64,000 nt of DNA, from NCBI GenBank assembly GCA_044892525.1, contig CM097885.1, forward strand, positions 122,574,001 through 122,638,000. The letters run 5' to 3'. The first letter of the stretch is position 1. Each line of letters opens with the position of its first letter. The DNA comes from Schmidtea polychroa (taxonomy: Eukaryota). Both the position numbers and the translations under genes were made by a program. The notes under the pieces are model-generated. The model saw nothing but the letters and a program-made list of their open reading frames with translations. It made no database searches and was not told the origin of the DNA. Positions 1 to 64,000 of this stretch are shown here, one piece after another.

Positions 1-597
1 AGAAATGGCTCTAATACACACTTGAAACACTGCTACAATTATCAGTTTCGTAATGTGACTTCTGCAGGCCTCATTTTCAGCACCGACGGNNNNNNNNNNN
101 NNNNNNNNNNNNNNNNNNNNNNNNNNNNNNNNNNNNNNNNNNNNNNNNNNNNNNNNNNNNNNNNNNNNNNNNNNNNNNNNNNNNNNNNNNNNNNNNNNNN
201 NNNNNNNNNNNNNNNNNNNNNNNNNNNNNNNNNNNNNNNNNNNNNNNNNNNNNNNNNNNNNNNNNNNNNNNNNNNNNNNNNNNNNNNNNNNNNNNNNNNN
301 NNNNNNNNNNNNNNNNNNNNNNNNNNNNNNNNNNNNNNNNNNNNNNNNNNNNNNNNNNNNNNNACCCACTATCAAAACCAGGATGTGGACATTAGTCTCG
401 TGGGAGCATTAGTAATAGTTAGTATAGTTAGTATATTTTTGTAGTCATATCATTGATATACATAGAAAAAAAGTAAGAAAATCAAGAAAACAAAAAACAA
501 GTGTTATTTCCCATCAAGCCGGCATATGACATTTCGAATTTGGAAGTGTTTCGATTAAGGTGGTCAGGAATTTTAAGGAACTATATCAGTCATAAAA

Positions 598-1117
598 GTA
601 CTTTCCGGTTATCTCGACCTCATCAAAAAATGAAGTTTCAATTATAAAAATCATTTTAAACCAATTTAAGCAATAAAAAACAGATTACTCATATAGTCTG
701 AGTTTACCAGACAAAGTATTGGACCCCCTAGGTGTACAGGCCACATGGGGACTGGTCGTACTCAACACACACCAAAAAACTTTTGAAAATGAAAAATACG
801 GCATTAAACTTCTCTAAATAAAACTAAAATTTTTTATAATATATATTTTGAAATACAAAAAATATGACTACCATTAATTGATGCACCAAATTAATTGAAT
901 TTGAACCAATTTTTAATTAATATTGCACCAAAAAATTGGTTTCGTGTGTTGAGTACGACCAGTCCCCATGTGACCTGTACCTAGGAGGTCAAAATACTTC
1001 GTTGGATAAACTCAGAATATATGATTATTCTGTTGTTTATTGTTTAAATTGGTTTAAAAAGATTTTTATAATTGAAACTGTTCATTTTTTGATGAGGTCG
1101 AGATAGCCGGAAAGTAC
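598..1117. mobile_element. Foldback/MITE-like element with ~175-bp imperfect terminal inverted repeats
   Basis: 598-770 (GTACTTTCCGGTTATCTCGACCTCATCAAAAAATGAA...GGTCGTACTCAACACAC) is the reverse complement of 944-1117, with scattered mismatches. No ORF. No clear TSD. Confidence 0.8.
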
Positions 1118-1638
1118 CCTCATAAATACTTCTATTGCTAATCTAAAGTTTGTCAAAAATAATTGAAAGCAAATATTTTTAACAATGGAATTTACACTTT
1201 TACTGATTCTCAGTCGTGTTACACAGTAACAACATGGCCAATAAAGAAGGCTGCAATATGTGTAACGTCGAAACTATAGCAACTTTAAAATATAAAGCCA
1301 TTATTCACCCAACAGTGAACAGTAGTTTAAATTTAATTAAAATCTCTTTTTCTAACCCACTCTTATGTTTAAAATTATGTTCTAATTTTAATTTACTTCC
1401 TAAATATTTATTTGTAAATTATTTCTCAAATAATAAATAATTAATAAATAATTAGTTGACTACAATGATAACAAAGTTTATCACTTGTATATTAATTTTT
1501 ATTAACACTCTTAAAATTTATATAATCTAATGTACTTTTTAAAAGTTACAATTGAATCGACCTTTTATTCTTTGTTTTAAAAAATCAATCTTATTTCAAT
1601 AAATATGAATTCTATTTAAAATAAACAATGAAATAAAA

Positions 1639-4600
1639 ATGATTAGATGCTCTAAATCGTAAGAATATTTAAATAAATTTATTTATATTAAATAAATAAT
1701 TGCATTTTTTAAGACTAATGAATCCGAGAGCTAAGCATGGAGAAGCTTATGTTCCTACATTTTATGAACATACAGCTAATATTATTACTCACTTTTTACT
1801 CATAATACCAAGCTTATTTGCATCTTTTAATCTATTTCAAAAAGCTTTAAATGACAAAGAAATTTTTGCTGTATTTATTTACTGCATGGGAATCATTTTA
1901 TTATTTCTTACGTCCACTACTTTCCATATCTTGTCTTTTAGTGGAAAATATCAGTAAGTTTTTACAACATTGAATTAAAATTTATACATTATACATTAAT
2001 TTCTAAAAATTACACAATGAAAACTGTTAATCTTCACCTCATTGCACTGTCAGTGGTGTCGCTATTTCAACTTGGAACCCAGGGTTGCTTGTACATAAGT
2101 TCTCGGTGGTTGCGTTCATAATATGTTTAGTTTCTGGCTTTTATTGAAAATATGATCCAAATTGTAAATTTTAAATAACCCACTGACGCTACTTTAATAA
2201 TTGTATTGATAGCCCGAAGAGTAAACTCCAAACCCGAATTTATGAATTATTTATGAATTTGCCTATACATTTATCCATGTTTTGTTGCACAGTGGTTTTT
2301 CTAAATTTTGCTAAAAGGTTATAATAATTTTTCTGATCAGAAATTTCTGGTGGACTTCTTTTTTTATTAGAAATTCTAAGTGCAGTTACATTAAATTCTT
2401 GTAAATTATTTACAGGTTATGGAAAGCTAACAATTCATCATTATCATTTATCAATTAAAAATTTGATTCTTTAGCTAAGTTTTCAATATAAAGCGGACTA
2501 GTGAGTGCATGACTTACATCTACCTTCATATCCCTTAATCGATTTTTAAAAATTTTAAACAAGCTATTATTTGGCGAATAAATTTCTAAAATTAAAAAAA
2601 CTAACAATTTTTATTTGTTCACACTATTTGTATTATTTAGAGTTTAGTCATTGTTCTTGAGCAATTTAACATCTCGATTCAACCGCACATTATAATTTAC
2701 AATATAATTTAGAGGATTTAATTCGGGCCTATTGTATAAAATTTAATAATTCAAGCAGACTATTGTCGGGATAACCAATAAAGGGGTTTCTAATCTCTTT
2801 CTGTGATGTATTCTGGGCATGTTTTCCACTAAACACTATTCCACCAAGATGGATTAACTTTTTCTCTTTACAATTATGATTTTTTTTCAAAATTATAAAT
2901 TTATCAGTTTTTTAAAACCTAACACCCAAAGAAATAAAGTATCCTCGAGGTAATAGCACTATGTGGAATAACCACATACTAAAACTATCCAATTAGTGAT
3001 AAAACAAGTTAATAGTACCTTAAATTTTACCTTAACGAGTATAATTCAATATTTTTAGTTATTTTATTTTCAATTTCCAATAATTTTTCTGGAATTTATT
3101 GTCCAACATAATTGAAATAATATGTTTTAAATTTCCATGCCTAAGGGTCGTAATGGATATTTTGACTGCGTGCCTACAACTAAAGTTCAATTTTTGATAG
3201 TGCAGCTGCTTCTATAAGATTTTTCTTTATGATATTCAAATATCATATTGAGACAGTTGGTTCATTCATTTTTGAAATTGAGGGTTACAGGATTCTTAAT
3301 TTATACATTAAAATTATTGCTTTGTGGTCTGTTCTAAATTTAAAAATTTCCATACATTTTTTCTAAAATGTTAGATTAGACAAAATATTGACTTTGCCTT
3401 TTTTCACAAAATTTCATACTTAATATTTCAGATTTTATACACGATTTTGATTTTTAATATCAAATTATAAAACCACATCTCATTAAAATCCTTAAAAATT
3501 CCTTATTTGAAGTTTTTTAGACTTAATTAATTCAAGTTTTCTCCCGTAACAATTAATTAACATACCAAAATTCACTCAATTTATTTTCTAATATTCAAAC
3601 AACTGATGCATTTGTAATTTTGACACTACCGTATATATTGAGCACAAATATTTAATTGATTTTACCATAATATACACAAAATATAAAGTTATTTTAATTA
3701 ATTTTTATTATTTTAATTTAAAATGAGTTTTTAAACTCCCAACAATGTAAAAGTTTTTATTTTTTTTATAATATAACGATATTAAAATTACATAATTTCT
3801 AAATAAATCCTTATATTTTGAATGAGTATAAAATTGTTGTATCTTTTTCAATAACATATCCCAAAGTACAATAACATTACAAATCACTTAATAGAGTTTT
3901 TTCACTTGTCAACAACTTAAATGTCTGCAATAAAATAAGACATGTTTAAGCACCAATTATGGTATCACAAGGTAAATTATCGCTATGAACAGTATTTTCA
4001 ATGAGCAACTTATTCCAGAAAATCAGTCAAGCTCAACAAATTCTGAAATAACAGATATATCCAGAATACCCAATCATCCACCGCAAATTTGAGGAACAAA
4101 TTTACCACTGCCAAACTCCAATAATTTCAATAATATTTATTATGTCGGTTCCAAAGGTAGAATATCATGCAGAACCCAATGGAAAAACTCATATGATTGT
4201 TATAACTTCAATTGTGTTTTTGACACTGAAATACTTGTCAACCATGCTAAACAGGTTTATGGTGTTGATATTGATGATCAAACGACAGTTATATGTCACC
4301 AATGTCGGGAAAATAGATTGGATAAACATTTTTTTATCCCAACTGTGCTTAAGAATATTGTCAATCACCTAAACTTGCCAATGCACAACATACAGGTATC
4401 AAAATGTTATCTGACCAGATCGACATAACGGATACTTATAAATATTTGCATTACTTATAATAAAAACGATAAGGTATGCAAAGAAAGCTTTCAACATGAT
4501 TCCACAATTGAGACTATACAAACGCATGTCGCCAAGGAACATCCAGAAAAACCTTTTTTCAAGGATGCGAGTGTCACATGCTATTGTGGAAAAGTTTTGC

Positions 4601-7600
4601 ATTTTAAATATATATCTAACCATATATCAACAGAGCACATTCAAGCGATTGATAATGGAGAAATCAAAAAACGATTTGTACCAGATGATGTTATATTCAC
4701 ACATCTCTAGAAATTGTATGAGGAAAACAACAATTTATGTTGATCCATGCATTGACAATGAACATTTCATGCATAACTACAAAACATTCTTTGCAGGATT
4801 CCCATTTAAAATGATTCCTGACTGGAATGAAATAGTCATCCCAGTCACTATCACTAATGTATGGAGCCTCTTTTATCTGGAGAAAAATAGAAGGTTTGCA
4901 ACCATAATTGATCCAACGTTGAATGAAAGTATTCCAGTCCATGGATTGCTTGTTGCTGAACTACTGAAGACTATATTATCATTACAGAGTATAATATTCA
5001 ATGTACATATTGTCTTAACAGAATTGATGTGTCCGAGATGTACATCATCTGCCAACAGCTCAATTTATGTCATATTTTAAAATGCCTTAATTCGAGTGTT
5101 GCGGTTACAGTGCCGGAAATTGAAATAATGAAAAAAGAAATGAAAGATATTACAATTGAAATGATAAACAGTAGAAGATCGGATGATGATATAAAAAAGT
5201 ATAGATTATTTATTTAAGACCTTATTATTCAGCTAGACAATGATCATGCTGATGTGAATCGGATTTATTAGAAATAGAAAGAATCAACTGTGGAATTAAT
5301 CCAAAAAAATATAAAATCAAAAAACAGTCTGATCCCATTCATCTGACTAAAAGATTGCTTTCGGACTAACCTGTGTAAAAAGATTCAAATTCAAAAGAAG
5401 AATTCTTAAAGTTATAGTACAAGAAATTTAATATTAGTTCCTTTGCAAGCACCAACTCTCATTTCTCATGCCCAAAAGAGTGCCTGGCCTTGTCAGTTTA
5501 GAGAGGAAAGTACCATCATGAAAACAGACTTTGAAGAGATAAAATATATAATGAGCAAATTGGAGAAATCTGCTCCTGGTAAAGATAAGATTACTTATGG
5601 TGATTGGCGAAAGATTGAACCAAACTAACATTTACTTACATCATTATTTAATTATATTCTTCGAAATAGGAAATGTCCAAATAACTGGAAAATTTTAGGA
5701 CAAGGTTAAAATTGAAACCTGAAAAGCAAGATAAAAGTCAAGAAACGGGTTCTTGGTGACTTTTGGCTATAATGGATACGGGATATAGAATTTTTGCAAC
5801 TTTATTAAACGACGGAATACCAAAATGGATAAAGATTGGAAACCTAATAGGCTCAAACCAGAAAGCAGTTAGAGCTTCTGATGGCTGTGCTGAGCATAAT
5901 TTATCAATAAAAATTGCGATTGAGAATTCGATAAGAACTCAGAGAAATTTGCACTTTATATGGCTTGATATTGCTGATATATTTGGAAGCCTACCCCATC
6001 ACATGATTTGACTTGTATTGGAAAGAATGGGAATTGATGCAGAACACTGAGGTTGTCAAAAGATATATGAGAATATAGTTATATACTATGAATGAGGAAA
6101 GAACATATAAAGCAAGACACCAATTATAAAAGGATTTAAGCAATGATGTTCAATATCAATGACATTGTTTTGTCTAACAATTGACTATATTCTTAAGAAT
6201 TTATTACACTCGAACTCCTTTCATGTGCATGATATAATCTGAGTATTTTGGCATATGCAGATGATATTGTGCTATTCAGATTCAAGAATGTTAAACTCGA
6301 AAGATGACGGCTTTAGAAAGATGGCTGTAAGCGAATTAATTTACTCTAGATTCTATAGTCTAGAGGAAGAGGATCAAGTATTGATGCCGCATATAGTTAT
6401 AACACTAGTCAGATAGTTTGCTGTCGAGTGAACTATCAAATTTTTCGAGTGAGCTTGACTCTAGGATAGAATGATGATTTTTGTTATTCCGAAAAGTAAT
6501 TGTCGAATCTAGAACGTACGTTAGAGGATAGTTTGAGAGGCCGAATAAATAATAAATTGTCAGCTATCAGAATTCTAAAATGAAATGAACTTTTCCCAGG
6601 AGTATGATTCTTGAATAATGTGACAACTTCTGCTGCTTTGGTAACGTAGTTTTAGAAATTTTGTTGAACATTTTTGGATAATTTGTATGGTTGTTAATTA
6701 TGTGTTTATTTTATTGAAATAAACTGTTTTTTTGTAAGAAGCCAAAATTAATATTCGCTAATCTAGTGATGAAAAAACTTGAAAGTTCAAATATTGAAGT
6801 TCCTAGCGAGCGTCAGTTAACCAAATTTCTGCAAACTTTAAAAGAATGCAACCATAAAAATTTGAAATCAATACGCAATCATCTCTGAAAATACGGATGA
6901 ACCATTTATTCGTTATCAACTTAAAATTGACGAAGATAAACATGAAACATTTCCGCTTAACGAATTTAACATATTTATTGAAAAGGAATTATTTCGATTT
7001 TTTGTTTCAACTCGGCGTTTGTTGTCAATATCATCAAATGCAAACTTTATTCATGCTGATAGCACATACAAATTGCTTTGGAACAAATTTTCCACCCGTT
7101 TGGTATATCACTATACACAAGTGAAAAAGAATTCGATTACCAGTTTATTTTTGAAAGTCTTCAAGTCGGAATTTTAGCTACTGAAAACTCAAAACTTCCT
7201 AACAACGGATCTTTTGGTTTGATTGCTGATGGTGCTGATTCTATTACCAATAGATTCAAAACGGTTTTTTCATTAGAATGACTTCGAACGACGAATGTGT
7301 TGGTTCCACATGAAAAAAGCTTTCGAAAATAATCTTTCGATAATAAATGATTCAAAATTACAGACTTCAATATTGAAAGATCTTGACATGTTATAACTGT
7401 CGACATCTGAGAAATCTTTTAATTTAGCAACAAAACTTTTATAGAAAAGTACAGCAAGATTTCTAATTCCAATATAAAGCCTTTCTTAAGCTATTTTCCG
7501 AATGAATCGATTGACCATCAGGTTGGATGGTATGAAGACTACTTAGAAAAAAGTCCTACAACTAACAATGGTTTAGAATCGATCAATGCAACTATAAAGA

Positions 7601-10600
7601 AAGGAGCAACGTTTCGAGAAAGAATGCCAATGGCTAACTTCATGAAAACAGTAATTATATAAGAAATTCCAAACTGGAACATGTAACTGTAATACTATCT
7701 GTACTGCTTTCTGTTTCAAAATAAAAAGTATTCTTAATTTAAGCGATATTATCGATAGATATCACATACATATTTATTACATACGCATTTACGAAAAAGT
7801 CATCAAATACTGGGAATAGTGACCTAGACATATAATTTATTTATTATACATTATTTAAATATCGTCTTGCAGATAATCATGAGTAATTTAATTCATAGTT
7901 TTTATTTAGCAATTTAAAGCGAATTTTTCATGTTGGTGACAGAACAGTTATTTATATTTTTATCGCTACTTCCTATACACCATGGTAAACTTATTAATAT
8001 TTGAAATTTGGAATTTTTAAAATTTTTAGGTTAGTTCTACGGCATTTTCATCAAAAAGTTGGTGACACATTTTTATGGTTGACTTGGATTGCAGCAGTTT
8101 TTGGAATATCTTATCAATATTTATTTTTAGAAAAGTAATGTTTGTTTTCATTAAAACCAAAACTCATTGTAATATTTAATTCATAATAATTTTTATACTA
8201 TATTTTCTGTGTTATTTTAATTAAAAATTTCATAAAATTAACGAACATTTTTTAATGATATTTGATGTTTGTATTATTTTAAGGGTAATTGTATGTTGTT
8301 TAACACTAGATTTACTGATAAAAATAGGTATACCTAATTCGATATGCGAAATGAGGGAGTTGGTAGAGGAGAGTAATTAATATTTATCTATATTTCATGA
8401 CGTATCTCAAAGCCAATATATGTATTCAAAAAATAATAAATCTGTATTATATATGTGTAGCAATAGAATTTTAAAAGAGTCAAATTGGCTCAGTCCGTAA
8501 ATCTAGTGTTAAATATTTGATATTTTGGTAAGTGCTTATTTTATAATTTTTACATTTTAATATTGTTCAATAAATCTTTGGATTTATGACGGACTCTAAA
8601 AATTAATTATGAATTTTTGAGTTATTTACAATTTTCAAAAGTGTTTATTCTATCAGTAGTCTCAATTATTTTCAAAGTAATTTTAGTTTGATAAAGAATT
8701 AAATTCTTTAATAAATGATAATGTTTAAGGTAAAATTTAAAAAATTTTTAAAAATTTTAAACCCGATAACTACTAGATAATTACTGCTTCCAATTAGTTA
8801 ATATTGGAATGAAAACTTGTAAATTATATATATCTCACCTAAGTGTTTCCCGCTAGTTTTAAGCTGTAATTATATATATGAATGTCCTTTTAAGTACAAC
8901 ATGAGTCAAACACGAAAATATAAGGTGTTAATATACAATTTCATTGCAACAAACAAGGTATAACGTCCAACAAGGTATTTAGCTGAGTACCTCTTGTTTT
9001 TCAATAATACCGTGATTAGACGTGATATGAACCTAGGAAGTTAATTGCATTGCTCGGGTGTTATTTCTGAGAACCAAGTTTCCTTTATTCGTTGATGTAG
9101 ATGATCTATTTTCTGTATGTCGCCTGTATTTACCTTTCTCTTCATATTCACCTACCAATTTTCAAGGGGATTCAAGTCGGAGCTGCAGCACCTGAAACTA
9201 CTTTAGAAACATACTATCGTCAGTAAACGTAACAACTTTCTACATGACTGCCGTCCAATCCTTGTATTTCTTTACACAAGGCTAACCGTCCTGTGTTTTA
9301 CACCAAATACCACTGAGAACCGTTTTCTAAAATATAACAAAAAAATCAATAATCTTACATTATAGAAACATACATACTTACCTTGATTTCACGTTGATGT
9401 TCGTTGAAGCTCAATGAGATACATCTTATACTATAGAAATCTGAAAAGTGGAAAAAAAATTAAAAACTGCACACAAGCACAACACATACTAAAAAACACA
9501 TACAAACTTTTGATTAGTAAAATTGTAACGCTGAGATACGTTTCTATAATAACTTTATTTTAGACAATTTTGAGAAAAAAAAAGATGGCAGAAAAATTTT
9601 TAAAATATATTTTTAATGAAAATACGTTAAAATGTCATGAAAATGACGAAATATCATCGTAAGATTTATTTTTTCAGTTAAAATGAAGTTAAACATTCCT
9701 TAGAATTTCTGATATTTCTATAGAAACGCTCCCGTTTCGCAAAGGTGAAGGAATGATGTTGTAAGATTTCTTTGAGTTATAATAAATTTATTATTTGACA
9801 GGGTTGAAGATGTTGCTGGAACGCCTGCGATGCCTGTAACCACAAAAAGAGATCATAAATTGTAAATTTTATTTATAATTTTAAAGTATATAATATTTTT
9901 TTGTATTTCGGAAATTGACAAAGTACGAATAATAAATGCCATGGAATATGGTGAAGATTATTTACACTCCGGGAAATTATTGGGGATATCGAAAAGCTCA
10001 ATAAAATCAATTGTATACAAATATAAGAAATTTGGTCATTGGTCAAAGGGCAAGATAGGTGGCAGCAAAGGAAAAATATCAGGATACAAATTGTTGGACT
10101 TCGTCGAGAATGAGAATTTACCTCCTTTCCATAAACTGCCACGTAACAAAAATGAAAATTTCTCGTTTCTTGAAAAAACCTCTCATAACAATGAAAAAAA
10201 TTAGGCCATGTGTCGCTGAACGTAATTCAAATCGAGTAATGGAAATGAGATTACAGTTTGTAACTCGATTCCTGGAAGAATGATGGAGGGTTAAGAAATT
10301 GATATACATCGATGAATGCGGGTTTAATAGCTGGACAAGCCAGAAACGGGGAAGGAACAAAAAAGATGAAAGGTTGTACAAAATCCAACCAACAAACAGA
10401 GGACCAAATATGTCCTTGGTTCTGGCAATAGGAGTCAAAGGGCCAATTCACCACAAATTAATTGTAGGATCGTATAAGAAGGATACGTACCAAACTTTTA
10501 TTTGTGAGATAACATCGAAATTTAATGAAACTGCATATCAATTCATGGAGGAGCATTATCACCGAATAATATTATTGAGCATTTACCACCATACAGCCCA

Positions 10601-13600
10601 TTTCTCAATCCAATTTAAAGCATATTTAGCAAGATAAAATTTAATATTAGGAAAAGAATATCAAGAGCTGAAATTTTGGATTTGGATCAATGTTGTTTCA
10701 ATCAAGATATGATTTCGTGAAAGAAGCCCTTGATATTGAGCTCAGAAAAGAAGATCACAAAAATTTATTTTATTCATACTGAGCGATTTTTCCCAAAATT
10801 TTTTTAAAAAAATACATTTTTGGTGATTTATTTATTTAATTAATTATAATTAAAAATATATCTGACTCACATTTTTTCGAAATAATTCCAAAATACTTAA
10901 AAATAAATGTCATAAAATTTCTAAAAAAACCCTGAAAAATAATTAAAAATAATTTATTATATTGTTGATTAAAAGTAATATTTAAGAACTTGAATGATGA
11001 TCTCATATCTCATATGGATCAAAATTCAAGTCTTAAACCTTGAAAGCCATTTGTAAAATGGCTAGAATAAATTTCCAAAATACATAAATGATGAGCAATT
11101 CAGTAAATGAATTGATAAGTGAGAAATTGCTGTACACGCCAACCACCACTATAGAGAACGTATCTCAGTGGTGTTTGGTGTAAGTGGCTTCTTGACTGGT
11201 TTAATAGAGCACATATTGAATTTATTCGCTAATCTGCTTGCAGAACTTACACATAATTCTATCTAACTCCGAAGATAAAACTTTTCTAGCGTGTAGGTAT
11301 ATTTAAATTATAAATAATTAAATGTGATTTAACCCTTTAACCACTAAAACCGTCTACAGACGGTCATCATAAAAACCCCATTCAATTCAAATCAAAACAT
11401 TTTCGCGTTCCAAACAGTAAGATCGTTTTTCGTCTGTAAAACTACACACCACAACTTGCAGGTTTGAACACGATCAAACACATGGTTTGCTTGTAACGGT
11501 AAGTTTGGTTGAGTTTGGTTTGTCCTCGTAATTTTATTTCAGTGGTTTAAGGGTTAAGTGAATAAGACAAGACTCGTGTTTTTGATAATAAAATACTATT
11601 TATTCAACAAATGTTAATGTTTGTTCTCAAAAAAGCTGCTACTTTCTTTAAGATAAAAATCGGTTATTCAAACCGTCCTCAGTAGTGCTTCCACTTTATT
11701 CATATTTATTTATATAGATATAATATACTAAAAAGTACTATATAGAAAATAAAAGTATTAAAAACACTTGTTTAAATAATCATTAGAAGAAAGAAAAACG
11801 CACGCTACAAGAAGACAGGAGATAGTAAAAGATAAAGAAGAGATGAAGAGCAGTAATAAAATGTATACCAATAATTCAGAAGCAACTTTTCATCAGTCAA
11901 ATCATCGCAGTCAAATCATTATTACCATCAGATGGAATTCAGATCACGATATCACAATTTTACACTCAATAAATTTTGAACGTTATTAATTATAATGTAT
12001 TTCATAGTAACGATAATTGGTGTAAGAAGTTCTGATAAAATAGATTAGTACAATCCGCATTTCGACACAACTACAATACCATTCAGATGGGGTTCAGTTT
12101 CTTTGAGAAGAACCGAATGGCGCCAAATGATCAATTAACCATGCAGTTTAATTCAAGGATCAACTCCAACGCAGATATGACCAATGATAAACTTCCAGAC
12201 ATTCTCATGCGTTCAGGAATAGATTTCGGTCTACCTGATAAAGACACGTACGGTACAGAAAAAATACAAAATAATTCCCAGGAAATTTCAGAATTGCTGC
12301 CAATCGATCTTCCAAAAACAATAGAACTCGAGACATTGGCGTTAGAGGCTTGTAGACAGCACTACGGACCACAATGATTGCCAAAAACGTTAGAAGTGTA
12401 ACGACGAAGAGATCAACGTCTAGTCAGTACCGAGTCGAGATTAAAGCGAGTCTTATTTAAAATATAACTTTTATGTAATATTATATTATGTAGTATTTTA
12501 TATTTATTTAGATTATTTACATTTGTATTCGTTTATAAATTTTTATATAAGCTCACCCTTGCCACATTATATTATATCATATTTATACTTATAAATTTTT
12601 ACATAACCCTGCTAAATCCTTCACGCGCAGTAGCGATTCTTTTCCCACCACCATAGTCACTTTGTCTTGACGCGTTTTGATCACAAAATACTAGAAGTCA
12701 CCGTCATCGCAGATGTACGCACCGACATTGGTACCTTTTCGCATCGACAAAACATCCTTTTACATGTCGTGCAACGAGTTCCGACTTTTGTCAATCACTG
12801 AAGTCTCTCCCAATTCAATCTTAGACGTTCACTGTTTCATCCTAGGGGCGTTCATACTGCAGAAGAACCGTCTTTCTCATCCGGCTCATCAAGCTTTTTA
12901 ATAAATACAATGTCAATTGAAAAGAAATCAGTAGTGAAATTTGAAAAAAAAGTTCTTATAATACTATATATATAATTATGATGATACTCGATATACGAGC
13001 CAAACAAATTTTTAGGCTAATTCAAATTCCATTTTTATCAAATTAATTCAATCAATACTGATTTCGAGCTCTAGATTCACATTTAATTAATATTAGTTTT
13101 TATTGATCCGGCTGTGACTAAATTCTCCAATATATTTATATTAAACTTTAAACTAATAATATATTTCTAGTAATTATTAATTTAAATTTTTATATCACAA
13201 TATTACTATATTTATCCTTTTCCTAATTATCGTAATTAACTAATTTTGTATATTAAATATTTAAAGTAATAATTTATTGGGCCATTGGCACCATTTGTTC
13301 AATAACATGAAAAATAGCAATGAAGTTTATTTTTTAATAATTAAGAATATTTGAGTTTTGTTTAAAAAAATTGCTATTTTTCATGTTATTGAAAAAATTT
13401 TCGATGTTATTTTTTCCATTATTTGAAAAATGGATGTCATTTTGGCAATTAAAAACTTTTGGATGTCATTTTTTCCATTTTTGAAAAATTGGATGTTATT
13501 TTTTCCATTATCCCTAATTTATTTACATACTCTATTTATACTAATTAAAATATCCTATTTATAATTTTCAACAAATTAACCTCACTATAGCTATTTTTAA

Positions 13601-16600
13601 TGCCATTTGGCCATCCAAACCCCAACAGAGATATCAAGCAAACGACATTAATATGTTTCGACAGTCGATTCTTGCCACATGCAACTGCATAAAAATCTGA
13701 AAATCTTTTAGTTATAGAAATACAATGCTTGAACATCTATTACTATTTAAGCTACCCCCGTTGCACAGTGTTATTACTAAATAAAGTACTCCTTTCTACT
13801 CTTTACTAAAAGGAATTTTCTCCAATTCGTGCTTTATTTACTCTGTAGTTGATATTAGTAAATAGTATTAAGCAACATAACTCTATAACATACACTGCAT
13901 ATAAAAAGGGTCTTAAAAGAGTGCACTCACTAAAAATTTAGTGGAATTCAGTAATATTATTTTATTTCCAATTAAAATACAATAAAATATTAAATTTCAA
14001 TACTGTCGTTATTTTTTAGACACAAAACTTTCGAAACAATGTTGTATATCTTTGTGGCAAGTTTCCCAGCCGTGTCTTGGTGTTATATGGTTAGTATTTG
14101 GCTTCAAGAAACATTAAACTTATATAAAAAATTAAATTTATATAAAAACTTTTAATATTTATTTAATATTTATTTTAATACAATGCTTTCTCAAATCTTT
14201 ACCATAAAATATTGGTTTTTAATTAACTTTTGCCATATTTTTTAAAAATATAACTTACAAAAAGGGAATATTGAATAATAATATTTAATACCCTAATAAT
14301 TTTTCCGAATATCCGGTGCACTCATGTAAAATGCGCATGTTAATGAAATTACAGGTTTTATAAGAAATAACGTGCATTCGAGAAAAAGCTTATATTTATT
14401 TTTAAAACGTCATATTTATCAAACAGAAATTATATAAAGCATATAATAAGTTTTAGATTATAAAATACGCAGGGCATCATGGCAATTGTTGAGCTAGTAG
14501 AATATATGAGAGTAATGAGGGTAGTATTAGAAAATGGAGAATAGGGAAACAAGTGTTATGAATAATAGCAAGGAGAAGGCATCATGTGTTAAGAGGAAGG
14601 AAACATTCTTTGTCAGAGCTCGAAAGAGAGCTTAAGTACAGGGTTATTACACAAAGACTAAACAATCATAGTATCTTGACCATACGGGTGAAATCATTAA
14701 AGATAGTGATGAAAATATCTCAATTTAAAGGATCAACGAAATTAATTTTTAATTTTTAATGGTTGTGATGTCTGTAACAGCTCACCAATCGTTACCATTT
14801 AATTGGAGAGAGAAATTGGATTTTTTCAAGATGTTCATTAGAGATGAAATAAAAATCGGCCATTAGCACACATTGGTAATATGAATAAAATAACATTTGC
14901 ACTTGTATCCCTAAATACTATATTATATTGGAGGCGTTTGAGTATATAAAAATTGTAACTTTACCATGATTTTATGTGTTACTGCAAATGATAATAAACG
15001 CAATCTAATGGTTATTTTCAAGATTAAAACGATACCTAAAGAAAACGTACTCAAAGAACTGCTGGGAAAAATGGATGATCGAAGGAAAACCTGCATATAC
15101 AAAGTGTGGAAGTCAAAAACATGCACATTATGAAGAAGTGTGCTGGTGGATTAGGAAGTTTCAAAATTTAAGTGTTGAAAGATATTACAGAAGCATTGTT
15201 AGTTTGAATAACCCGACAAGTAATTTTGATAACCTTAAGGGCAGAGTCGTCTTATCCACTGTGCTGTGCTTGACTTAAGGACTAATGGTGTACTCAAATA
15301 TAAGCCTAAAAATTTCCTAAATTCCTGTAAAGTAACAGATATCCACTGCAACCAGCGAGATCATTTAGTTAGAAGCCGTGGAATAAATAATAGTAGGGAT
15401 AATCTAAGATCAGCATACTTGTTTGTCTAAACTACTATTGTTTGTAGGAACGTTTCATCAAAAAATAAATGGAAATATTGAATAGATAGTACAGCAATAT
15501 CTGTACTACTTTCAACATCAGAATATTTATTTGAACTAGATCTTGAGCCACTTGAAGACGATAACTAACGCTAAGGACATCGTTTATTGCGAACAGGTCT
15601 TGCGGTTATCATTTTGCAGTTTCTATGAATTTAGAAATGAAATAAATTGGGTTTGAAAAACTTAAAATAAACCGGTCATGCGCGTACGCAGGGGGGTTAC
15701 TGGGGGTTTAACCCCCCCCCCCCCCCATGATTCCAACAACAATATAAAAAAACTATAATTAATAAATATATAAACTTAAAACAATTTAAGNNNNNNNNNN
15801 NNNNNNNNNNNNNNNNNNNNNNNNNNNNNNNNNNNNNNNNNNNNNNNNNNNNNNNNNNNNNNNNNNNNNNNNNNNNNNNNNNNNNNNNNNNNNNNNNNNN
15901 NNNNNNNNNNNNNNNNNNNNNNNNNNNNATGGATTCATCCTGCGTACGCGCCTGAAACCGGTCAATGTAATAATGAAACAAAGTAAATTTAATTTAATTT
16001 AAATTATAACAAATTTAAATTTTAAATTATAAACTAAATTTAATTATTCACAGAGATCATGAACTTTGGAGACTTTTTTTGTTAACTTGAAATTTTTTTT
16101 TAATTTACAAAAGTAATGGAATGGAGTTGGACCACGTAAGGTGGCAAGTGGCTTTACGCGTGAATAGGGTTAATAAATAAAAAATTCTATACAAATAAAA
16201 AAAAATTTTCATTTGTGTCCTGCAATATTTTCTCAATATTATGTGTCGCGAGCTAAATAGTTTGCATGCCTGCACATCAAAATATTATTAAATCATGAAA
16301 AAAAACCTTATCTACGATAAGACTTTTTAAATACTTATGAAGAAATCAAAGATATATTGGACGAAGAACTTTTAAAAAGTTGTAGATGTATTCATGAACT
16401 GTCAATTTAGCTTCATTCTATCTTGCTAATGTTCTGAAAAGTTTTGGAGAATCTCATTAATTTGTTTTCAATAGTTGTGTTAAAATGAATTAATAAATTA
16501 ATAAATTATTAAGCTGAATAAAAATTAAAAAAAACCTATTTTTTTTAAATCTTTAGGTTTAGTTTCTTAGTGAATAGGAATTAATCTTCAAACACCTTTT

Positions 16601-17819
16601 ATCGCATATAATCAAATTTAATCCTTTACTGGGAGCGTACGTGAAATCCCGCAAAAATTAATGATACACACCATATATTAAATAAGTATAGACATAGAAT
16701 GCTAAATGTAGATTTCCTGACTATGATTGGTTATCATAGCATGAACTACTATCAAAGAAAAATCCACTTATATCACGACTAAATTGTCAACGTCGACTTT
16801 AGTGGACCCAAAATCATGAAAATTGGACGGAAGATGAATGGCGTCAAATAATTATAGTGGCAATATACCATTGTATTCTTCCAAAAGGTCATGGTGGGGT
16901 GTCTTCCTCAACAACACTATCATACTATTACGACGTGTAAAGGGCATAATGAATGAAATCACAGTAATATATCGATATATTGCAGACATGCAATCTCCCA
17001 ACTGTTCAGGTCCACCAGGACACTGTCATCTTCTTCCAGCCGGACAATCCACCCTGCCATAAGAGCCATGCCATCATACCGTGGTCTCAGCCGCATTTAC
17101 TTCAAGTGATGCAGTGGTCATCGCTAAGTCCGGATGTCAATTATATGGTTAATTTGTTACCCAACCTTAAAACGCGACTGGAAAAATTGGAAATACATGG
17201 ATTGAAACACTTATGGGTAGCAAGCGAGTGACTTTGTTAAGAAACTACACCTGACATCTTGCAGAAAATTATCACTTATATACCTTTCCGAGTACTCGCT
17301 ATCAAACGTGACCGTGGTGGTCAAATTAAATATTGATGCATTTGAATTGTGCATTTATTCATTTAACGTGTTTCTGTTCATGTCTATTTGCGGTATTCAT
17401 CATTTCTTATTAAAGATATGAAAATTGTAATCGCTTAATTTTTGTAGGGGTTGTATGCGTTTCGTATACATGGGTCCAATGAATGAAGAGTGTATATTTT
17501 TAATATGATGTTTTGCGTTATATGATGATAAATTATCCACGTATACTTGTTACGAGAAGCGTACTTTTCCATAGTTAAAAATATTAAATTATTAAAAAAA
17601 TTAGCCTGTTTTAGTAGAAATGTTTTACTTACATTGCAGACAGATTTAACTGGAACCATTGAGATGATACTTGGTGGGCTGTCATATGCAATAGGCGTAA
17701 TATTTTTCAAAAGTGATGGCATAATTCCTTTCGCTCATGCAATTTGGCATTTATTCGTACTGATAGGAGCATCTATTCATTGTCATGCCGTAAATACGCA
17801 TCTTTTAATTGATGATTAA
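1639..17819 (+). CDS. MMD: Monocyte-to-macrophage differentiation factor-like membrane protein (PAQR/hemolysin-III family); 6 exons: 1639-1658, 1714-1953, 7910-7984, 8030-8134, 14020-14089, 17640-17819 (229 aa)
   Basis: All GT-AG junctions are phase-compatible and give 690 nt. Motifs PTFYEHTANIITH, STTFH, FHVGDRTVIYIFIATSYTPW and GVIFFKSDGIIPFAHAIWHLFV match the MMD/MMD2 (PAQR11/10) pattern. MMD versus MMD2 is not resolved. Confidence 0.92.
3950..6290 (+). mobile_element. Decayed RLE-type non-LTR retrotransposon (NeSL/Utopia/R2-like) in MMD intron 2
   Basis: N-terminal zinc-finger-like C/H spacing (CYNFNC..H; CHQC..H, ~4190-4350). Degenerate Ulp1-like segment (4496-5080). RT motifs KSAPGKDKITY, DGCAEHN, WLDIADIFGSLPH and ILAYADDIVL (~6245). 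Many stops and frameshifts. Left boundary approximate. Confidence 0.75.
6780..7640 (+). mobile_element. Mutator/MULE transposase relic
   Basis: Frame-broken motifs LIADGADSI, RRMCWFHMKKA (CxxH), GWYE and PTTNNGLESINATIK. Confidence 0.75.
8304..8508. mobile_element. piggyBac-type MITE, copy 1 (second copy at 46086-46302)
   Basis: TIR CACTAGATTTAC...GTAAATCTAGTG flanked by TTAA on both sides. The internal sequence is nearly colinear with 46086-46302. Confidence 0.8.
8960..11180 (-). mobile_element. Decayed Tc1-like element, interrupted by a second transposase relic at ~9625-11000
   Basis: The minus strand near 9150-9200 reads SSDLNPLENW (Tc1 SPDLNPIENLW motif). Segments 9410-9620 and 11030-11180 are reverse complements of the contiguous stretch 60004-60420. 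Confidence 0.55.
9900..10640 (+). mobile_element. IS630/Tc1-family DDE transposase relic
   Basis: HTH-like N-terminus (LLGISKSSIKSIVYKY), LIYIDECGFN, NMSLVLAIGVKG, GSYKKDTYQTFI. Frameshifted. Confidence 0.75.
11333..11553. mobile_element. piggyBac-type MITE
   Basis: TTAA|CCCTTTAACCACT ... AGTGGTTTAAGGG|TTAA: 13-bp TIR with 1 mismatch and a TTAA TSD. Confidence 0.85.
13371..13510. repeat. Degenerate ~30-bp tandem repeat (GGATGT(C/T)ATTTTTTCCATT...GAAAAA), preceded by an inverted repeat with 13298-13322
   Basis: About four imperfect units are visible. TTCAATAACATGAAAAATAGCAA pairs with TTGCTATTTTTTCATGTTATTGAA apart from a one-base length difference in the A/T run. Confidence 0.55.
15677..15954. 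mobile_element. hAT-type MITE spanning an assembly gap
   Basis: TIR CATGCGCGTACGCAGG / CCTGCGTACGCGCCTG. Exact 8-bp TSD AAACCGGT at 15669-15676 and 15955-15962. Confidence 0.85.
16760..17335 (+). mobile_element. Tc1 transposase relic (C-terminal half)
   Basis: FFQPDNPPCHKS and QWSSLSPDVNYMVNLL correspond to the Tc1 FQQDNxPxH and WPSQSPDLNPIENLW motifs. Confidence 0.75.
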
Positions 17820-20019
17820 TGGAAATTTCTCTCAAACTCTAGGAATAGCGTTTTTGCAAAAAAGCACCCAGTGTTTTTAAGAAATTAACTGCTTTTATTT
17901 TTATTTATTAATTTTAATGATCTCATTACTTATCCAAATATTTTATTTGATATTGTGTTGCATTTTAAAATTTTGTTATTTTATTGTTTGAATTAGATTC
18001 GTGTAAAACTCATTTATTCTAAAATACAATTATTTTACAAATTTCATTTCTCTAATTTAATTAGTGTGGCTTTTCCGAAATGTGCACGCATTTATTTTTA
18101 TGTAAATAAATTTTTAGTCTTAATTTTTATTTAATTAATTTTAAGTGCCGTTTTTTCTAATTATTTTGTTTGCTAGTATGCCAGTATCCCTTTAAAACAG
18201 TCAATAAAGTGTCTATCGTTTCTCATTTGTTAAAAAACTAAATATAGACAAAAATAATAATTTTATATTGGTTAACAAAAACAATATATTGAAGCTTTAT
18301 TTTAACGAAGCGATAAAAATCACACATTTAGCGATTTATTTATTACAGAAACAAAATTAAGAAAAAGAGAAAACAATGTTTACAAAGAAGTTTACTCAGA
18401 AAGTATTTCAAAGTAAAAACCTCGAGTCAAAGTGACCGTCTAATTTTTGAAAAAAGCAACATCGTAAAGTAACATACTAAAACATATTGTCGACAAAACA
18501 GACAACATCCCTAAGTACCTCACCCCATCAACATATGCACAAAAGCTGCGGCAGCCGATAATGACGTAAACCAAGTATCGAACATATTCTACAAAATCTT
18601 TGAAGTATTGCTGCCAACACAAACTGCCACGATCGTAACATTATCTACCACAATACCACCATCATAAAAAACTGGTCGCAACATCCAAAAAGCTAATTAC
18701 AAACTTTAAACATTGAGCCGAACTCAGTTCATCTGCCGCCTCCTTCACTGTAGTCTTTTAACTCTAAAATTATATTTCTAATAAACATTTTTCTTTCCGC
18801 TCGTTTGTTTTCTCTGTTTTCCCAGCCTTGTTCTTTTGTTTAAAGTCTTTTTCCTAATTTCTTTTAGAAACCATAATATTTTGTTTTTTTTGTTTTCTTT
18901 TCTTCGTTAGCCCTAAAGTTTGATGTACCTTGCAATTTTAAACCTTCCCTTTACTCTATATTTTATTTTCACTTTGTTACGCCAACAAAGGTTTCATTAT
19001 TTCGACTTGACAGTAGTTTCCGCTTAGTTGCATAATTTCTCGAAAAAGTTATTTTCTGGCTTCTCCATATGTTTTGTATTTTTCACTGTCTTTTCTCATT
19101 TATTTTTATTTCTTTTGGTTTTAATTTTTCTTTGCTTTTTAATTTTTTTATCTTATCAACATTTGCTTAGTTTTCTTTCAAATTTTTCTTTTTTTATTGA
19201 TTTTTCTTTTATTTTTGGGTGTTAACGCGAATTTTTATTCATTTCGTTAAAACACATGATCTTTACTCCTTTTTCATTTTGATTTCTCTTTTTATCTTAG
19301 TCTTTTAGCTAATTGCCCTATTGCTTCTTATTTGTTTGAAAGATACAAAGTAGATCTAATTTTTAACGGTCTTAACACCACTATCACTCTTACCTTCGTT
19401 CACACAGTCCCCCTTTTAGTATCAACAATATTCTTGATAAATGTCATATTAAATTCCTTCAGTTCTTTCACATCATCAAAAGATTCAACAATAAAGTTTC
19501 CTGTAGACACCAGTTCCAGCTTTATTCTTCAGCAAACATTTACTAGAGAAAGAGATGATACCACCATACTCAAAACTGCCACAGGCGATACTCTAAGTAC
19601 TTTTGAAGTCTGTAAAATTTATTTTGAAATTGAAGCACTTCAATATTCTATATAGGTCCGTTATCATTTCTAATCTTAGAATTGCAAAGTTATTTTAGAA
19701 ATAAATACTTTTTACAAAAACTGACAAAAATAGAGCAAATAAATATAAAATTAATGTGCTGGTGGGAATATGGAAATAAATTTCAAAGATAAAGTTATTT
19801 CGCTTCATTGTCCTTTTTTTACTTTTGCTGACTGTATAAAAACTGCATTGAAATTTATCAAAACTTTAAAAATTATTCAATTAAAAATAAATATTTAAAA
19901 TATTGGATTGAGTAAAAAGTAATTTCGTTTTTTGTCAAAAAGAGCAAGATTTGCATATAAATGTCAGTTGTATTGTAAAGCATCTATATGCTATTAAAAC
20001 ATAAAGTTCCCGAGTTTAT

Positions 20020-20412
20020 ATTAAGTAAACAATCGACGAAAAGCGCCCAGAACTAGCCAATCGATTTGGAGTAATTTTCCATCAAGATAAAGTTGGACCT
20101 CATGTTTCTTTAGCGACCCTGCAAAAACTAGTACAGTTTGGCCTGATTGTTCTGCCTCATTCACCTTTTCCCCCCGAGCACCTTATTTAAATGGAAAAAC
20201 TTTCACATCTTTGGGAGAATGTTATAAATGGACCTTGAAAACTTTTCGGCCCGAAACCAAAAAACTTCTGGGAGGATGGAATTTTTAATTTACCTGCAAG
20301 ATGACAGAAAGTAATTGTAAAAAATGGTGAATATATAATTTAATAAAATTACTTCATTAAATTTTATTTTTTTTCACTCAAAAATACAAAATTACTTTTC
20401 ATTCAACACAAT
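20020..20412 (+). mobile_element. mariner transposase relic (3' end with terminal repeat remnant)
   Basis: Frame-broken RPHVSLATLQKL..VLPHSPFPP..LNGKTF..FWEDGIFNLPAR*QKVIVKNGEYII. Mariner-like end ATTACTTTTCATTCAACACAATA. Confidence 0.75.
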
Positions 20413-21991
20413 AAATTAAAATAAACAAATGAAATAATTGTCATTCGAATATATTTTTATATTGTATATCTTATTTTTCATTACTAAGGTGAAATGTACA
20501 AGTTAGCCATGGACAAAAAGGTTGAAAATTATGATGAGTCAACCGATATTCAGCAATGTATCAAGATGGAATTAGTGTAGGAAGTTCAGAAATTGGAGAA
20601 CTTGGCTACAATTTTACCATTATTTTTAACAGGTTCACACGTAGAAATTGTCCACACGGTGGAAATTTTAACCCTTTAGATTTAATATTATTAATTGCAA
20701 TTTAACGCGTTTAGTATTTGGTCTTAGTAGTGCACCCAAAATCATTTCAGCAATTTTTGGAAAAGTGTTAGAAATGGATGATATCGCTGTAGATGTATCA
20801 GCAATAAACTTTGAACAGGTCGTGGAACATTAGTACGTTTTGTATTAGAAACCAGACCTCCGGAAGCAATCAACGGAACAAGGGCTCTAGGTTTGCAAGC
20901 ACAACAGCTGAAATGCAGCCTATTAATATAGTCTAGAGGTAACAAGGTCAAATGGTCAGATATGAGATGAGCAAACATAAAATGTTCTCAATATGTGACA
21001 AACTGGAGTACATTCGTTTTCATGGTGTTTTTAAACCATCATGCTGAAGAAATACAAGTGGATTGTTGGTTTACACTGGAAAAGCAGGTATTTGTCAAAC
21101 CGGCGGCAGGAAAGTGTTCGTCTAATGAGACATTGGAGTGGTCAAAAAAGTCATAATCGCAAGAAAAATAGACGTTGATGGTGTTCTAAGACACATTGTG
21201 AATCTCAGGTCAGGTGAAGGGATCAATGGAGAACAAATGCTGAGCAAGAAAAAAGAAAAAAGAATCAACCCAATGATATATGACACAATCAGATGTAGAG
21301 GAAGATGAAAGTAATGAGTTGTCAAATCATTCTAACACGATAGTTAATGAAGGATCAAAAGAAGAAGTCAACACAGTAAATTCGAGGTCCACCAGGTCGA
21401 CTACCGGGGTGTCTACAATATTTTATTATTGATTGTGACGATTAAGGGATGTTGTGATAAATTAAATTAAATGAAAATTTGTTTTAATAATCAGAATTGT
21501 CAGTGGATTAGATTTTTAAATTGTATATATATTTTTTCATTTTTAATAATAGTTTAAACAATAATTTAAAGTTAACATCATGTGAAAATAAAATTATTTT
21601 AATATTATCCTACATGAAGTTAAAGATTACATATTTTTAATTACAAAATTAAGCTGTTAATTACCATAATTAGCGGAGTTATAAAAAGCCTTTAATCAAG
21701 TCAATCAGTATATATAAACTCGCAAAAATATCTAATTTTAAGTGACCGCCAAATATTAAGGTATGATCTCCTTTATAGGGTTTATATTTATTAAAAGACC
21801 TCAAACTAAATTCAAAGAAGGAGAATTTTATTTATTAAATGCAATAATTATGTCATTAAAATAAAATTGTAAAAAAATTAAAGTTTAAAATTATTTATAA
21901 ATAATTAATTAAAATCTTTAAATATTTGACTATTTGGTGATTAAAAATATTAATAATAATTATAATAATGTATTTTGTTTTTCTAGAAAAT

Positions 21992-24337
21992 ATGAAAATG
22001 TTTGTATTTCTCATTATATATTTGGTAAGAGTAACGTTAATAAATTATGTTTTGAATTAATATTATAATTAGATTCAAGACTTACTGAATGCAAAGGAAT
22101 TTCATCCCAATGACTTTGAATCTTCAAATGATATTCCTTTGAAGTTGATTACTAAATATTTTTGTTTTTATTTATGAATTTAAGAATATCAACTTTTATG
22201 GCTGAACGTGATGAGAATAAAAGATGGGATAATGCAACAATTGTGTATCAAATTGTANNNNNNNNNNNNNNNNNNNNNNNNNNNNNNNNNNNNNNNNNNN
22301 NNNNNNNNNNNNNNNNNNNNNNNNNNNNNNNNNNNNNNNNNNNNNNNNNNNNNNNNNNNNNNNNNNNNNNNNNNNNNNNNNNNNNNNNNNNNNNNNNNNN
22401 NNNNNNNNNNNNNNNNNNNNNNNNNNNNNNNNNNNNNNNNNNNNNNNNNNNNNNNNNNNNNNNNTTTTGCTTCGAATAATATATTTAATACAAGGAAAAA
22501 TTTTCCCATTTGTACTAAATTCACAGCAAAAGGCTTAAATTATTATTTAATTGTTTAAAATTTATTTAATGCTGCTACCAAGNNNNNNNNNNNNNNNNNN
22601 NNNNNNNNNNNNNNNNNNNNNNNNNNNNNNNNNNNNNNNNNNNNNNNNNNNNNNNNNNNNNNNNNNNNNNNNNNNNNNNNNNNNNNNNNNNNNNNNNNNN
22701 NNNNNNNNNNNNNNNNNNNNNNNNNNNNNNNNNNNNNNNNNNNNNNNNNNNNNTGACGGATTATTAAATGCAATGGATATCTATCAAAAAGAAACTTGCT
22801 TAAAGTTCAGACCTGCAAAGTTTTCTGACAAATATTCGGTGATTATTCGACGGGGTTCTGGAGGGTATTATTATTATTTTCATAAAATGTTATTTTAATG
22901 CAAAACAGATGTAATGCTATATTGGGACAAGACAGAAAACAAGGTACTCAAACTGTAAATCTTGGAATTGGCTGTAGATGGGTTAGTTGTATTTGGCTTT
23001 TATCAAATTAATAAATAATATTCTTAGTATGGTTTGTTTCTTCATGAATTAGGACACACAATTGGATTACATCATGAACATCAGCATCCTGATAGAGATA
23101 ATGGGGTCTCAGTTCAGTGGAATAACGTTGACCCATCAATGAAGGTGTGGTTTAACACAATAAGCAAAGACGATGTTAGTATGTTTGGAGTTCCATATGA
23201 TATGCAATCAGTAATGCACTATGGACAATGGGTATTATTTGTCAATTTCCCTGAGGTTTCTTATAATTTACTGTCATAAATTGTAGGCTTTTGCGAAAAC
23301 AGATGCTAATGGAAAATCACTTACCACAATTATAGCAAAGAATCCTGAATTTCAAAGATACTTGTATTATGTTTGGATGAAAGATTTATCTTTTGGAGAT
23401 GTTAAACGAATTAATCTAATGTACAAATGCAATGGTTAGATTATTTTTTATTAAAATTTTCCATTCATGCAGTCAGAAATTTAAATCGAATAATTTAACT
23501 TAAACTGAAAAAATTCAGATTAGAAAAGAATATTTTCTGCTTTTACTTTATCAACAGTTAAACTTTCATACAATCTGTAGAAAATATCTCTTCCAAACTC
23601 AGATTTATGTCAAATTTATCTTATCTAAGCATTTAATCGAAAATAACTGTCTCTTCCATAATTTTTTACCCTAAAAGTGTTTCATTCTGTTTCTAATATT
23701 TTGTCTTACTAGAACTTATTATTCTTTATTTTAGATCACTGCCCAAAAAATATTCCATGTTCAGAAAGAGATGGATTTATAACCAAAGATTGTAAATGTG
23801 AGACAAAGCAAAGTAATTTTTTAATTTTTAAAAATCACTATTGAAGTACAAATTGAAAATATTAAAAATACATTAATTTCGATTCAATCAGAAATTCTAA
23901 ATTTAAAAAATAAATAAAATTTTTAATAAATTTGTTTAGGTAATTGAAATAAATTTAATAATTTAATTTTAATTTTCATATTTATTTTTTGGTTTCAACA
24001 ATTTTCATATTTACGTTTGTGAAACTATATTTCAAAATGATATATAAGGTACACGATATTTCGGCACTACCTTTATCAAGTGTGTAATTTTCAGTTAAAA
24101 TTTTAAAATGATTTTTTATATATTTTTAAGCTGTCCCATTTCCATTAGAAATTAAAAAAAATATATCGATATTTTTGATTTTATTTAGATTTCGCAAATA
24201 GAAGATGCTATGACGTTTTCAGTTCTTCCGAGTGTCAACGCTTGAAATCTGATTGCGACAGAACGGGGACATATGAGCAATACTACGTTTTCACAAATTG
24301 TCGAAAAACATGTAGAAAATGCTATGAAGCTATTTAA
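21992..24337 (+). CDS. Secreted astacin (M12A) zinc metalloprotease with Cys-rich linker and C-terminal ShKT domain; multi-exon, partly interrupted by N-gaps
   Basis: Signal-like MKMFVFLIIYL, RWDNATIVYQI, TCLKF, HELGHTIGLHHEHQHPDRD (HExxHxxGxxH at 23043-23075) and Met-turn SVMHY. The last exon (~24189-24337) reads CYDVFSSSECQRLKSDC...CRKTCRKC, the six-Cys ShKT spacing. Confidence 0.9.
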
Positions 24338-25367
24338 TTTAATTGAAATAAATTAATTGAATTTATTTATTGTCATTTTAACTTAATTTGAAAATAGTTA
24401 CAAAAATAAAAACAATTTTTGTTTTAATGTTTGTTTTACGATTATGATTAGTCAATAGGCGTTAGATATTTTGATATTCTTCCAAAAATAAATGTTTTTA
24501 ATTGCTGTTTTCAAATATTAGCATCATATCTAAGGATTTTGTTATTTCATTCGTAGAAAATTAAAATTTTTAATATTTAAATCTTGAAAAAATATGACAC
24601 AGCCAAAATAGTAGCACAATTGAAACCAAAATGCATCCAATTAAGTCTAAGGAAAATAAAAAAATTAAGTATCATTTTCACTCAACTTCCATACATTTAT
24701 TTAAATTGTTTAAATTTTAAATAAAAATAATATTTTTTTTTATTTTCTGTTTTAAAAATTACAATATTTTAAACAATTTCTTAAAAAAATTAATATATTA
24801 AAATAAACTTTTGAAATTATATTTTCATACTTCAAGAAAATGTCAAGTATTATTAAAAATCTGATAATAACACACTTTTGAAATTTTAAAGGAATTTTTC
24901 ATATATTGGTGTTTTAATATTAAAGTGTAATTTATTAAAGATTTTTTCTAGCAATTATTGAAACAATTATCACAATTTAATGTCTTTTTCAATTATAAAG
25001 ATATAATTATAAAGATTCATTAATATATTGGATAGTGTTGTTTTCCAATTTAACTTTTCAGACCGCGATTACAAATTCCCATTGTACCCAATATTATAAT
25101 AAAAATTTAACTCAAATCATATATTGTTAGAAAATCTATTTGTAATTAAGTGTAATTAAAGTTTTGTTTTATTAAAAATAAGAAAAAATTGACATTATCA
25201 AACTTTCTATCACTTTACTTTGAAAATAATACAATTAAATAATTAAATTCATATAAATTAAAACAAACAAATGAATAAGTTTTATTTATTTATATTACAA
25301 AGTTTAAACTTGGGATTTTAAAAAAGTTATAAGTTAATTTTGTTAAAATAACATTGAGTAAAATTGT

Positions 25368-28300
25368 CTATATTTTGATATTTTACATTCAGTTTTCCCA
25401 TTTTCATAATTGCCAGCCGTACAATAACAGGTTTGGGAGTTTATTTTCGGTTTATTAAGTTCTTCGTAAATTACTTCAGATAATCGTCTCATTCTCATAA
25501 CATCAATCTAAATACGAAACAAATGCATCATATTGAATTTATAAAATAATAATATTTTTTTATAAATCAATTTATTAATAAATGCAAAGTATGATTACGA
25601 TCTTGTATATATTTTTATTTTGACATTTATAAAGATTTTTAATTTTAAAAAATTTAAGAAAATTATACTGCAATCATAAAATTTACCAATGGTTTTAATG
25701 ACCAAACATTTCCATCTTTTAATCTCGCTAGTGCTGAACATGCATCAGAAGGTGACTGGATATTTCTTTTCCAAGGGACCTTTGTTATTTTATCTTTTTC
25801 AAACATATAGACCATTTTATTTGCAATGCCCACAACATTTGAGTTACCACCAGTAAAGGTTTGAGCAGTTAAATATGAAATTGATATTCCAGCATTGTCC
25901 AGTAGGCCAGCTAGCAAAGAATAACCATATTTCTGATGTTCAGAACAGCTGCAATTAATAATAAGCTTGGAAAATGATAAAAACAAATTACGCAGAACAT
26001 GTTAGAAGAACAATTTTTTCAGTAAATCCTGGAACACTTGACATTTTTATAACGTCATAAATAGCTTGCCCCGGTTCAGGTATTTTTTTATTTGTCAATT
26101 TTGATGTCAATTGTTCAGAAGAAAATATTTCTTGAAACAATTTCATGATTTCTTCAGAGCTTACATACATTTTATTATTGATAGTTTTGAAATGAACCTC
26201 TTTATAAATATCTTTCCCGTTAAACGACAAAAGAGTAAAGATATTTTCCGATTCTATAAAAATTTTGTTATTTAGTAAAAAATAATTAAATATAAAAAGC
26301 AATGAAAATAAAATTGAAAAAAATTCTAACTCAAGGCCATCATCTTTGCTAGGCTTTCAATTAGGACTTTGTAAGGTGCGATACACTGAGATTGTTCAAT
26401 TATAAAGATATAATGGAATTTAGGATTCTTCCTAAGCTCATGGACAGATATTTTATTGTTGAGGTTTATTTTTCCACATTTGACTACAAAAATGAAAATA
26501 TAGAATTAAAGCTTTTATTTCAATACCGCAAGTTTTGTCTAATCTTATCAATATTCCTTTAGATTTGCAACGCATTACATAGTTTCTTGACAAGCTGCAC
26601 AATAATTCTTTAAATTCTGTTTTAGATTTTGGACCATATTGCAATGTACGATGACACAGATCAAAATATGGTTCTGGATTTATCAGAGAAAAGCATCGCT
26701 TGAGATATGATAAAGATTCCGGATGAAATGTATTCTCACACTCTTGAAGTTGGCTTGTACTGATCTTTATCTAATAATTATAATTATATGTTTTATAATA
26801 TTTCAATATCCTACTGCATGTAATCCAGTTTTAGTCTTTCCATCGCATTTGCCTAAACTCCACGATTTTGATAACACTCCAGCATCATGGGTTATTAAGC
26901 CAGTTGAAGTGGATAAATCATTACTTTTCTCAAAATCATTTGAACCGAGTAAACCCCGTATAGCTCCTTGCCAAAAGCCTGTTGCCATTACCTTCAAACT
27001 TTTAAATCCATTAAAGTATTTGATGACTATTCCTTCGGATGTTTTTATTTTCACTAGATCATCATTGCGATAAATGGCAAAATTTCTATGTTTTTCTTTG
27101 AAAACAGCAGGAAGAATATTTACAATTTTCCCGTCTACGGTTACCTTATTAAAATAAATTTATATAATTTTAAAATTTTCTAAAATCTTTACTCTTCCAT
27201 TGTCTTGGATAACAATTTTTTTGAAATATGATAATTCGTATTCAATTTTATTATTTTTTGAATCAACTTTCATAACTATACTAAAACTACTTTTTTTGAA
27301 ATCCCGAGCCAATAAATATGAGCACTCTCCTGATCCAATTTTTATTGCATTGTCATCAAAAGTTACAATGGAATTTCCATTCAATACCCACGCAGTTCCT
27401 TAAAAAAATATTACATTTATATTACAAAAACAGTATTAAAAAATTATAAGAATTTTTTTCAATTTTCACCACTGATTTATTTTCAGTTGACATTGTATTT
27501 ATTAAAAAGCTTGACTATGAATCAGTAAAGATATCGATGTTTTTTTTGATATTCACGAATTTTCGGCACTGCCTTTTCAAGTGATTTTTGAAATCAAGCT
27601 TTTTAATAAATACAAAATTTAGTAATATTATATTTTGTTCTCTAAGAAAATTATTTATAAAGATAAATCTAATTTAAAATAAAAATAAATATTTTCTATT
27701 GATATCACAGAATTGGTTGTAATCGAACAAGATATTTTTTGGTGCTAACTTTGTAAAAATGAAAAAAAACAGTATGTGTTGTTTTAATATGTAAATATTG
27801 GTAGAATTTAAATAAATTGTACCAATATTCAATACCAACTTAAATCAGGGAAATTATTTAAATTATTCATGATGAAAAGTTTAAGCAAAATCCCCCANNN
27901 NNNNNNNNNNNNNNNNNNNNNNNNNNNNNNNNNNNNNNNNNNNNNNNNNNNNNNNNNNNNNNNNNNNNNNNNNNNNNNNNNNNNNNNNNNNNNNNNNNNN
28001 NNNNNNNNNNNNNNNNNNNNNNNNNNNNNNNNNNNNNNNNTTTTAGATTTATTAGAATAAATAAATTTTTAATTATAAATTATTTAAGTAAGTTTCGAAG
28101 ATTTTGTTTTACAGAAAATTATTAAACTTACTTGAAAAGGGAGGTAAAAGTTTTCTCAGTGAATCAAAATTGAAGTATCCATAATTGAACATTATATATT
28201 CATACCGATAAAATAATTCGAGCAATTTATCACTTAGTCTTAATTTTGCCACTTTATAGAATGTCTTAATTATAAATTTCATAAATATAGCAAAATCTCA

Positions 28301-31300
28301 TAAATTTACTTGTGGTGGCAACCAATTAGTAAATGTTTTTAATATTTTAAAATAAGTCGTTGAAACAGGAGGGACGTACATTTTAAATTCAATTGAAGCT
28401 TCGTCAAGATTCATTTGTAATTTGGATTCTTCTAGTTTAATTAGGTTTAAAAATGCTTCTTTATATTTCATGGATCGGATAAATTCTATGGTTTTTATGA
28501 TATTTGTCACTGCATTTGATGTTTTAAAATATTCAAATATTTTACTTTTCTATAATAATAATGAGAGAAATTAATTTAAATAAATAAATAAATAAATAGA
28601 TTTAACAACTAATTATGATTAGAAATTATTGTTTGCATTATACCTAAAATAAAACTGTTTTTTAGATATTTTTATTCATTTAAACAAAATGTAATTTTAA
28701 TACAAGAATATTAATGTAAATGTTTTAAATGAAACTTTCAAAATAATAATCCTTTAAATAATAATTATAAACAACTAACGAATGATATGATAATATTGAT
28801 AATATCTTCTGAATCTTTAATTGCATTTTCATAATATTTTATTCTTTGTTTTATTATATCAGTTTGCATTATTTTTTCTAAAATATTTAGAATTTCAGTC
28901 TTTAAATCAGCCATTATTGAGCAAAGATTCATTATCAATGAATTGTTATATGCATTTTTCAAAGCATTTTTCAAACTGTTAGATAACAATAATGAATTTT
29001 TAGCTTTATCTAAATACATTTCCGGTAATTATTAGTCTTTAAATGGATAAAAAATATTTACCACTTATCATTTCCATTACATCGGCGATTTTACTTACTA
29101 CAACTTTATAAACTTCAAATGCTTTTTTACCGAAATTTACAATTGTCTGAATTCTGCTTTTTATATGGTCATAGGTAATTGAATTCAATTTGTTCTTAAA
29201 ATAGAATTGTTTTAAATTAATAAAAAAGACTTAATTTACCTTAATTGGTTCATATAAAATCGAGTAGAGTTTAGCTTCTATGAACCACTGATACAAAGTG
29301 CTTGAAAGAACAGTTTTCAGTTCATAGCAAGAGTTTTGAAAGCGAATTAAACTTAATGAAAAATCTAAATTTGCTAAACTGTTTGCCAATTGTTTTAATG
29401 CTGTCTTTATGTAATAATTATCATTTTCATAACTTAAACTAATAGTCTTCGGAATCGCTTCCAAATCATTTACTATACTTTTTGCAAAATTAAGACTAAC
29501 AGGAACGTTAACATTTTTTATAATATCCATTTTTACAGATGATAAGTATTTTGAAAGTTGATTTTCACTATTTTGATAGGTTTGCGTCATAAGATTTTGA
29601 ACGTTTTTCGGACTCAAAATCAAATCTATTAGTTTCTAAAAATAATTTTCATTTTTAAAAATATCAAATAAAGTCTTTTAATATCTGAAAATAAATTTTA
29701 AAAATTAATAAATAATTTAATATAATTTTTAGAGTTCAATAAAAAAATCAAACTTTAGATTATATTTTAATTTATTAAGGCATAATTTCTAAATAATATA
29801 TAAACCTAATTTAATTTAAATAAATTTTAAAATTTAATATTTTCTAACAAAAGACTAATTTATTTATTATTTGCAATAGTAATTACTTTTATAATTTAAA
29901 CAAAAATTTATTTTTATCAAAATTTTAGTTTCTATAATATAACTAGAAGTTGTTATAAATTTTTCTTTAAATTTTTAAAAAATTAAAAAGTTTTTAATTT
30001 TAATTTTAATTATTATTTCATTTTAATTATTTAATTGTAAAAAATTTACTTTTATTCTTTCAAGTAATGCAGGATTCCAGTAAAGTTTGGAATTTAGAAC
30101 GTTACGATCATCAATATTGAATTTCAAAGAAGCATCTAGTATTTTTTTATCAGATGTCTTTCGATATAGTTCTCCAATAATAAAGTTTCCAACGGGTCTT
30201 ACGTGAATAACTATTTCTAAATATTTTTTTATCACCAGAATAATATTATCACTTGAATGTTTACTTTCATCTTTGTTGTTCAGCTCAAAGTAATATTTTA
30301 TAGGACTTCTGGAAAAGGTGGAGAATGCTGAAATATCTAAACCGTTTTTACCTAATTTTAATGCATAGTCACTTCTATATCCATATTGGTACATAACCCG
30401 ATTCATTAATATATTGAAATCTTTTCTATTCTAAATTTATAAATAAATGAATGTGATTTAAACAAAAAATAACTGAACTGTTAAGTGGAACTTTCTCAAT
30501 GGAATATATTGGAATAGAAATTCTTTAGTCGGCAAATCACTTTGGATCAGTTTGTATTCTAATAATATATTTATTATCTAAAGTTTTTATTAAAAATAAA
30601 TTTTCTCTACCTAAAGATATTTCTTCTGAAGCAAATATTGTCGTTATTGTAAGAGTTGCAAACTTCTCATAATTCGTGCTGTGGAGTTTTATTTCATAGC
30701 TTCTTGTAGAGAGTTGTCTTAGATAGCTTTTCATTGTAAAAAATGCAGTTTTTTCATTGACAAATGAAGCATTGACCTCTAAGGCATACAAATCACCAAT
30801 ATCGAGGCTTACATCTCTTTTAACAACTACTTTGACTTCCTATTAAAATCAAAAAAATTTCTAATAATAATATTATTTATAACTCACTTTATGCATTAGT
30901 GACGTATTAAGCTTTACCTCCAATTTATAATCTGACTTCAACGATCCTTTCATAGCATAATTTACATTGATAAAATTGTTTTTATCAGATGATTTTCCAA
31001 TACTTTCAACATCCAAATATAATTTTCCGACATTTGCATCGTGTTGTATTACTTGAGAACGCATTAAACGAATTTTGTTTATGGGATTTTCAAATAAAAT
31101 AATTTTTTCATCATTCATATTCTTTATTGTCAATATCAAACTATGGCGTTTTGATTTGTGCCATGTCAACTCATATCTCCTTTCATTTTTCTCCAAATTC
31201 ATACCAACCACGATTTCTCGAGCACTATTTTTATGGGTTACGTAACAGTTAAAGGTGGGCTTTAATTGACACTTTGATAAGCAACTCCATAATTCCGTTT

Positions 31301-34300
31301 TGTAAGCTCCGTCTTTTACGATAATTGAATGGGAGAATTTATAATTCGTTACATCTAAACTTATTTCACCTTTAACATTTTTGTTTCCCTTATAATCTAA
31401 TTTTATACTATGGGGATTGTTTTTATTTGCAACGTATATCTTTAAATTTAAATCGGATAATTGTTTTTTGTTTAATCGTATTGATATAATGAATTCGTAA
31501 GATTTTGGAGAATCTTTATATAAATAATTAAATTTCAAATTGAAGTTTTTCATTTGTTCAAACGGAGAACTACCTTTCAATTCCAAGCCCCATTTTGCCT
31601 TCTCATTTTCAATAATTATATTTACTTTTAATGGTTGAGGCCAATTATAGTTTAAAACAACTTCATATTCCATAGACTTTTTTCTAGCAATTCTAATTTC
31701 GTAGTTTTTAGAAATTTCAATATAATATTCTTTACCGACTGGAAAGTAGTTTTCACTTTTATCTATTGATAATAAGTTTCCCAGGTTTGTGCTCATCGTA
31801 TAATTGTTTTTGAGATATGCTAGGCTCAAGTCTAAGTCACCTTTAGGTCTTGTGACTTTCAATCCTAATCCAAGTAAGATTTCTTTTGTAGGCAACTCAA
31901 ATTTTGAATTCAATTGAATGAGTTTAGCATTATAAATAGCTAAGATATTTGATTTGTATTCATTTTTAATATTCGAAGATGACTTGGCCATCATGTCACT
32001 ATAGCTAATAAATTTTATTAAATGGGAAACATCAAATATGAGCTCTTTATCAATTGTTAAAAAGCCGGAATCCTCCCATTCGTACATTGGAAGGTTTCCA
32101 TCTAAAGAAATCAAATTTTTACAACTCATTGAACGAGACGATTCGATTGTAGTCTCAGAACTATAAAAGCTTTTTGTGCCTCCAGGAAATTGTTCGCTAT
32201 TCATGTGATAAATTTCTGTGGTTCTTTTAAATTTTGTGTTGAATATTTTCCCATTTATTTGATATTTAAAATAAATTCCTTTCTTAAATTTAAACAAAGA
32301 TAGAACAGCATCACTGATTGTTTTAACACCCGATGGATATTTAACATTTATATTTAAATTTGCCTTCATAATATTTTGATCTTTATAAACGAATTCGATG
32401 GTACCTGATTTCTTTTCTCCCGATTCCGACTTTAAATTGACATCAAATTTCAAAACTTTATCAACAGAAATTTTCAAAATTAAATTGTCATTGAAATCAT
32501 AAGACAAAACGATCATTTTTGGGTCTGTATTTTTTGAAACGGCTTCAATTTCAAGACTCTGTTTATAGAGTCCTGAGGGTTTGTATGTAAATTTATACTG
32601 CAGTTCTTTATATTTGGCAATTCCTTTATAACTACTATCCGATTCTTTTTTAATTTCTATATTGAATAAAACCTCATTTAATTTCAGAGAGATTTTTGGA
32701 CAGTTTGCTTGAAAATTGAAAACTCCTTTAGCAAAGTTTTTGTCAACAAAACCAATCGCTTTCAGCGAATTATCTTGATATTTCATGTCCATTTTAGAAA
32801 ACCAATTTGCTTCACCAAAAGTTTCAAACTTCTTAGGTCTTTCACTATCTACCTTTCGAAAGTAAATGAATTCAAATTGCATTTCATCATAAACGGGTTT
32901 CAAATGTAATTTATATTTCAGACTCATATCTCTGATGGAATTAAAATTATACTTGACGTCGAATTTTATTTGTGAAAGTTTCGAATATTTGATGTAGTAG
33001 CCCAGTTGACTGTCGATTTGTATTTCTCCCGACGGTAAGTCGACTTTATATAATTGAATCGTCTTTCCTTTGTATTTTGAATGCAAATTTAATTTGTAAG
33101 ATTGGAAAAACTTACCAGTTTCAAAGTAGCTATTCATTGCAACAGAAAGATCATTGAAAACTTCATTGCTCGACTGTAAATTCATTGCAAAATCGACAGA
33201 GTTTTTCCCATTTTCAAAAATCCAAGAGACTTTTGTGTTTGAAATCTTTAAAAACTTTTCCTTGAATCCGAATTCCGAATTGATTGTGTATGTATTTTTA
33301 GAAATTCTTGAAATAATTAAAGAGATTTTAAGAGGAACAACAAAGAAAGATTCTCCGAGAATTTGGAATTCATTGGACTTGTTGTCAATTGAAAATTTGA
33401 TGTTGACTTTTTTAGAATTTTTGTAAATTAAACTAAAGTTGATTTGGGAATTTACGTTTTTAGACACTAAAATTCCGAACACATATGATCCGGAATTTAA
33501 ATAAGGAATATTTGACACCCATTTGACATTGCTCACCCAATCCAATCCATTATTCAAGTCTAATTTTCGCACTTGAGTAATTTCAATGTTGTAGGATTTT
33601 GTTGATTTCAAATAAAAGCTACTCCTTCCTTGGTAAGTGTTACCGATTCCTTTCAGTTCAGAGGAAATGGTTAGTTCTTTTAACAAATCATTGGAAGACT
33701 TGATTGATAACATAAATGATGTGTTTGGAATGTCTTTGATATTGACAATCATACTCATTGTTAGATATTTATCATTATATTTTAGATTAAACCCCGATTC
33801 CAAATATTTCGCATCTAATTTTATTTTGGAATTAAGTTCGAATAATTTATTTAACGAAGAGTCTTTTACAATTACAGCTTGCATATCAAAGACAGTCTTT
33901 TGATCACTAAGGTCGTAATTTCCCTTTAATTTTAACTCGTAATACTTAGCAGTTCTTTCATTTTCAAACTGCCATTTAGTAAGAGCATTGGAAGTTATTG
34001 TTCCCTTATTACTGGAGGCTGAATTCAATTTAAAGTTAAATCCCAAAATTACCTTTGATAATTTCACCATGGATAATAGTGGATGGCTTATATCAAAATT
34101 GATATCGAAGTCTCTAATTCCGGTACCATAATATTTTATAGATCCTTGGAATGGGATTAAATTAGTCTTTGAATCTTTGCCATATTTACCATTCCATGTA
34201 AGAGATAAAGTATTTTGCAATTTTAATAGCATCTCAATGTTGTTCTTATAATAGAAATTATAGTTTTTATTTTTCTTCATATCCAGTGACATCAAAAATG

Positions 34301-37300
34301 AACTAGTAAATCTTTTCCCATTTTCACTGCTCGATTTCCACAGAACTTCATAATTAATAAATTTCTCAGAGTCTATTGAAAATCCGTAAAGAGTTTTGCT
34401 ATTCTTTTTATTTCTTTTAATGGTATATTTATCCATTGCTGTTCCTCTATAAATAATTGTTTTAATTTGATTGAATGCTTCCTCTGCTTTAACTTCTTCA
34501 GCAATAATTTCATATCCGAAAGTCTCTTTGTTTTTATTTGTATAAATAATTTTACTTTCAATTGCTTTATCATTAATATTTATTTCCCCATCCAATATAA
34601 TATTAGCATATTGTTTCATTTCTACAGTAAAGTCAATTTGCTTTCGAGGGATTTGCATTTCAATTTTCGAAGCAAAATCAAATTTGATTTTATTTAATGC
34701 AAAATAAGAATTTAATTGCATTCCTAAATTGACGGAATACAATTTGGCTTCGGGAGTCTTTCCAATACTTTTGAATGAGTAAAGAACCTTTTCATAATCT
34801 AATTCTGCTGTATTTGTTATTGTCGCTAATAATTTTCCGTTCATTTTTAGATCGTGAGTTATTACAGAATTAAACGGAGTGATACTTTTCGTATCGACTT
34901 TGGAGTTAATGGTAAAAGAATTCTCCAGCCAGGACACCGTTAGGGCATGACTTTTCGGTAGATTTAGTTCACTGTTGATTTTAAAAATAGTTTTTTTGTA
35001 AACAATTTCTAAAGATGAAATCCCGTTTTGGGTGGTGGTAAATTTATGCTTTAGTAAAAACTTCAGTAAATCACTTTCCGTTAATTCAACTTCTATATCA
35101 TACATATCCAAACTGTTCTTTTTCCAAGTAGCTTTCGAATTTAAGTTGTGAGAAATTTTCTATAAATTAATGTTTATAATTTTAATTATAAGAAATTATA
35201 ATTAAAAATAAAAATAATCTATTTAGTGCTACTAAATTTTAATTATTTAATTTTAATTAAATAAATATTATGTAGGATTCAATTTGAAATGTTAGATTTA
35301 AAAATAAATTTTATTGACAGATTATATAATAATTTCTAAGCTTCCTGAAACGAATATTTTCATTTTAAATTATGAAAATTTAAACATAAAATGGCAACGA
35401 AATTTGAAAATATTTTCGGTTAATCATAAATTAAAACAATTTTTTAAAAAATAGTAAATTATCATTCACCTCAGATTTCATTGAATTTATATATTTTACA
35501 TATATTTATGATATTAATTAAGCCAATTTCTAACGATAATATTAAAAATTACTTTTAACAATATGGGCATAATGATTCAGTAGTAATTTATATACTAATA
35601 TGTCAATTTTACTTTAATATTATTTTATAAAATTCGACTTTTCTCTATCGAATAATGCAAAATTTGTCTAATTTGGTAAAATAATTCTTTTAAAACTTCA
35701 TTTGTAAATTTTTTTATTATTTAGATTTACATGTTTTATTTTCATAATTTATTTATTTTAACTATATATTTAACTATATAAATTAATTTTAATTGTTTAC
35801 AGTCATACCCCGGATAACGTTGCCCCGAATAAAGTTGTTTCGCTGTAACGTCGGTCCACCATGGTGAAAAAGGATCTTTTAAATCTTTTAAATCTATTTA
35901 ATTGCGAATTTTTTTCTTAATTATAATTGCTTCGTATAACGTTGTTTCGGTTAACATCGCGTTTTTCTGGAACCATTTAACAACGTTAACCGGGGTATAC
36001 CTGTATATGCTAAATTACATTTAAATGCGACTTTATGTAATAAAATTAATATAAGTAATTTGCAAACTAAATAAGTTGTCTTTTATTTTCGGTTTATTCT
36101 TTACAAACATTGTTTATAATTGAATCTATGATTGTTTAAATAATTTTATTTTGTTTTAAATGTCAAGAATGTTTTTTATTTGAAATTGAATATAAAATTC
36201 GATAAATACTTCCGAATTGTGTCACTATTAAAAAGTCAGATTTAATCTATTTCGATATTACTTAATTAGTATAGTTTTAAACATATAAAATTATACTAAA
36301 ATCATACATGGAGATATGGTATAAGTGTGCTATTTGAAGATAAATAATTTTATTATAAATAAATAAGTTTTTTTATTAATGAGTTTTGAAAGCTCACATA
36401 ATTAGATTTGCTTGTCACATAATTTTTTTATTTGTTTAATATTTAAAATATGAAATTATATATTTATCGAAAATATTGGTTTCTTGGTAGCAGTATAAAT
36501 GTGTTTACCCCAATAAAGGCACAGCAAAACGACGCGAACAATAAAAGCGCAGATATAAAAAGGAAATATCTCCAGCTAGTTCTATATATCTTTTTTAATC
36601 ACTAGAATCTAGTTATAAATACTTAATTCATAATTCGATATAAATTTATCTACACACTTATTGTCCTCGTCTTTATTGGTGGATATTGTATAAATGAAAA
36701 GATAAGCCAATAAATGAAGAAATAAACTTTTTCTGTAAAATATTTATTTAGTGAAAACTTTCGATTATAAATTTATTTGTTTTAATCCATTTTATAATAA
36801 TAAATTTTCACATAAAAATATTTTGCACCAAAGTCTTATCATATCATTTATTTATTTAATATATGATATTTGAATATCATTTTTTATCATTAAGGTTAAT
36901 TATGATGATAAAGTTGTTTTAATTAAATGTTTAATTTAACAAAAAAAGTAAAAAAATTTAAATTACCCAATTTTGACTGTTAATGATATTACGAAACACA
37001 ATTCTTCCATTTTTAGGATTTAAATCTGCAAATAATTTTGTGTTTACTTGACGGACATATGTTTTCTTTAATTTATCAAATGTTTCTAGCTTAAAATTCA
37101 TTAATAAAGGCTTAGTTTCGAAACTCAAAAATTTGTTTGAAATGAAAAAATTAATATCATGATTCACATTAAATCTAGACAAAAAATGTAATAAAATACA
37201 AATAAAACTTATGATACTTTTTTTGTCCAACTTCGAATAACTGTTCCCTAAATATTGAAATTATAAGTGATTTTAGATAAAGAAAACTTACAATAAAATT

Positions 37301-40300
37301 GTGTAATTTGTTCCTTGTATGGGCAATTCACTTTTGTCCATTACTGAATACTTTGACCAAAAGTATTTCTGTTTAATATTAAAGTTGTATTTTGATTGCG
37401 TTTTCCAGAATGTTTCAAAAGAAGCCTTATTTTCTTTTAAAGGATTGTTCCCTTTGTCATTTATTAATGCTAGTAAAAATTCATTTTGTCCCGAAAGTTT
37501 TAAAGTTGTAGAATGTCTAAATCTTTCAAAGTAATTGAATACTTTATGATTAGTTAAAGTCATTGACGTTGAAGCTATTAAAAACTTTAAAAACGATTAT
37601 GAAAATTAAATAACTTGTACATATTAAACTAAATTCTTTATCATTCTTTTTTTCAGCCTTTATAGAAATTTGTAAACCTTTATCAAATATCTGACTGTAA
37701 GTAACACTGAATTCATCCTTTTCCATTTTAATTTTCACATTAATGTTACGTGTACCGATTCCTTTTGTTTCAATGGATCCACTTAGAACTGCTTCTATCT
37801 TTCCATATTTTACTTTTCCAGTTACTTTTTTTTCCTCAACGTCTACTATAATAATTAATTAATTAAAACCATTAAAACAATAATTTTAACTTACACTTAG
37901 CATAAATGTCTTTATTGAATAGAGATATTTCGTACTTTGAAGTTTTCTTTTCAATATCTCTTTGAAATTGGAACTTAAAAGTGTCTTTTTCCTCTCCTTT
38001 AAAAGATATTGATGCAATAAAATTAATTAATTTTTTGATTGGTTTTAAAATGTTTTGTTTCATAAATTGAAATTTAAATCCACTGAATTTTTTTAAGTTC
38101 AATTCAGCTTTTATATTTGGTAGGAATGATTCATATTTAGGTGCTATAGTAACAAAAGCACAAAGTTTAAGACCTCGTAACTCTAGGAAGGCGTCTGAAG
38201 TGCATTTTTGTAATATAGAAGAATATTTAGGTTTCGTTTCTTCCGTTTTCAAATTATGGATCAAACTCATTTCATTCCTAAATAATATTTAATTTATGAT
38301 ATGATTTTTAATTATATATCATACGAAATTGCTAGGAGTTTTTTATCATCAGGGATTTTATTAATTTCAAATTGATAATCTGTTAAAATGGTTCCATCAC
38401 CTTTCTTAAGCCCACTAATTGTTTTTAGTTTGCCTCCAAATTCTGCATCTGACGACACCATGCCATGTGATTGAATACCTACCTTTGTGCAATGAGCATT
38501 TATTTGTAATTTCCCGATCACTTGTAATGCAACGCTAAAATAAAAAAATTATAAATAATTTTAAAACAATGTAATACAGTACATATAAAATAAATATATA
38601 AAAANNNNNNNNNNNNNNNNNNNNNNNNNNNNNNNNNNNNNNNNNNNNNNNNNNNNNNNNNNNNNNNNNNNNNNNNNNNNNNNNNNNNNNNNNNNNNNNN
38701 NNNNNNNNNNNNNNNNNNNNNNNNNNNNNNNNNTTAATTTTAACAAATTATAATTAAATTTAATAAACTTAGTAAACAGGCCGTTTTTGTTTTCTTTAGT
38801 TCCTATTACCATAGACTAATGTAACTGAAGTTCTATTTAAAAAGTCACTACCGATATCATTGGTTGACAAAAGTTCATTATTTTTCTATGAAAGATATAA
38901 TAAATTTTGACTAGCATCTAGACATATTTATACAAACCAAAAACATTTCTTAATGTCTTTTGTATATATTTTCTAATATTAGTAGTTTACTGACACATTT
39001 TTAGTAAATTATTTTCTATTGACTTAAAATTTTTTTATTATTGGTATATATATATATATTTCATATTAACGAAAAGAGAATCGCCATTTTCGAAAAAGAA
39101 TAAAGCAAGTGCTTATTGATATTTGAATATTTCTTTCAAATTAGTATCATAAAGGGATTAATATCTCAATTAATATATCAATTTTATATCTGACCTAGAA
39201 ATTTAACCTTAAGAAGACCTTAAATTACCTTCGGTTCCATTAACATGGAAACGGGTGACTTAAAGTGAATAATTTTTCAAAATTGATAATAGAAATTGTT
39301 TAGATGGAATTACTAAATTGTTGATATTCATTCTACGGAGTATACAGCAAACTTGTCATATGCACTGGGCACCTTGACCAAGAGTTACTGTCATAGGAAT
39401 TTATTTATCTTTAAATTGGTATAATATTTCACCCATTTTTTCATTTTGGAGTATTCCGATGTACATTTCGACATCAATTTACAATATTATAATATTTTTA
39501 CTTTGTTCAATGTTTTAAAATTAAAACAAAATAATACAAATAATAAAAATGTCATAGATAATGTATTACAAATAACTACGATTGAAATTATTCAATTAAT
39601 ATTTATTTCAATTAAAATATGAAAATTTAAACTGTAAAATTTGCGAGGCAGTAAATGACATATGTGAGACGGAATTATATAAATATAACATTAATTATTT
39701 CCGTAAATTAAATTCGAAAAATAATTTATTTCTATTTATTGCAATTATTAACAAAACAATGCCCACCTCAATGAAACAAATTTACATGGTCATAGTTAAA
39801 AATAAAATAAATATGTAATATGAATATATTTGATAGTTGATATTTGATTATAAATGGTGGACAAACTTTTCAAGTCGAGACCCAACAACTTATTTTTTTG
39901 CAATTTAAAGTGGTACTGAAAACATTTATTTAAATTCTTTTTGAAAAAGTTTATAAGCATTAAATGACAGAAAGCGTAAAAATAAAATCTTATTCCTCTT
40001 TATGCAAATTTGGAAATTAATGTTATGTATGGTCTTGGAATTCTAAACCGAATCGTAGCTAAATAGTTGAGAGACAAACTTCTGATCAATGTCAATTAAC
40101 TTTGCATGTTTCTTTGATTAAAATGATCATTAAAGATGAGGATTTTTTTTTTAACTTACCATGTAAGAATTTTTATCACAAGTAATTTTTAAAACGGGGT
40201 ATTTTGGCAATTTAAAAATTTTTTCCAATACACACCATTTGCCCACTATTGTTTTAAGTTATCATTTTTTAAATAGATTTGATTTTCCAGAGGTTAAAGA

Positions 40301-43300
40301 GAAATGAGTTATCATTATTTAGACTTATTTAATAAATTAATTTTCAATGCTATAGGGTACAATTTCATTGTTTTAAATTGAATGACAAATTAATTTTAAA
40401 TTAATATAAATTGATTAAATTAATATAATTTTTAAAAAATATTGTCTTTACTATTTAATATTCGGAAATAATTTTTATGTTATGAAACTAAAATAATAAA
40501 ACAAAAAAATAATAATTATATATATGAGTTTCGTTTAAAGAGACTATGAAAAATCTTTGGATTACTAAATTATGTGCAAATTGAGAAATTATTTTTATTT
40601 AATAATTTTGAATTAAAACTTAATTTATAAGAAAATAATATAATTACTTGTTTTGCAAAGATACATTGATATCTCCAAGTTTTATCATACTCTTAGAACT
40701 CAAGTCTGCTGATAATGCCGATTCTATACTCAATTCAATAGGAAATCCAGTTATTGTAGAAACTGAGATTATAGCATCCAACAGTAACAAGGATTTGTCT
40801 ACTGAGAACTTCATATTTGGATTAAGAATATTCATTGTCAAATCTGATAAAATATTCGGAGAAAAATATATTTCCCGTCCCATGATTCTTGAATATATTC
40901 CTAAACTTAGCTTTTCTCCTTTATTTTCATTCTAGAAATATTTCAGTAATTTTATTATCGAATTTATTCAAAACCTTTTTATGCATTTTTAAGATTTCGG
41001 GGTGTACATTTTTATGAGGTTTAGGATTGAAATTCCCAAATAGTTTTTCTGAAATACCTTTGCTTCGAATTCCGAATTCCAAAATATTAACAGATCTTCC
41101 AAAAATATCGACAGATACATTTGTTGAAATAGAAGATGGAATTGGCGAATTGGAAAATAAAATATTTGTATCTAATTTAACGGCTGAATATCCTCTTTGA
41201 AAGGTTTTCTCTATATTTTTGGAATATGTTCGAAAATCTAGGTTAAACTTTCGAGTTAAGTCACTCATTGGTTTTGTGAATATTTGTAACATATCTCGAA
41301 GTTCAGTTTTAAAACGATCAGAGGTTTCCATGAGATTTGAAATATGACTCCAAACAAATGATCCCAACTGTTAAGGTATATTTTAAACAAAAAAAATCTT
41401 TATCCTTAATACCTGTTGATTATCTTCTTGGTTCAATCTCTGAATAATTTTTCTAAACGTTTCCCGAAATGGACATCGTATTAATGAAAGATATGCTTGA
41501 ATTCTAACTTCAGACGAATAACTAATATCATCATAAACTTTCCATAGGAAATTCTATTTGTCATTATTATATATACTAAAATATATACAAATTAAGCTTA
41601 CATCAATATCTGCGTGACAAGGAAATTGTCGTAATGCTTCCACAGCATATATCTTGACTTCATTTTGATTTACCTTTGAAGTGACACATGATTCTAGAAT
41701 TTTTATTAATTTTTTATAATCATGAAAATTTCCAGAATTTCCTAGAGCTCGTAGTGTAAATAAAATCTAAACAATTAAACAATTTTTTTTTAATATTATA
41801 TATTTAAAAAAATTATTTTACTTTTTCATTTGCTTTACTATTATCAAAATAGCAATTTTTTTCAATATATTTCACTAATTTATCCATCGCATATATGATA
41901 TCGGGATTTAGGATGCATCCAGAAGTTTTGTCACAAAAAGATTTAATCATAGAGGACAAAGTTAACAGTAGAGAATTATCAAATTTCGGATCATCAAGTT
42001 TATTCTGAATCAATTATTAATAAAAGGGGAAATAAAATTATATATAATCTACTGCAAATAATTTAATTATTGTTGGTGTTGTATTTTCAAAAAAGGAAAT
42101 TCCCAATTTTTGAAAAGTTTCCGAATTAGAATTTTCTATTAAAAATTTGAAAGCTTGTTCATTTTTGGTATGAGGCAGAGCATCGAGTAGTAAATTTCTA
42201 TGAATAATATAACATTATTTATTTAAAATAAATAAAAAATAAATAAATAATAATTGTAATTTTTTCTTTTAAAAAATTATTTTTGCAATATATTTCAATA
42301 GCTCGCCTGTCATCTCTAGGCCCTAAACTAATGTAATTATTACAAAAAAAATTGCAATGGAAATGATTGATGATGCTGAAATGAATAGAGGAGAATAATT
42401 ATGAAAAAAACTGATAAAATAAATGTTTGTTGATGCTTGTTTTGTTTCAGTTTTTTAGTTTCTATTTCTAATAATTTCAGAAATATTAGATAATCTTTTT
42501 TTAAAATATTAATAAAAGAGTTAATGTTAAATGTTTTTCATAGCCATGTAAAGTTTGTCCAGCAATAAATCTATGATGTCATTTGGTCAATGTTCCGAAT
42601 TCGTATATCATTTTCGTTGTAAACGGTTTAATGCCACATAAATAGAATATACTTTCCTTTCGAATTCGAAAGCATATCAGATAGAGTGGAAAAATTAAAA
42701 TTATAAACAATAAAATACACAAGTTGAAAATAGAAATGCTTAATTTTAAATAATATTGAGAACACATTACTAGTATGGCTTTAAATATAAAAATCATTTT
42801 ATTAAGTTACAAAAATGTTACAAAATTATATTTTATAAATGATTTTTTATTTAAATAAATTATAATAAAAAAAAATTTCAAAATTTGTGTTAATTTTGAA
42901 TTTTAAACTGTTCCAAGGAGACGTAAATGTTCATTAATAATTTTGCAAAGTTTTATTAATTAGTAGGTAATTTTATTTGTCCTGTCATAAAACAATTATT
43001 CCAGTTTTATATTGATGATATCAAAAAGGTTCATGACAGTTAAAAGGGGAAAATATGTTTTAGAATAAATCTCCTTAACTGACTAGCAGCTTAAGGTTGA
43101 GGGAACATTTAATTATTTATAAAGAAATATCAAGTATTCGGAAAAAAGAAAGATGTCAACAATAGAAGTTCAAGCAAAAAAGACCCAAAAACGTCAAATT
43201 GAATGGGTGTTTTTAATAGTAAACTTAGAGATAAGTCAAGTTTTGTCATTAGAGTTATCCGAAAATTACTATACCTTTATTAATTAATTTATAAATATTT

Positions 43301-45024
43301 TATTTTTCAAATATTTTTATTTTAAAAATTTAAAGAGAAAATTGATTACTTCAACTTTGATTTATTTGAAGAGCATTCGGAATTTTCATTGAAATATTTT
43401 TCAACCTCTTTTATTGCTTTATAGTCAACATCACTTAGAGATCTAATAAGTTTCACAAATAACTGTGTTTTTTCCATGGCAGCATTATTCTTCTTTAGAG
43501 TCGTGCACAATTGTTTGGCAATGTCTAATAATGGAATCGATTTACTCTTCATGAATAAAGGTGCTTGGCTTCCATGATTCATTGTCAAATCGGATCTTGT
43601 ATTTGGAGCTAAAGTTGTGACAATAATAATAATTTGAGAGGACAATTTCTAAATACTTTCAGTTGAGACTTTTCCGTTTTTTATAGCATCAAATCGTATT
43701 TCATGTTTTACTTCAATTTTTGATCCAGTTTTATCACTAGAAAATGGTTTAAACACTTGAGTTTCCTTGCAGATTGATTCTTTTAAGCCTTCGGATCTTT
43801 TCATTTTAATATTACATTCATACGAACCGTCTAACAAAGCTAGATGTCGGTTTTCCTAGTATTTAGAAAAAATAATGTAAGTAATTTTCCTTATAGCATA
43901 TAAAATTATTTGATTTTGGATGCTTTAGAAAATATTATTAACATTAATTTTACCATAGGTTCTTCAAACTGTCTTCCTGACAAAGTGGAGAAATATTTAT
44001 TTTTCCTAGCACATCCAGCAATAGATTTCATTTTTTTGACAATCACAAAATTTGGTGGTTCTGGTGAAGTTGAATATTCGGTTATACAATCACCGGAAAT
44101 ATCAGTCTAATAATATATTGTTAATAAAATTTTACAAAGAAAAATATAAATAATATCGATAATATTTTTTTAATATAAAAGTTTTGAGATTTTATATTTA
44201 GTTTATTTAAATAATTAATTTATATATTTTTCAATACAAATAATATTTAAATATTTATCATTTATTTTATTAAATATATTTATAACATATATAAATATAT
44301 TGCTCTTTAATATAAATAGAAAAGAAATAAACAAAAATTAATTTTAATAAAAATAATTTTATTTACTTCTGTTAAATAATTAGGAGAGTCTAGGCTGTCC
44401 AGAGATATTTGGAGACTTGAAATAATAGCTTTCTTTACATTTACCGCAAACTCATTATCCTTTTTATCTTGACATATACCAACAACTCGTCCATCATCAA
44501 ATCCGAATCTTAAAGAGTAATTTTCAAGGAGGGTCTTCATCATTTGGTAGTCTTTTTTCACGTTACTGTTTTCCAAGAAAACCTCTTTTAAATTTGTGTT
44601 CGAAAGCTTTAAAAATAAATGTTATAATTGTTAAAATTAATAAAATAAACCTTTAATCCAAAATCACAAGCTGATATTTTTGATACTTCCGCTTTGCCAC
44701 TTAATTCAAGCTGCAAAGTTTCTTTTTCTGAGTTTGGATTCTTTATTGTATGTGACGAGAGAAAGTCATAAACATAGATTTTGTCTTCTTCATATTTAAA
44801 AATCTTTTCTTTTCCTATTGAATTTCAAAAGATTAAACCTTACTTCAAGTAATATTATACCTCTACAGCTACTAGCACAAGATTCGCCTGGTTTGAGATT
44901 TAAAGAATACGCTGAAAATATTTGATTAAAATTAATTTACTTAATGTTTGATCTAACCGTTTGAAGCAATACAAATGACATAAATTATGCAGACCAACTT
45001 GTACGAACTGCTAATCTGATTCAT
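25368..45024 (-). CDS. Large lipid transfer protein of apolipophorin/apoB type (Vitellogenin_N, DUF1943-like, long beta-rich region, VWD, C8-like, Cys-rich tail); >30 exons, roughly 4,000 aa by my estimate
   Basis: ATG at 45024 (MNQISSSYKLVCIIYVICIASNA signal peptide). FKYEEDKIYVYDF, SGDCITEY, CKETQVFKPFS, VGSFVWSHISNL. VWD motifs IVTFDDNAIKIGSGECSYLLARDF and GLLGSNDFEKSND. Final exon ends CYCTAGNYENGKTECKNIKI* (TAG at 25368). Some internal exon boundaries are approximate. Confidence 0.88.
30888..35159 (-). CDS. Giant single exon (4,272 bp) of the lipid transfer protein gene
   Basis: Uninterrupted 1412-aa ORF bounded by an AG acceptor (35160-35161) and a GTGAGT donor (30887). Rich in alternating hydrophobic/polar beta-strand patterns. 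Confidence 0.85.
35800..36003. mobile_element. pogo/Tigger-type (Tc1/mariner superfamily) MITE in an LLTP intron
   Basis: TA|CAGTCATACCCCGGATAACGTT ... AACGTTAACCGGGGTATACCTG|TA: ~22-bp imperfect TIR and a TA TSD. Confidence 0.8.
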
Positions 45025-45545
45025 GTTTAAAAAACAGATAAGTCCGTAAAATAATTCAGGGGTAATTATCAGTTTATTTTATAGTATATAAATTTGGTTA
45101 CTTTGGACCTCTTCAAATTATGAGAGATCATTATGTTTAAGATTTCGAGTCTACCTTCACTATTTTTCACAACACCCTTTGTTACATAATCACTCAACAA
45201 GTCCACGGACACTTAAAAAATTTTAAAACGATGAAAATACTTAATACAAATGATATTCTACCTTGACATTATTATCTAAAATCATTTTATTTTCGAAAAA
45301 AGTTGAAATAATATGAAATCAAGTTATTTTTAAATTTTTATGATATATAGAAACATTTGAAAAAAAAGTGCCTGGAAAAAAAATTCTTATTTTGATATTT
45401 TTAATCTTGACTTTTGAAATTGTGAATCATTCAAAGGTCAATATTTTTAAATATTCTTTTTTTTATTAAATGGAATTTTAAAATATATAACTAACTATCA
45501 AGTGAAGAAATTAACAAATAATTAAAAAATATATTTTGTTTATAT

Positions 45546-45845
45546 TAGTGGTTCTTAAACTTTATACTTCACGGACCACGGGTGAAAAAATCGTAAATCT
45601 ACCAAAACTACCAAATAAAATTTTAACTTTTTTCTAGAGGAATAACAAACACCCAAATATTTGTTTTATTCAATTTTAAATATAAATTTAACATAAATAT
45701 AATTTCATTACTAATTTTAACAATATTTAATATTAATTTTATTACATTAATCATTATTTCCAAATTTCTGAAATATAAAAATAATTTCAATTTTTGAATT
45801 TAATTTTGATTTTTATTTCTTTGTGGACCACATTTTAAGAATATA
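45546..45845. mobile_element. Degenerate hAT-Charlie-like MITE
   Basis: Left end TAGTGGTTCTTAAACTT and right end GTGGACCACATTTTAAGAA resemble Charlie-type termini. No TSD recognised. Confidence 0.45.
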
Positions 45846-46085
45846 TTATTATTATTATTATAAAGTTGACATTTATTTGACTAAAACATTTATTATTTAT
45901 TTGTAAAATATTTTATCTTTACCATAGGTCTTTTTCAATTTTCGTAATTTTTATGTCATTTTGAAACTATCAATATATATATATTTGGTCGGTACATGAA
46001 TTTTCGTCACTGTTTTGGTTAAATGTTGATTAATATTTTATTAAAAGACTTGAAACATGTGTTTATTGAAAAGAAAATATTTTAG

Positions 46086-46302
46086 CACTAGATTTATGGG
46101 TAATAATAGCCGTAAAAATAGGTATACCTAATTCGACATGCGAAATGAGGTAGTCGGTAGAAGAGAGTATTTAATATTTACCTATATTTCATGACGTATC
46201 TAAAATCCAATATATGTATTCAAAAAATAATAAATCAGTATTACATATATGTAGCAATAGAATTTTAAATGAGTCAAATTGACTCAGTCCGTAAATCTAG
46301 TG
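46086..46302. mobile_element. piggyBac-type MITE, copy 2 (same family as 8304-8508)
   Basis: CACTAGATTTA...GTAAATCTAGTG|TTAA, with an internal sequence shared with copy 1. Confidence 0.8.
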
Positions 46303-46913
46303 TTAATAATATATAGGTATTATGATTTAAATAAAGAATAAATGTTCATTGTTTTTACTTATTTTTAGAAAAAAATAGCCTAGCAATGTCAAATTTAAAG
46401 ATTTAAAGCTTAATTGTCAAATTGACAGTGAATAAATGCTTTTAGACATCGAATAAAAACTTTAAAATAAATATATTTTAACAATAAAATTATTATTCAG
46501 TCTTCTATCTATTATAAAATTGTATTTATGCATGGAAAATTTAATAAATCAAAAGCAAAAACAAAACGTAAGAAGTTTGCTTTTAGAAAAAATGTAAATA
46601 CTGACATAAAATTATTGAAGATTTTTATGAGTCTGTTGGGTCACATTAAAGACTTTTCTGAGCAGTAAGTTGGACACCCGTGGTTTAAAGAAATCTATTA
46701 AATAAATGTCAAAGAATCATTGCGATAAAATTAAAAATTATTTGTAGCTTCTGGTTTGCTTGTTTATGCTTGGGATCATTTTTCAAGAATCCTTCTTTCA
46801 CATAACTTTGTATTTGATGATGAAACACTATCGAAAGCAACATTTTATGACATAATAGTCATTTTAAATGAAATGCACAAAGATTACCGTTGCTATTCCA
46901 CATTTCTTTGATA

Positions 46914-47223
46914 CACTGGTGAATCCAGACCATCTAGTAAGAGGGGTGGGAGATTTTTAGGTTTTTGTGGCAACCGCATGCAAAGTCTATACTCTTCGTC
47001 AAATGATTGTATTTCAAATTTCAATAATAATAAATTACTTCAAAATATAATTTACAGCAGTGTATATCTACATTAAAATTTGAAAATTTTTTGTTGACAT
47101 TGCATACTGTCTTTAAAAAGGGCTGCAAAAGCCAAGCAAAATAAATCGCTAAAGAAATTTCTTTCCAAATAATATAAGGGAGTAAAGGTACGCCCCCATC
47201 GCCACCCTATGGATCCGCCACTG
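46914..47223. mobile_element. Possible degenerate hAT MITE
   Basis: CACTGGTGAATCCA at the left and TGGATCCGCCACTG at the right form an imperfect TIR. The flanking 8-mers do not match. Confidence 0.4.
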
Positions 47224-47309
47224 ATAATATATACTGTAATATATAGAAAGGCACAAAATAGAAAGATGCACAATTAAAATCAATAAAAACACCAAAATAA
47301 TAAAAATGC

Positions 47310-47727
47310 AAAAAATAATAAAAAAATTTATAATATTTGAAAACCACAATAACTTATCAATAGAAGTAACAAATATCCCATAATATATTTCAAAACTGGT
47401 AAATGTAGAATTATGGGGTGTAAGGAAATAATCATAGCTTTTGAATATAATGTTTATGATTTAGAAATACAATCGACATCAATAACTTCTGATATGGGTT
47501 TTTCTTTTAATTTAAATAACTTGGCGAAATTAATACCATGCGTTTACTAACCAGAATTATTCCCAGCTTTGAGATATATGTGTGTTAATATATTCGCTAG
47601 TGGTAAGATAGTAATTCTTGGAATAAAAAATATTGATTACAAATGTATAGTTGATAATATCATATCTGAAATTACATCATTAATTGAAGGAAAAGAGCTG
47701 TTAGATTTTTTATTATCACTAAATTAA
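47310..47727 (+). pseudogene. Intronless, truncated TATA-box-binding-protein-like pseudogene
   Basis: One frame gives PIIYFKTGKCRIMGCK ... CVY*PELFPALRYMCVNIFASGKIVILGIK, matching the two TBP repeats (IFxSGKxxxxGxK and YEPELFPGL). In-frame stops, e.g. TAA at 47548-47550. Confidence 0.7.
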
Positions 47728-49305
47728 TTATTTAAAATATCATGTGATTGCAAATTCAGTGCAATTGAAATGCATCATTCTGATTATTCGATATCTAATT
47801 GGCTGTTATTTGTTTTAAAACATGATGTTTCTTCATTTATTAATTATTTTTAAAAATGTACAATATTCAAAGCTCTGCTTTAACAGACATGAAAGAAATT
47901 GAACTTTATGGTAAATTTAAATTTTTATTATTACTTGGATTTAACATATTATTTACAGATGAATATCAGGCAATAATACTTGAAAGATTACACTTTTATT
48001 ATCCACAAATGTATGCTATCCTGAAAGATTGAGATGATGCAATAATTGCAGATTTAATCTACAACGAAACCAGAATCTGGATATTTGATATTATTAATAT
48101 CTTTCTCTGGGATGTGAGGATCGGAAGAACTATGAAGGAAGTGGAACCAGATTACCCCTGCTTTATTGGATGCAGTTGTTGTAATTTCCGCTACCAAAGA
48201 TATGTTGAATGATCTTTGGTAAAGACTTCGAAATTACCATTTCAGTCGAATTGTCTCAAAATAAATCTTTATGTTTAATTATTTATTGTTTTGTTTTGTC
48301 TTTGTAGTAAATAGTAATAAAACTAGTAATAGTAATAAATATTTATAAGACTAATCGAAACAATAAATAGTAATAAGACTGATAAAATAGTAATAATAAA
48401 TCATAATTTAAGTTAGAAAGCTAAATGCAGCATAAGTGCAACTTAAATGCAATTTAAACAAAGACATAATTTAAACAAAGGTATGCTTTAATCTGATTGG
48501 TCAATCGATATGTTTTGAAGGTATAAATTTATACTATAAAAGAACAGTTCGAACTTATTTTGTCATTAGTCAAAATGACAAAGAAAGTATCTAGCTCCGA
48601 AAAAGTAAAAGCTGTTGAAGAAATTGCGCAACCGGTTCAGTTGTTTCACAATTACAAAATGTATTTCCTTAAACAAGAAATCAATATAAAATTTGTAAAA
48701 TCAGTCAAACTACACCAAACTCAATTGCAATTTCTAGCTGGAACTCTCTCAATGATAGACATTAAAGCTATAGATGAAGTTTTCAATAAGATGGATTCAA
48801 ATCTATAATGCAATCAAAACGCTTTCTTCAATGCCTGATATGCAAGATATTATGACGCCTTTGCAGAAATAGGTTTTAAGGAACAGGAAGCTGGTATCTA
48901 ACAATTACAATTCAAGGCTATAAAGTCGATCAGATGAGGTGTTTTCTCCTATTTGGAAAATAAAAACTGCGTGAATTTCACAAATATTTTAATAAATGTA
49001 GTAGTTAAATAAATGTATTTAATCAGNNNNNNNNNNNNNNNNNNNNNNNNNNNNNNNNNNNNNNNNNNNNNNNNNNNNNNNNNNNNNNNNNNNNNNNNNN
49101 NNNNNNNNNNNNNNNNNNNNNNNNNNNNNNNNNNNNNNNNNNNNNNNNNNNNNNNNNNACAAAGTTTTATTTCATTTGAAAATGTTTAAAATGTCGTCAG
49201 AAAAAGGTGTAACATATAAGTATTTAATGGACATTAATTTTATTTAGAATATTTAATAAACTTTTTGTTTCAACAATTAAAGGAGTTAACCGGTTTAACG
49301 TAACT

Positions 49306-49653
49306 TGACCTACTTATTTAAAAAACAATAAAGTCGTGACCTACTTATTTAAAAAACTATATAGTCTTAACCTACATCTTTATTTAATTAAAGTTTAACT
49401 ATTAAACTATATAGTGTGTGTGTCTGACCTACTTATTTTTAACTTGACCTACTTAATTTTAACTTGACCTACATATTTTATATAGTGTCCTGGAGGTGAC
49501 ACATGTTTAAAGTTGACTTGACCTACATAAAAACTTTGAAAAATTTGTGAAAAAATCGATAAAACAAGTCCAATTTCATAAAAACTTAGAAAATTTTCAC
49601 AAAGCACCATGGGAAAATAGTGAAAATTCAAAAAATTTGACTTGACCTACATA
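49306..49653 (-). promoter_or_regulatory. Homotypic cluster of seven WAWNTAGGTCA motifs (ROR/Rev-erb/HR3/E75-type response element consensus), or transposon subterminal repeats
   Basis: TGACCTAC(T/A)TA on the + strand at 49306, 49337, 49425, 49445, 49465, 49519 and 49643, all in one orientation. The motif is certain; function is not shown. Confidence 0.4.
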
Positions 49654-50186
49654 TTTTTAGCTTATTATTATTTTTACTCAGCAGGGGGGAGAGGGGGTAG
49701 TGTCCTGGAGATGACACATGCTACTACTCTTATGTAAAAAAATTCGCATTATTTTTGGCCACTTCAATTTTTGAAATAATGTTTCGACTATTGTTTGAAG
49801 TTTCAACATTGATGACTTTTTTTAACCAATTATTGCTCTTCCCCCGGCGATTATTTTTTTGACTTTGATTGGTGACCAATCTAACACTCACTTAACTTTA
49901 TTTTATCATTTACACCATCTACAGAAATTGAAAGCACGAAAGCTGTTGAGATAATATTTGCATTGTTCTTTTCCAGTAATTGAATATCCATTGAATAATG
50001 TTTGGTACCCGGAAACATTTCCTTCTGTTGACATAACTTCTTAATTTCAAGCACCGACTTAATTATTTCAACTTCAGAGTTATTTTTTCAGATAATATTT
50101 TAAGAACTTATATGAATATTTGTATTCCAATCCTGTGAATATTTTAGTTAATTTTTGTTATTGGACAATTTATGGTGCAATTAATA

Positions 50187-50350
50187 TTTCATTTATTTTC
50201 ATTACGACTATAAATTAAGTTTTCCTTATGTAACACAAATTGTCAACACTGCCTTTTTAGATGTTTTTACACTTGAAAATAACAACGAAAAAGACAGTGT
50301 TACATAGGGAAGAAATTGATTTATATTTGTAATGAAAATAAATGAAATGT
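50187..50350. repeat. Imperfect long inverted repeat (~50-bp arms)
   Basis: ATTTCATTTATTTTCATTAC...TTCCTTATGTAACAC pairs with GTGTTACATAGGGAA...GTAATGAAAATAAATGAAAT. Confidence 0.65.
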
Positions 50351-53300
50351 TCAAAGAAAACAAAAACATATAATAAGCATGGAAAAATATTCATGGATTT
50401 TCACTAAATTCACTAACAAATTATTTATTGAAAATTTGGGTAAAGATTTTTTCTTTTCGTTAAACAACGTGGTGTTTTTCTTTTTTAGATATTTACAAAA
50501 AAATTTCCTTTAGTAATAAATGAAAATTATTTCACATCCTTTTATTATTTTACCTTTTCATAATATCCCTGTAGGATAACAGTAAATAATACTTAGAATT
50601 TTCTTAGAATTGATTAGAAGATTTTATGATTTAACTCAAACTCAAATTCAATTACAAAAAAACGTTCATAGGAGCATTTATGTCAACCGAAGCTGCTAAA
50701 TTATATGAAGGATTCAATGAAGTAATTGACAGTTATGAAGAAAGAATCAGAAAAGCCTTCGAAGAACCTTCAAATTTAGGAAGAGATTTAAATTAAGCTA
50801 TCCGTTACAAAAAAGGTAATGAATAAATTCAAGACTTTTTAGAACCATTGATCGATTGTAGAAAATGTCTTAAGACACGAATTATCGAAAGAGAAATTAA
50901 CTGCCTTTAACGGAGATAAAGATATAAAAAGATAAATCAGGATGAGAAATATTTCTAATGTAAATGAGATTAAAGAGATCATTATGATGATAGAAGAAAT
51001 TAAGAAAGAAATGAAAAATGAAGAGATTGCGGCTATGAAACCATTCAAAAGAAGTTATGCAAATGTGGTTCAGAATCGGAGCCAATATCTAGCTCAACTA
51101 CTACCACGACAACAACAACAACAAAGATTTCGAGAAAGCCTACCACACAGAGAACCATTTAGAAACTATAATAGAATTGTAGATCAAAGGACAATCAATT
51201 CAGGCATCACAAAATAGATCGGATTTTTCAAATTTATCTGATCAGTCAAATCGAAGATATGAACAACCACGATCAAAACAAAGTTGGGGATGCAAAGAAG
51301 TAGAACACATAAGAACTCAATGTCCGAACCTAAAATGTTCCCATTGCAAGACAGGCCATTTTAAATTTTAATGCTTCAATTTAAGAGAATTTCAAAGCTA
51401 AAGATATCAACAGAATATAGCAGTGATTGCAAACTAAGAAGACGACGAGAATCTGAGATCCGACAGTGAATACCCAAATGCCAACGTTCCAACACAGGAG
51501 GAAGTGATTAGAGCGGTAAACTAAATGTAAGAAAGATCTTGAGCAATGATTGTATGTATAAGAATGTTTGTAATTGTTTGCATGAAATTGAATTTTTTGA
51601 CAATATTTGGTATGATGATTGTGGTATGCTTGATGTTATATGTAGATAAAATACTGTAGATAAAATAGATATCGATATTGACAATAAAGTATGCACTTTA
51701 AATAATGATTATGATAAGGTAATAAAATACGATAAAATGGGGGAGAGTAGTTTCAGTATGAATGTCTTGATTAATAATAAGAAATTTAATTGGCTTTTGG
51801 ATACGAGAGCCATGATAAGTGTCATTCGTAAAGAAGTACTAAACGCGCTCGAAAACGTAAAAGTTGAAAATGAGAGCTCATTAGATTTTATTAAAAATAA
51901 AAATTTTAAATCAAGAAAATAAAGTTGATTTCTTTATCGCAAATGAAATTTCACCAAGTGTATTAGGAGGAATTAATATGTTAGATCAATTTAATATTGC
52001 ACTTGTAATGAACCCACAAAAAGAAAATATTTTAATGTTGGGTGATAGAAAACCAAGTAATTTAAAAAATAATGATCAAATTAGTCGAGAATAAAATAAT
52101 TAAAGAATATGAAAATATATTTATGAAACATAAATGGGATTTAGACAAAACAAATTTAGTAAAACATGATATATTAAAAAAAGGTGAACCTATTTTTATT
52201 AAGCCTAAACGTCAACCATTTCATCTTACTGAGAAAGTTGAAAAAATATTAAGGATATGGAGGAAAATGGAATAATAAGTCAATGTGAGTCTCCGTTGAA
52301 CTCACCTTTAGTGTGTGTTAAAAAGAAAGATAAAGATGATATTAGGATATGTTTAGATTATAGAGCGTTAAATGGGGTGACATTTCTCATTCCGAATACT
52401 CAAGAAATGTTAGATATTTTGTATGGCGCCAAATATTTTACCATCCTTGATTTAGGAAATTCTTATTTATAAGTTGAGCTACAAGATGAATCTAGATTAA
52501 TAACAGCATTTTCCACTGATAATACTCAATTTTGTTTTAATCGCATGCATTTTGGCATGGCAGTTGTGCCTGCAGCATTTCAAAAGCTCATGAATAAAGT
52601 ATTAGGACCACTGAATAGTAAAGAAGTTGTTGTTTATCTTGACGATATATTAATATTTTCGTCTTACTTGCTAGAACACTATAAGAGAATAAGAAAAGTA
52701 TTTCAAAGAATAAGTGATTCTGGGTTAAAGATTAAACCAGAAAAATGTTATTTTATTAAAAATGAGATAAAACTTTTAGGGCCTGTCATAAACGATGAAG
52801 GAATACACACTTCTAACAACAAAATTATTGCGATTAAAAATTTCGAAACCCAAAAATATGTTAAAAAAGTACGAAGTTTTCTTGGATTAACAAATTATTA
52901 TCGTTGATTTATAAAAAATTATAGTATGTATTCAAAATCGCTTGAAAATTTGTGCTGGGTAAATCAGACAAAAATTATGTAGACAAATGAATGTGAAGAT
53001 ACCTTTCAAGAATTAAAGAAAGCATTAGTAAGGGCTCCAATTCTTGTATTACAAAGGAATTTATTTTGGACACAGATGCCAGTTTCAACAGAATTAGAGC
53101 AGTTTTATCACAATTAGATGAAAATGGCAAAGAAAAAGTAATTGCATATGGTTCGCAAGCAATGAGCAAACACGAAGTAGGTTATTGTATCACTCGGAAA
53201 GAATTATTAGCCATAATTTATTTTACCGAACATTTCAAACATTATTTATATGGTAAAAGGTTTAAACTAAGGAAGACCATAAGGCAATAAAGTTTATGTT

Positions 53301-54906
53301 GAAGACCAAGAAGCCAATCACACCTCAATTTCAAACATGGATCAACCAATTAAGGTCTGGACATTGAAATGGAATATTGTAAAGGTGAAACGCATTCTAA
53401 TGCAAATGCACTATCGTGAACTGAATGCAATATGTACATACTATGTCAAACGATTCACGAAGAACTAAAAACAGGAAAACTAAAAACAAAGATTTTAGCA
53501 CGCATGTGTGATAAGATGGAAAATTGTGCCAACAAGATTCTAAAGAAATAGAAAAGATCAAAAAGATATACTAATCGGGAAAGAAACAAAATTGACAGAA
53601 AATAATGACATTATTCATTCAAGTAAAGATAAAATATTGATTCCATACGAACGAAAAGTAGAATTTGTTTTGTACACCAATAAAATTTTGTGTCATGTTG
53701 CACTAAATAAAGTCCACGAATATATTTTTAGGAAATTTGACATAAGAAACAGACAAGAATTTATTAAAGAAGTAGTCGGATCGTGTGAAAATTGTCAATA
53801 AAGAAAGGTTATGACTACACGAAAAAACAGAGAAACTAATTAAACCAACAGAGGTTTATTTATTCGAATCAATTTTATTGACTTTTGTGACCCAATAAAA
53901 AACTGCTAGGAGTGGAAAGAAGTATATTTTGACAATTAAAGACTAATTTAGTAAATATATTTCTTTATTTGGAGTTTCAGGGCAAGATGAAAAGACAGTT
54001 TCAACAATTATTAACGAAAAATGGATTTTGAAATTTGGTGCTCCAAGGATTATTCATTGTGATAGAGGAAAAGCATTTGAGTCAGCTTTATAAAAAGCAT
54101 TTGCAGAGAAACATGGGATTAATGTAGTATATTCAAATCTGTATAATCATTCAGCTAATGAACAAACTTAACAACAATTTAGAACTATTAGAGATGCCAA
54201 CCAAATTTCCTTTAAAAAAGAACGGGCAAAGAGTCGAAATACTTTCTGAAGTTGAATTTATGTTGAATGCAACAATTCAGAAATATACTCAGTTGAATCC
54301 TGCACAAATTGTTTTGGGAAAAAGATTGCCAGAGAATGGTATGAAAATGAAGAGCCATATAAACTACAATTATTAATGAAAAGCGTAAATCAGAAAGATT
54401 AACGTTACTAAAACGAATAAAAGGAAATAAGGACGATAAATTATATTTCAGTGAAGAAGAGCAAATCGAATTTTCAATGTCGGGGATGTTGTATTGGTAA
54501 AATGACTGTTTCGACCAGTCAGAGGGGGATTGCCTCTGGCTGGCGTTTATTTGGCTTTTTTCTATCGCGTCTGTGTGCGCGGTCTGGTTAGACCGATTCT
54601 TGTTGGTGTGCGCACACAGACGCGAGAAGTAGGTTTTGATTTTTTGTACAATGTGATTTATGAATTGATTTTTTAGGGTTTTAATAGAAATTCTGTAATT
54701 TTGGTGGAAATTAGATTTTGGTTTGATTTGTTTTAAACGGAATTATTGGTGGAGTTTTTAAATGGATATTTTGGAAGAAATAAGTTTGGTTTAAAATGGT
54801 TGGATTTTTTGAATGAAATTGGAATTTCGAAATTGGAATTAACATTTTGAAAAAGTTTAAAATGGAACGTGAAAGAATATCGAAATCGGAAATGGATCCA
54901 GAACCT

Positions 54907-55017
54907 GCAGATGCTTATGCGGAAAGTTGCATAAGCACAATTGGAGTTGACTTTGAAATCAGAACTACTGAATTAGATGATGAAACTATAAAATTGCAAA
55001 TATGGGACCCAGCTGGT
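54907..55017 (+). pseudogene. RAB1: Captured Rab1/Ypt1-type GTPase fragment (switch I to G3); duplicate at 58826-58936
   Basis: [37 protein letters not shown] versus the Rab1 consensus [38 protein letters not shown]. Lacks the P-loop and C-terminus. Confidence 0.9.
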
Positions 55018-55451
55018 CTATTCGAGATTAAATTAATTGGAGATGAATATTTCACTTTTATCACTGAATGTAAAGATCCCAAAGCATGCTCGATTTTGTT
55101 GAGAGGTAGCGCAAAGATGTTTTGAATGAAATTGAGAGAAATCTTGGCGATGCTATGTCAGTTGCTAGAAACGTTATGATGGAAAATACTCTCGTTCCTG
55201 GTGGAGGAGCATTGGAAATGGCTCTATCAACTCACTTGACTCTTAAAGCACAAAATATCGTTGGAGTACGACAAAACGCTTATCTGGCTGTTGCTAATGC
55301 GTTGGAAGTTATTCCAAGAACTTTGGCCCAGAATTGCGGTGCTAAGGTGTTGAGGTTGATTACGGAATTGAGAGCAAAGCACGCTAATAATCCGGCTAAT
55401 AATTGGAGTATCGGTGTTGATGGAGAGGAGGGAGTGATTGTCGACATGAAA
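55012..55451 (+). pseudogene. CCT3: Captured chaperonin TCP-1 gamma fragment with a 1-nt frameshift near 55110; duplicate at 58931-59370
   Basis: [32 protein letters not shown] / [58 protein letters not shown]. The IGDEYFTFI and CKDPKAC motifs are CCT3-diagnostic. Confidence 0.92.
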
Positions 55452-56771
55452 ATCAATCGTCGTATGATTTTTGCTGCTTTAAACTCTGACGGTGAAATGG
55501 AAATGACATTATTAAATAATAAAATTCTAATGCGTTATTCTGATCTGAAACATGGTAGCAGAGCGTGGTTCCGGCTAGCCAGCCGGAACAAGGTATTATT
55601 GATATTTTTTATTAATGATATTTGTATGTATTATATTTTATTTTCATGTGATAATTTTGAAACATTTCCCCTAGGGCCTGCCCTCCCTAACCCCATTAGA
55701 GGTGGATTGGCGCGGGTATTTGTCAAAATAATAACAGGGAAGACAATTACTCTCGAAGTTGAATCTAGTGACACGATAGAAAATGTTAAAGCGAAAATAC
55801 AAGATAAAGAGGGTAGTCCACCTGACCAGCAACGATTAATTTGCGCGGGAAAACAATTAGAAGATGAGCGAACATTATTTGATTATAATATTCAAAAGGA
55901 GTCTACTTTGCATTTAGTTTTGCGATTGAGGGGTGGAATGCAAATATTCGTGAAGACATTGACTGGAAAAACAATAACTTTGGAAGTAGAATCAAGTGAT
56001 ACTATTGAGAATGTAAAGGCTAAAATTCAAGAAAAAGAAGGGATACGCCCAGGGCGACAAAGACTTAATTTTGCCGGGAAAGTATTAAAAGATGGCTTAA
56101 CGTTATTAGATTATAACGTTAGGAAAGAAGCCACGGTACATCTGGTTTTGGGTCTGGCAGGGGGAAGACCAGTATCAGATGCGGAGTTCGAGGCAGGTTA
56201 CAAGAGACGAACCGGGTGGAAGATTTCGTTAGGGCGTCTAAGTAACCGGGCCTTAGGAGATGGATCGGACCCTGGGGAAGATCAAAGGAGAATGGAGGCA
56301 TACGAAGATAAGTATGAGGAAGTGATAAACGAATTTGAGGAGCTGAGGAATAATACTCGGGAGTTAGGGCGGGAGAAAGAAGAAAAGGAAATTGAGGCAG
56401 ATCTGAAACGGTTAGAAGCGGACTTCAGCAGAATCGGTGATCTGGTCCTCACGCAGAAGGAAGAGAGTTTTAGAGTGGAGTCGCGGAAGGGCACAGAAAA
56501 ATCATTTAGGAGCGAAGAGCCCAATGAGAAACAGAAGTGCATAATGGGTTTGAAACCCTTGCAGCTGCCGATCTTTAATGGAAAGGTAATGGAATATCCT
56601 GGATGGAGGGCAATTGTGAGAGCCAGCATCGAGGACACGGATGAGCCGAGTGAGAGAAAGTACTTGTACCTGAGACAGTACTTGGAAGGGAAGCCGCTGC
56701 AATTAATTGCCTATATTGGATATGGCTCGCAGGCTTTCGAGGCGGCGATGAAATTACTTGATGAAAGGTAA
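55122..56771 (+). CDS. Chimeric ORF: CCT3 fragment - linker - ubiquitin 1 (55716-55937) - ubiquitin 2 (55938-56165) - coiled coil - BEL/Pao-type Gag (DUF1759-like from ~56550); Gag continues in the same frame after TAA 56769-56771 to ~57100
   Basis: Ub1 [33 protein letters not shown]...LRLRGG. Ub2 [11 protein letters not shown]...LVLGLAGG. Gag [47 protein letters not shown]. First in-frame ATG at 55155. Expression unknown. Confidence 0.8.
55553..55570 (+). other. Primer-binding site complementary to the 3' end of initiator tRNA-Met
   Basis: TGGTAGCAGAGCGTGGTT directly after the 5' LTR. TGGTAGCAGAG is the reverse complement of the conserved iMet 3' end CUCUGCUACCA. Confidence 0.85.
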
Positions 56772-57169
56772 GGGGGACCAGAAAGATCCTATTCCATGAT
56801 GCTGGATGCGGCGCAGAGGTTCTTCCCAGTGAGGCTCAACGTCTTGGAGGACCTAGAGCGGTTTGTAGAGCTTCTAGGAAACCTCATCCTGAATTTCAAG
56901 GATCAGAAGAGGGAAGGCGAGTTGAACAACGGAATGTTGTATCACCAACTGCTGAAGAAGCTGCCAGAGACCATGCTGATTCAGTGGTCACGCCATTGTG
57001 ATTCGGGAAGAGAGGGAAATGTACAAACGCTAGCCAAGTGGATCAAAACAGAAGCCGATAGGCATCGAAAAGCCTTGAATATATTGTTTGGGGAGAGAAC
57101 TCCAGGGAGTAGGAAGGATGTGGGGACATTGAAAAAGTTCACAAACTTCATGGAGAGAAAACCAATTGC

Positions 57170-58384
57170 AAGAAATCAAGCTTCAAGATGTTCGCATTTG
57201 GCTCAGAGTTATTTTGCAGTAACGGAAATGTTAAATGACGAGTTACATGCAGTTCGGGGAATTGAAGGCACAAAACTCGACAGGAGTAAGTCATCTAATG
57301 AAGAGCAAGGAGCTCAGAGTCATTTAGATAGGCAAATACCCAATTCTGGGGATACTAACGAATTAATTAACGGCATTGCAATCAGACAAAATTTCTTTGA
57401 GAATAACGAAATAGATTCCATAGATGTAATAAATCCTTCCGATTCAAAAAATGATTCAGATATCGAAAGTAATGAAGATGAAAATGACGAAGAAATGGAT
57501 TATATTAAAGAATGTGATGAAAATGATGAAACACATGAAAACAAAAATGCTAGCGAAGATGGAGAGAGTGAAAGCAATGAATGTGATAAGTCACAATCTA
57601 ACGATATTATAAATCAAGATGAAATAGAGCAAAATCGAGTCAATGAGAACGAGAATAATTATGCTGAATTTGTAAAAATAATACGGAACTATTAGATAAA
57701 GATGTTGATAAAGGAGACCAAGTTACAGCAGATGAATTAGAAAATATTGTCAAAAGTCACAATCAAGAAGAAAATTTTGAAAGTAAACATAATGAAACTG
57801 AAGTAGATGTGTCAGACAAGAATGAAAATCATAATAGTCATGTAGGCACAGATGTTGTCGACATTAATGTTATCGAAAGACCGAATTCTTGGGTAGTAGA
57901 TAATTTTCAAAACATGGAAGACGTAGTTAATGTTCAAGCGGATTCTGCTGCCTCAGAAAATCGTTTAGAAACTGATCGAATTATGCCAGATTCTGAGAGC
58001 AATGACAGTGATCTTAGAGTCGATATTGGTAAAGATCATACATCCGACACAGCGAAAGATTCTGAACAAAATACATTCACTCAACCAACGTCTGCTTTAG
58101 ATGATATCCTTGAAGACTATTCACCTGGTTCCCCTTCATTAAATGAAATGCAACAGGGAAAAGTGGGGACTATTGAATTGGCGAAACATGCAGGAAGGTT
58201 AATGGAGATATTGCAGCGAAACAGAATGAAAAGTGGCAGGGGCTTGGTCGAGTATGGCGATGGTGGGAGGAGAATCCACCATGATGTATCCAGAAAGGTG
58301 CGTGGTGCGGCGGCCTATACCATAGCCAGATGGGTGTGTGAGAGGTATTGGAGAGAGGCCAAAAGAAAGGTTCCCCTGAAGTAA
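57170..58384 (+). CDS. D/E/N/S-rich low-complexity ORF occupying the pol position, with a probable frameshift at ~57675-57695
   Basis: ORFs 56796-57695 and 57809-58384. The acidic composition continues across the frame change. No catalytic motifs. Confidence 0.5.
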
Positions 58385-58402
58385 TTGGTGATTGATCCGC
58401 TA

Positions 58403-58425
58403 GAAGGGATCAAGGAGGGGGGAAA
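58403..58425 (+). other. Polypurine tract
   Basis: GAAGGGATCAAGGAGGGGGGAAA abutting the 3' LTR TG. Confidence 0.85.
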
Positions 58426-59471
58426 TGTTTCGACCAGTCAGAGGGGGATTGCCTCTGGCTGGCGTTTATTTGGCTTTTTTCTATCGCGTCTGTGTGCGCG
58501 GTCTGGTTAGACCGATTCTTGTTGGTGTGCGCACACAGACGCGAGAAGTAGGTTTTGATTTTTTGTACAATGTGATTTATGAATTGATTTTTTAGGGTTT
58601 TAATAGAAATTCTGTAATTTTGGTGGAAATTAGATTTTGGTTTGATTTGTTTTAAACGGAATTATTGGTGGGGTTTTTAAATGGATATTTTGGAAGAAAT
58701 AAGTTTGGTTTAAAATGGTTGGATTTTTTGAATGAAATTGGAATTTCGAAATTGGAATTAACATTTTGAAAAAGTTTAAAATGGAACGTGAAAGAATATC
58801 GAAATCGGAAATGGATCCAGAACCTGCAGATGCTTATGCGGAAAGTTGCATAAGCACAATTGGAGTTGACTTTGAAATCAGAACTACTGAATTAGATGAT
58901 GAAACTATAAAATTGCAAATATGGGACCCAGCTGGTCTATTCGAGATTAAATTAATTGGAGATGAATATTTCACTTTTATCACTGAATGTAAAGATCCCA
59001 AAGCATGCTCGATTTTGTTGAGAGGCAGCGCAAAGATGTTTTGAATGAAATTGAGAGAAATCCTGGCGATGCTATGTCAGTTGCTAGAAACGTTATGATG
59101 GAAAATACTCTCGTTCCTGGTGGAGGAGCATTGGAAATGGCTCTATCAACTCACTTGACTCTTAAAGCACAAAATATCGTTGGAGTACGACAAAACGCTT
59201 ATCTGGCTGTTGCTAATGCGTTGGAAGTTATTCCAAGAACTTTGGCCCAGAATTGCGGTGCTAAGGTGTTGAGGTTGATTACGGAATTGAGAGCAAAGCA
59301 CGCTAATAATCCGGCTAATAATTGGAGTATCGGTGTTGATGGAGAGGAGGGAGTGATTGTCGACATGAAAATCAATCGTCGTATGATTTTTGCTGCTTTA
59401 AACTCTGACGGTGAAATGGAAATGACATTATTAAATAATAAAATTCTAATGCGTTATTCTGATCTGAAACA
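58426..59471 (+). repeat. 3' LTR (1,046 bp) with the second copy of the Rab1/CCT3 fragments
   Basis: Direct repeat of 54507-55552, followed by TSD ATGAC. Confidence 0.95.
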
Positions 59472-60003
59472 ATGACATATGGCAAATAAAAATGAAGACA
59501 TATTTCAGGTTCCAGATAAAATAATAAAGAAGTTACTTGACAGAAGTTTCAATATCGAATTTCAGAATTGAAAATGTAAAATTAGAAATGTGGAATAGAT
59601 CAAACTAGGTTTTATCAGTTTTTAAAAACCGGTTTTTTTAGAAATAAAGATCAGTTTTAAATGTATGCATAACATTAATGTATTTATACAAGGCCGGATT
59701 AAGCAATTTTAGTGCCCAAGGAAAAGCCCACGTGGGCGGCCCCTAATCTTTCACTGACCGTAACCGTTGGTACGTTCAATATTTTTTCGTTAGAGTCAGG
59801 ATTATAGCATGGTGAGTCCTCATGGTCCGCATTTCAGTCATTACCATTTACCCGTAGTTTTTAAAATTTTTAATGCGCTTAATTTTTCAGCATACAAGAT
59901 TGTACCAAATAATTTATACCAATTTATACCCACATATTATCTGCCACTCCGAGATCAGCATGTGTGTAATTATGAAAATATTTGATTGTTTGTGCATGCA
60001 CAC

Positions 60004-60450
60004 ACCAAACACCACTGAGATACATTCTCTATAGTGGTGGTTAGTGTGTAAAGCAATTTACTCACCAATTTATTTACCAATTAATCATCTTTATCAATTT
60101 ACATTTACTGATTTCCTCATCATGAATGTATTTTGGAAATTTATTTTAGACATTTTAGAAAAGACTTTCAGGTAAGATATTTAATTTTAAGTAAACTTTA
60201 AGGCTTGAATTTTCATTAAAAATATATTTTTAAAAATTTTCAGCGATCTTATTTTATCTAAAAGTTGTCTGAAATAAAGTTATTATAGAAACGTATCTCA
60301 GCGATGCATTTCTACAAATCAAAAGTTTGTGTGTTTTTAGTATATGTTGTGCTTGTGTGCAGTTATTATATTTTTTCCACTTTTCAGATTTCTATAGTAT
60401 AAGATGTATCTCACTGAACTATAAATGAGAAATTCAACGTGAAATCAAAA
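60004..60450 (+). repeat. Dispersed repeat: uninterrupted copy of the Tc1-like 5' region that is split at 9410-11180
   Basis: ACCAAACACCACTGAGATAC..TCTATAGTGGTGG and GAAACGTATCTCAGCG..GTATAAGATGTATCTCA are shared in reverse complement with 11030-11180 and 9410-9620. Confidence 0.75.
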
Positions 60451-60456
60451 TATGTT

Positions 60457-62456
60457 CATGGGCGTCCGGAAGGGGGAGAACCTGCCCCCCCCCACTGGAT
60501 TTTCCAAACCATTCTATTTTTCGATTATTTGTTCCGCTATGCTTGGTTAAGCTACTACTCATCCTGGCTGAGTTATTCAGTTCGTTTAAAAGGAGCATTT
60601 TACATACTTTTTCCCCAGCCAATAAATCGTGGTTTTCAAGGTGCCTTTTATCACAGGGCCTTTTACGAAATATAAATATTTTTATAAAAGTACCAAAAGT
60701 CACCAATGAAGTGCGTGGCATAAAAATGCATTGGTTTGAGCTGCAAAGTTCTTGCAATTAGGGGAAAAGCCAGAATTGAACATTGTTTGTCTAATGGACA
60801 GTGCTCTAATGCGTCAAGTAGAAGAAAATAGGAAAAAATTGGATCCGATTTTATAAAGTATTTTGTTCTGTGGAGCAACTGACATAGCATTGAGAGGAAA
60901 AACAAGTGCAAGTGCAAATCCGCAAAGCCTCTACGATTTCAGGATTGAAGCTGTAGAAGAAGTACTCAAAAATCATTTGGAAACTTCACCAGCCAATGCA
61001 AGATACACATATGTGCGTGTAGAATATGAACTAATCAAGTTGACTGAAGAAGCCATAAGGGAAGAAATTGTTTCAATGGCCAATAAATCCATTGAATTTT
61101 CAATCATTGGAGATGAGAGTGCTGACATATCTGGAAAAGAACGAATTTCCATAGGAATTCGTTTTGTGAATTCTTTTAGCACATAAACTGTTATTCATGA
61201 AGAATTCCTTGGATTTGCAAAACTGGATCATTTTGAAGCTACATCCATAGCTGATAAAATCATTGATCAGTGCACAAAATTTGGATTAAACCTTGACAAA
61301 ATGTATGGCCAAGGCTAGGCAAAGAAGGTGGCGTTCAGGCAAAAATTAGGAGCAAATACCCTAAAGCTGTTTTTGTGCATTGTGCATCACATCGACTTAA
61401 TCTTGTGATCAATGATCTCAATGCTGTACCAAATGTTAGGAATACAATAGGAACAATTAAGAGCATCATTAGATTTTTTTGAGAAAACCCAAAGATAAGA
61501 AGTCTGATTCCAAATGTTCCCATGCTTTGTGAAACACGTTGGTCTGCAAAATACAAAAGCATCAGACTTTTTGCTGCAAGTTTTGAAGACATTTTTGATC
61601 AGCTGAGTTACAGTGTGCTTCAAGTACAACAAGTATTCTAATTTGTCTTCAAATCATCACTTACTACTCCTCAAAATTAGAGTCAGTAGCACAAGCCCTA
61701 CAATCAACACAATTAAACATTCTGAAAGTTTTTGACCACGTCCAAGAGCTCCTAAAAATTTTCCACACTCAGACAAAATGCCGACGAGTTTTTTAAGACC
61801 ACTATTTCTCAAAGTGAGAAATTGGCAGAACAATTAAACATCCAGTTTAAGAGGCAAACACACCGTTCGAATAATGGTGGTTCAACTGTTGAAGAATACT
61901 TTCGAAGATCTTCCTTTATAACATAATTGGATTCAATCATCTCATCGTTGGAGAGCAGATTCAAATGACAATAACAAAATAAATTTTAGTCTTTTTTCAC
62001 TTCACCCAGTGCAAATGTTGAAACTTTCAAAAGATGAATTCAAAACTCACACAGAAAACATCATAATGGAGTATCAAATTGAAAACTTTGTTGCTGAGGC
62101 AAGAACTTGGTTTGAGATATGGTCAAATAAAAAATCGGATTTTGAAATCAAAAGTCGCGATGAAATGATGGATTTATTACAATTCACAGACCTTTTTCCA
62201 GCTATTAAGAAAGTAGTTCTTATTGCTTTAACTTTGCCAGTGTCAACTTGCACGATTGAAAGACCATTTAGCACACAGAAGAGTCAAAACGTCGCTAAGG
62301 TCAAAAATGTGTAAAAATAGACTTTCTGGACTTTGCTTGATGAGTGTTCATCGTGACAGAATCAATGACAGTAAGAAAAAGCGAAAAATAATGGACAAAT
62401 TGATCAATAAATTTGGTCAAGATCACAGACGTTTGCAGTTTCTTTTCAAAAAGTAA
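60457..62456 (+). mobile_element. Decayed hAT (Tip100/ZMYM1-like, DUF4371 plus hAT dimerisation domain) transposon
   Basis: Left end CATGGGCGTCCGGAAGGG. Motifs FCGATDIALRG, FSIIGDESADISGKERISIGIRFV, VFVHCASHRLNL, CETRWS, TLPVSTCTIERPFS and RLSGLCLMSVH. Stops and frameshifts. Right TIR not found. Confidence 0.85.
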
Positions 62457-64000
62457 TATTTATGAATAAGTCTGTAATTTTGTTTTATAATTGAATAAAT
62501 ATTTATGGAAAATATACAAAAAAGAACTTTTTTTACGTTTTTTGATTCTGTTTAGTCCAAAAATCAAATTAATGTTTCAACGATGAAAATGACTTTCATT
62601 GAAATCATCAATATACTATTATTAATCTGATTATATATACTATATTATATAGTAACAATTTATTTTTTCGTAAATGAGCATAACAAGAATTTAAGTATGT
62701 TTAAGTATTACATTAATATGTAGAAGTTCTCTACTTTGTTTTTGTTAGATGATGAGGGTAGGTCCATCACCACATTCACCCTCAATAAATATTACAGAAC
62801 AGGACCTAAGAGCTACAGAATCAACATATGTGTCGAAGAAAGGCAATAAAATAAATAATGATGAAAAAATACAATCCAATATTCGTTCAGAAACAGTCCA
62901 TCAAGAAACAATCAAGAAAAAATCAGTTATCCCTCAACATTGACTATTTCTATGAGAATTGTGCATATATCAAATCCCCCAACATTGACCATTTCTATTC
63001 TTATGACTATTGTGTAAATATCAATTTTTAGTTGATAATTTCATATTTTATATGTAAATATTATGTATTGGTTTCATATTTTATGTGTATTGATTTTATA
63101 TTTTATCTTATTCAGACTTAATTACTTTCATTGGGGTATTTTATTTTTATGTAATAAAATTTAATTATTAATTCTGTCTTAAACAGTTAATTAAAAATAC
63201 ATATAATTAATAAAAGGGTAAAAATCTATATATGATTATTAATTTTGTTTAATTAAAAATATATATTAAAATCATTATTATTATTATTACGCAAACATCT
63301 GCTGCCATAAGTTATTGAAATATTATAGTAAAATATTAATATTAATAAATCAATGCGAACATCTGTTATGAAAATATATAATAAAATATTAATATTATAA
63401 ATATTATTCCGTGTGTATAAGCCGGAAATTAAAATATTTTTATTTATTAAATATGGGAATAGTATAAATACCCAACCATTTTCAGTACAAATCGCCCAAA
63501 AAATTAGCGTTCAAGACACTTATTCGAAGGTTAATCCTGAGAATATTATAAAACCAGAATCAGACAGAAACGATTCACATTTCGACCAAACTTACTAAGA
63601 CATATCACGCACTACATAACATAAAACACAACATATATAATTTTGCAAGCAGTTCGAAAGAAGTAATTAAAGAAATCATCAAGTGTTAATAATTGTTAGA
63701 GTTAATTGTGCAAGTTATTCAAGAACTGAAATTGTTTATCTTCGGTAAATTTTATTTATAATAAATATTTATACAAAGACTTGTTTTTATTTATACATAA
63801 CAATCTTCTATGTGACCTTTTTGCTCTTGCCAGACCATGAACGAGCTAAAAGGTGATTTCTTTTATATTTTGTCTGACATTTCCTCCTCCCCACCCCCCT
63901 TGTCGTCGGTATTTGAATTATGAAGAAGTTCAAAAATTTAGCGAATGCATTCAAAGATTGTGTTGAAATTCAAAAAATCAAGATAATATTTATATTCAAA

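What the first reader, a model, noticed from the sequence alone, without database searches (positions are those of the whole stretch)
54507..59471. Young, intact-ended non-autonomous LTR retroelement carrying pieces of three housekeeping genes (Rab1, CCT3, polyubiquitin)
Seen: 1,046-bp TG..CA LTRs with only 3 visible differences (~99.7% identical), a perfect 5-bp TSD, an iMet PBS and a PPT, but no RT, RNase H or integrase. Fragments of three unrelated highly expressed genes sit in the LTRs and in front of gag. Known: LTR elements capture mRNA fragments by template switching during reverse transcription, and pol-less elements can be mobilised in trans. Inference: this chimera was reverse-transcribed and integrated as a unit recently, so it may be an active gene-capturing family. 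I do not recognise this combination from any described element.
Basis: partly seen in the sequence, partly recalled or inferred. Interest (0 to 1): 0.9.

Follow-up and report, generated by a model that had tools for sequence, protein, structure and literature searches.

The report
Gag-only BEL/Pao retroelement with ubiquitin-gag
This is a real, recently inserted, pol-less LTR retrotransposon of the BEL/Pao group with Rab1 and CCT3 scraps in its LTRs, but the ubiquitin in front of its gag is a module it shares with distant relatives, including a fully equipped one, so it is a notable variant of a known kind of element and not a new kind of gene-capturing machine.

Summary
There are two 1,046-bp TG..CA LTRs with 3 mismatches and a perfect 5-bp duplication (ATGAC). 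A tRNA-Met primer binding site follows LTR1 and a purine tract precedes LTR2. There is no RT, RNase H or integrase inside. Both LTRs carry a Rab1 piece (36 aa) fused to a CCT3 piece (about 145 aa), and two ubiquitin units lie in front of a BEL/Pao-type gag (DUF1759).

Ubiquitin is not private cargo. Three relatives from metagenomes, only about 30% identical in gag, also carry a ubiquitin-like domain ending in GG between the primer binding site and gag. One of them (L052) is a complete autonomous BEL/Pao element. In L052, as in the window, the reading frame opens in the LTR and runs through the primer binding site into ubiquitin and gag. Only the Rab1 and CCT3 pieces look private to this element.

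The insertion is young. The ubiquitin and Rab1 pieces have already drifted from their near-invariant parents, so their capture came earlier. The age of the CCT3 piece cannot be judged. Precedents exist: Bs1 of maize and the gag-only TR-GAG elements. Family copy number, the autonomous partner and the host species could not be determined here. Interest is moderate.

The parts
54502..54506 (+). Left target-site duplication, ATGAC
   Evidence: Read directly; identical to 59472-59476.
54507..55552 (+). 5' LTR, 1,046 bp, TG..CA. It has a G+C-rich start, then an AT-rich stretch with no recognisable content (to about 54860), then the Rab1-CCT3 hybrid segment, then a 100-bp tail
   Evidence: Local alignment with LTR2: 1,046 bp, 3 mismatches, no gaps; sequence.
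54910..55017 (+). Rab1-derived piece (36 aa, switch I to the G3 motif), in frame with the start of the CCT3 piece. The same piece lies in LTR2 at 58829-58936
   Evidence: Pfam Ras E 2e-8. Best PDB matches are Rab1A/1B, 28 of 36 identical, with normally invariant residues changed.
55012..55451 (+). CCT3 (TCP-1 gamma) piece, about 145 aa of the apical/intermediate region, uninterrupted by introns and read in two frames (one frameshift, present in both LTRs). The same piece lies in LTR2 at 58931-59370. The Rab1 and CCT3 alignments overlap at a shared Ala-Gly
   Evidence: Pfam Cpn60_TCP1 profile 311-454, E 2e-26. PDB CCT gamma E 1e-14. Best database matches are flatworm CCT3 at 66-73%.
55553..55570 (+). 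Primer binding site for tRNA-Met, 18 nt, directly abutting the LTR
   Evidence: First 12 nt are identical to a published tRNA-Met PBS. All 18 nt are identical in relative L002 and in seven other loci that have a related gag downstream.
55571..55709 (+). Leader, open in the same frame as the CCT3 piece upstream and ubiquitin downstream. Its end reads like the RGG tail of a further, truncated ubiquitin unit
   Evidence: Over the 84 codons from the end of the CCT3 piece, across the LTR end and PBS, to ubiquitin: 0 stops in this frame, 9 and 13 in the other two, P(open) = 0.002 by shuffling; sequence.
55710..56165 (+). Two head-to-tail ubiquitin units (polyubiquitin-derived); the second ends in GG immediately before gag
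   Evidence: Pfam ubiquitin E 7e-55. Unit 1 has 10 of 76 differences from canonical ubiquitin. Unit 2 has 2 of 34 in its first part and 14 of 42 in the part next to gag (Fisher p = 0.003).
56166..57692 (+). gag: coiled-coil stretch, DUF1759 capsid-like domain, then an acidic low-complexity tail with no zinc knuckles. It is broken by one in-frame stop and has no frameshift
   Evidence: Weak direct DUF1759 hit, E 0.03. 136 HMMER hits, best E 1e-11 at 37% identity, and the long hits are BEL/Pao polyproteins. The N part hits 73 and the C part 141 of 147 relatives, in collinear positions.
57809..58381 (+). ORF3, 191 codons in another frame, origin unknown
   Evidence: Open far beyond chance. No match in Pfam, in the relatives' proteins or in their polyproteins by blastx at E <= 10.
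58402..58425 (+). Polypurine tract, ending at the LTR2 boundary (unbroken purine run 58412-58425)
   Evidence: Read directly.
58426..59471 (+). 3' LTR, 1,046 bp, with the same Rab1-CCT3 segment
59472..59476 (+). Right target-site duplication, ATGAC
51650..54090 (+). Neighbour, not part of the element: decayed Ty3/Gypsy-type pol (protease, RT, RNase H, integrase). The element inserted about 400 bp downstream of it
   Evidence: Pfam RVT_1 4e-21, RT_RNaseH 8e-23, zf-H2C2, rve 6e-4. There is no purine tract in front of LTR1, so LTR1 is not this element's 3' LTR.
60857..62311 (+). Neighbour: hAT transposase remnant
   Evidence: Pfam DUF4371, DUF659, Dimer_Tnp_hAT.

Best explanation
The element is a gag-only, non-autonomous derivative of a BEL/Pao lineage. 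That lineage primes on tRNA-Met and places a ubiquitin module ending in GG between the primer binding site and gag.

Shown:
- The ends, PBS and PPT are intact, and the TSD is perfect.
- All of pol and the zinc-knuckle part of gag are missing.
- Gag carries one in-frame stop.
- A frame opens in the CCT3 piece of the LTR and stays open through the LTR end, PBS, leader and both ubiquitin units into gag.
- An autonomous relative (L052) has the same order: ORF in the LTR, PBS, ubiquitin-like domain, gag, pol.

Inferred:
- The copy was reverse-transcribed and integrated recently, using RT and integrase supplied by an autonomous relative elsewhere in the genome.
- The Rab1-CCT3 segment entered an ancestor's LTR by template switching onto co-packaged host mRNAs (the two pieces meet at a shared Ala-Gly), and was then copied into both LTRs at the next round.
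- The near-canonical two-unit ubiquitin came from host polyubiquitin mRNA. Either it was a fresh capture, or it overwrote an older element-borne ubiquitin-like domain to which that mRNA is homologous.
- The ubiquitin module works as a cleavage site. Host deubiquitinases would cut after GG and free Gag from whatever peptide the LTR and leader encode, which is why that upstream peptide can be swapped for host scraps without harm.
For: Structure:
- LTRs, TSD, PBS and PPT.
- No pol.
- BEL/Pao gag.

Ubiquitin-gag in relatives:
- P0278/L001 and P0299/L002 carry ubiquitin plus DUF1759 in one ORF.
- L052 has, in one 2,168-codon frame: ubiquitin aa 287-352 (E 3e-9), DUF1759, RVT_1, Peptidase_A17, rve, DUF5641.
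- The GG end is kept in all four element-borne domains, although L052's domain is only 24% identical to ubiquitin.

Shared ends:
- The same 18-nt PBS occurs in L002 and in seven more loci with a related gag. Their LTRs end in ..AACA plus a 0-5 nt spacer.

Frame open through the PBS:
- Window: P = 0.002.
- L052: P = 0.0004 upstream of the PBS and 0.0002 between the PBS and ubiquitin.
- The ubiquitin-less relatives L109 and L110 have stops upstream, and their ORF starts after the PBS.

Gag similarity:
- The three ubiquitin-bearing relatives are the three best matches to the window's gag N part. They sit next to the window on basal branches in both gag trees.

Timing:
- Both LTRs carry the same Rab1-CCT3 segment with the same frameshift.
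- The ubiquitin and Rab1 pieces are decayed while the LTRs differ by 0.3%.
Against: - No second copy and no autonomous partner were seen. The best gag relative anywhere is only 37% identical, so mobilisation in trans is inferred from structure alone.
- Bootstrap support for a single ubiquitin-bearing clade is weak: 0.04 for the gag N part, where a 5'-truncated protein of unknown ubiquitin status intrudes, and 0.39 for the C part.
- Each ubiquitin-like domain is closer to canonical ubiquitin than to the others. That fits one old gain, but equally several independent gains.
- In the gag C part the ubiquitin-bearing relatives are not the best matches.
- In L001 and L002 there are stops, and no ATG, shortly upstream of ubiquitin, so an ORF that starts in the LTR is not universal.
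- The second unit in the window ends LAGG, not RGG, which may cleave poorly.
- Cleavage by deubiquitinases is untested.
- The U3/R/U5 limits are unknown, so it is not known whether the CCT3 piece is transcribed from the 5' LTR.
Confidence: 0.72

Rival explanations
1. A young family that actively captures host mRNAs picked up three unrelated housekeeping-gene pieces (Rab1, CCT3, polyubiquitin) as chance cargo, shortly before this insertion.
For: All three pieces are host-derived and intron-free. The window's ubiquitin is much closer to canonical ubiquitin (79-87%) than the relatives' domains are (24-58%). It has the head-to-tail layout of polyubiquitin mRNA, so it was taken from a host gene later than theirs. 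The CCT3 piece is no more diverged from flatworm CCT3 than flatworm classes are from each other, so it could be fairly fresh.
Against: A ubiquitin-like domain occupies the same slot in three relatives, including an autonomous one. Chance cargo would not land in the same place and keep its GG end. The ubiquitin and Rab1 pieces carry many changes at normally invariant positions while the LTRs differ by 0.3%. No other copy with different cargo was seen.
Confidence: 0.15
2. Horizontal arrival. The element, with its Rab1 and CCT3 pieces, came from another species, so the pieces derive from a former host.
For: The element's G+C (0.35-0.41) is well above that of its surroundings (0.20-0.30). No CCT3 in the database is more than 73% identical over the piece. 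No ORF of the element or of the neighbouring host gene is on record anywhere.
Against: Coding-derived sequence is normally richer in G+C than AT-rich intergenic DNA. The host's own genes could not be compared, so the lack of a close CCT3 may only mean that the host is absent from the collections.
Confidence: 0.08
3. Assembly artefact, or a segmental duplication that only mimics an LTR element.
For: Near-identical 1-kb repeats 3.9 kb apart are a classic place for mis-joins. The window has seven N runs, though none is near the element.
Against: TG..CA ends, a perfect TSD, a PBS abutting one repeat and a purine tract abutting the other are not expected from mis-assembly or duplication. Relatives show the same PBS and LTR-end motif.
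Confidence: 0.04

Closest known systems
Bs1 of maize (pol-less LTR retroelement with transduced pieces of three host genes)
   Same: A non-autonomous LTR element. Pieces of three unrelated cellular genes, none full length, joined with element sequence into a hybrid open reading frame (PMC13317346).
   Different: Bs1 is a plant element with its cargo in the internal region. Here two of the pieces sit in the LTRs, the host is an AT-rich animal genome, and the third piece (ubiquitin) is shared with relatives and so is not private cargo.
TR-GAG elements (terminal-repeat retrotransposons with a GAG domain)
   Same: LTRs plus a single gag-type coding region, no pol, and shown to transpose with proteins supplied by relatives (PMC8704663).
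   Different: TR-GAG elements were described in plants and derive from Copia or Gypsy families. Here the gag is BEL/Pao-type, carries one stop and lacks zinc knuckles.
Autonomous BEL/Pao elements (e.g. Sinbad of Schistosoma, PMC554778), and the environmental relatives L052 and L109
   Same: DUF1759 gag. Relatives carry Pao peptidase, RT, integrase and DUF5641. They share the tRNA-Met PBS and the ..AACA LTR end.
   Different: The window element has no pol at all. A ubiquitin module before gag is not mentioned in the BEL/Pao literature I could search.
Host ubiquitin sequences taken up by pestivirus genomes through RNA recombination
   Same: Host ubiquitin-coding RNA is recombined into a polyprotein-coding genome, in one or two copies, independently in unrelated lineages and at a few permissive sites (PMC13517609). 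By established knowledge of ubiquitin fusions, cleavage after GG is done by host enzymes.
   Different: That is an RNA virus with no reverse transcription, and there the insertion changes the processing of a non-structural protein. This is an analogy of principle only.
Ty1 of yeast (from my own knowledge, not tested here)
   Same: The gag ORF starts inside the 5' LTR and the tRNA-Met primer binding site lies within the coding sequence.
   Different: Ty1 belongs to a different superfamily (Copia) and has no ubiquitin module.

Membership tests
LTR retrotransposon | Two direct long terminal repeats with TG..CA ends | tested here: met
   1,046 bp each, 99.7% identical; ends read.
LTR retrotransposon | Target-site duplication of 4-6 bp | tested here: met
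   ATGAC on both sides.
LTR retrotransposon | tRNA primer binding site next to the 5' LTR and a polypurine tract next to the 3' LTR | tested here: met
   The PBS is identical to a published tRNA-Met PBS; purine tract.
BEL/Pao (Belpaoviridae) | Gag with the DUF1759 capsid-like domain | tested here: met
   The direct Pfam hit is below threshold (E 0.03). Both gag pieces match, collinearly, polyproteins that carry DUF1759 plus Pao peptidase.
BEL/Pao (Belpaoviridae) | Pol with Pao-type peptidase (A17), RT, RNase H and integrase | tested here: not met
   None is present in the 2.9-kb internal region. The element can only be a non-autonomous derivative.
TR-GAG type non-autonomous element | LTRs enclosing a gag coding region only | tested here: met
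   Gag is the only element-type domain. It carries one in-frame stop, so it is not intact in this copy.
TR-GAG type non-autonomous element | An autonomous partner family with related LTRs, PBS and gag in the same genome | not testable with these tools
   The host assembly is not available. The only pol in the window is Gypsy-type. Relatives with the same PBS exist only in environmental contigs.
Gene-capturing LTR element (Bs1-like) | Intron-free pieces of cellular genes inside the element, copied with it | tested here: met
   Rab1, CCT3 and ubiquitin pieces. The Rab1 and CCT3 pieces are identical in both LTRs.
Gene-capturing LTR element (Bs1-like) | Parent genes present in the same genome with introns at the corresponding places | not testable with these tools
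   The host's genes are not available.
Ubiquitin-gag BEL/Pao group (proposed here) | A ubiquitin-fold domain ending in GG between the tRNA-Met PBS and DUF1759 gag, in one reading frame | tested here: met
   Window; L001 and L002; L052.
Ubiquitin-gag BEL/Pao group (proposed here) | The members form one clade | tested here: inconclusive
   They are neighbours on basal branches in both gag trees, but bootstrap support is 0.04 and 0.39. One intruding sequence has unknown ubiquitin status.

The most novel reading that the evidence does not exclude
A lineage of BEL/Pao retroelements has made host ubiquitin part of its own gene plan. The coding frame opens in the LTR, passes the primer binding site, and a ubiquitin domain with a conserved GG end lets host deubiquitinases cut Gag (or Gag-Pol) free of the leader peptide. 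Because the module is homologous to abundant polyubiquitin mRNA, it is from time to time re-sampled from the host by template switching. Because the peptide upstream of it is disposable, host scraps such as CCT3 can settle in the LTR. This would be a retroelement counterpart of ubiquitin-fusion processing in cellular genes and of ubiquitin uptake by pestiviruses.
Probability: 0.3. Interest if true: 0.7.

Novelty: new variant of a known kind. Interest (0 to 1): 0.5.

Why it matters
Gene-fragment capture by LTR elements is well documented in plants but poorly so in animals, and pieces sitting inside the LTRs are unusual. More interesting is the side result. A ubiquitin module with a conserved GG end recurs between the primer binding site and gag in several BEL/Pao elements, including an autonomous one. 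In two of them it goes with a reading frame that starts in the LTR. If that holds, it shows a retroelement using a host processing system in place of its own protease to define the Gag N-terminus. It would also give a concrete example of how a captured host sequence turns from cargo into a working part.

Tried and rejected
Searches that failed or found nothing:
- The whole chimeric ORF against the 5.8-billion protein set was swamped by polyubiquitins.
- The gag N part against the same set found nothing within the length filter.
- Exact look-ups of the gag C piece, ORF3 and the neighbouring 1,412-codon host exon found nothing on record, so the host stayed unidentified.
- tRNA and Rfam scans of the window were empty.
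- Scans with a gag alignment of metagenome and viral contigs confirmed nothing, because the patterns fell in the coiled coil.
- My first ubiquitin comparison used a register shifted by one residue and is void. One search replaces it.

Ideas rejected:
- LTR1 as the 3' LTR of the upstream Gypsy-type pol. There is no purine tract in front of it, that pol is of another superfamily, and the TSD brackets the 4,965-bp unit.
- The 71% ceiling of the CCT3 piece as proof of old age. Cestode and trematode CCT3 are just as far from each other.
- ORF3 as a leftover of the pol C-terminus. There is no similarity at E <= 10.
- The more diverged half of ubiquitin unit 2 as a remnant of the relatives' ubiquitin-like domain. 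It is still closer to canonical ubiquitin (28 of 42) than to theirs (17-18 of 42).

- My notes and tool references carry ORF bounds, and one search printed the three LTR mismatch positions. From these, the place of the gag stop and of a stop difference between the LTRs can be inferred.
- The 'canonical ubiquitin' used for counting is a natural host unit taken from the polyubiquitin hits. It is not a consensus of any element.


Full report
1. Observation

The feature is real and lies at the stated coordinates.
- A local alignment gives two direct repeats, 54507-55552 and 58426-59471. Each is 1,046 bp, with 3 mismatches and no gaps (the repeat finder had capped them at 300 nt).
- They begin TG and end CA, and ATGAC flanks the unit on both sides.
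- TGGTAGCAGAGC follows LTR1 directly. It occurs once in the window, against 0.04 expected. It is the same 12-mer described as the tRNA-Met primer binding site of the GalEa1 and CoRex1 elements (PMC3587641).
- A purine-rich tract ends exactly at LTR2.
- The unit is richer in G+C (0.35-0.41) than its AT-rich surroundings (0.20-0.30).
- No other copy or LTR fragment is in the window.

2. Content

LTR cargo:
- In each LTR, Pfam finds a Ras-family piece fused in frame to a Cpn60_TCP1 piece, which continues in a second frame.
- Against solved structures, the first piece is closest to Rab1A/1B: 28 of 36 residues identical, E 5e-13, against 2e-10 for Rab8.
- The second piece is closest to CCT gamma.
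- The two alignments overlap at a shared Ala-Gly. That is what template switching at a microhomology would leave, but this is inference because the parent genes are not at hand.

Internal region:
- After the PBS come two head-to-tail ubiquitin units (E 7e-55).
- Then comes a coiled-coil stretch and a weak match to the first half of DUF1759, the BEL/Pao gag family (E 0.03).
- No RT, RNase H, integrase or protease domain is present.
- Gag is broken by one in-frame stop and lacks zinc knuckles.
- A last ORF of 191 codons, open far beyond chance, matches nothing.

3. Surroundings

- Upstream, on the same strand, lies a decayed Ty3/Gypsy-type pol (protease, RT, RNase H, integrase).
- Downstream lies a hAT remnant.
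- LTR1 is not the 3' LTR of the upstream element. No purine tract precedes it, and the TSD brackets the 4,965-bp unit.
- The minus strand at 29-42 kb holds a large lipid-transfer-protein gene.

4. Gag relatives

- An exhaustive HMMER search of 1.84 billion representative proteins with the gag C piece gave 136 hits. None was closer than 37% identity.
- The long hits are BEL/Pao polyproteins with DUF1759, DUF1758 or Peptidase_A17, RVT_1, integrase and DUF5641.
- Named sources include bivalves and a jellyfish.
- The two gag pieces, compared separately, match adjacent stretches of these proteins. The superfamily assignment therefore holds, and the family itself is not represented in the collections.

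5. The turn: ubiquitin is shared

- Comparing each piece of the element with the 147 retrieved proteins showed that two of them, P0278 and P0299, start with a ubiquitin unit followed by the same gag.
- Their contigs (L001, L002) read as one frame: a ubiquitin-like domain ending in RGG, a coiled coil, then DUF1759. In L001 this continues into zinc knuckles and a protease-like region.
- L002 carries the window's PBS, identical over 18 nt, at its 5' end.
- Scanning metagenome contigs for that 18-mer gave at least 120 stretches. Eight loci, L002 among them, have a related gag 200-900 nt downstream. Their LTRs end in ..AACA plus a spacer of 0-5 nt, as in the window.
- One of these, L052, is a complete autonomous element. 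A single 2,168-codon frame holds a ubiquitin domain (aa 287-352, E 3e-9), DUF1759, RT, Pao peptidase, integrase and DUF5641.
- Two others, L109 (complete, with a terminal repeat) and L110, have no ubiquitin.

6. Reading frame through the PBS

- In the window, the 84 codons between the CCT3 piece and ubiquitin span the LTR end and the PBS. They have no stop in the ORF frame, against 9 and 13 in the other frames (P = 0.002).
- In L052 the frame is likewise open for 135 codons upstream of the PBS (P = 0.0004) and for 150 codons between the PBS and ubiquitin (P = 0.0002).
- In the ubiquitin-less L109 and L110 the ORF starts after the PBS and the upstream frame has stops.
- L001 and L002 have stops shortly upstream of ubiquitin, so the link is not universal.

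7. Ubiquitin comparisons (one search is void because of a register error)

- Unit 1 differs from canonical ubiquitin at 10 of 76 residues.
- Unit 2 differs at 2 of 34 in its first part and 14 of 42 in the part next to gag (Fisher p = 0.003).
- The domains of L001, L002 and L052 are 55%, 58% and 24% identical to ubiquitin. All four element-borne domains end in GG.
- Each is closer to ubiquitin than to the others. This fits a single old gain followed by divergence, or repeated gains.
- In the gag trees the ubiquitin-bearing elements are neighbours on basal branches, and they are the three best matches of the gag N part. Support for a single split is weak, 0.04 and 0.39, partly because a 5'-truncated sequence intrudes. 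Its contig begins with the codons GG and cannot be scored for ubiquitin.

8. Age

- The LTRs differ by 0.29%, so the insertion is young. With unknown host rates I put it at very roughly 10^5 to 10^6 years, which is inference.
- The ubiquitin and Rab1 pieces have many changes at positions that are otherwise near-invariant, so those captures came earlier.
- The CCT3 piece cannot be dated. Its 66-73% identity to cestode and trematode CCT3 equals the identity of those two groups to each other. That fits a source in a third, unsampled flatworm-like lineage.
- The host was not identified.

9. Mechanism, and how sure each step is

- Shown: the anatomy, the superfamily, the lack of pol, the shared PBS, LTR end and ubiquitin-gag layout, and the open frames.
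- Inferred with good confidence: retrotransposition as a unit (both LTRs carry the same cargo with the same frameshift) and dependence on enzymes from another element.
- Inferred with moderate confidence: the ubiquitin module is a functional, inherited or repeatedly selected part of this lineage.
- Speculative: host deubiquitinases cut after GG to free Gag from an LTR-encoded leader peptide, and the module is re-sampled from polyubiquitin mRNA.

10. Comparison with the known

- Bs1 of maize already shows a pol-less LTR element with pieces of three host genes in a hybrid ORF (PMC13317346).
- TR-GAG elements show that gag-only elements transpose (PMC8704663).
- Pestiviruses show recurrent, independent uptake of one or two ubiquitin copies into a polyprotein (PMC13517609).
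- I found no description of a ubiquitin domain in front of a BEL/Pao gag. That corpus is limited, and Repbase and Dfam could not be searched.

11. Verdict

The element is a new variant of a known kind and of moderate interest, mainly for the ubiquitin-gag module and not for the gene captures.

Noticed in passing
L052 (JGI contig Ga0209893_1000166, 7,284 bp; stored in reverse orientation): A complete autonomous BEL/Pao element. Its single 2,168-codon frame starts upstream of the tRNA-Met PBS and contains a ubiquitin-like domain (24% identical to ubiquitin, ending in GG) before gag. There are 60-bp tandem repeats in the part upstream of the PBS.
   Followed up: partly
L001 1-120 and L002 1-380: In both ubiquitin-gag relatives there is no ATG between the last upstream stop and the ubiquitin-like domain, which itself starts with Ile instead of Met. 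Where translation starts is unclear.
   Followed up: no
window 57809-58381 (+): A 191-codon ORF at the 3' end of the internal region, open far beyond chance. It has no similarity to anything searched, including the relatives' polyproteins.
   Followed up: partly
window 29000-42000 (-): A large host gene with a 1,412-codon open exon (30876-35111) and a vitellogenin open-beta-sheet domain piece (40930-41367). It is probably a large lipid transfer protein. It has no sequence match among solved structures and no exact record in the collections.
   Followed up: partly
window 51650-54090 (+): A decayed Ty3/Gypsy-type pol (protease, RT, RNase H, integrase) with several breaks. The finding is inserted about 400 bp downstream of its integrase core.
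   Followed up: partly
window 60857-62311 (+): A hAT transposase remnant (DUF4371, DUF659, hAT dimerisation domain).
   Followed up: no
window 10299-10634 (+); 9383-9623 vs 60209-60448; 8319-8512 vs 46113-46306: A DDE_3 (Tc1/mariner-like) transposase piece, and two short dispersed repeat pairs (87% inverted, 93% direct), presumably other transposon families.
   Followed up: no
L003-L122 (metagenome contigs with the 18-nt PBS): 113 of the 121 contigs that carry the same 18-nt tRNA-Met PBS have no related gag nearby, so this PBS is shared with other kinds of retroelements.
   Followed up: no
L123 1-6: The contig of gag relative P0245 begins with the codons Gly-Gly right before its gag leader. 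This could be the end of a ubiquitin domain cut off by the contig end.
   Followed up: partly

Follow-up and report, generated by a model that had tools for sequence, protein, structure and literature searches.

A BEL/Pao retrotransposon lineage whose LTRs hold an exchangeable coding leader, with Rab1::CCT3 as one case

We have found a BEL/Pao lineage of LTR retrotransposons in Schmidtea polychroa whose LTRs carry a coding, exchangeable leader, with ubiquitin placed before Gag. One case is a fusion of coding sequence from the host genes Rab1 and CCT3, which lies inside both LTRs of an insertion in the window (by which we mean the whole stretch of 64,000 nucleotides analysed); this fusion is genuine and is the product of one recent swap. 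Taking the evidence as a whole, we think it likely that the LTR bears the start of its own polyprotein and that Rab1::CCT3 arose when reverse transcriptase (RT) switched onto CCT3 mRNA at microhomologies. LTRs are normally non-coding, and LTR elements are described as capturing mRNA rarely, by accident and at the cost of internal genes. In this lineage capture appears to be routine, to lie within the repeat, to be tolerated by autonomous elements and to be filtered for frame.

The insertion in the window

Self-alignment of the window, the repeat ends and the primer-binding site (PBS) delimit a young, non-autonomous insertion at 54507-59471. Its assignment to BEL/Pao LTR elements draws on paired TG..CA LTRs, a short target-site duplication, a tRNA-directed PBS and a polypurine tract (PPT), all of which are present. 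The direct repeats (54507-55552 and 58426-59471) are 1046 bp long, differ at 3 positions and carry the identical Rab1::CCT3 junction, which bears out the claim of an earlier note on this DNA that host coding sequence is fixed inside both LTRs. The features, in window positions, are as follows.

54502-54506 (no strand): left target-site duplication ATGAC, with an identical 5-mer at 59472-59476
54507-55552 (+): 5' LTR, 1046 bp, TGTTTC...GAAACA (TG..CA ends), 3 mismatches to the 3' LTR
54507-54630 (+): two predicted hairpins at the LTR start, z = -6.6, 0/200 shuffles equally stable
54862-55125 (+): 87-aa frame inside the LTR, opening at its first ATG, Rab1 then CCT3 (Ras and Cpn60_TCP1 matches), shortened by a frameshift
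54892-55018 (+): Rab1-derived piece, donor L114, from comparison with host Rab1
55011-55018 (+): 5' crossover, 8-nt microhomology AGCTGGTC, from Rab1-only sister LTRs against host CCT3
55011-55452 (+): CCT3-derived piece, 442 nt here and 443 in the donor (L097), with 10 differences from it
55110-55111 (+): one-base deletion (frameshift) relative to host CCT3, in both LTRs of this copy
55446-55452 (+): 3' crossover, 7-nt microhomology ATGAAAA, return to ancestral LTR, from sister LTR comparison
55518-55523 (+): AATAAA, likely poly(A) signal, 35 nt before the LTR end; the motif recurs in family LTR ends
55553-55570 (+): PBS, 18 nt, complementary to host tRNA-Met(CAT) at its 3' end; in-frame translation (H)GSRAW
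55110-56771 (+): 553-codon open frame, from the remaining CCT3 across the LTR end and PBS into two ubiquitins and the first part of Gag; premature TAA at 56769-56771
55716-55937 (+): ubiquitin unit 1 (domain match), near host type, C-terminal LRLRGG
55938-56165 (+): ubiquitin unit 2 (domain match), C-half diverged, C-terminal LGLAGG, adjoining Gag
56166-57230 (+): BEL/Pao Gag, interrupted and shortened (DUF1759 in sister copies)
57386-58148 (+): acidic segment; a 2.2-2.4 kb high-depth contig matches it and diverges from the element further on
58412-58425 (+): PPT, adjoining the 3' LTR
58426-59471 (+): 3' LTR from the window self-alignment, with the second Rab1::CCT3 copy, junction 58930-58937
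59472-59476 (no strand): right target-site duplication ATGAC, equal to the left 5-mer

The stem of the second hairpin is found again in most family members, and Rfam gave 0 matches across 54450-55750, the LTR-start hairpins included. The PBS matches the 3' end of host tRNA-Met(CAT), with CCA added, at 18/18 positions. There are no tRNA genes within the window; the tRNA-Met(CAT) pattern has 1228 matches genome-wide, and a tandem array of this tRNA with a 454-bp period begins at C1:79.33 Mb (L356-L359). The window copy carries no zinc knuckles, protease, RT or integrase, and thus no pol. The acidic segment is likely to be another host-derived capture, and a search for its host donor locus returned only element copies among the 40 of 93 candidates scored.

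In a domain search the Ras and Cpn60_TCP1 matches share one frame across 55012-55017, so the in-frame fusion described in the earlier note stands at the junction itself, but it extends over only about 33 CCT3 codons before the frameshift near 55110. There, one base is missing relative to host CCT3 in both LTRs of this copy, and the frame that opens at the ATG at 54862 consequently stops after 87 aa. Since both LTRs share the frameshift, the copy was probably already broken when it was copied, and an open leader was then not needed in cis; we infer that it is a broken passenger that was mobilised in trans.

The element is inserted where a decayed integrase-like stretch (53500-54500) ends, and a decayed hAT-like transposase lies downstream (60800-62400); both were read by eye. 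Elsewhere in the window, 30873-35159 on the minus strand holds a 1428-codon open frame with a weak DUF6304 match, below the cut-off.

Donor genes and the origin of the fusion

The host genome amounts to 781 Mb, is AT-rich and has four very large contigs. The CCT3 donor is a gene at C2:112.67 Mb (L016/L097) that is 98% identical to the captured piece; a second CCT3-like gene (L046) was rejected as donor at 61% aa identity. In the donor gene small introns are confined to the 5' region, and a single 1.3-kb exon contains all 443 nt of the captured piece, so that the intron test says nothing about CCT3. The Rab1 donor is L114, the paralog L115 being rejected at 77-80% nucleotide identity, and its first four introns (102, 56, 46 and 42 nt) are all GT-AG. 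All four are precisely absent from the long Rab1 cargo of the copy L086, and the Rab1 piece in the window, which spans only the third, has it spliced out (1/1). The lack of introns remarked on in the earlier note therefore holds for Rab1 and is uninformative for CCT3. The window Rab1 piece retains its own ATG, lacks codons 5-27 and carries lineage-specific substitutions, and the P-loop is deleted in the window subfamily. Rab1 cargo is widespread (150 scored matches, at 88-100% aa identity) and shows about 90% nucleotide identity to its donor; CCT3 cargo is about 1% from its donor, with host-type contigs differing from the element at only 9 positions. By these divergences Rab1 is the older capture.

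The earlier note placed the junction in the hexamer GCTGGT (55012-55017). Microhomology is indeed present at this point, but it extends over 8 nt, AGCTGGTC (55011-55018), and ATGAAAA (55446-55452) marks a second junction. Nor is GCTGGT common to both host parents, as had been expected, for host Rab1 (L114) has AGCAGGTC there. It is the Rab1-only sister LTRs that supply the match: 8/8 checked have CCAGCTGGTC, matching host CCT3 over 8 nt, and the same 8/8 have ATGAAAA at the CCT3 end point, a 7-nt match, followed by LTR sequence like that of the window. CCT3 replaced 326 nt of an existing Rab1-bearing LTR with 443 nt, a net 39 codons, in frame. The LTR piece that it replaced came from the host gene L276, discussed below. 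Host-type contigs diverge from the element exactly at 55011 (CCT3), 55018 (Rab1) and 55452. Enumeration of in-frame switch points gives a probability of 5.7e-4 for a match of 8 nt or more and 1.6e-3 for one of 7 nt or more, about 1e-6 together; as 48 in-frame matches of 7 nt or more were available between the acceptor and the CCT3 exon, microhomology favours the used sites without singling them out.

With 40 of 1566 candidates scored, the fusion is found in at least 10 distinct insertions, and in 8/10 nothing closes the frame between the junction and the LTR end. In one copy (L094, C2:154.145-154.155 Mb) an unbroken frame of 1377 codons spans Rab1, Gag and protease, and another (L010) has an intact frame of 701 aa. 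The LTRs of L094 differ, the 5' LTR being Rab1::CCT3 and the 3' LTR Rab1-only, which is not expected from one clean cycle; tandem repeats of its 3' part are separated by Polinton-like sequence. Datasets recorded as RNA gave no match to the stretch, and no piece bridging Rab1::CCT3 was found among the 26 pieces listed, of 247, from four contig sets presumed to be RNA; among the contig pieces from these sets, X5 is a Rab1-only LTR piece and X1 extends into the flank.

We consider a double template switch very probably the origin of the fusion. RT copying an LTR that already bore spliced Rab1 would have switched to CCT3 mRNA at the 8-nt match and returned at the 7-nt match. Were the switch to occur during minus-strand strong-stop synthesis in R, the cargo would appear in both LTRs within one cycle; in the standard scheme of reverse transcription, as given in PMC13317346, a switch made while 5' R is copied is passed to both LTRs.

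The earlier note had proposed microhomology-guided switching between two co-packaged host mRNAs. A switch by RT onto a host mRNA holds up, but its partners were, on the account just given, element RNA and CCT3 mRNA rather than Rab1 mRNA and CCT3 mRNA. A direct switch between host Rab1 and CCT3 mRNAs, with the chimera entering an LTR afterwards, would accord with host Rab1 matching 7 of the 8 junction bases and with both pieces being sense and in their native frame. We nevertheless regard it as extremely unlikely: the Rab1 piece has the derived changes of the Rab1-only sister LTRs, these LTRs also supply the sequence past the 3' junction, and the Rab1 cargo is old and widespread whereas CCT3 has scarcely diverged from its donor. 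We also considered a swap at the level of DNA, in which an LTR already integrated would have taken up part of the CCT3 gene through microhomology-mediated repair or gene conversion. Microhomology is a mark of DNA repair too, and a piece taken from within one exon would carry no splicing signature. The other cargo with a located, intron-bearing donor (Rab1, COPG and the L276 gene) is spliced, however, which points to routine capture of mRNA, and no intron cargo was seen, nor any antisense cargo among the 111 antisense segments scanned; a DNA-level swap is on these grounds very improbable, and we retain the double template switch.

Coding leaders and exchanged cargo across the family

The PBS pattern has 233 exact matches in the host genome (control, 0). 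We took a census of 70 PBS junctions, mostly in order along C1. Upstream of the PBS, 50/70 5' LTRs have 100 or more open codons in the Gag frame (the other frames, 1 and 0), ubiquitin is reached in frame in 47/70, and 36/70 have both, counts that are not independent since the sampled LTRs are related by descent. The cargo varies by subfamily and includes PSMA6-like proteasome alpha, Rab1, a dual-specificity phosphatase (DUSP12), adaptin N (COPG) and EAP30 (SNF8), as well as LIM, SelR, ClpP, myotubularin and RPB6; gene names beyond the Pfam labels are those we take to apply. The order DUF1759 Gag, protease, RT, A17, integrase, DUF5641 is found in L116 and in the family-A relics L100 and L029, with the window copy retaining only part of Gag, and most family-A copies seen are without pol. 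A second family, whose integrase is 57% identical to that of the first, has intact single frames of 2121-2238 aa that start inside the 5' LTR and run through PBS, ubiquitin, DUF1759, RT, A17, integrase and DUF5641. The LTR met most often in this second family, in about 25 copies that are 99-100% alike and share one cargo, has the RPB6 5' end followed by spliced exons from L276. This host gene (C1:240.78 Mb), whose scanned exon matches nothing in Pfam, has given different exons to LTRs of both families.

Removal of GT-AG introns was verified at 2/3 joins in the cargo from the L276 gene and at 4/6 joins in the COPG cargo of L205, and no retained introns were seen in cargo. For PSMA6, no donor was located among the 20 loci examined of 90 matches. 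The scan for antisense and off-frame cargo covered 125 of 273 segments from 41 representative LTRs, plus 9 more, and found no antisense host cargo inside an LTR among the 111 antisense segments scanned. What matched were flank transposons, weak repeats, one frameshifted SNF8 piece and one SelR; the last was rejected as antisense cargo because it belongs to an oppositely oriented neighbouring LTR. Capture has also occurred just outside the LTR, with a DEAD-box (eIF4A-like) piece in the same frame between PBS and ubiquitin (L024, L096). We note that eight insertions (L004, L012, L020, L021, L086, L116, L118 and L139) lie in or beside (AAT)n microsatellites, and that a Rab1::PSMA6::MsrB LTR (L282, C1:80.066 Mb) holds an inverted piece of LTR end and PBS.

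An AATAAA lies 33-44 nt before the LTR end in 55/70 copies and at 43/52 distinct ends (shuffles: mean 2.5, maximum 7). Because this motif is conserved near the LTR end and the frame needs an upstream start site, the cargo is probably located in a long R region. Translation of Gag-Pol would begin within the LTR, in many cases at the AUG that came with the donor mRNA; donor 5' UTR and AUG are retained in 3/3 first-position donors checked (Rab1, RPB6 and COPG). If Gag-Pol is translated from such an AUG, only sense, in-frame, stop-free swaps would keep autonomous copies functional, and the amino-acid sequence of the cargo would be free to drift. That LTR-initiated translation filters cargo for frame is, in our judgement, probable.

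The Rab1 cargo may carry the imprint of such a filter. In a set of 48 LTRs, 40 of them top protein matches (which favours intact copies), changes common to two or more copies have a pN/pS of 1.02 and include one in-frame deletion; they comprise 0/37 stops against 2.2 expected, an absence that is weak taken alone. Private changes include 5 stops, and 4 of their 6 indels are frameshifts. With modest power, this pattern fits selection on frame rather than on Rab1 function.

The ubiquitin next to Gag ends in GG in 55/59 host-genome copies, despite divergence of the domain. An L-x-G-G ending before Gag would let host deubiquitinases remove the variable leader, and whether ubiquitin cleavage frees Gag in this way is a prediction from sequence that we hold in even balance. 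In the Gag-proximal ubiquitin, a residue other than Arg usually occupies position 74, and this may slow cleavage. If correct, the prediction places a host-protease step in the retrotransposon life cycle.

The cargo might instead matter as RNA, either by disguising the element as a host message or by making piRNA/siRNA silencing costly through essential genes. Recognisable donors are mostly housekeeping genes, cargo located in R would stand at both RNA ends, and rapid turnover with bursts, such as the 25 or so near-identical LTRs of the second family, resembles an arms race. Abundant mRNAs are, however, also the likeliest to be co-packaged by chance, and nucleotide identity to donors falls with age, as in the Rab1 cargo; we think this account unlikely. 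We find it more improbable still that the cargo polypeptides are functional, as decoys or as dominant-negative trafficking, proteasome, ESCRT or ubiquitin fragments selected as proteins. Pieces of ESCRT-II, proteasome, TRAF and UCH are among the cargo, and the shared CCT3-cargo differences, 5/5, are synonymous. Yet the last are probably host allelic variation, given how few differences host-type contigs show from the element, the shared Rab1 changes are neutral at the protein level in a cargo whose P-loop has been lost in one subfamily, and the fragments are arbitrary and often swapped. An adaptive role for cargo of any kind is doubtful. We offer only tentatively, and would not expect to be borne out, the wider idea that the LTR of this BEL/Pao lineage is a standing exchange slot, in which Gag-Pol would be translated from borrowed host 5' ends in R, a domesticated ubiquitin would free Gag and swapping would itself be adaptive (by hiding the element from small-RNA silencing or making such silencing costly), with hundreds of exon-shuffled host fragments, all in frame and each with an LTR promoter and poly(A) signal, being spread across the genome.

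Filtering of cargo for frame by translation from within the LTR is the reading we prefer. The many natural template switches, with both parents in one genome, offer a way to measure mRNA co-packaging and RT switching. Gene annotation, read mapping and the design of RNAi in this animal can be misled by the hundreds of LTR-borne pieces of Rab1, PSMA6, DUSP12, COPG and CCT3, which stand at 90-99% identity.

Known systems and relatives

Capture of mRNA by LTR elements through template switching was described by Tan et al. in 2016 (PMC5131818), whose accessible text gives a median of 6 bp of shared sequence and, for a mosquito case in a BEL element, 5 and 7 bp at the switches. Like those retrocopies, the cargo described here consists of partial, spliced mRNA joined at two microhomology switches (8 and 7 nt) and forms multi-gene chimeras; element sequence was replaced (443 nt for 326 nt) rather than inserted into, and introns are precisely lost in Rab1, COPG and the L276 gene, CCT3 being uninformative. 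The differences are that internal ORFs were partly replaced in the cases that this text sets out, whereas here the cargo lies between the LTR start and the PBS and is repeated in the 3' LTR, and that here it is in frame with Gag, occurs in autonomous copies too and is serially exchanged across the family. Bs1 of maize (PMC13317346) is likewise an LTR element with a chimeric ORF from several host genes, but it is one element with three donors, and the accessible portion of that source makes no mention of an LTR location, a Gag-Pol leader or ubiquitin; for entry into an LTR that source names only retrotransposon-derived sequence, in BARE-2.

Among BEL/Pao elements, the Flow elements of cnidarians and a planarian carry DUF1759, Peptidase_A17, RVT_1, integrase and DUF5641 in one ORF, as do the intact relatives here, according to the main texts of PMC3118150 and PMC6238403. 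The same texts give two planarian Flow families as 54% alike, compared with 57% for the integrases here (our tree contains no named Flow rows), and the word ubiquitin is absent from them. Giant Gypsy elements of planarians (Burro/GYPSM1) also have host-like domains, including ubiquitin/SUMO-like ones, in the polyprotein, but these are 30-kb Gypsy elements with an N-terminal Gag, and in the accessible text of PMC6431247 the extra domains lie inside the polyprotein rather than forming LTR cargo. Another parallel is found in cytopathogenic pestiviruses (PMC8310069), in which captured ubiquitin coding sequence immediately precedes, within a polyprotein, a protein whose N-terminus must be free, and host hydrolases make the cut. 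A ubiquitin fold ending in di-glycine, in frame before Gag, is present here, and the analogy suggests that the ubiquitin-Gag border is a putative cleavage site; pestiviruses are, however, unrelated RNA viruses with, in that text, sporadic insertions, whereas here ubiquitin is an old and diverged lineage trait whose cleavage is predicted. Full-text literature searches turned up no account of LTRs that hold host-mRNA cargo in frame with ubiquitin-Gag; these families may be described in Repbase reports, subscription papers or supplements, which lay outside this scope, and PMC3118150 cites a 2008 BEL-type Repbase report.

Relatives occur in other sequence sets. All 120 of the 2262 matches listed from a search with the RT region carry PF05380, and the RT region is closest to BEL/Pao. 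Among these 120, at least 7 outside polyproteins have ubiquitin ahead of Gag, in some of them preceded by pieces of kinesin, Sec23/24, a TRAF zinc finger or HSP90, and in 4/7 a translated PBS (GSRAW/C) lies upstream of the ubiquitin; L-x-G-G is found at the ubiquitin end in 8/8 outside polyproteins read. A homologue search with ubiquitin-Gag gave matches dominated by polyubiquitins. In a quick RT tree of 54 of 122 rows (all ubiquitin-bearing ones and the first 45 others), with a midpoint root only, a branch with SH-aLRT 99 separates 9 ubiquitin-bearing rows (both host families and the 7 outside) and 3 rows that start later from 42 without ubiquitin.

The DNA context covers 2 of the 7 outside ubiquitin polyproteins and one further contig, with names that share one dataset prefix; none of the three (L360, L361 and L362) has two assembled LTRs. 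L360 has a PPT, an LTR start at 311, an ATG at 542 opening 528 codons, a CA end and the identical 18-nt PBS at 2128, and AATAAA is absent from the 120 nt that precede the LTR end. In L362 the PBS is read in frame, with AATAAA shortly before it. In L361 (2253-3761) the integrase is followed by a PPT, an LTR-like start and an ORF that encodes a ubiquitin C-terminal hydrolase domain (E 6e-40) and is probably LTR cargo.
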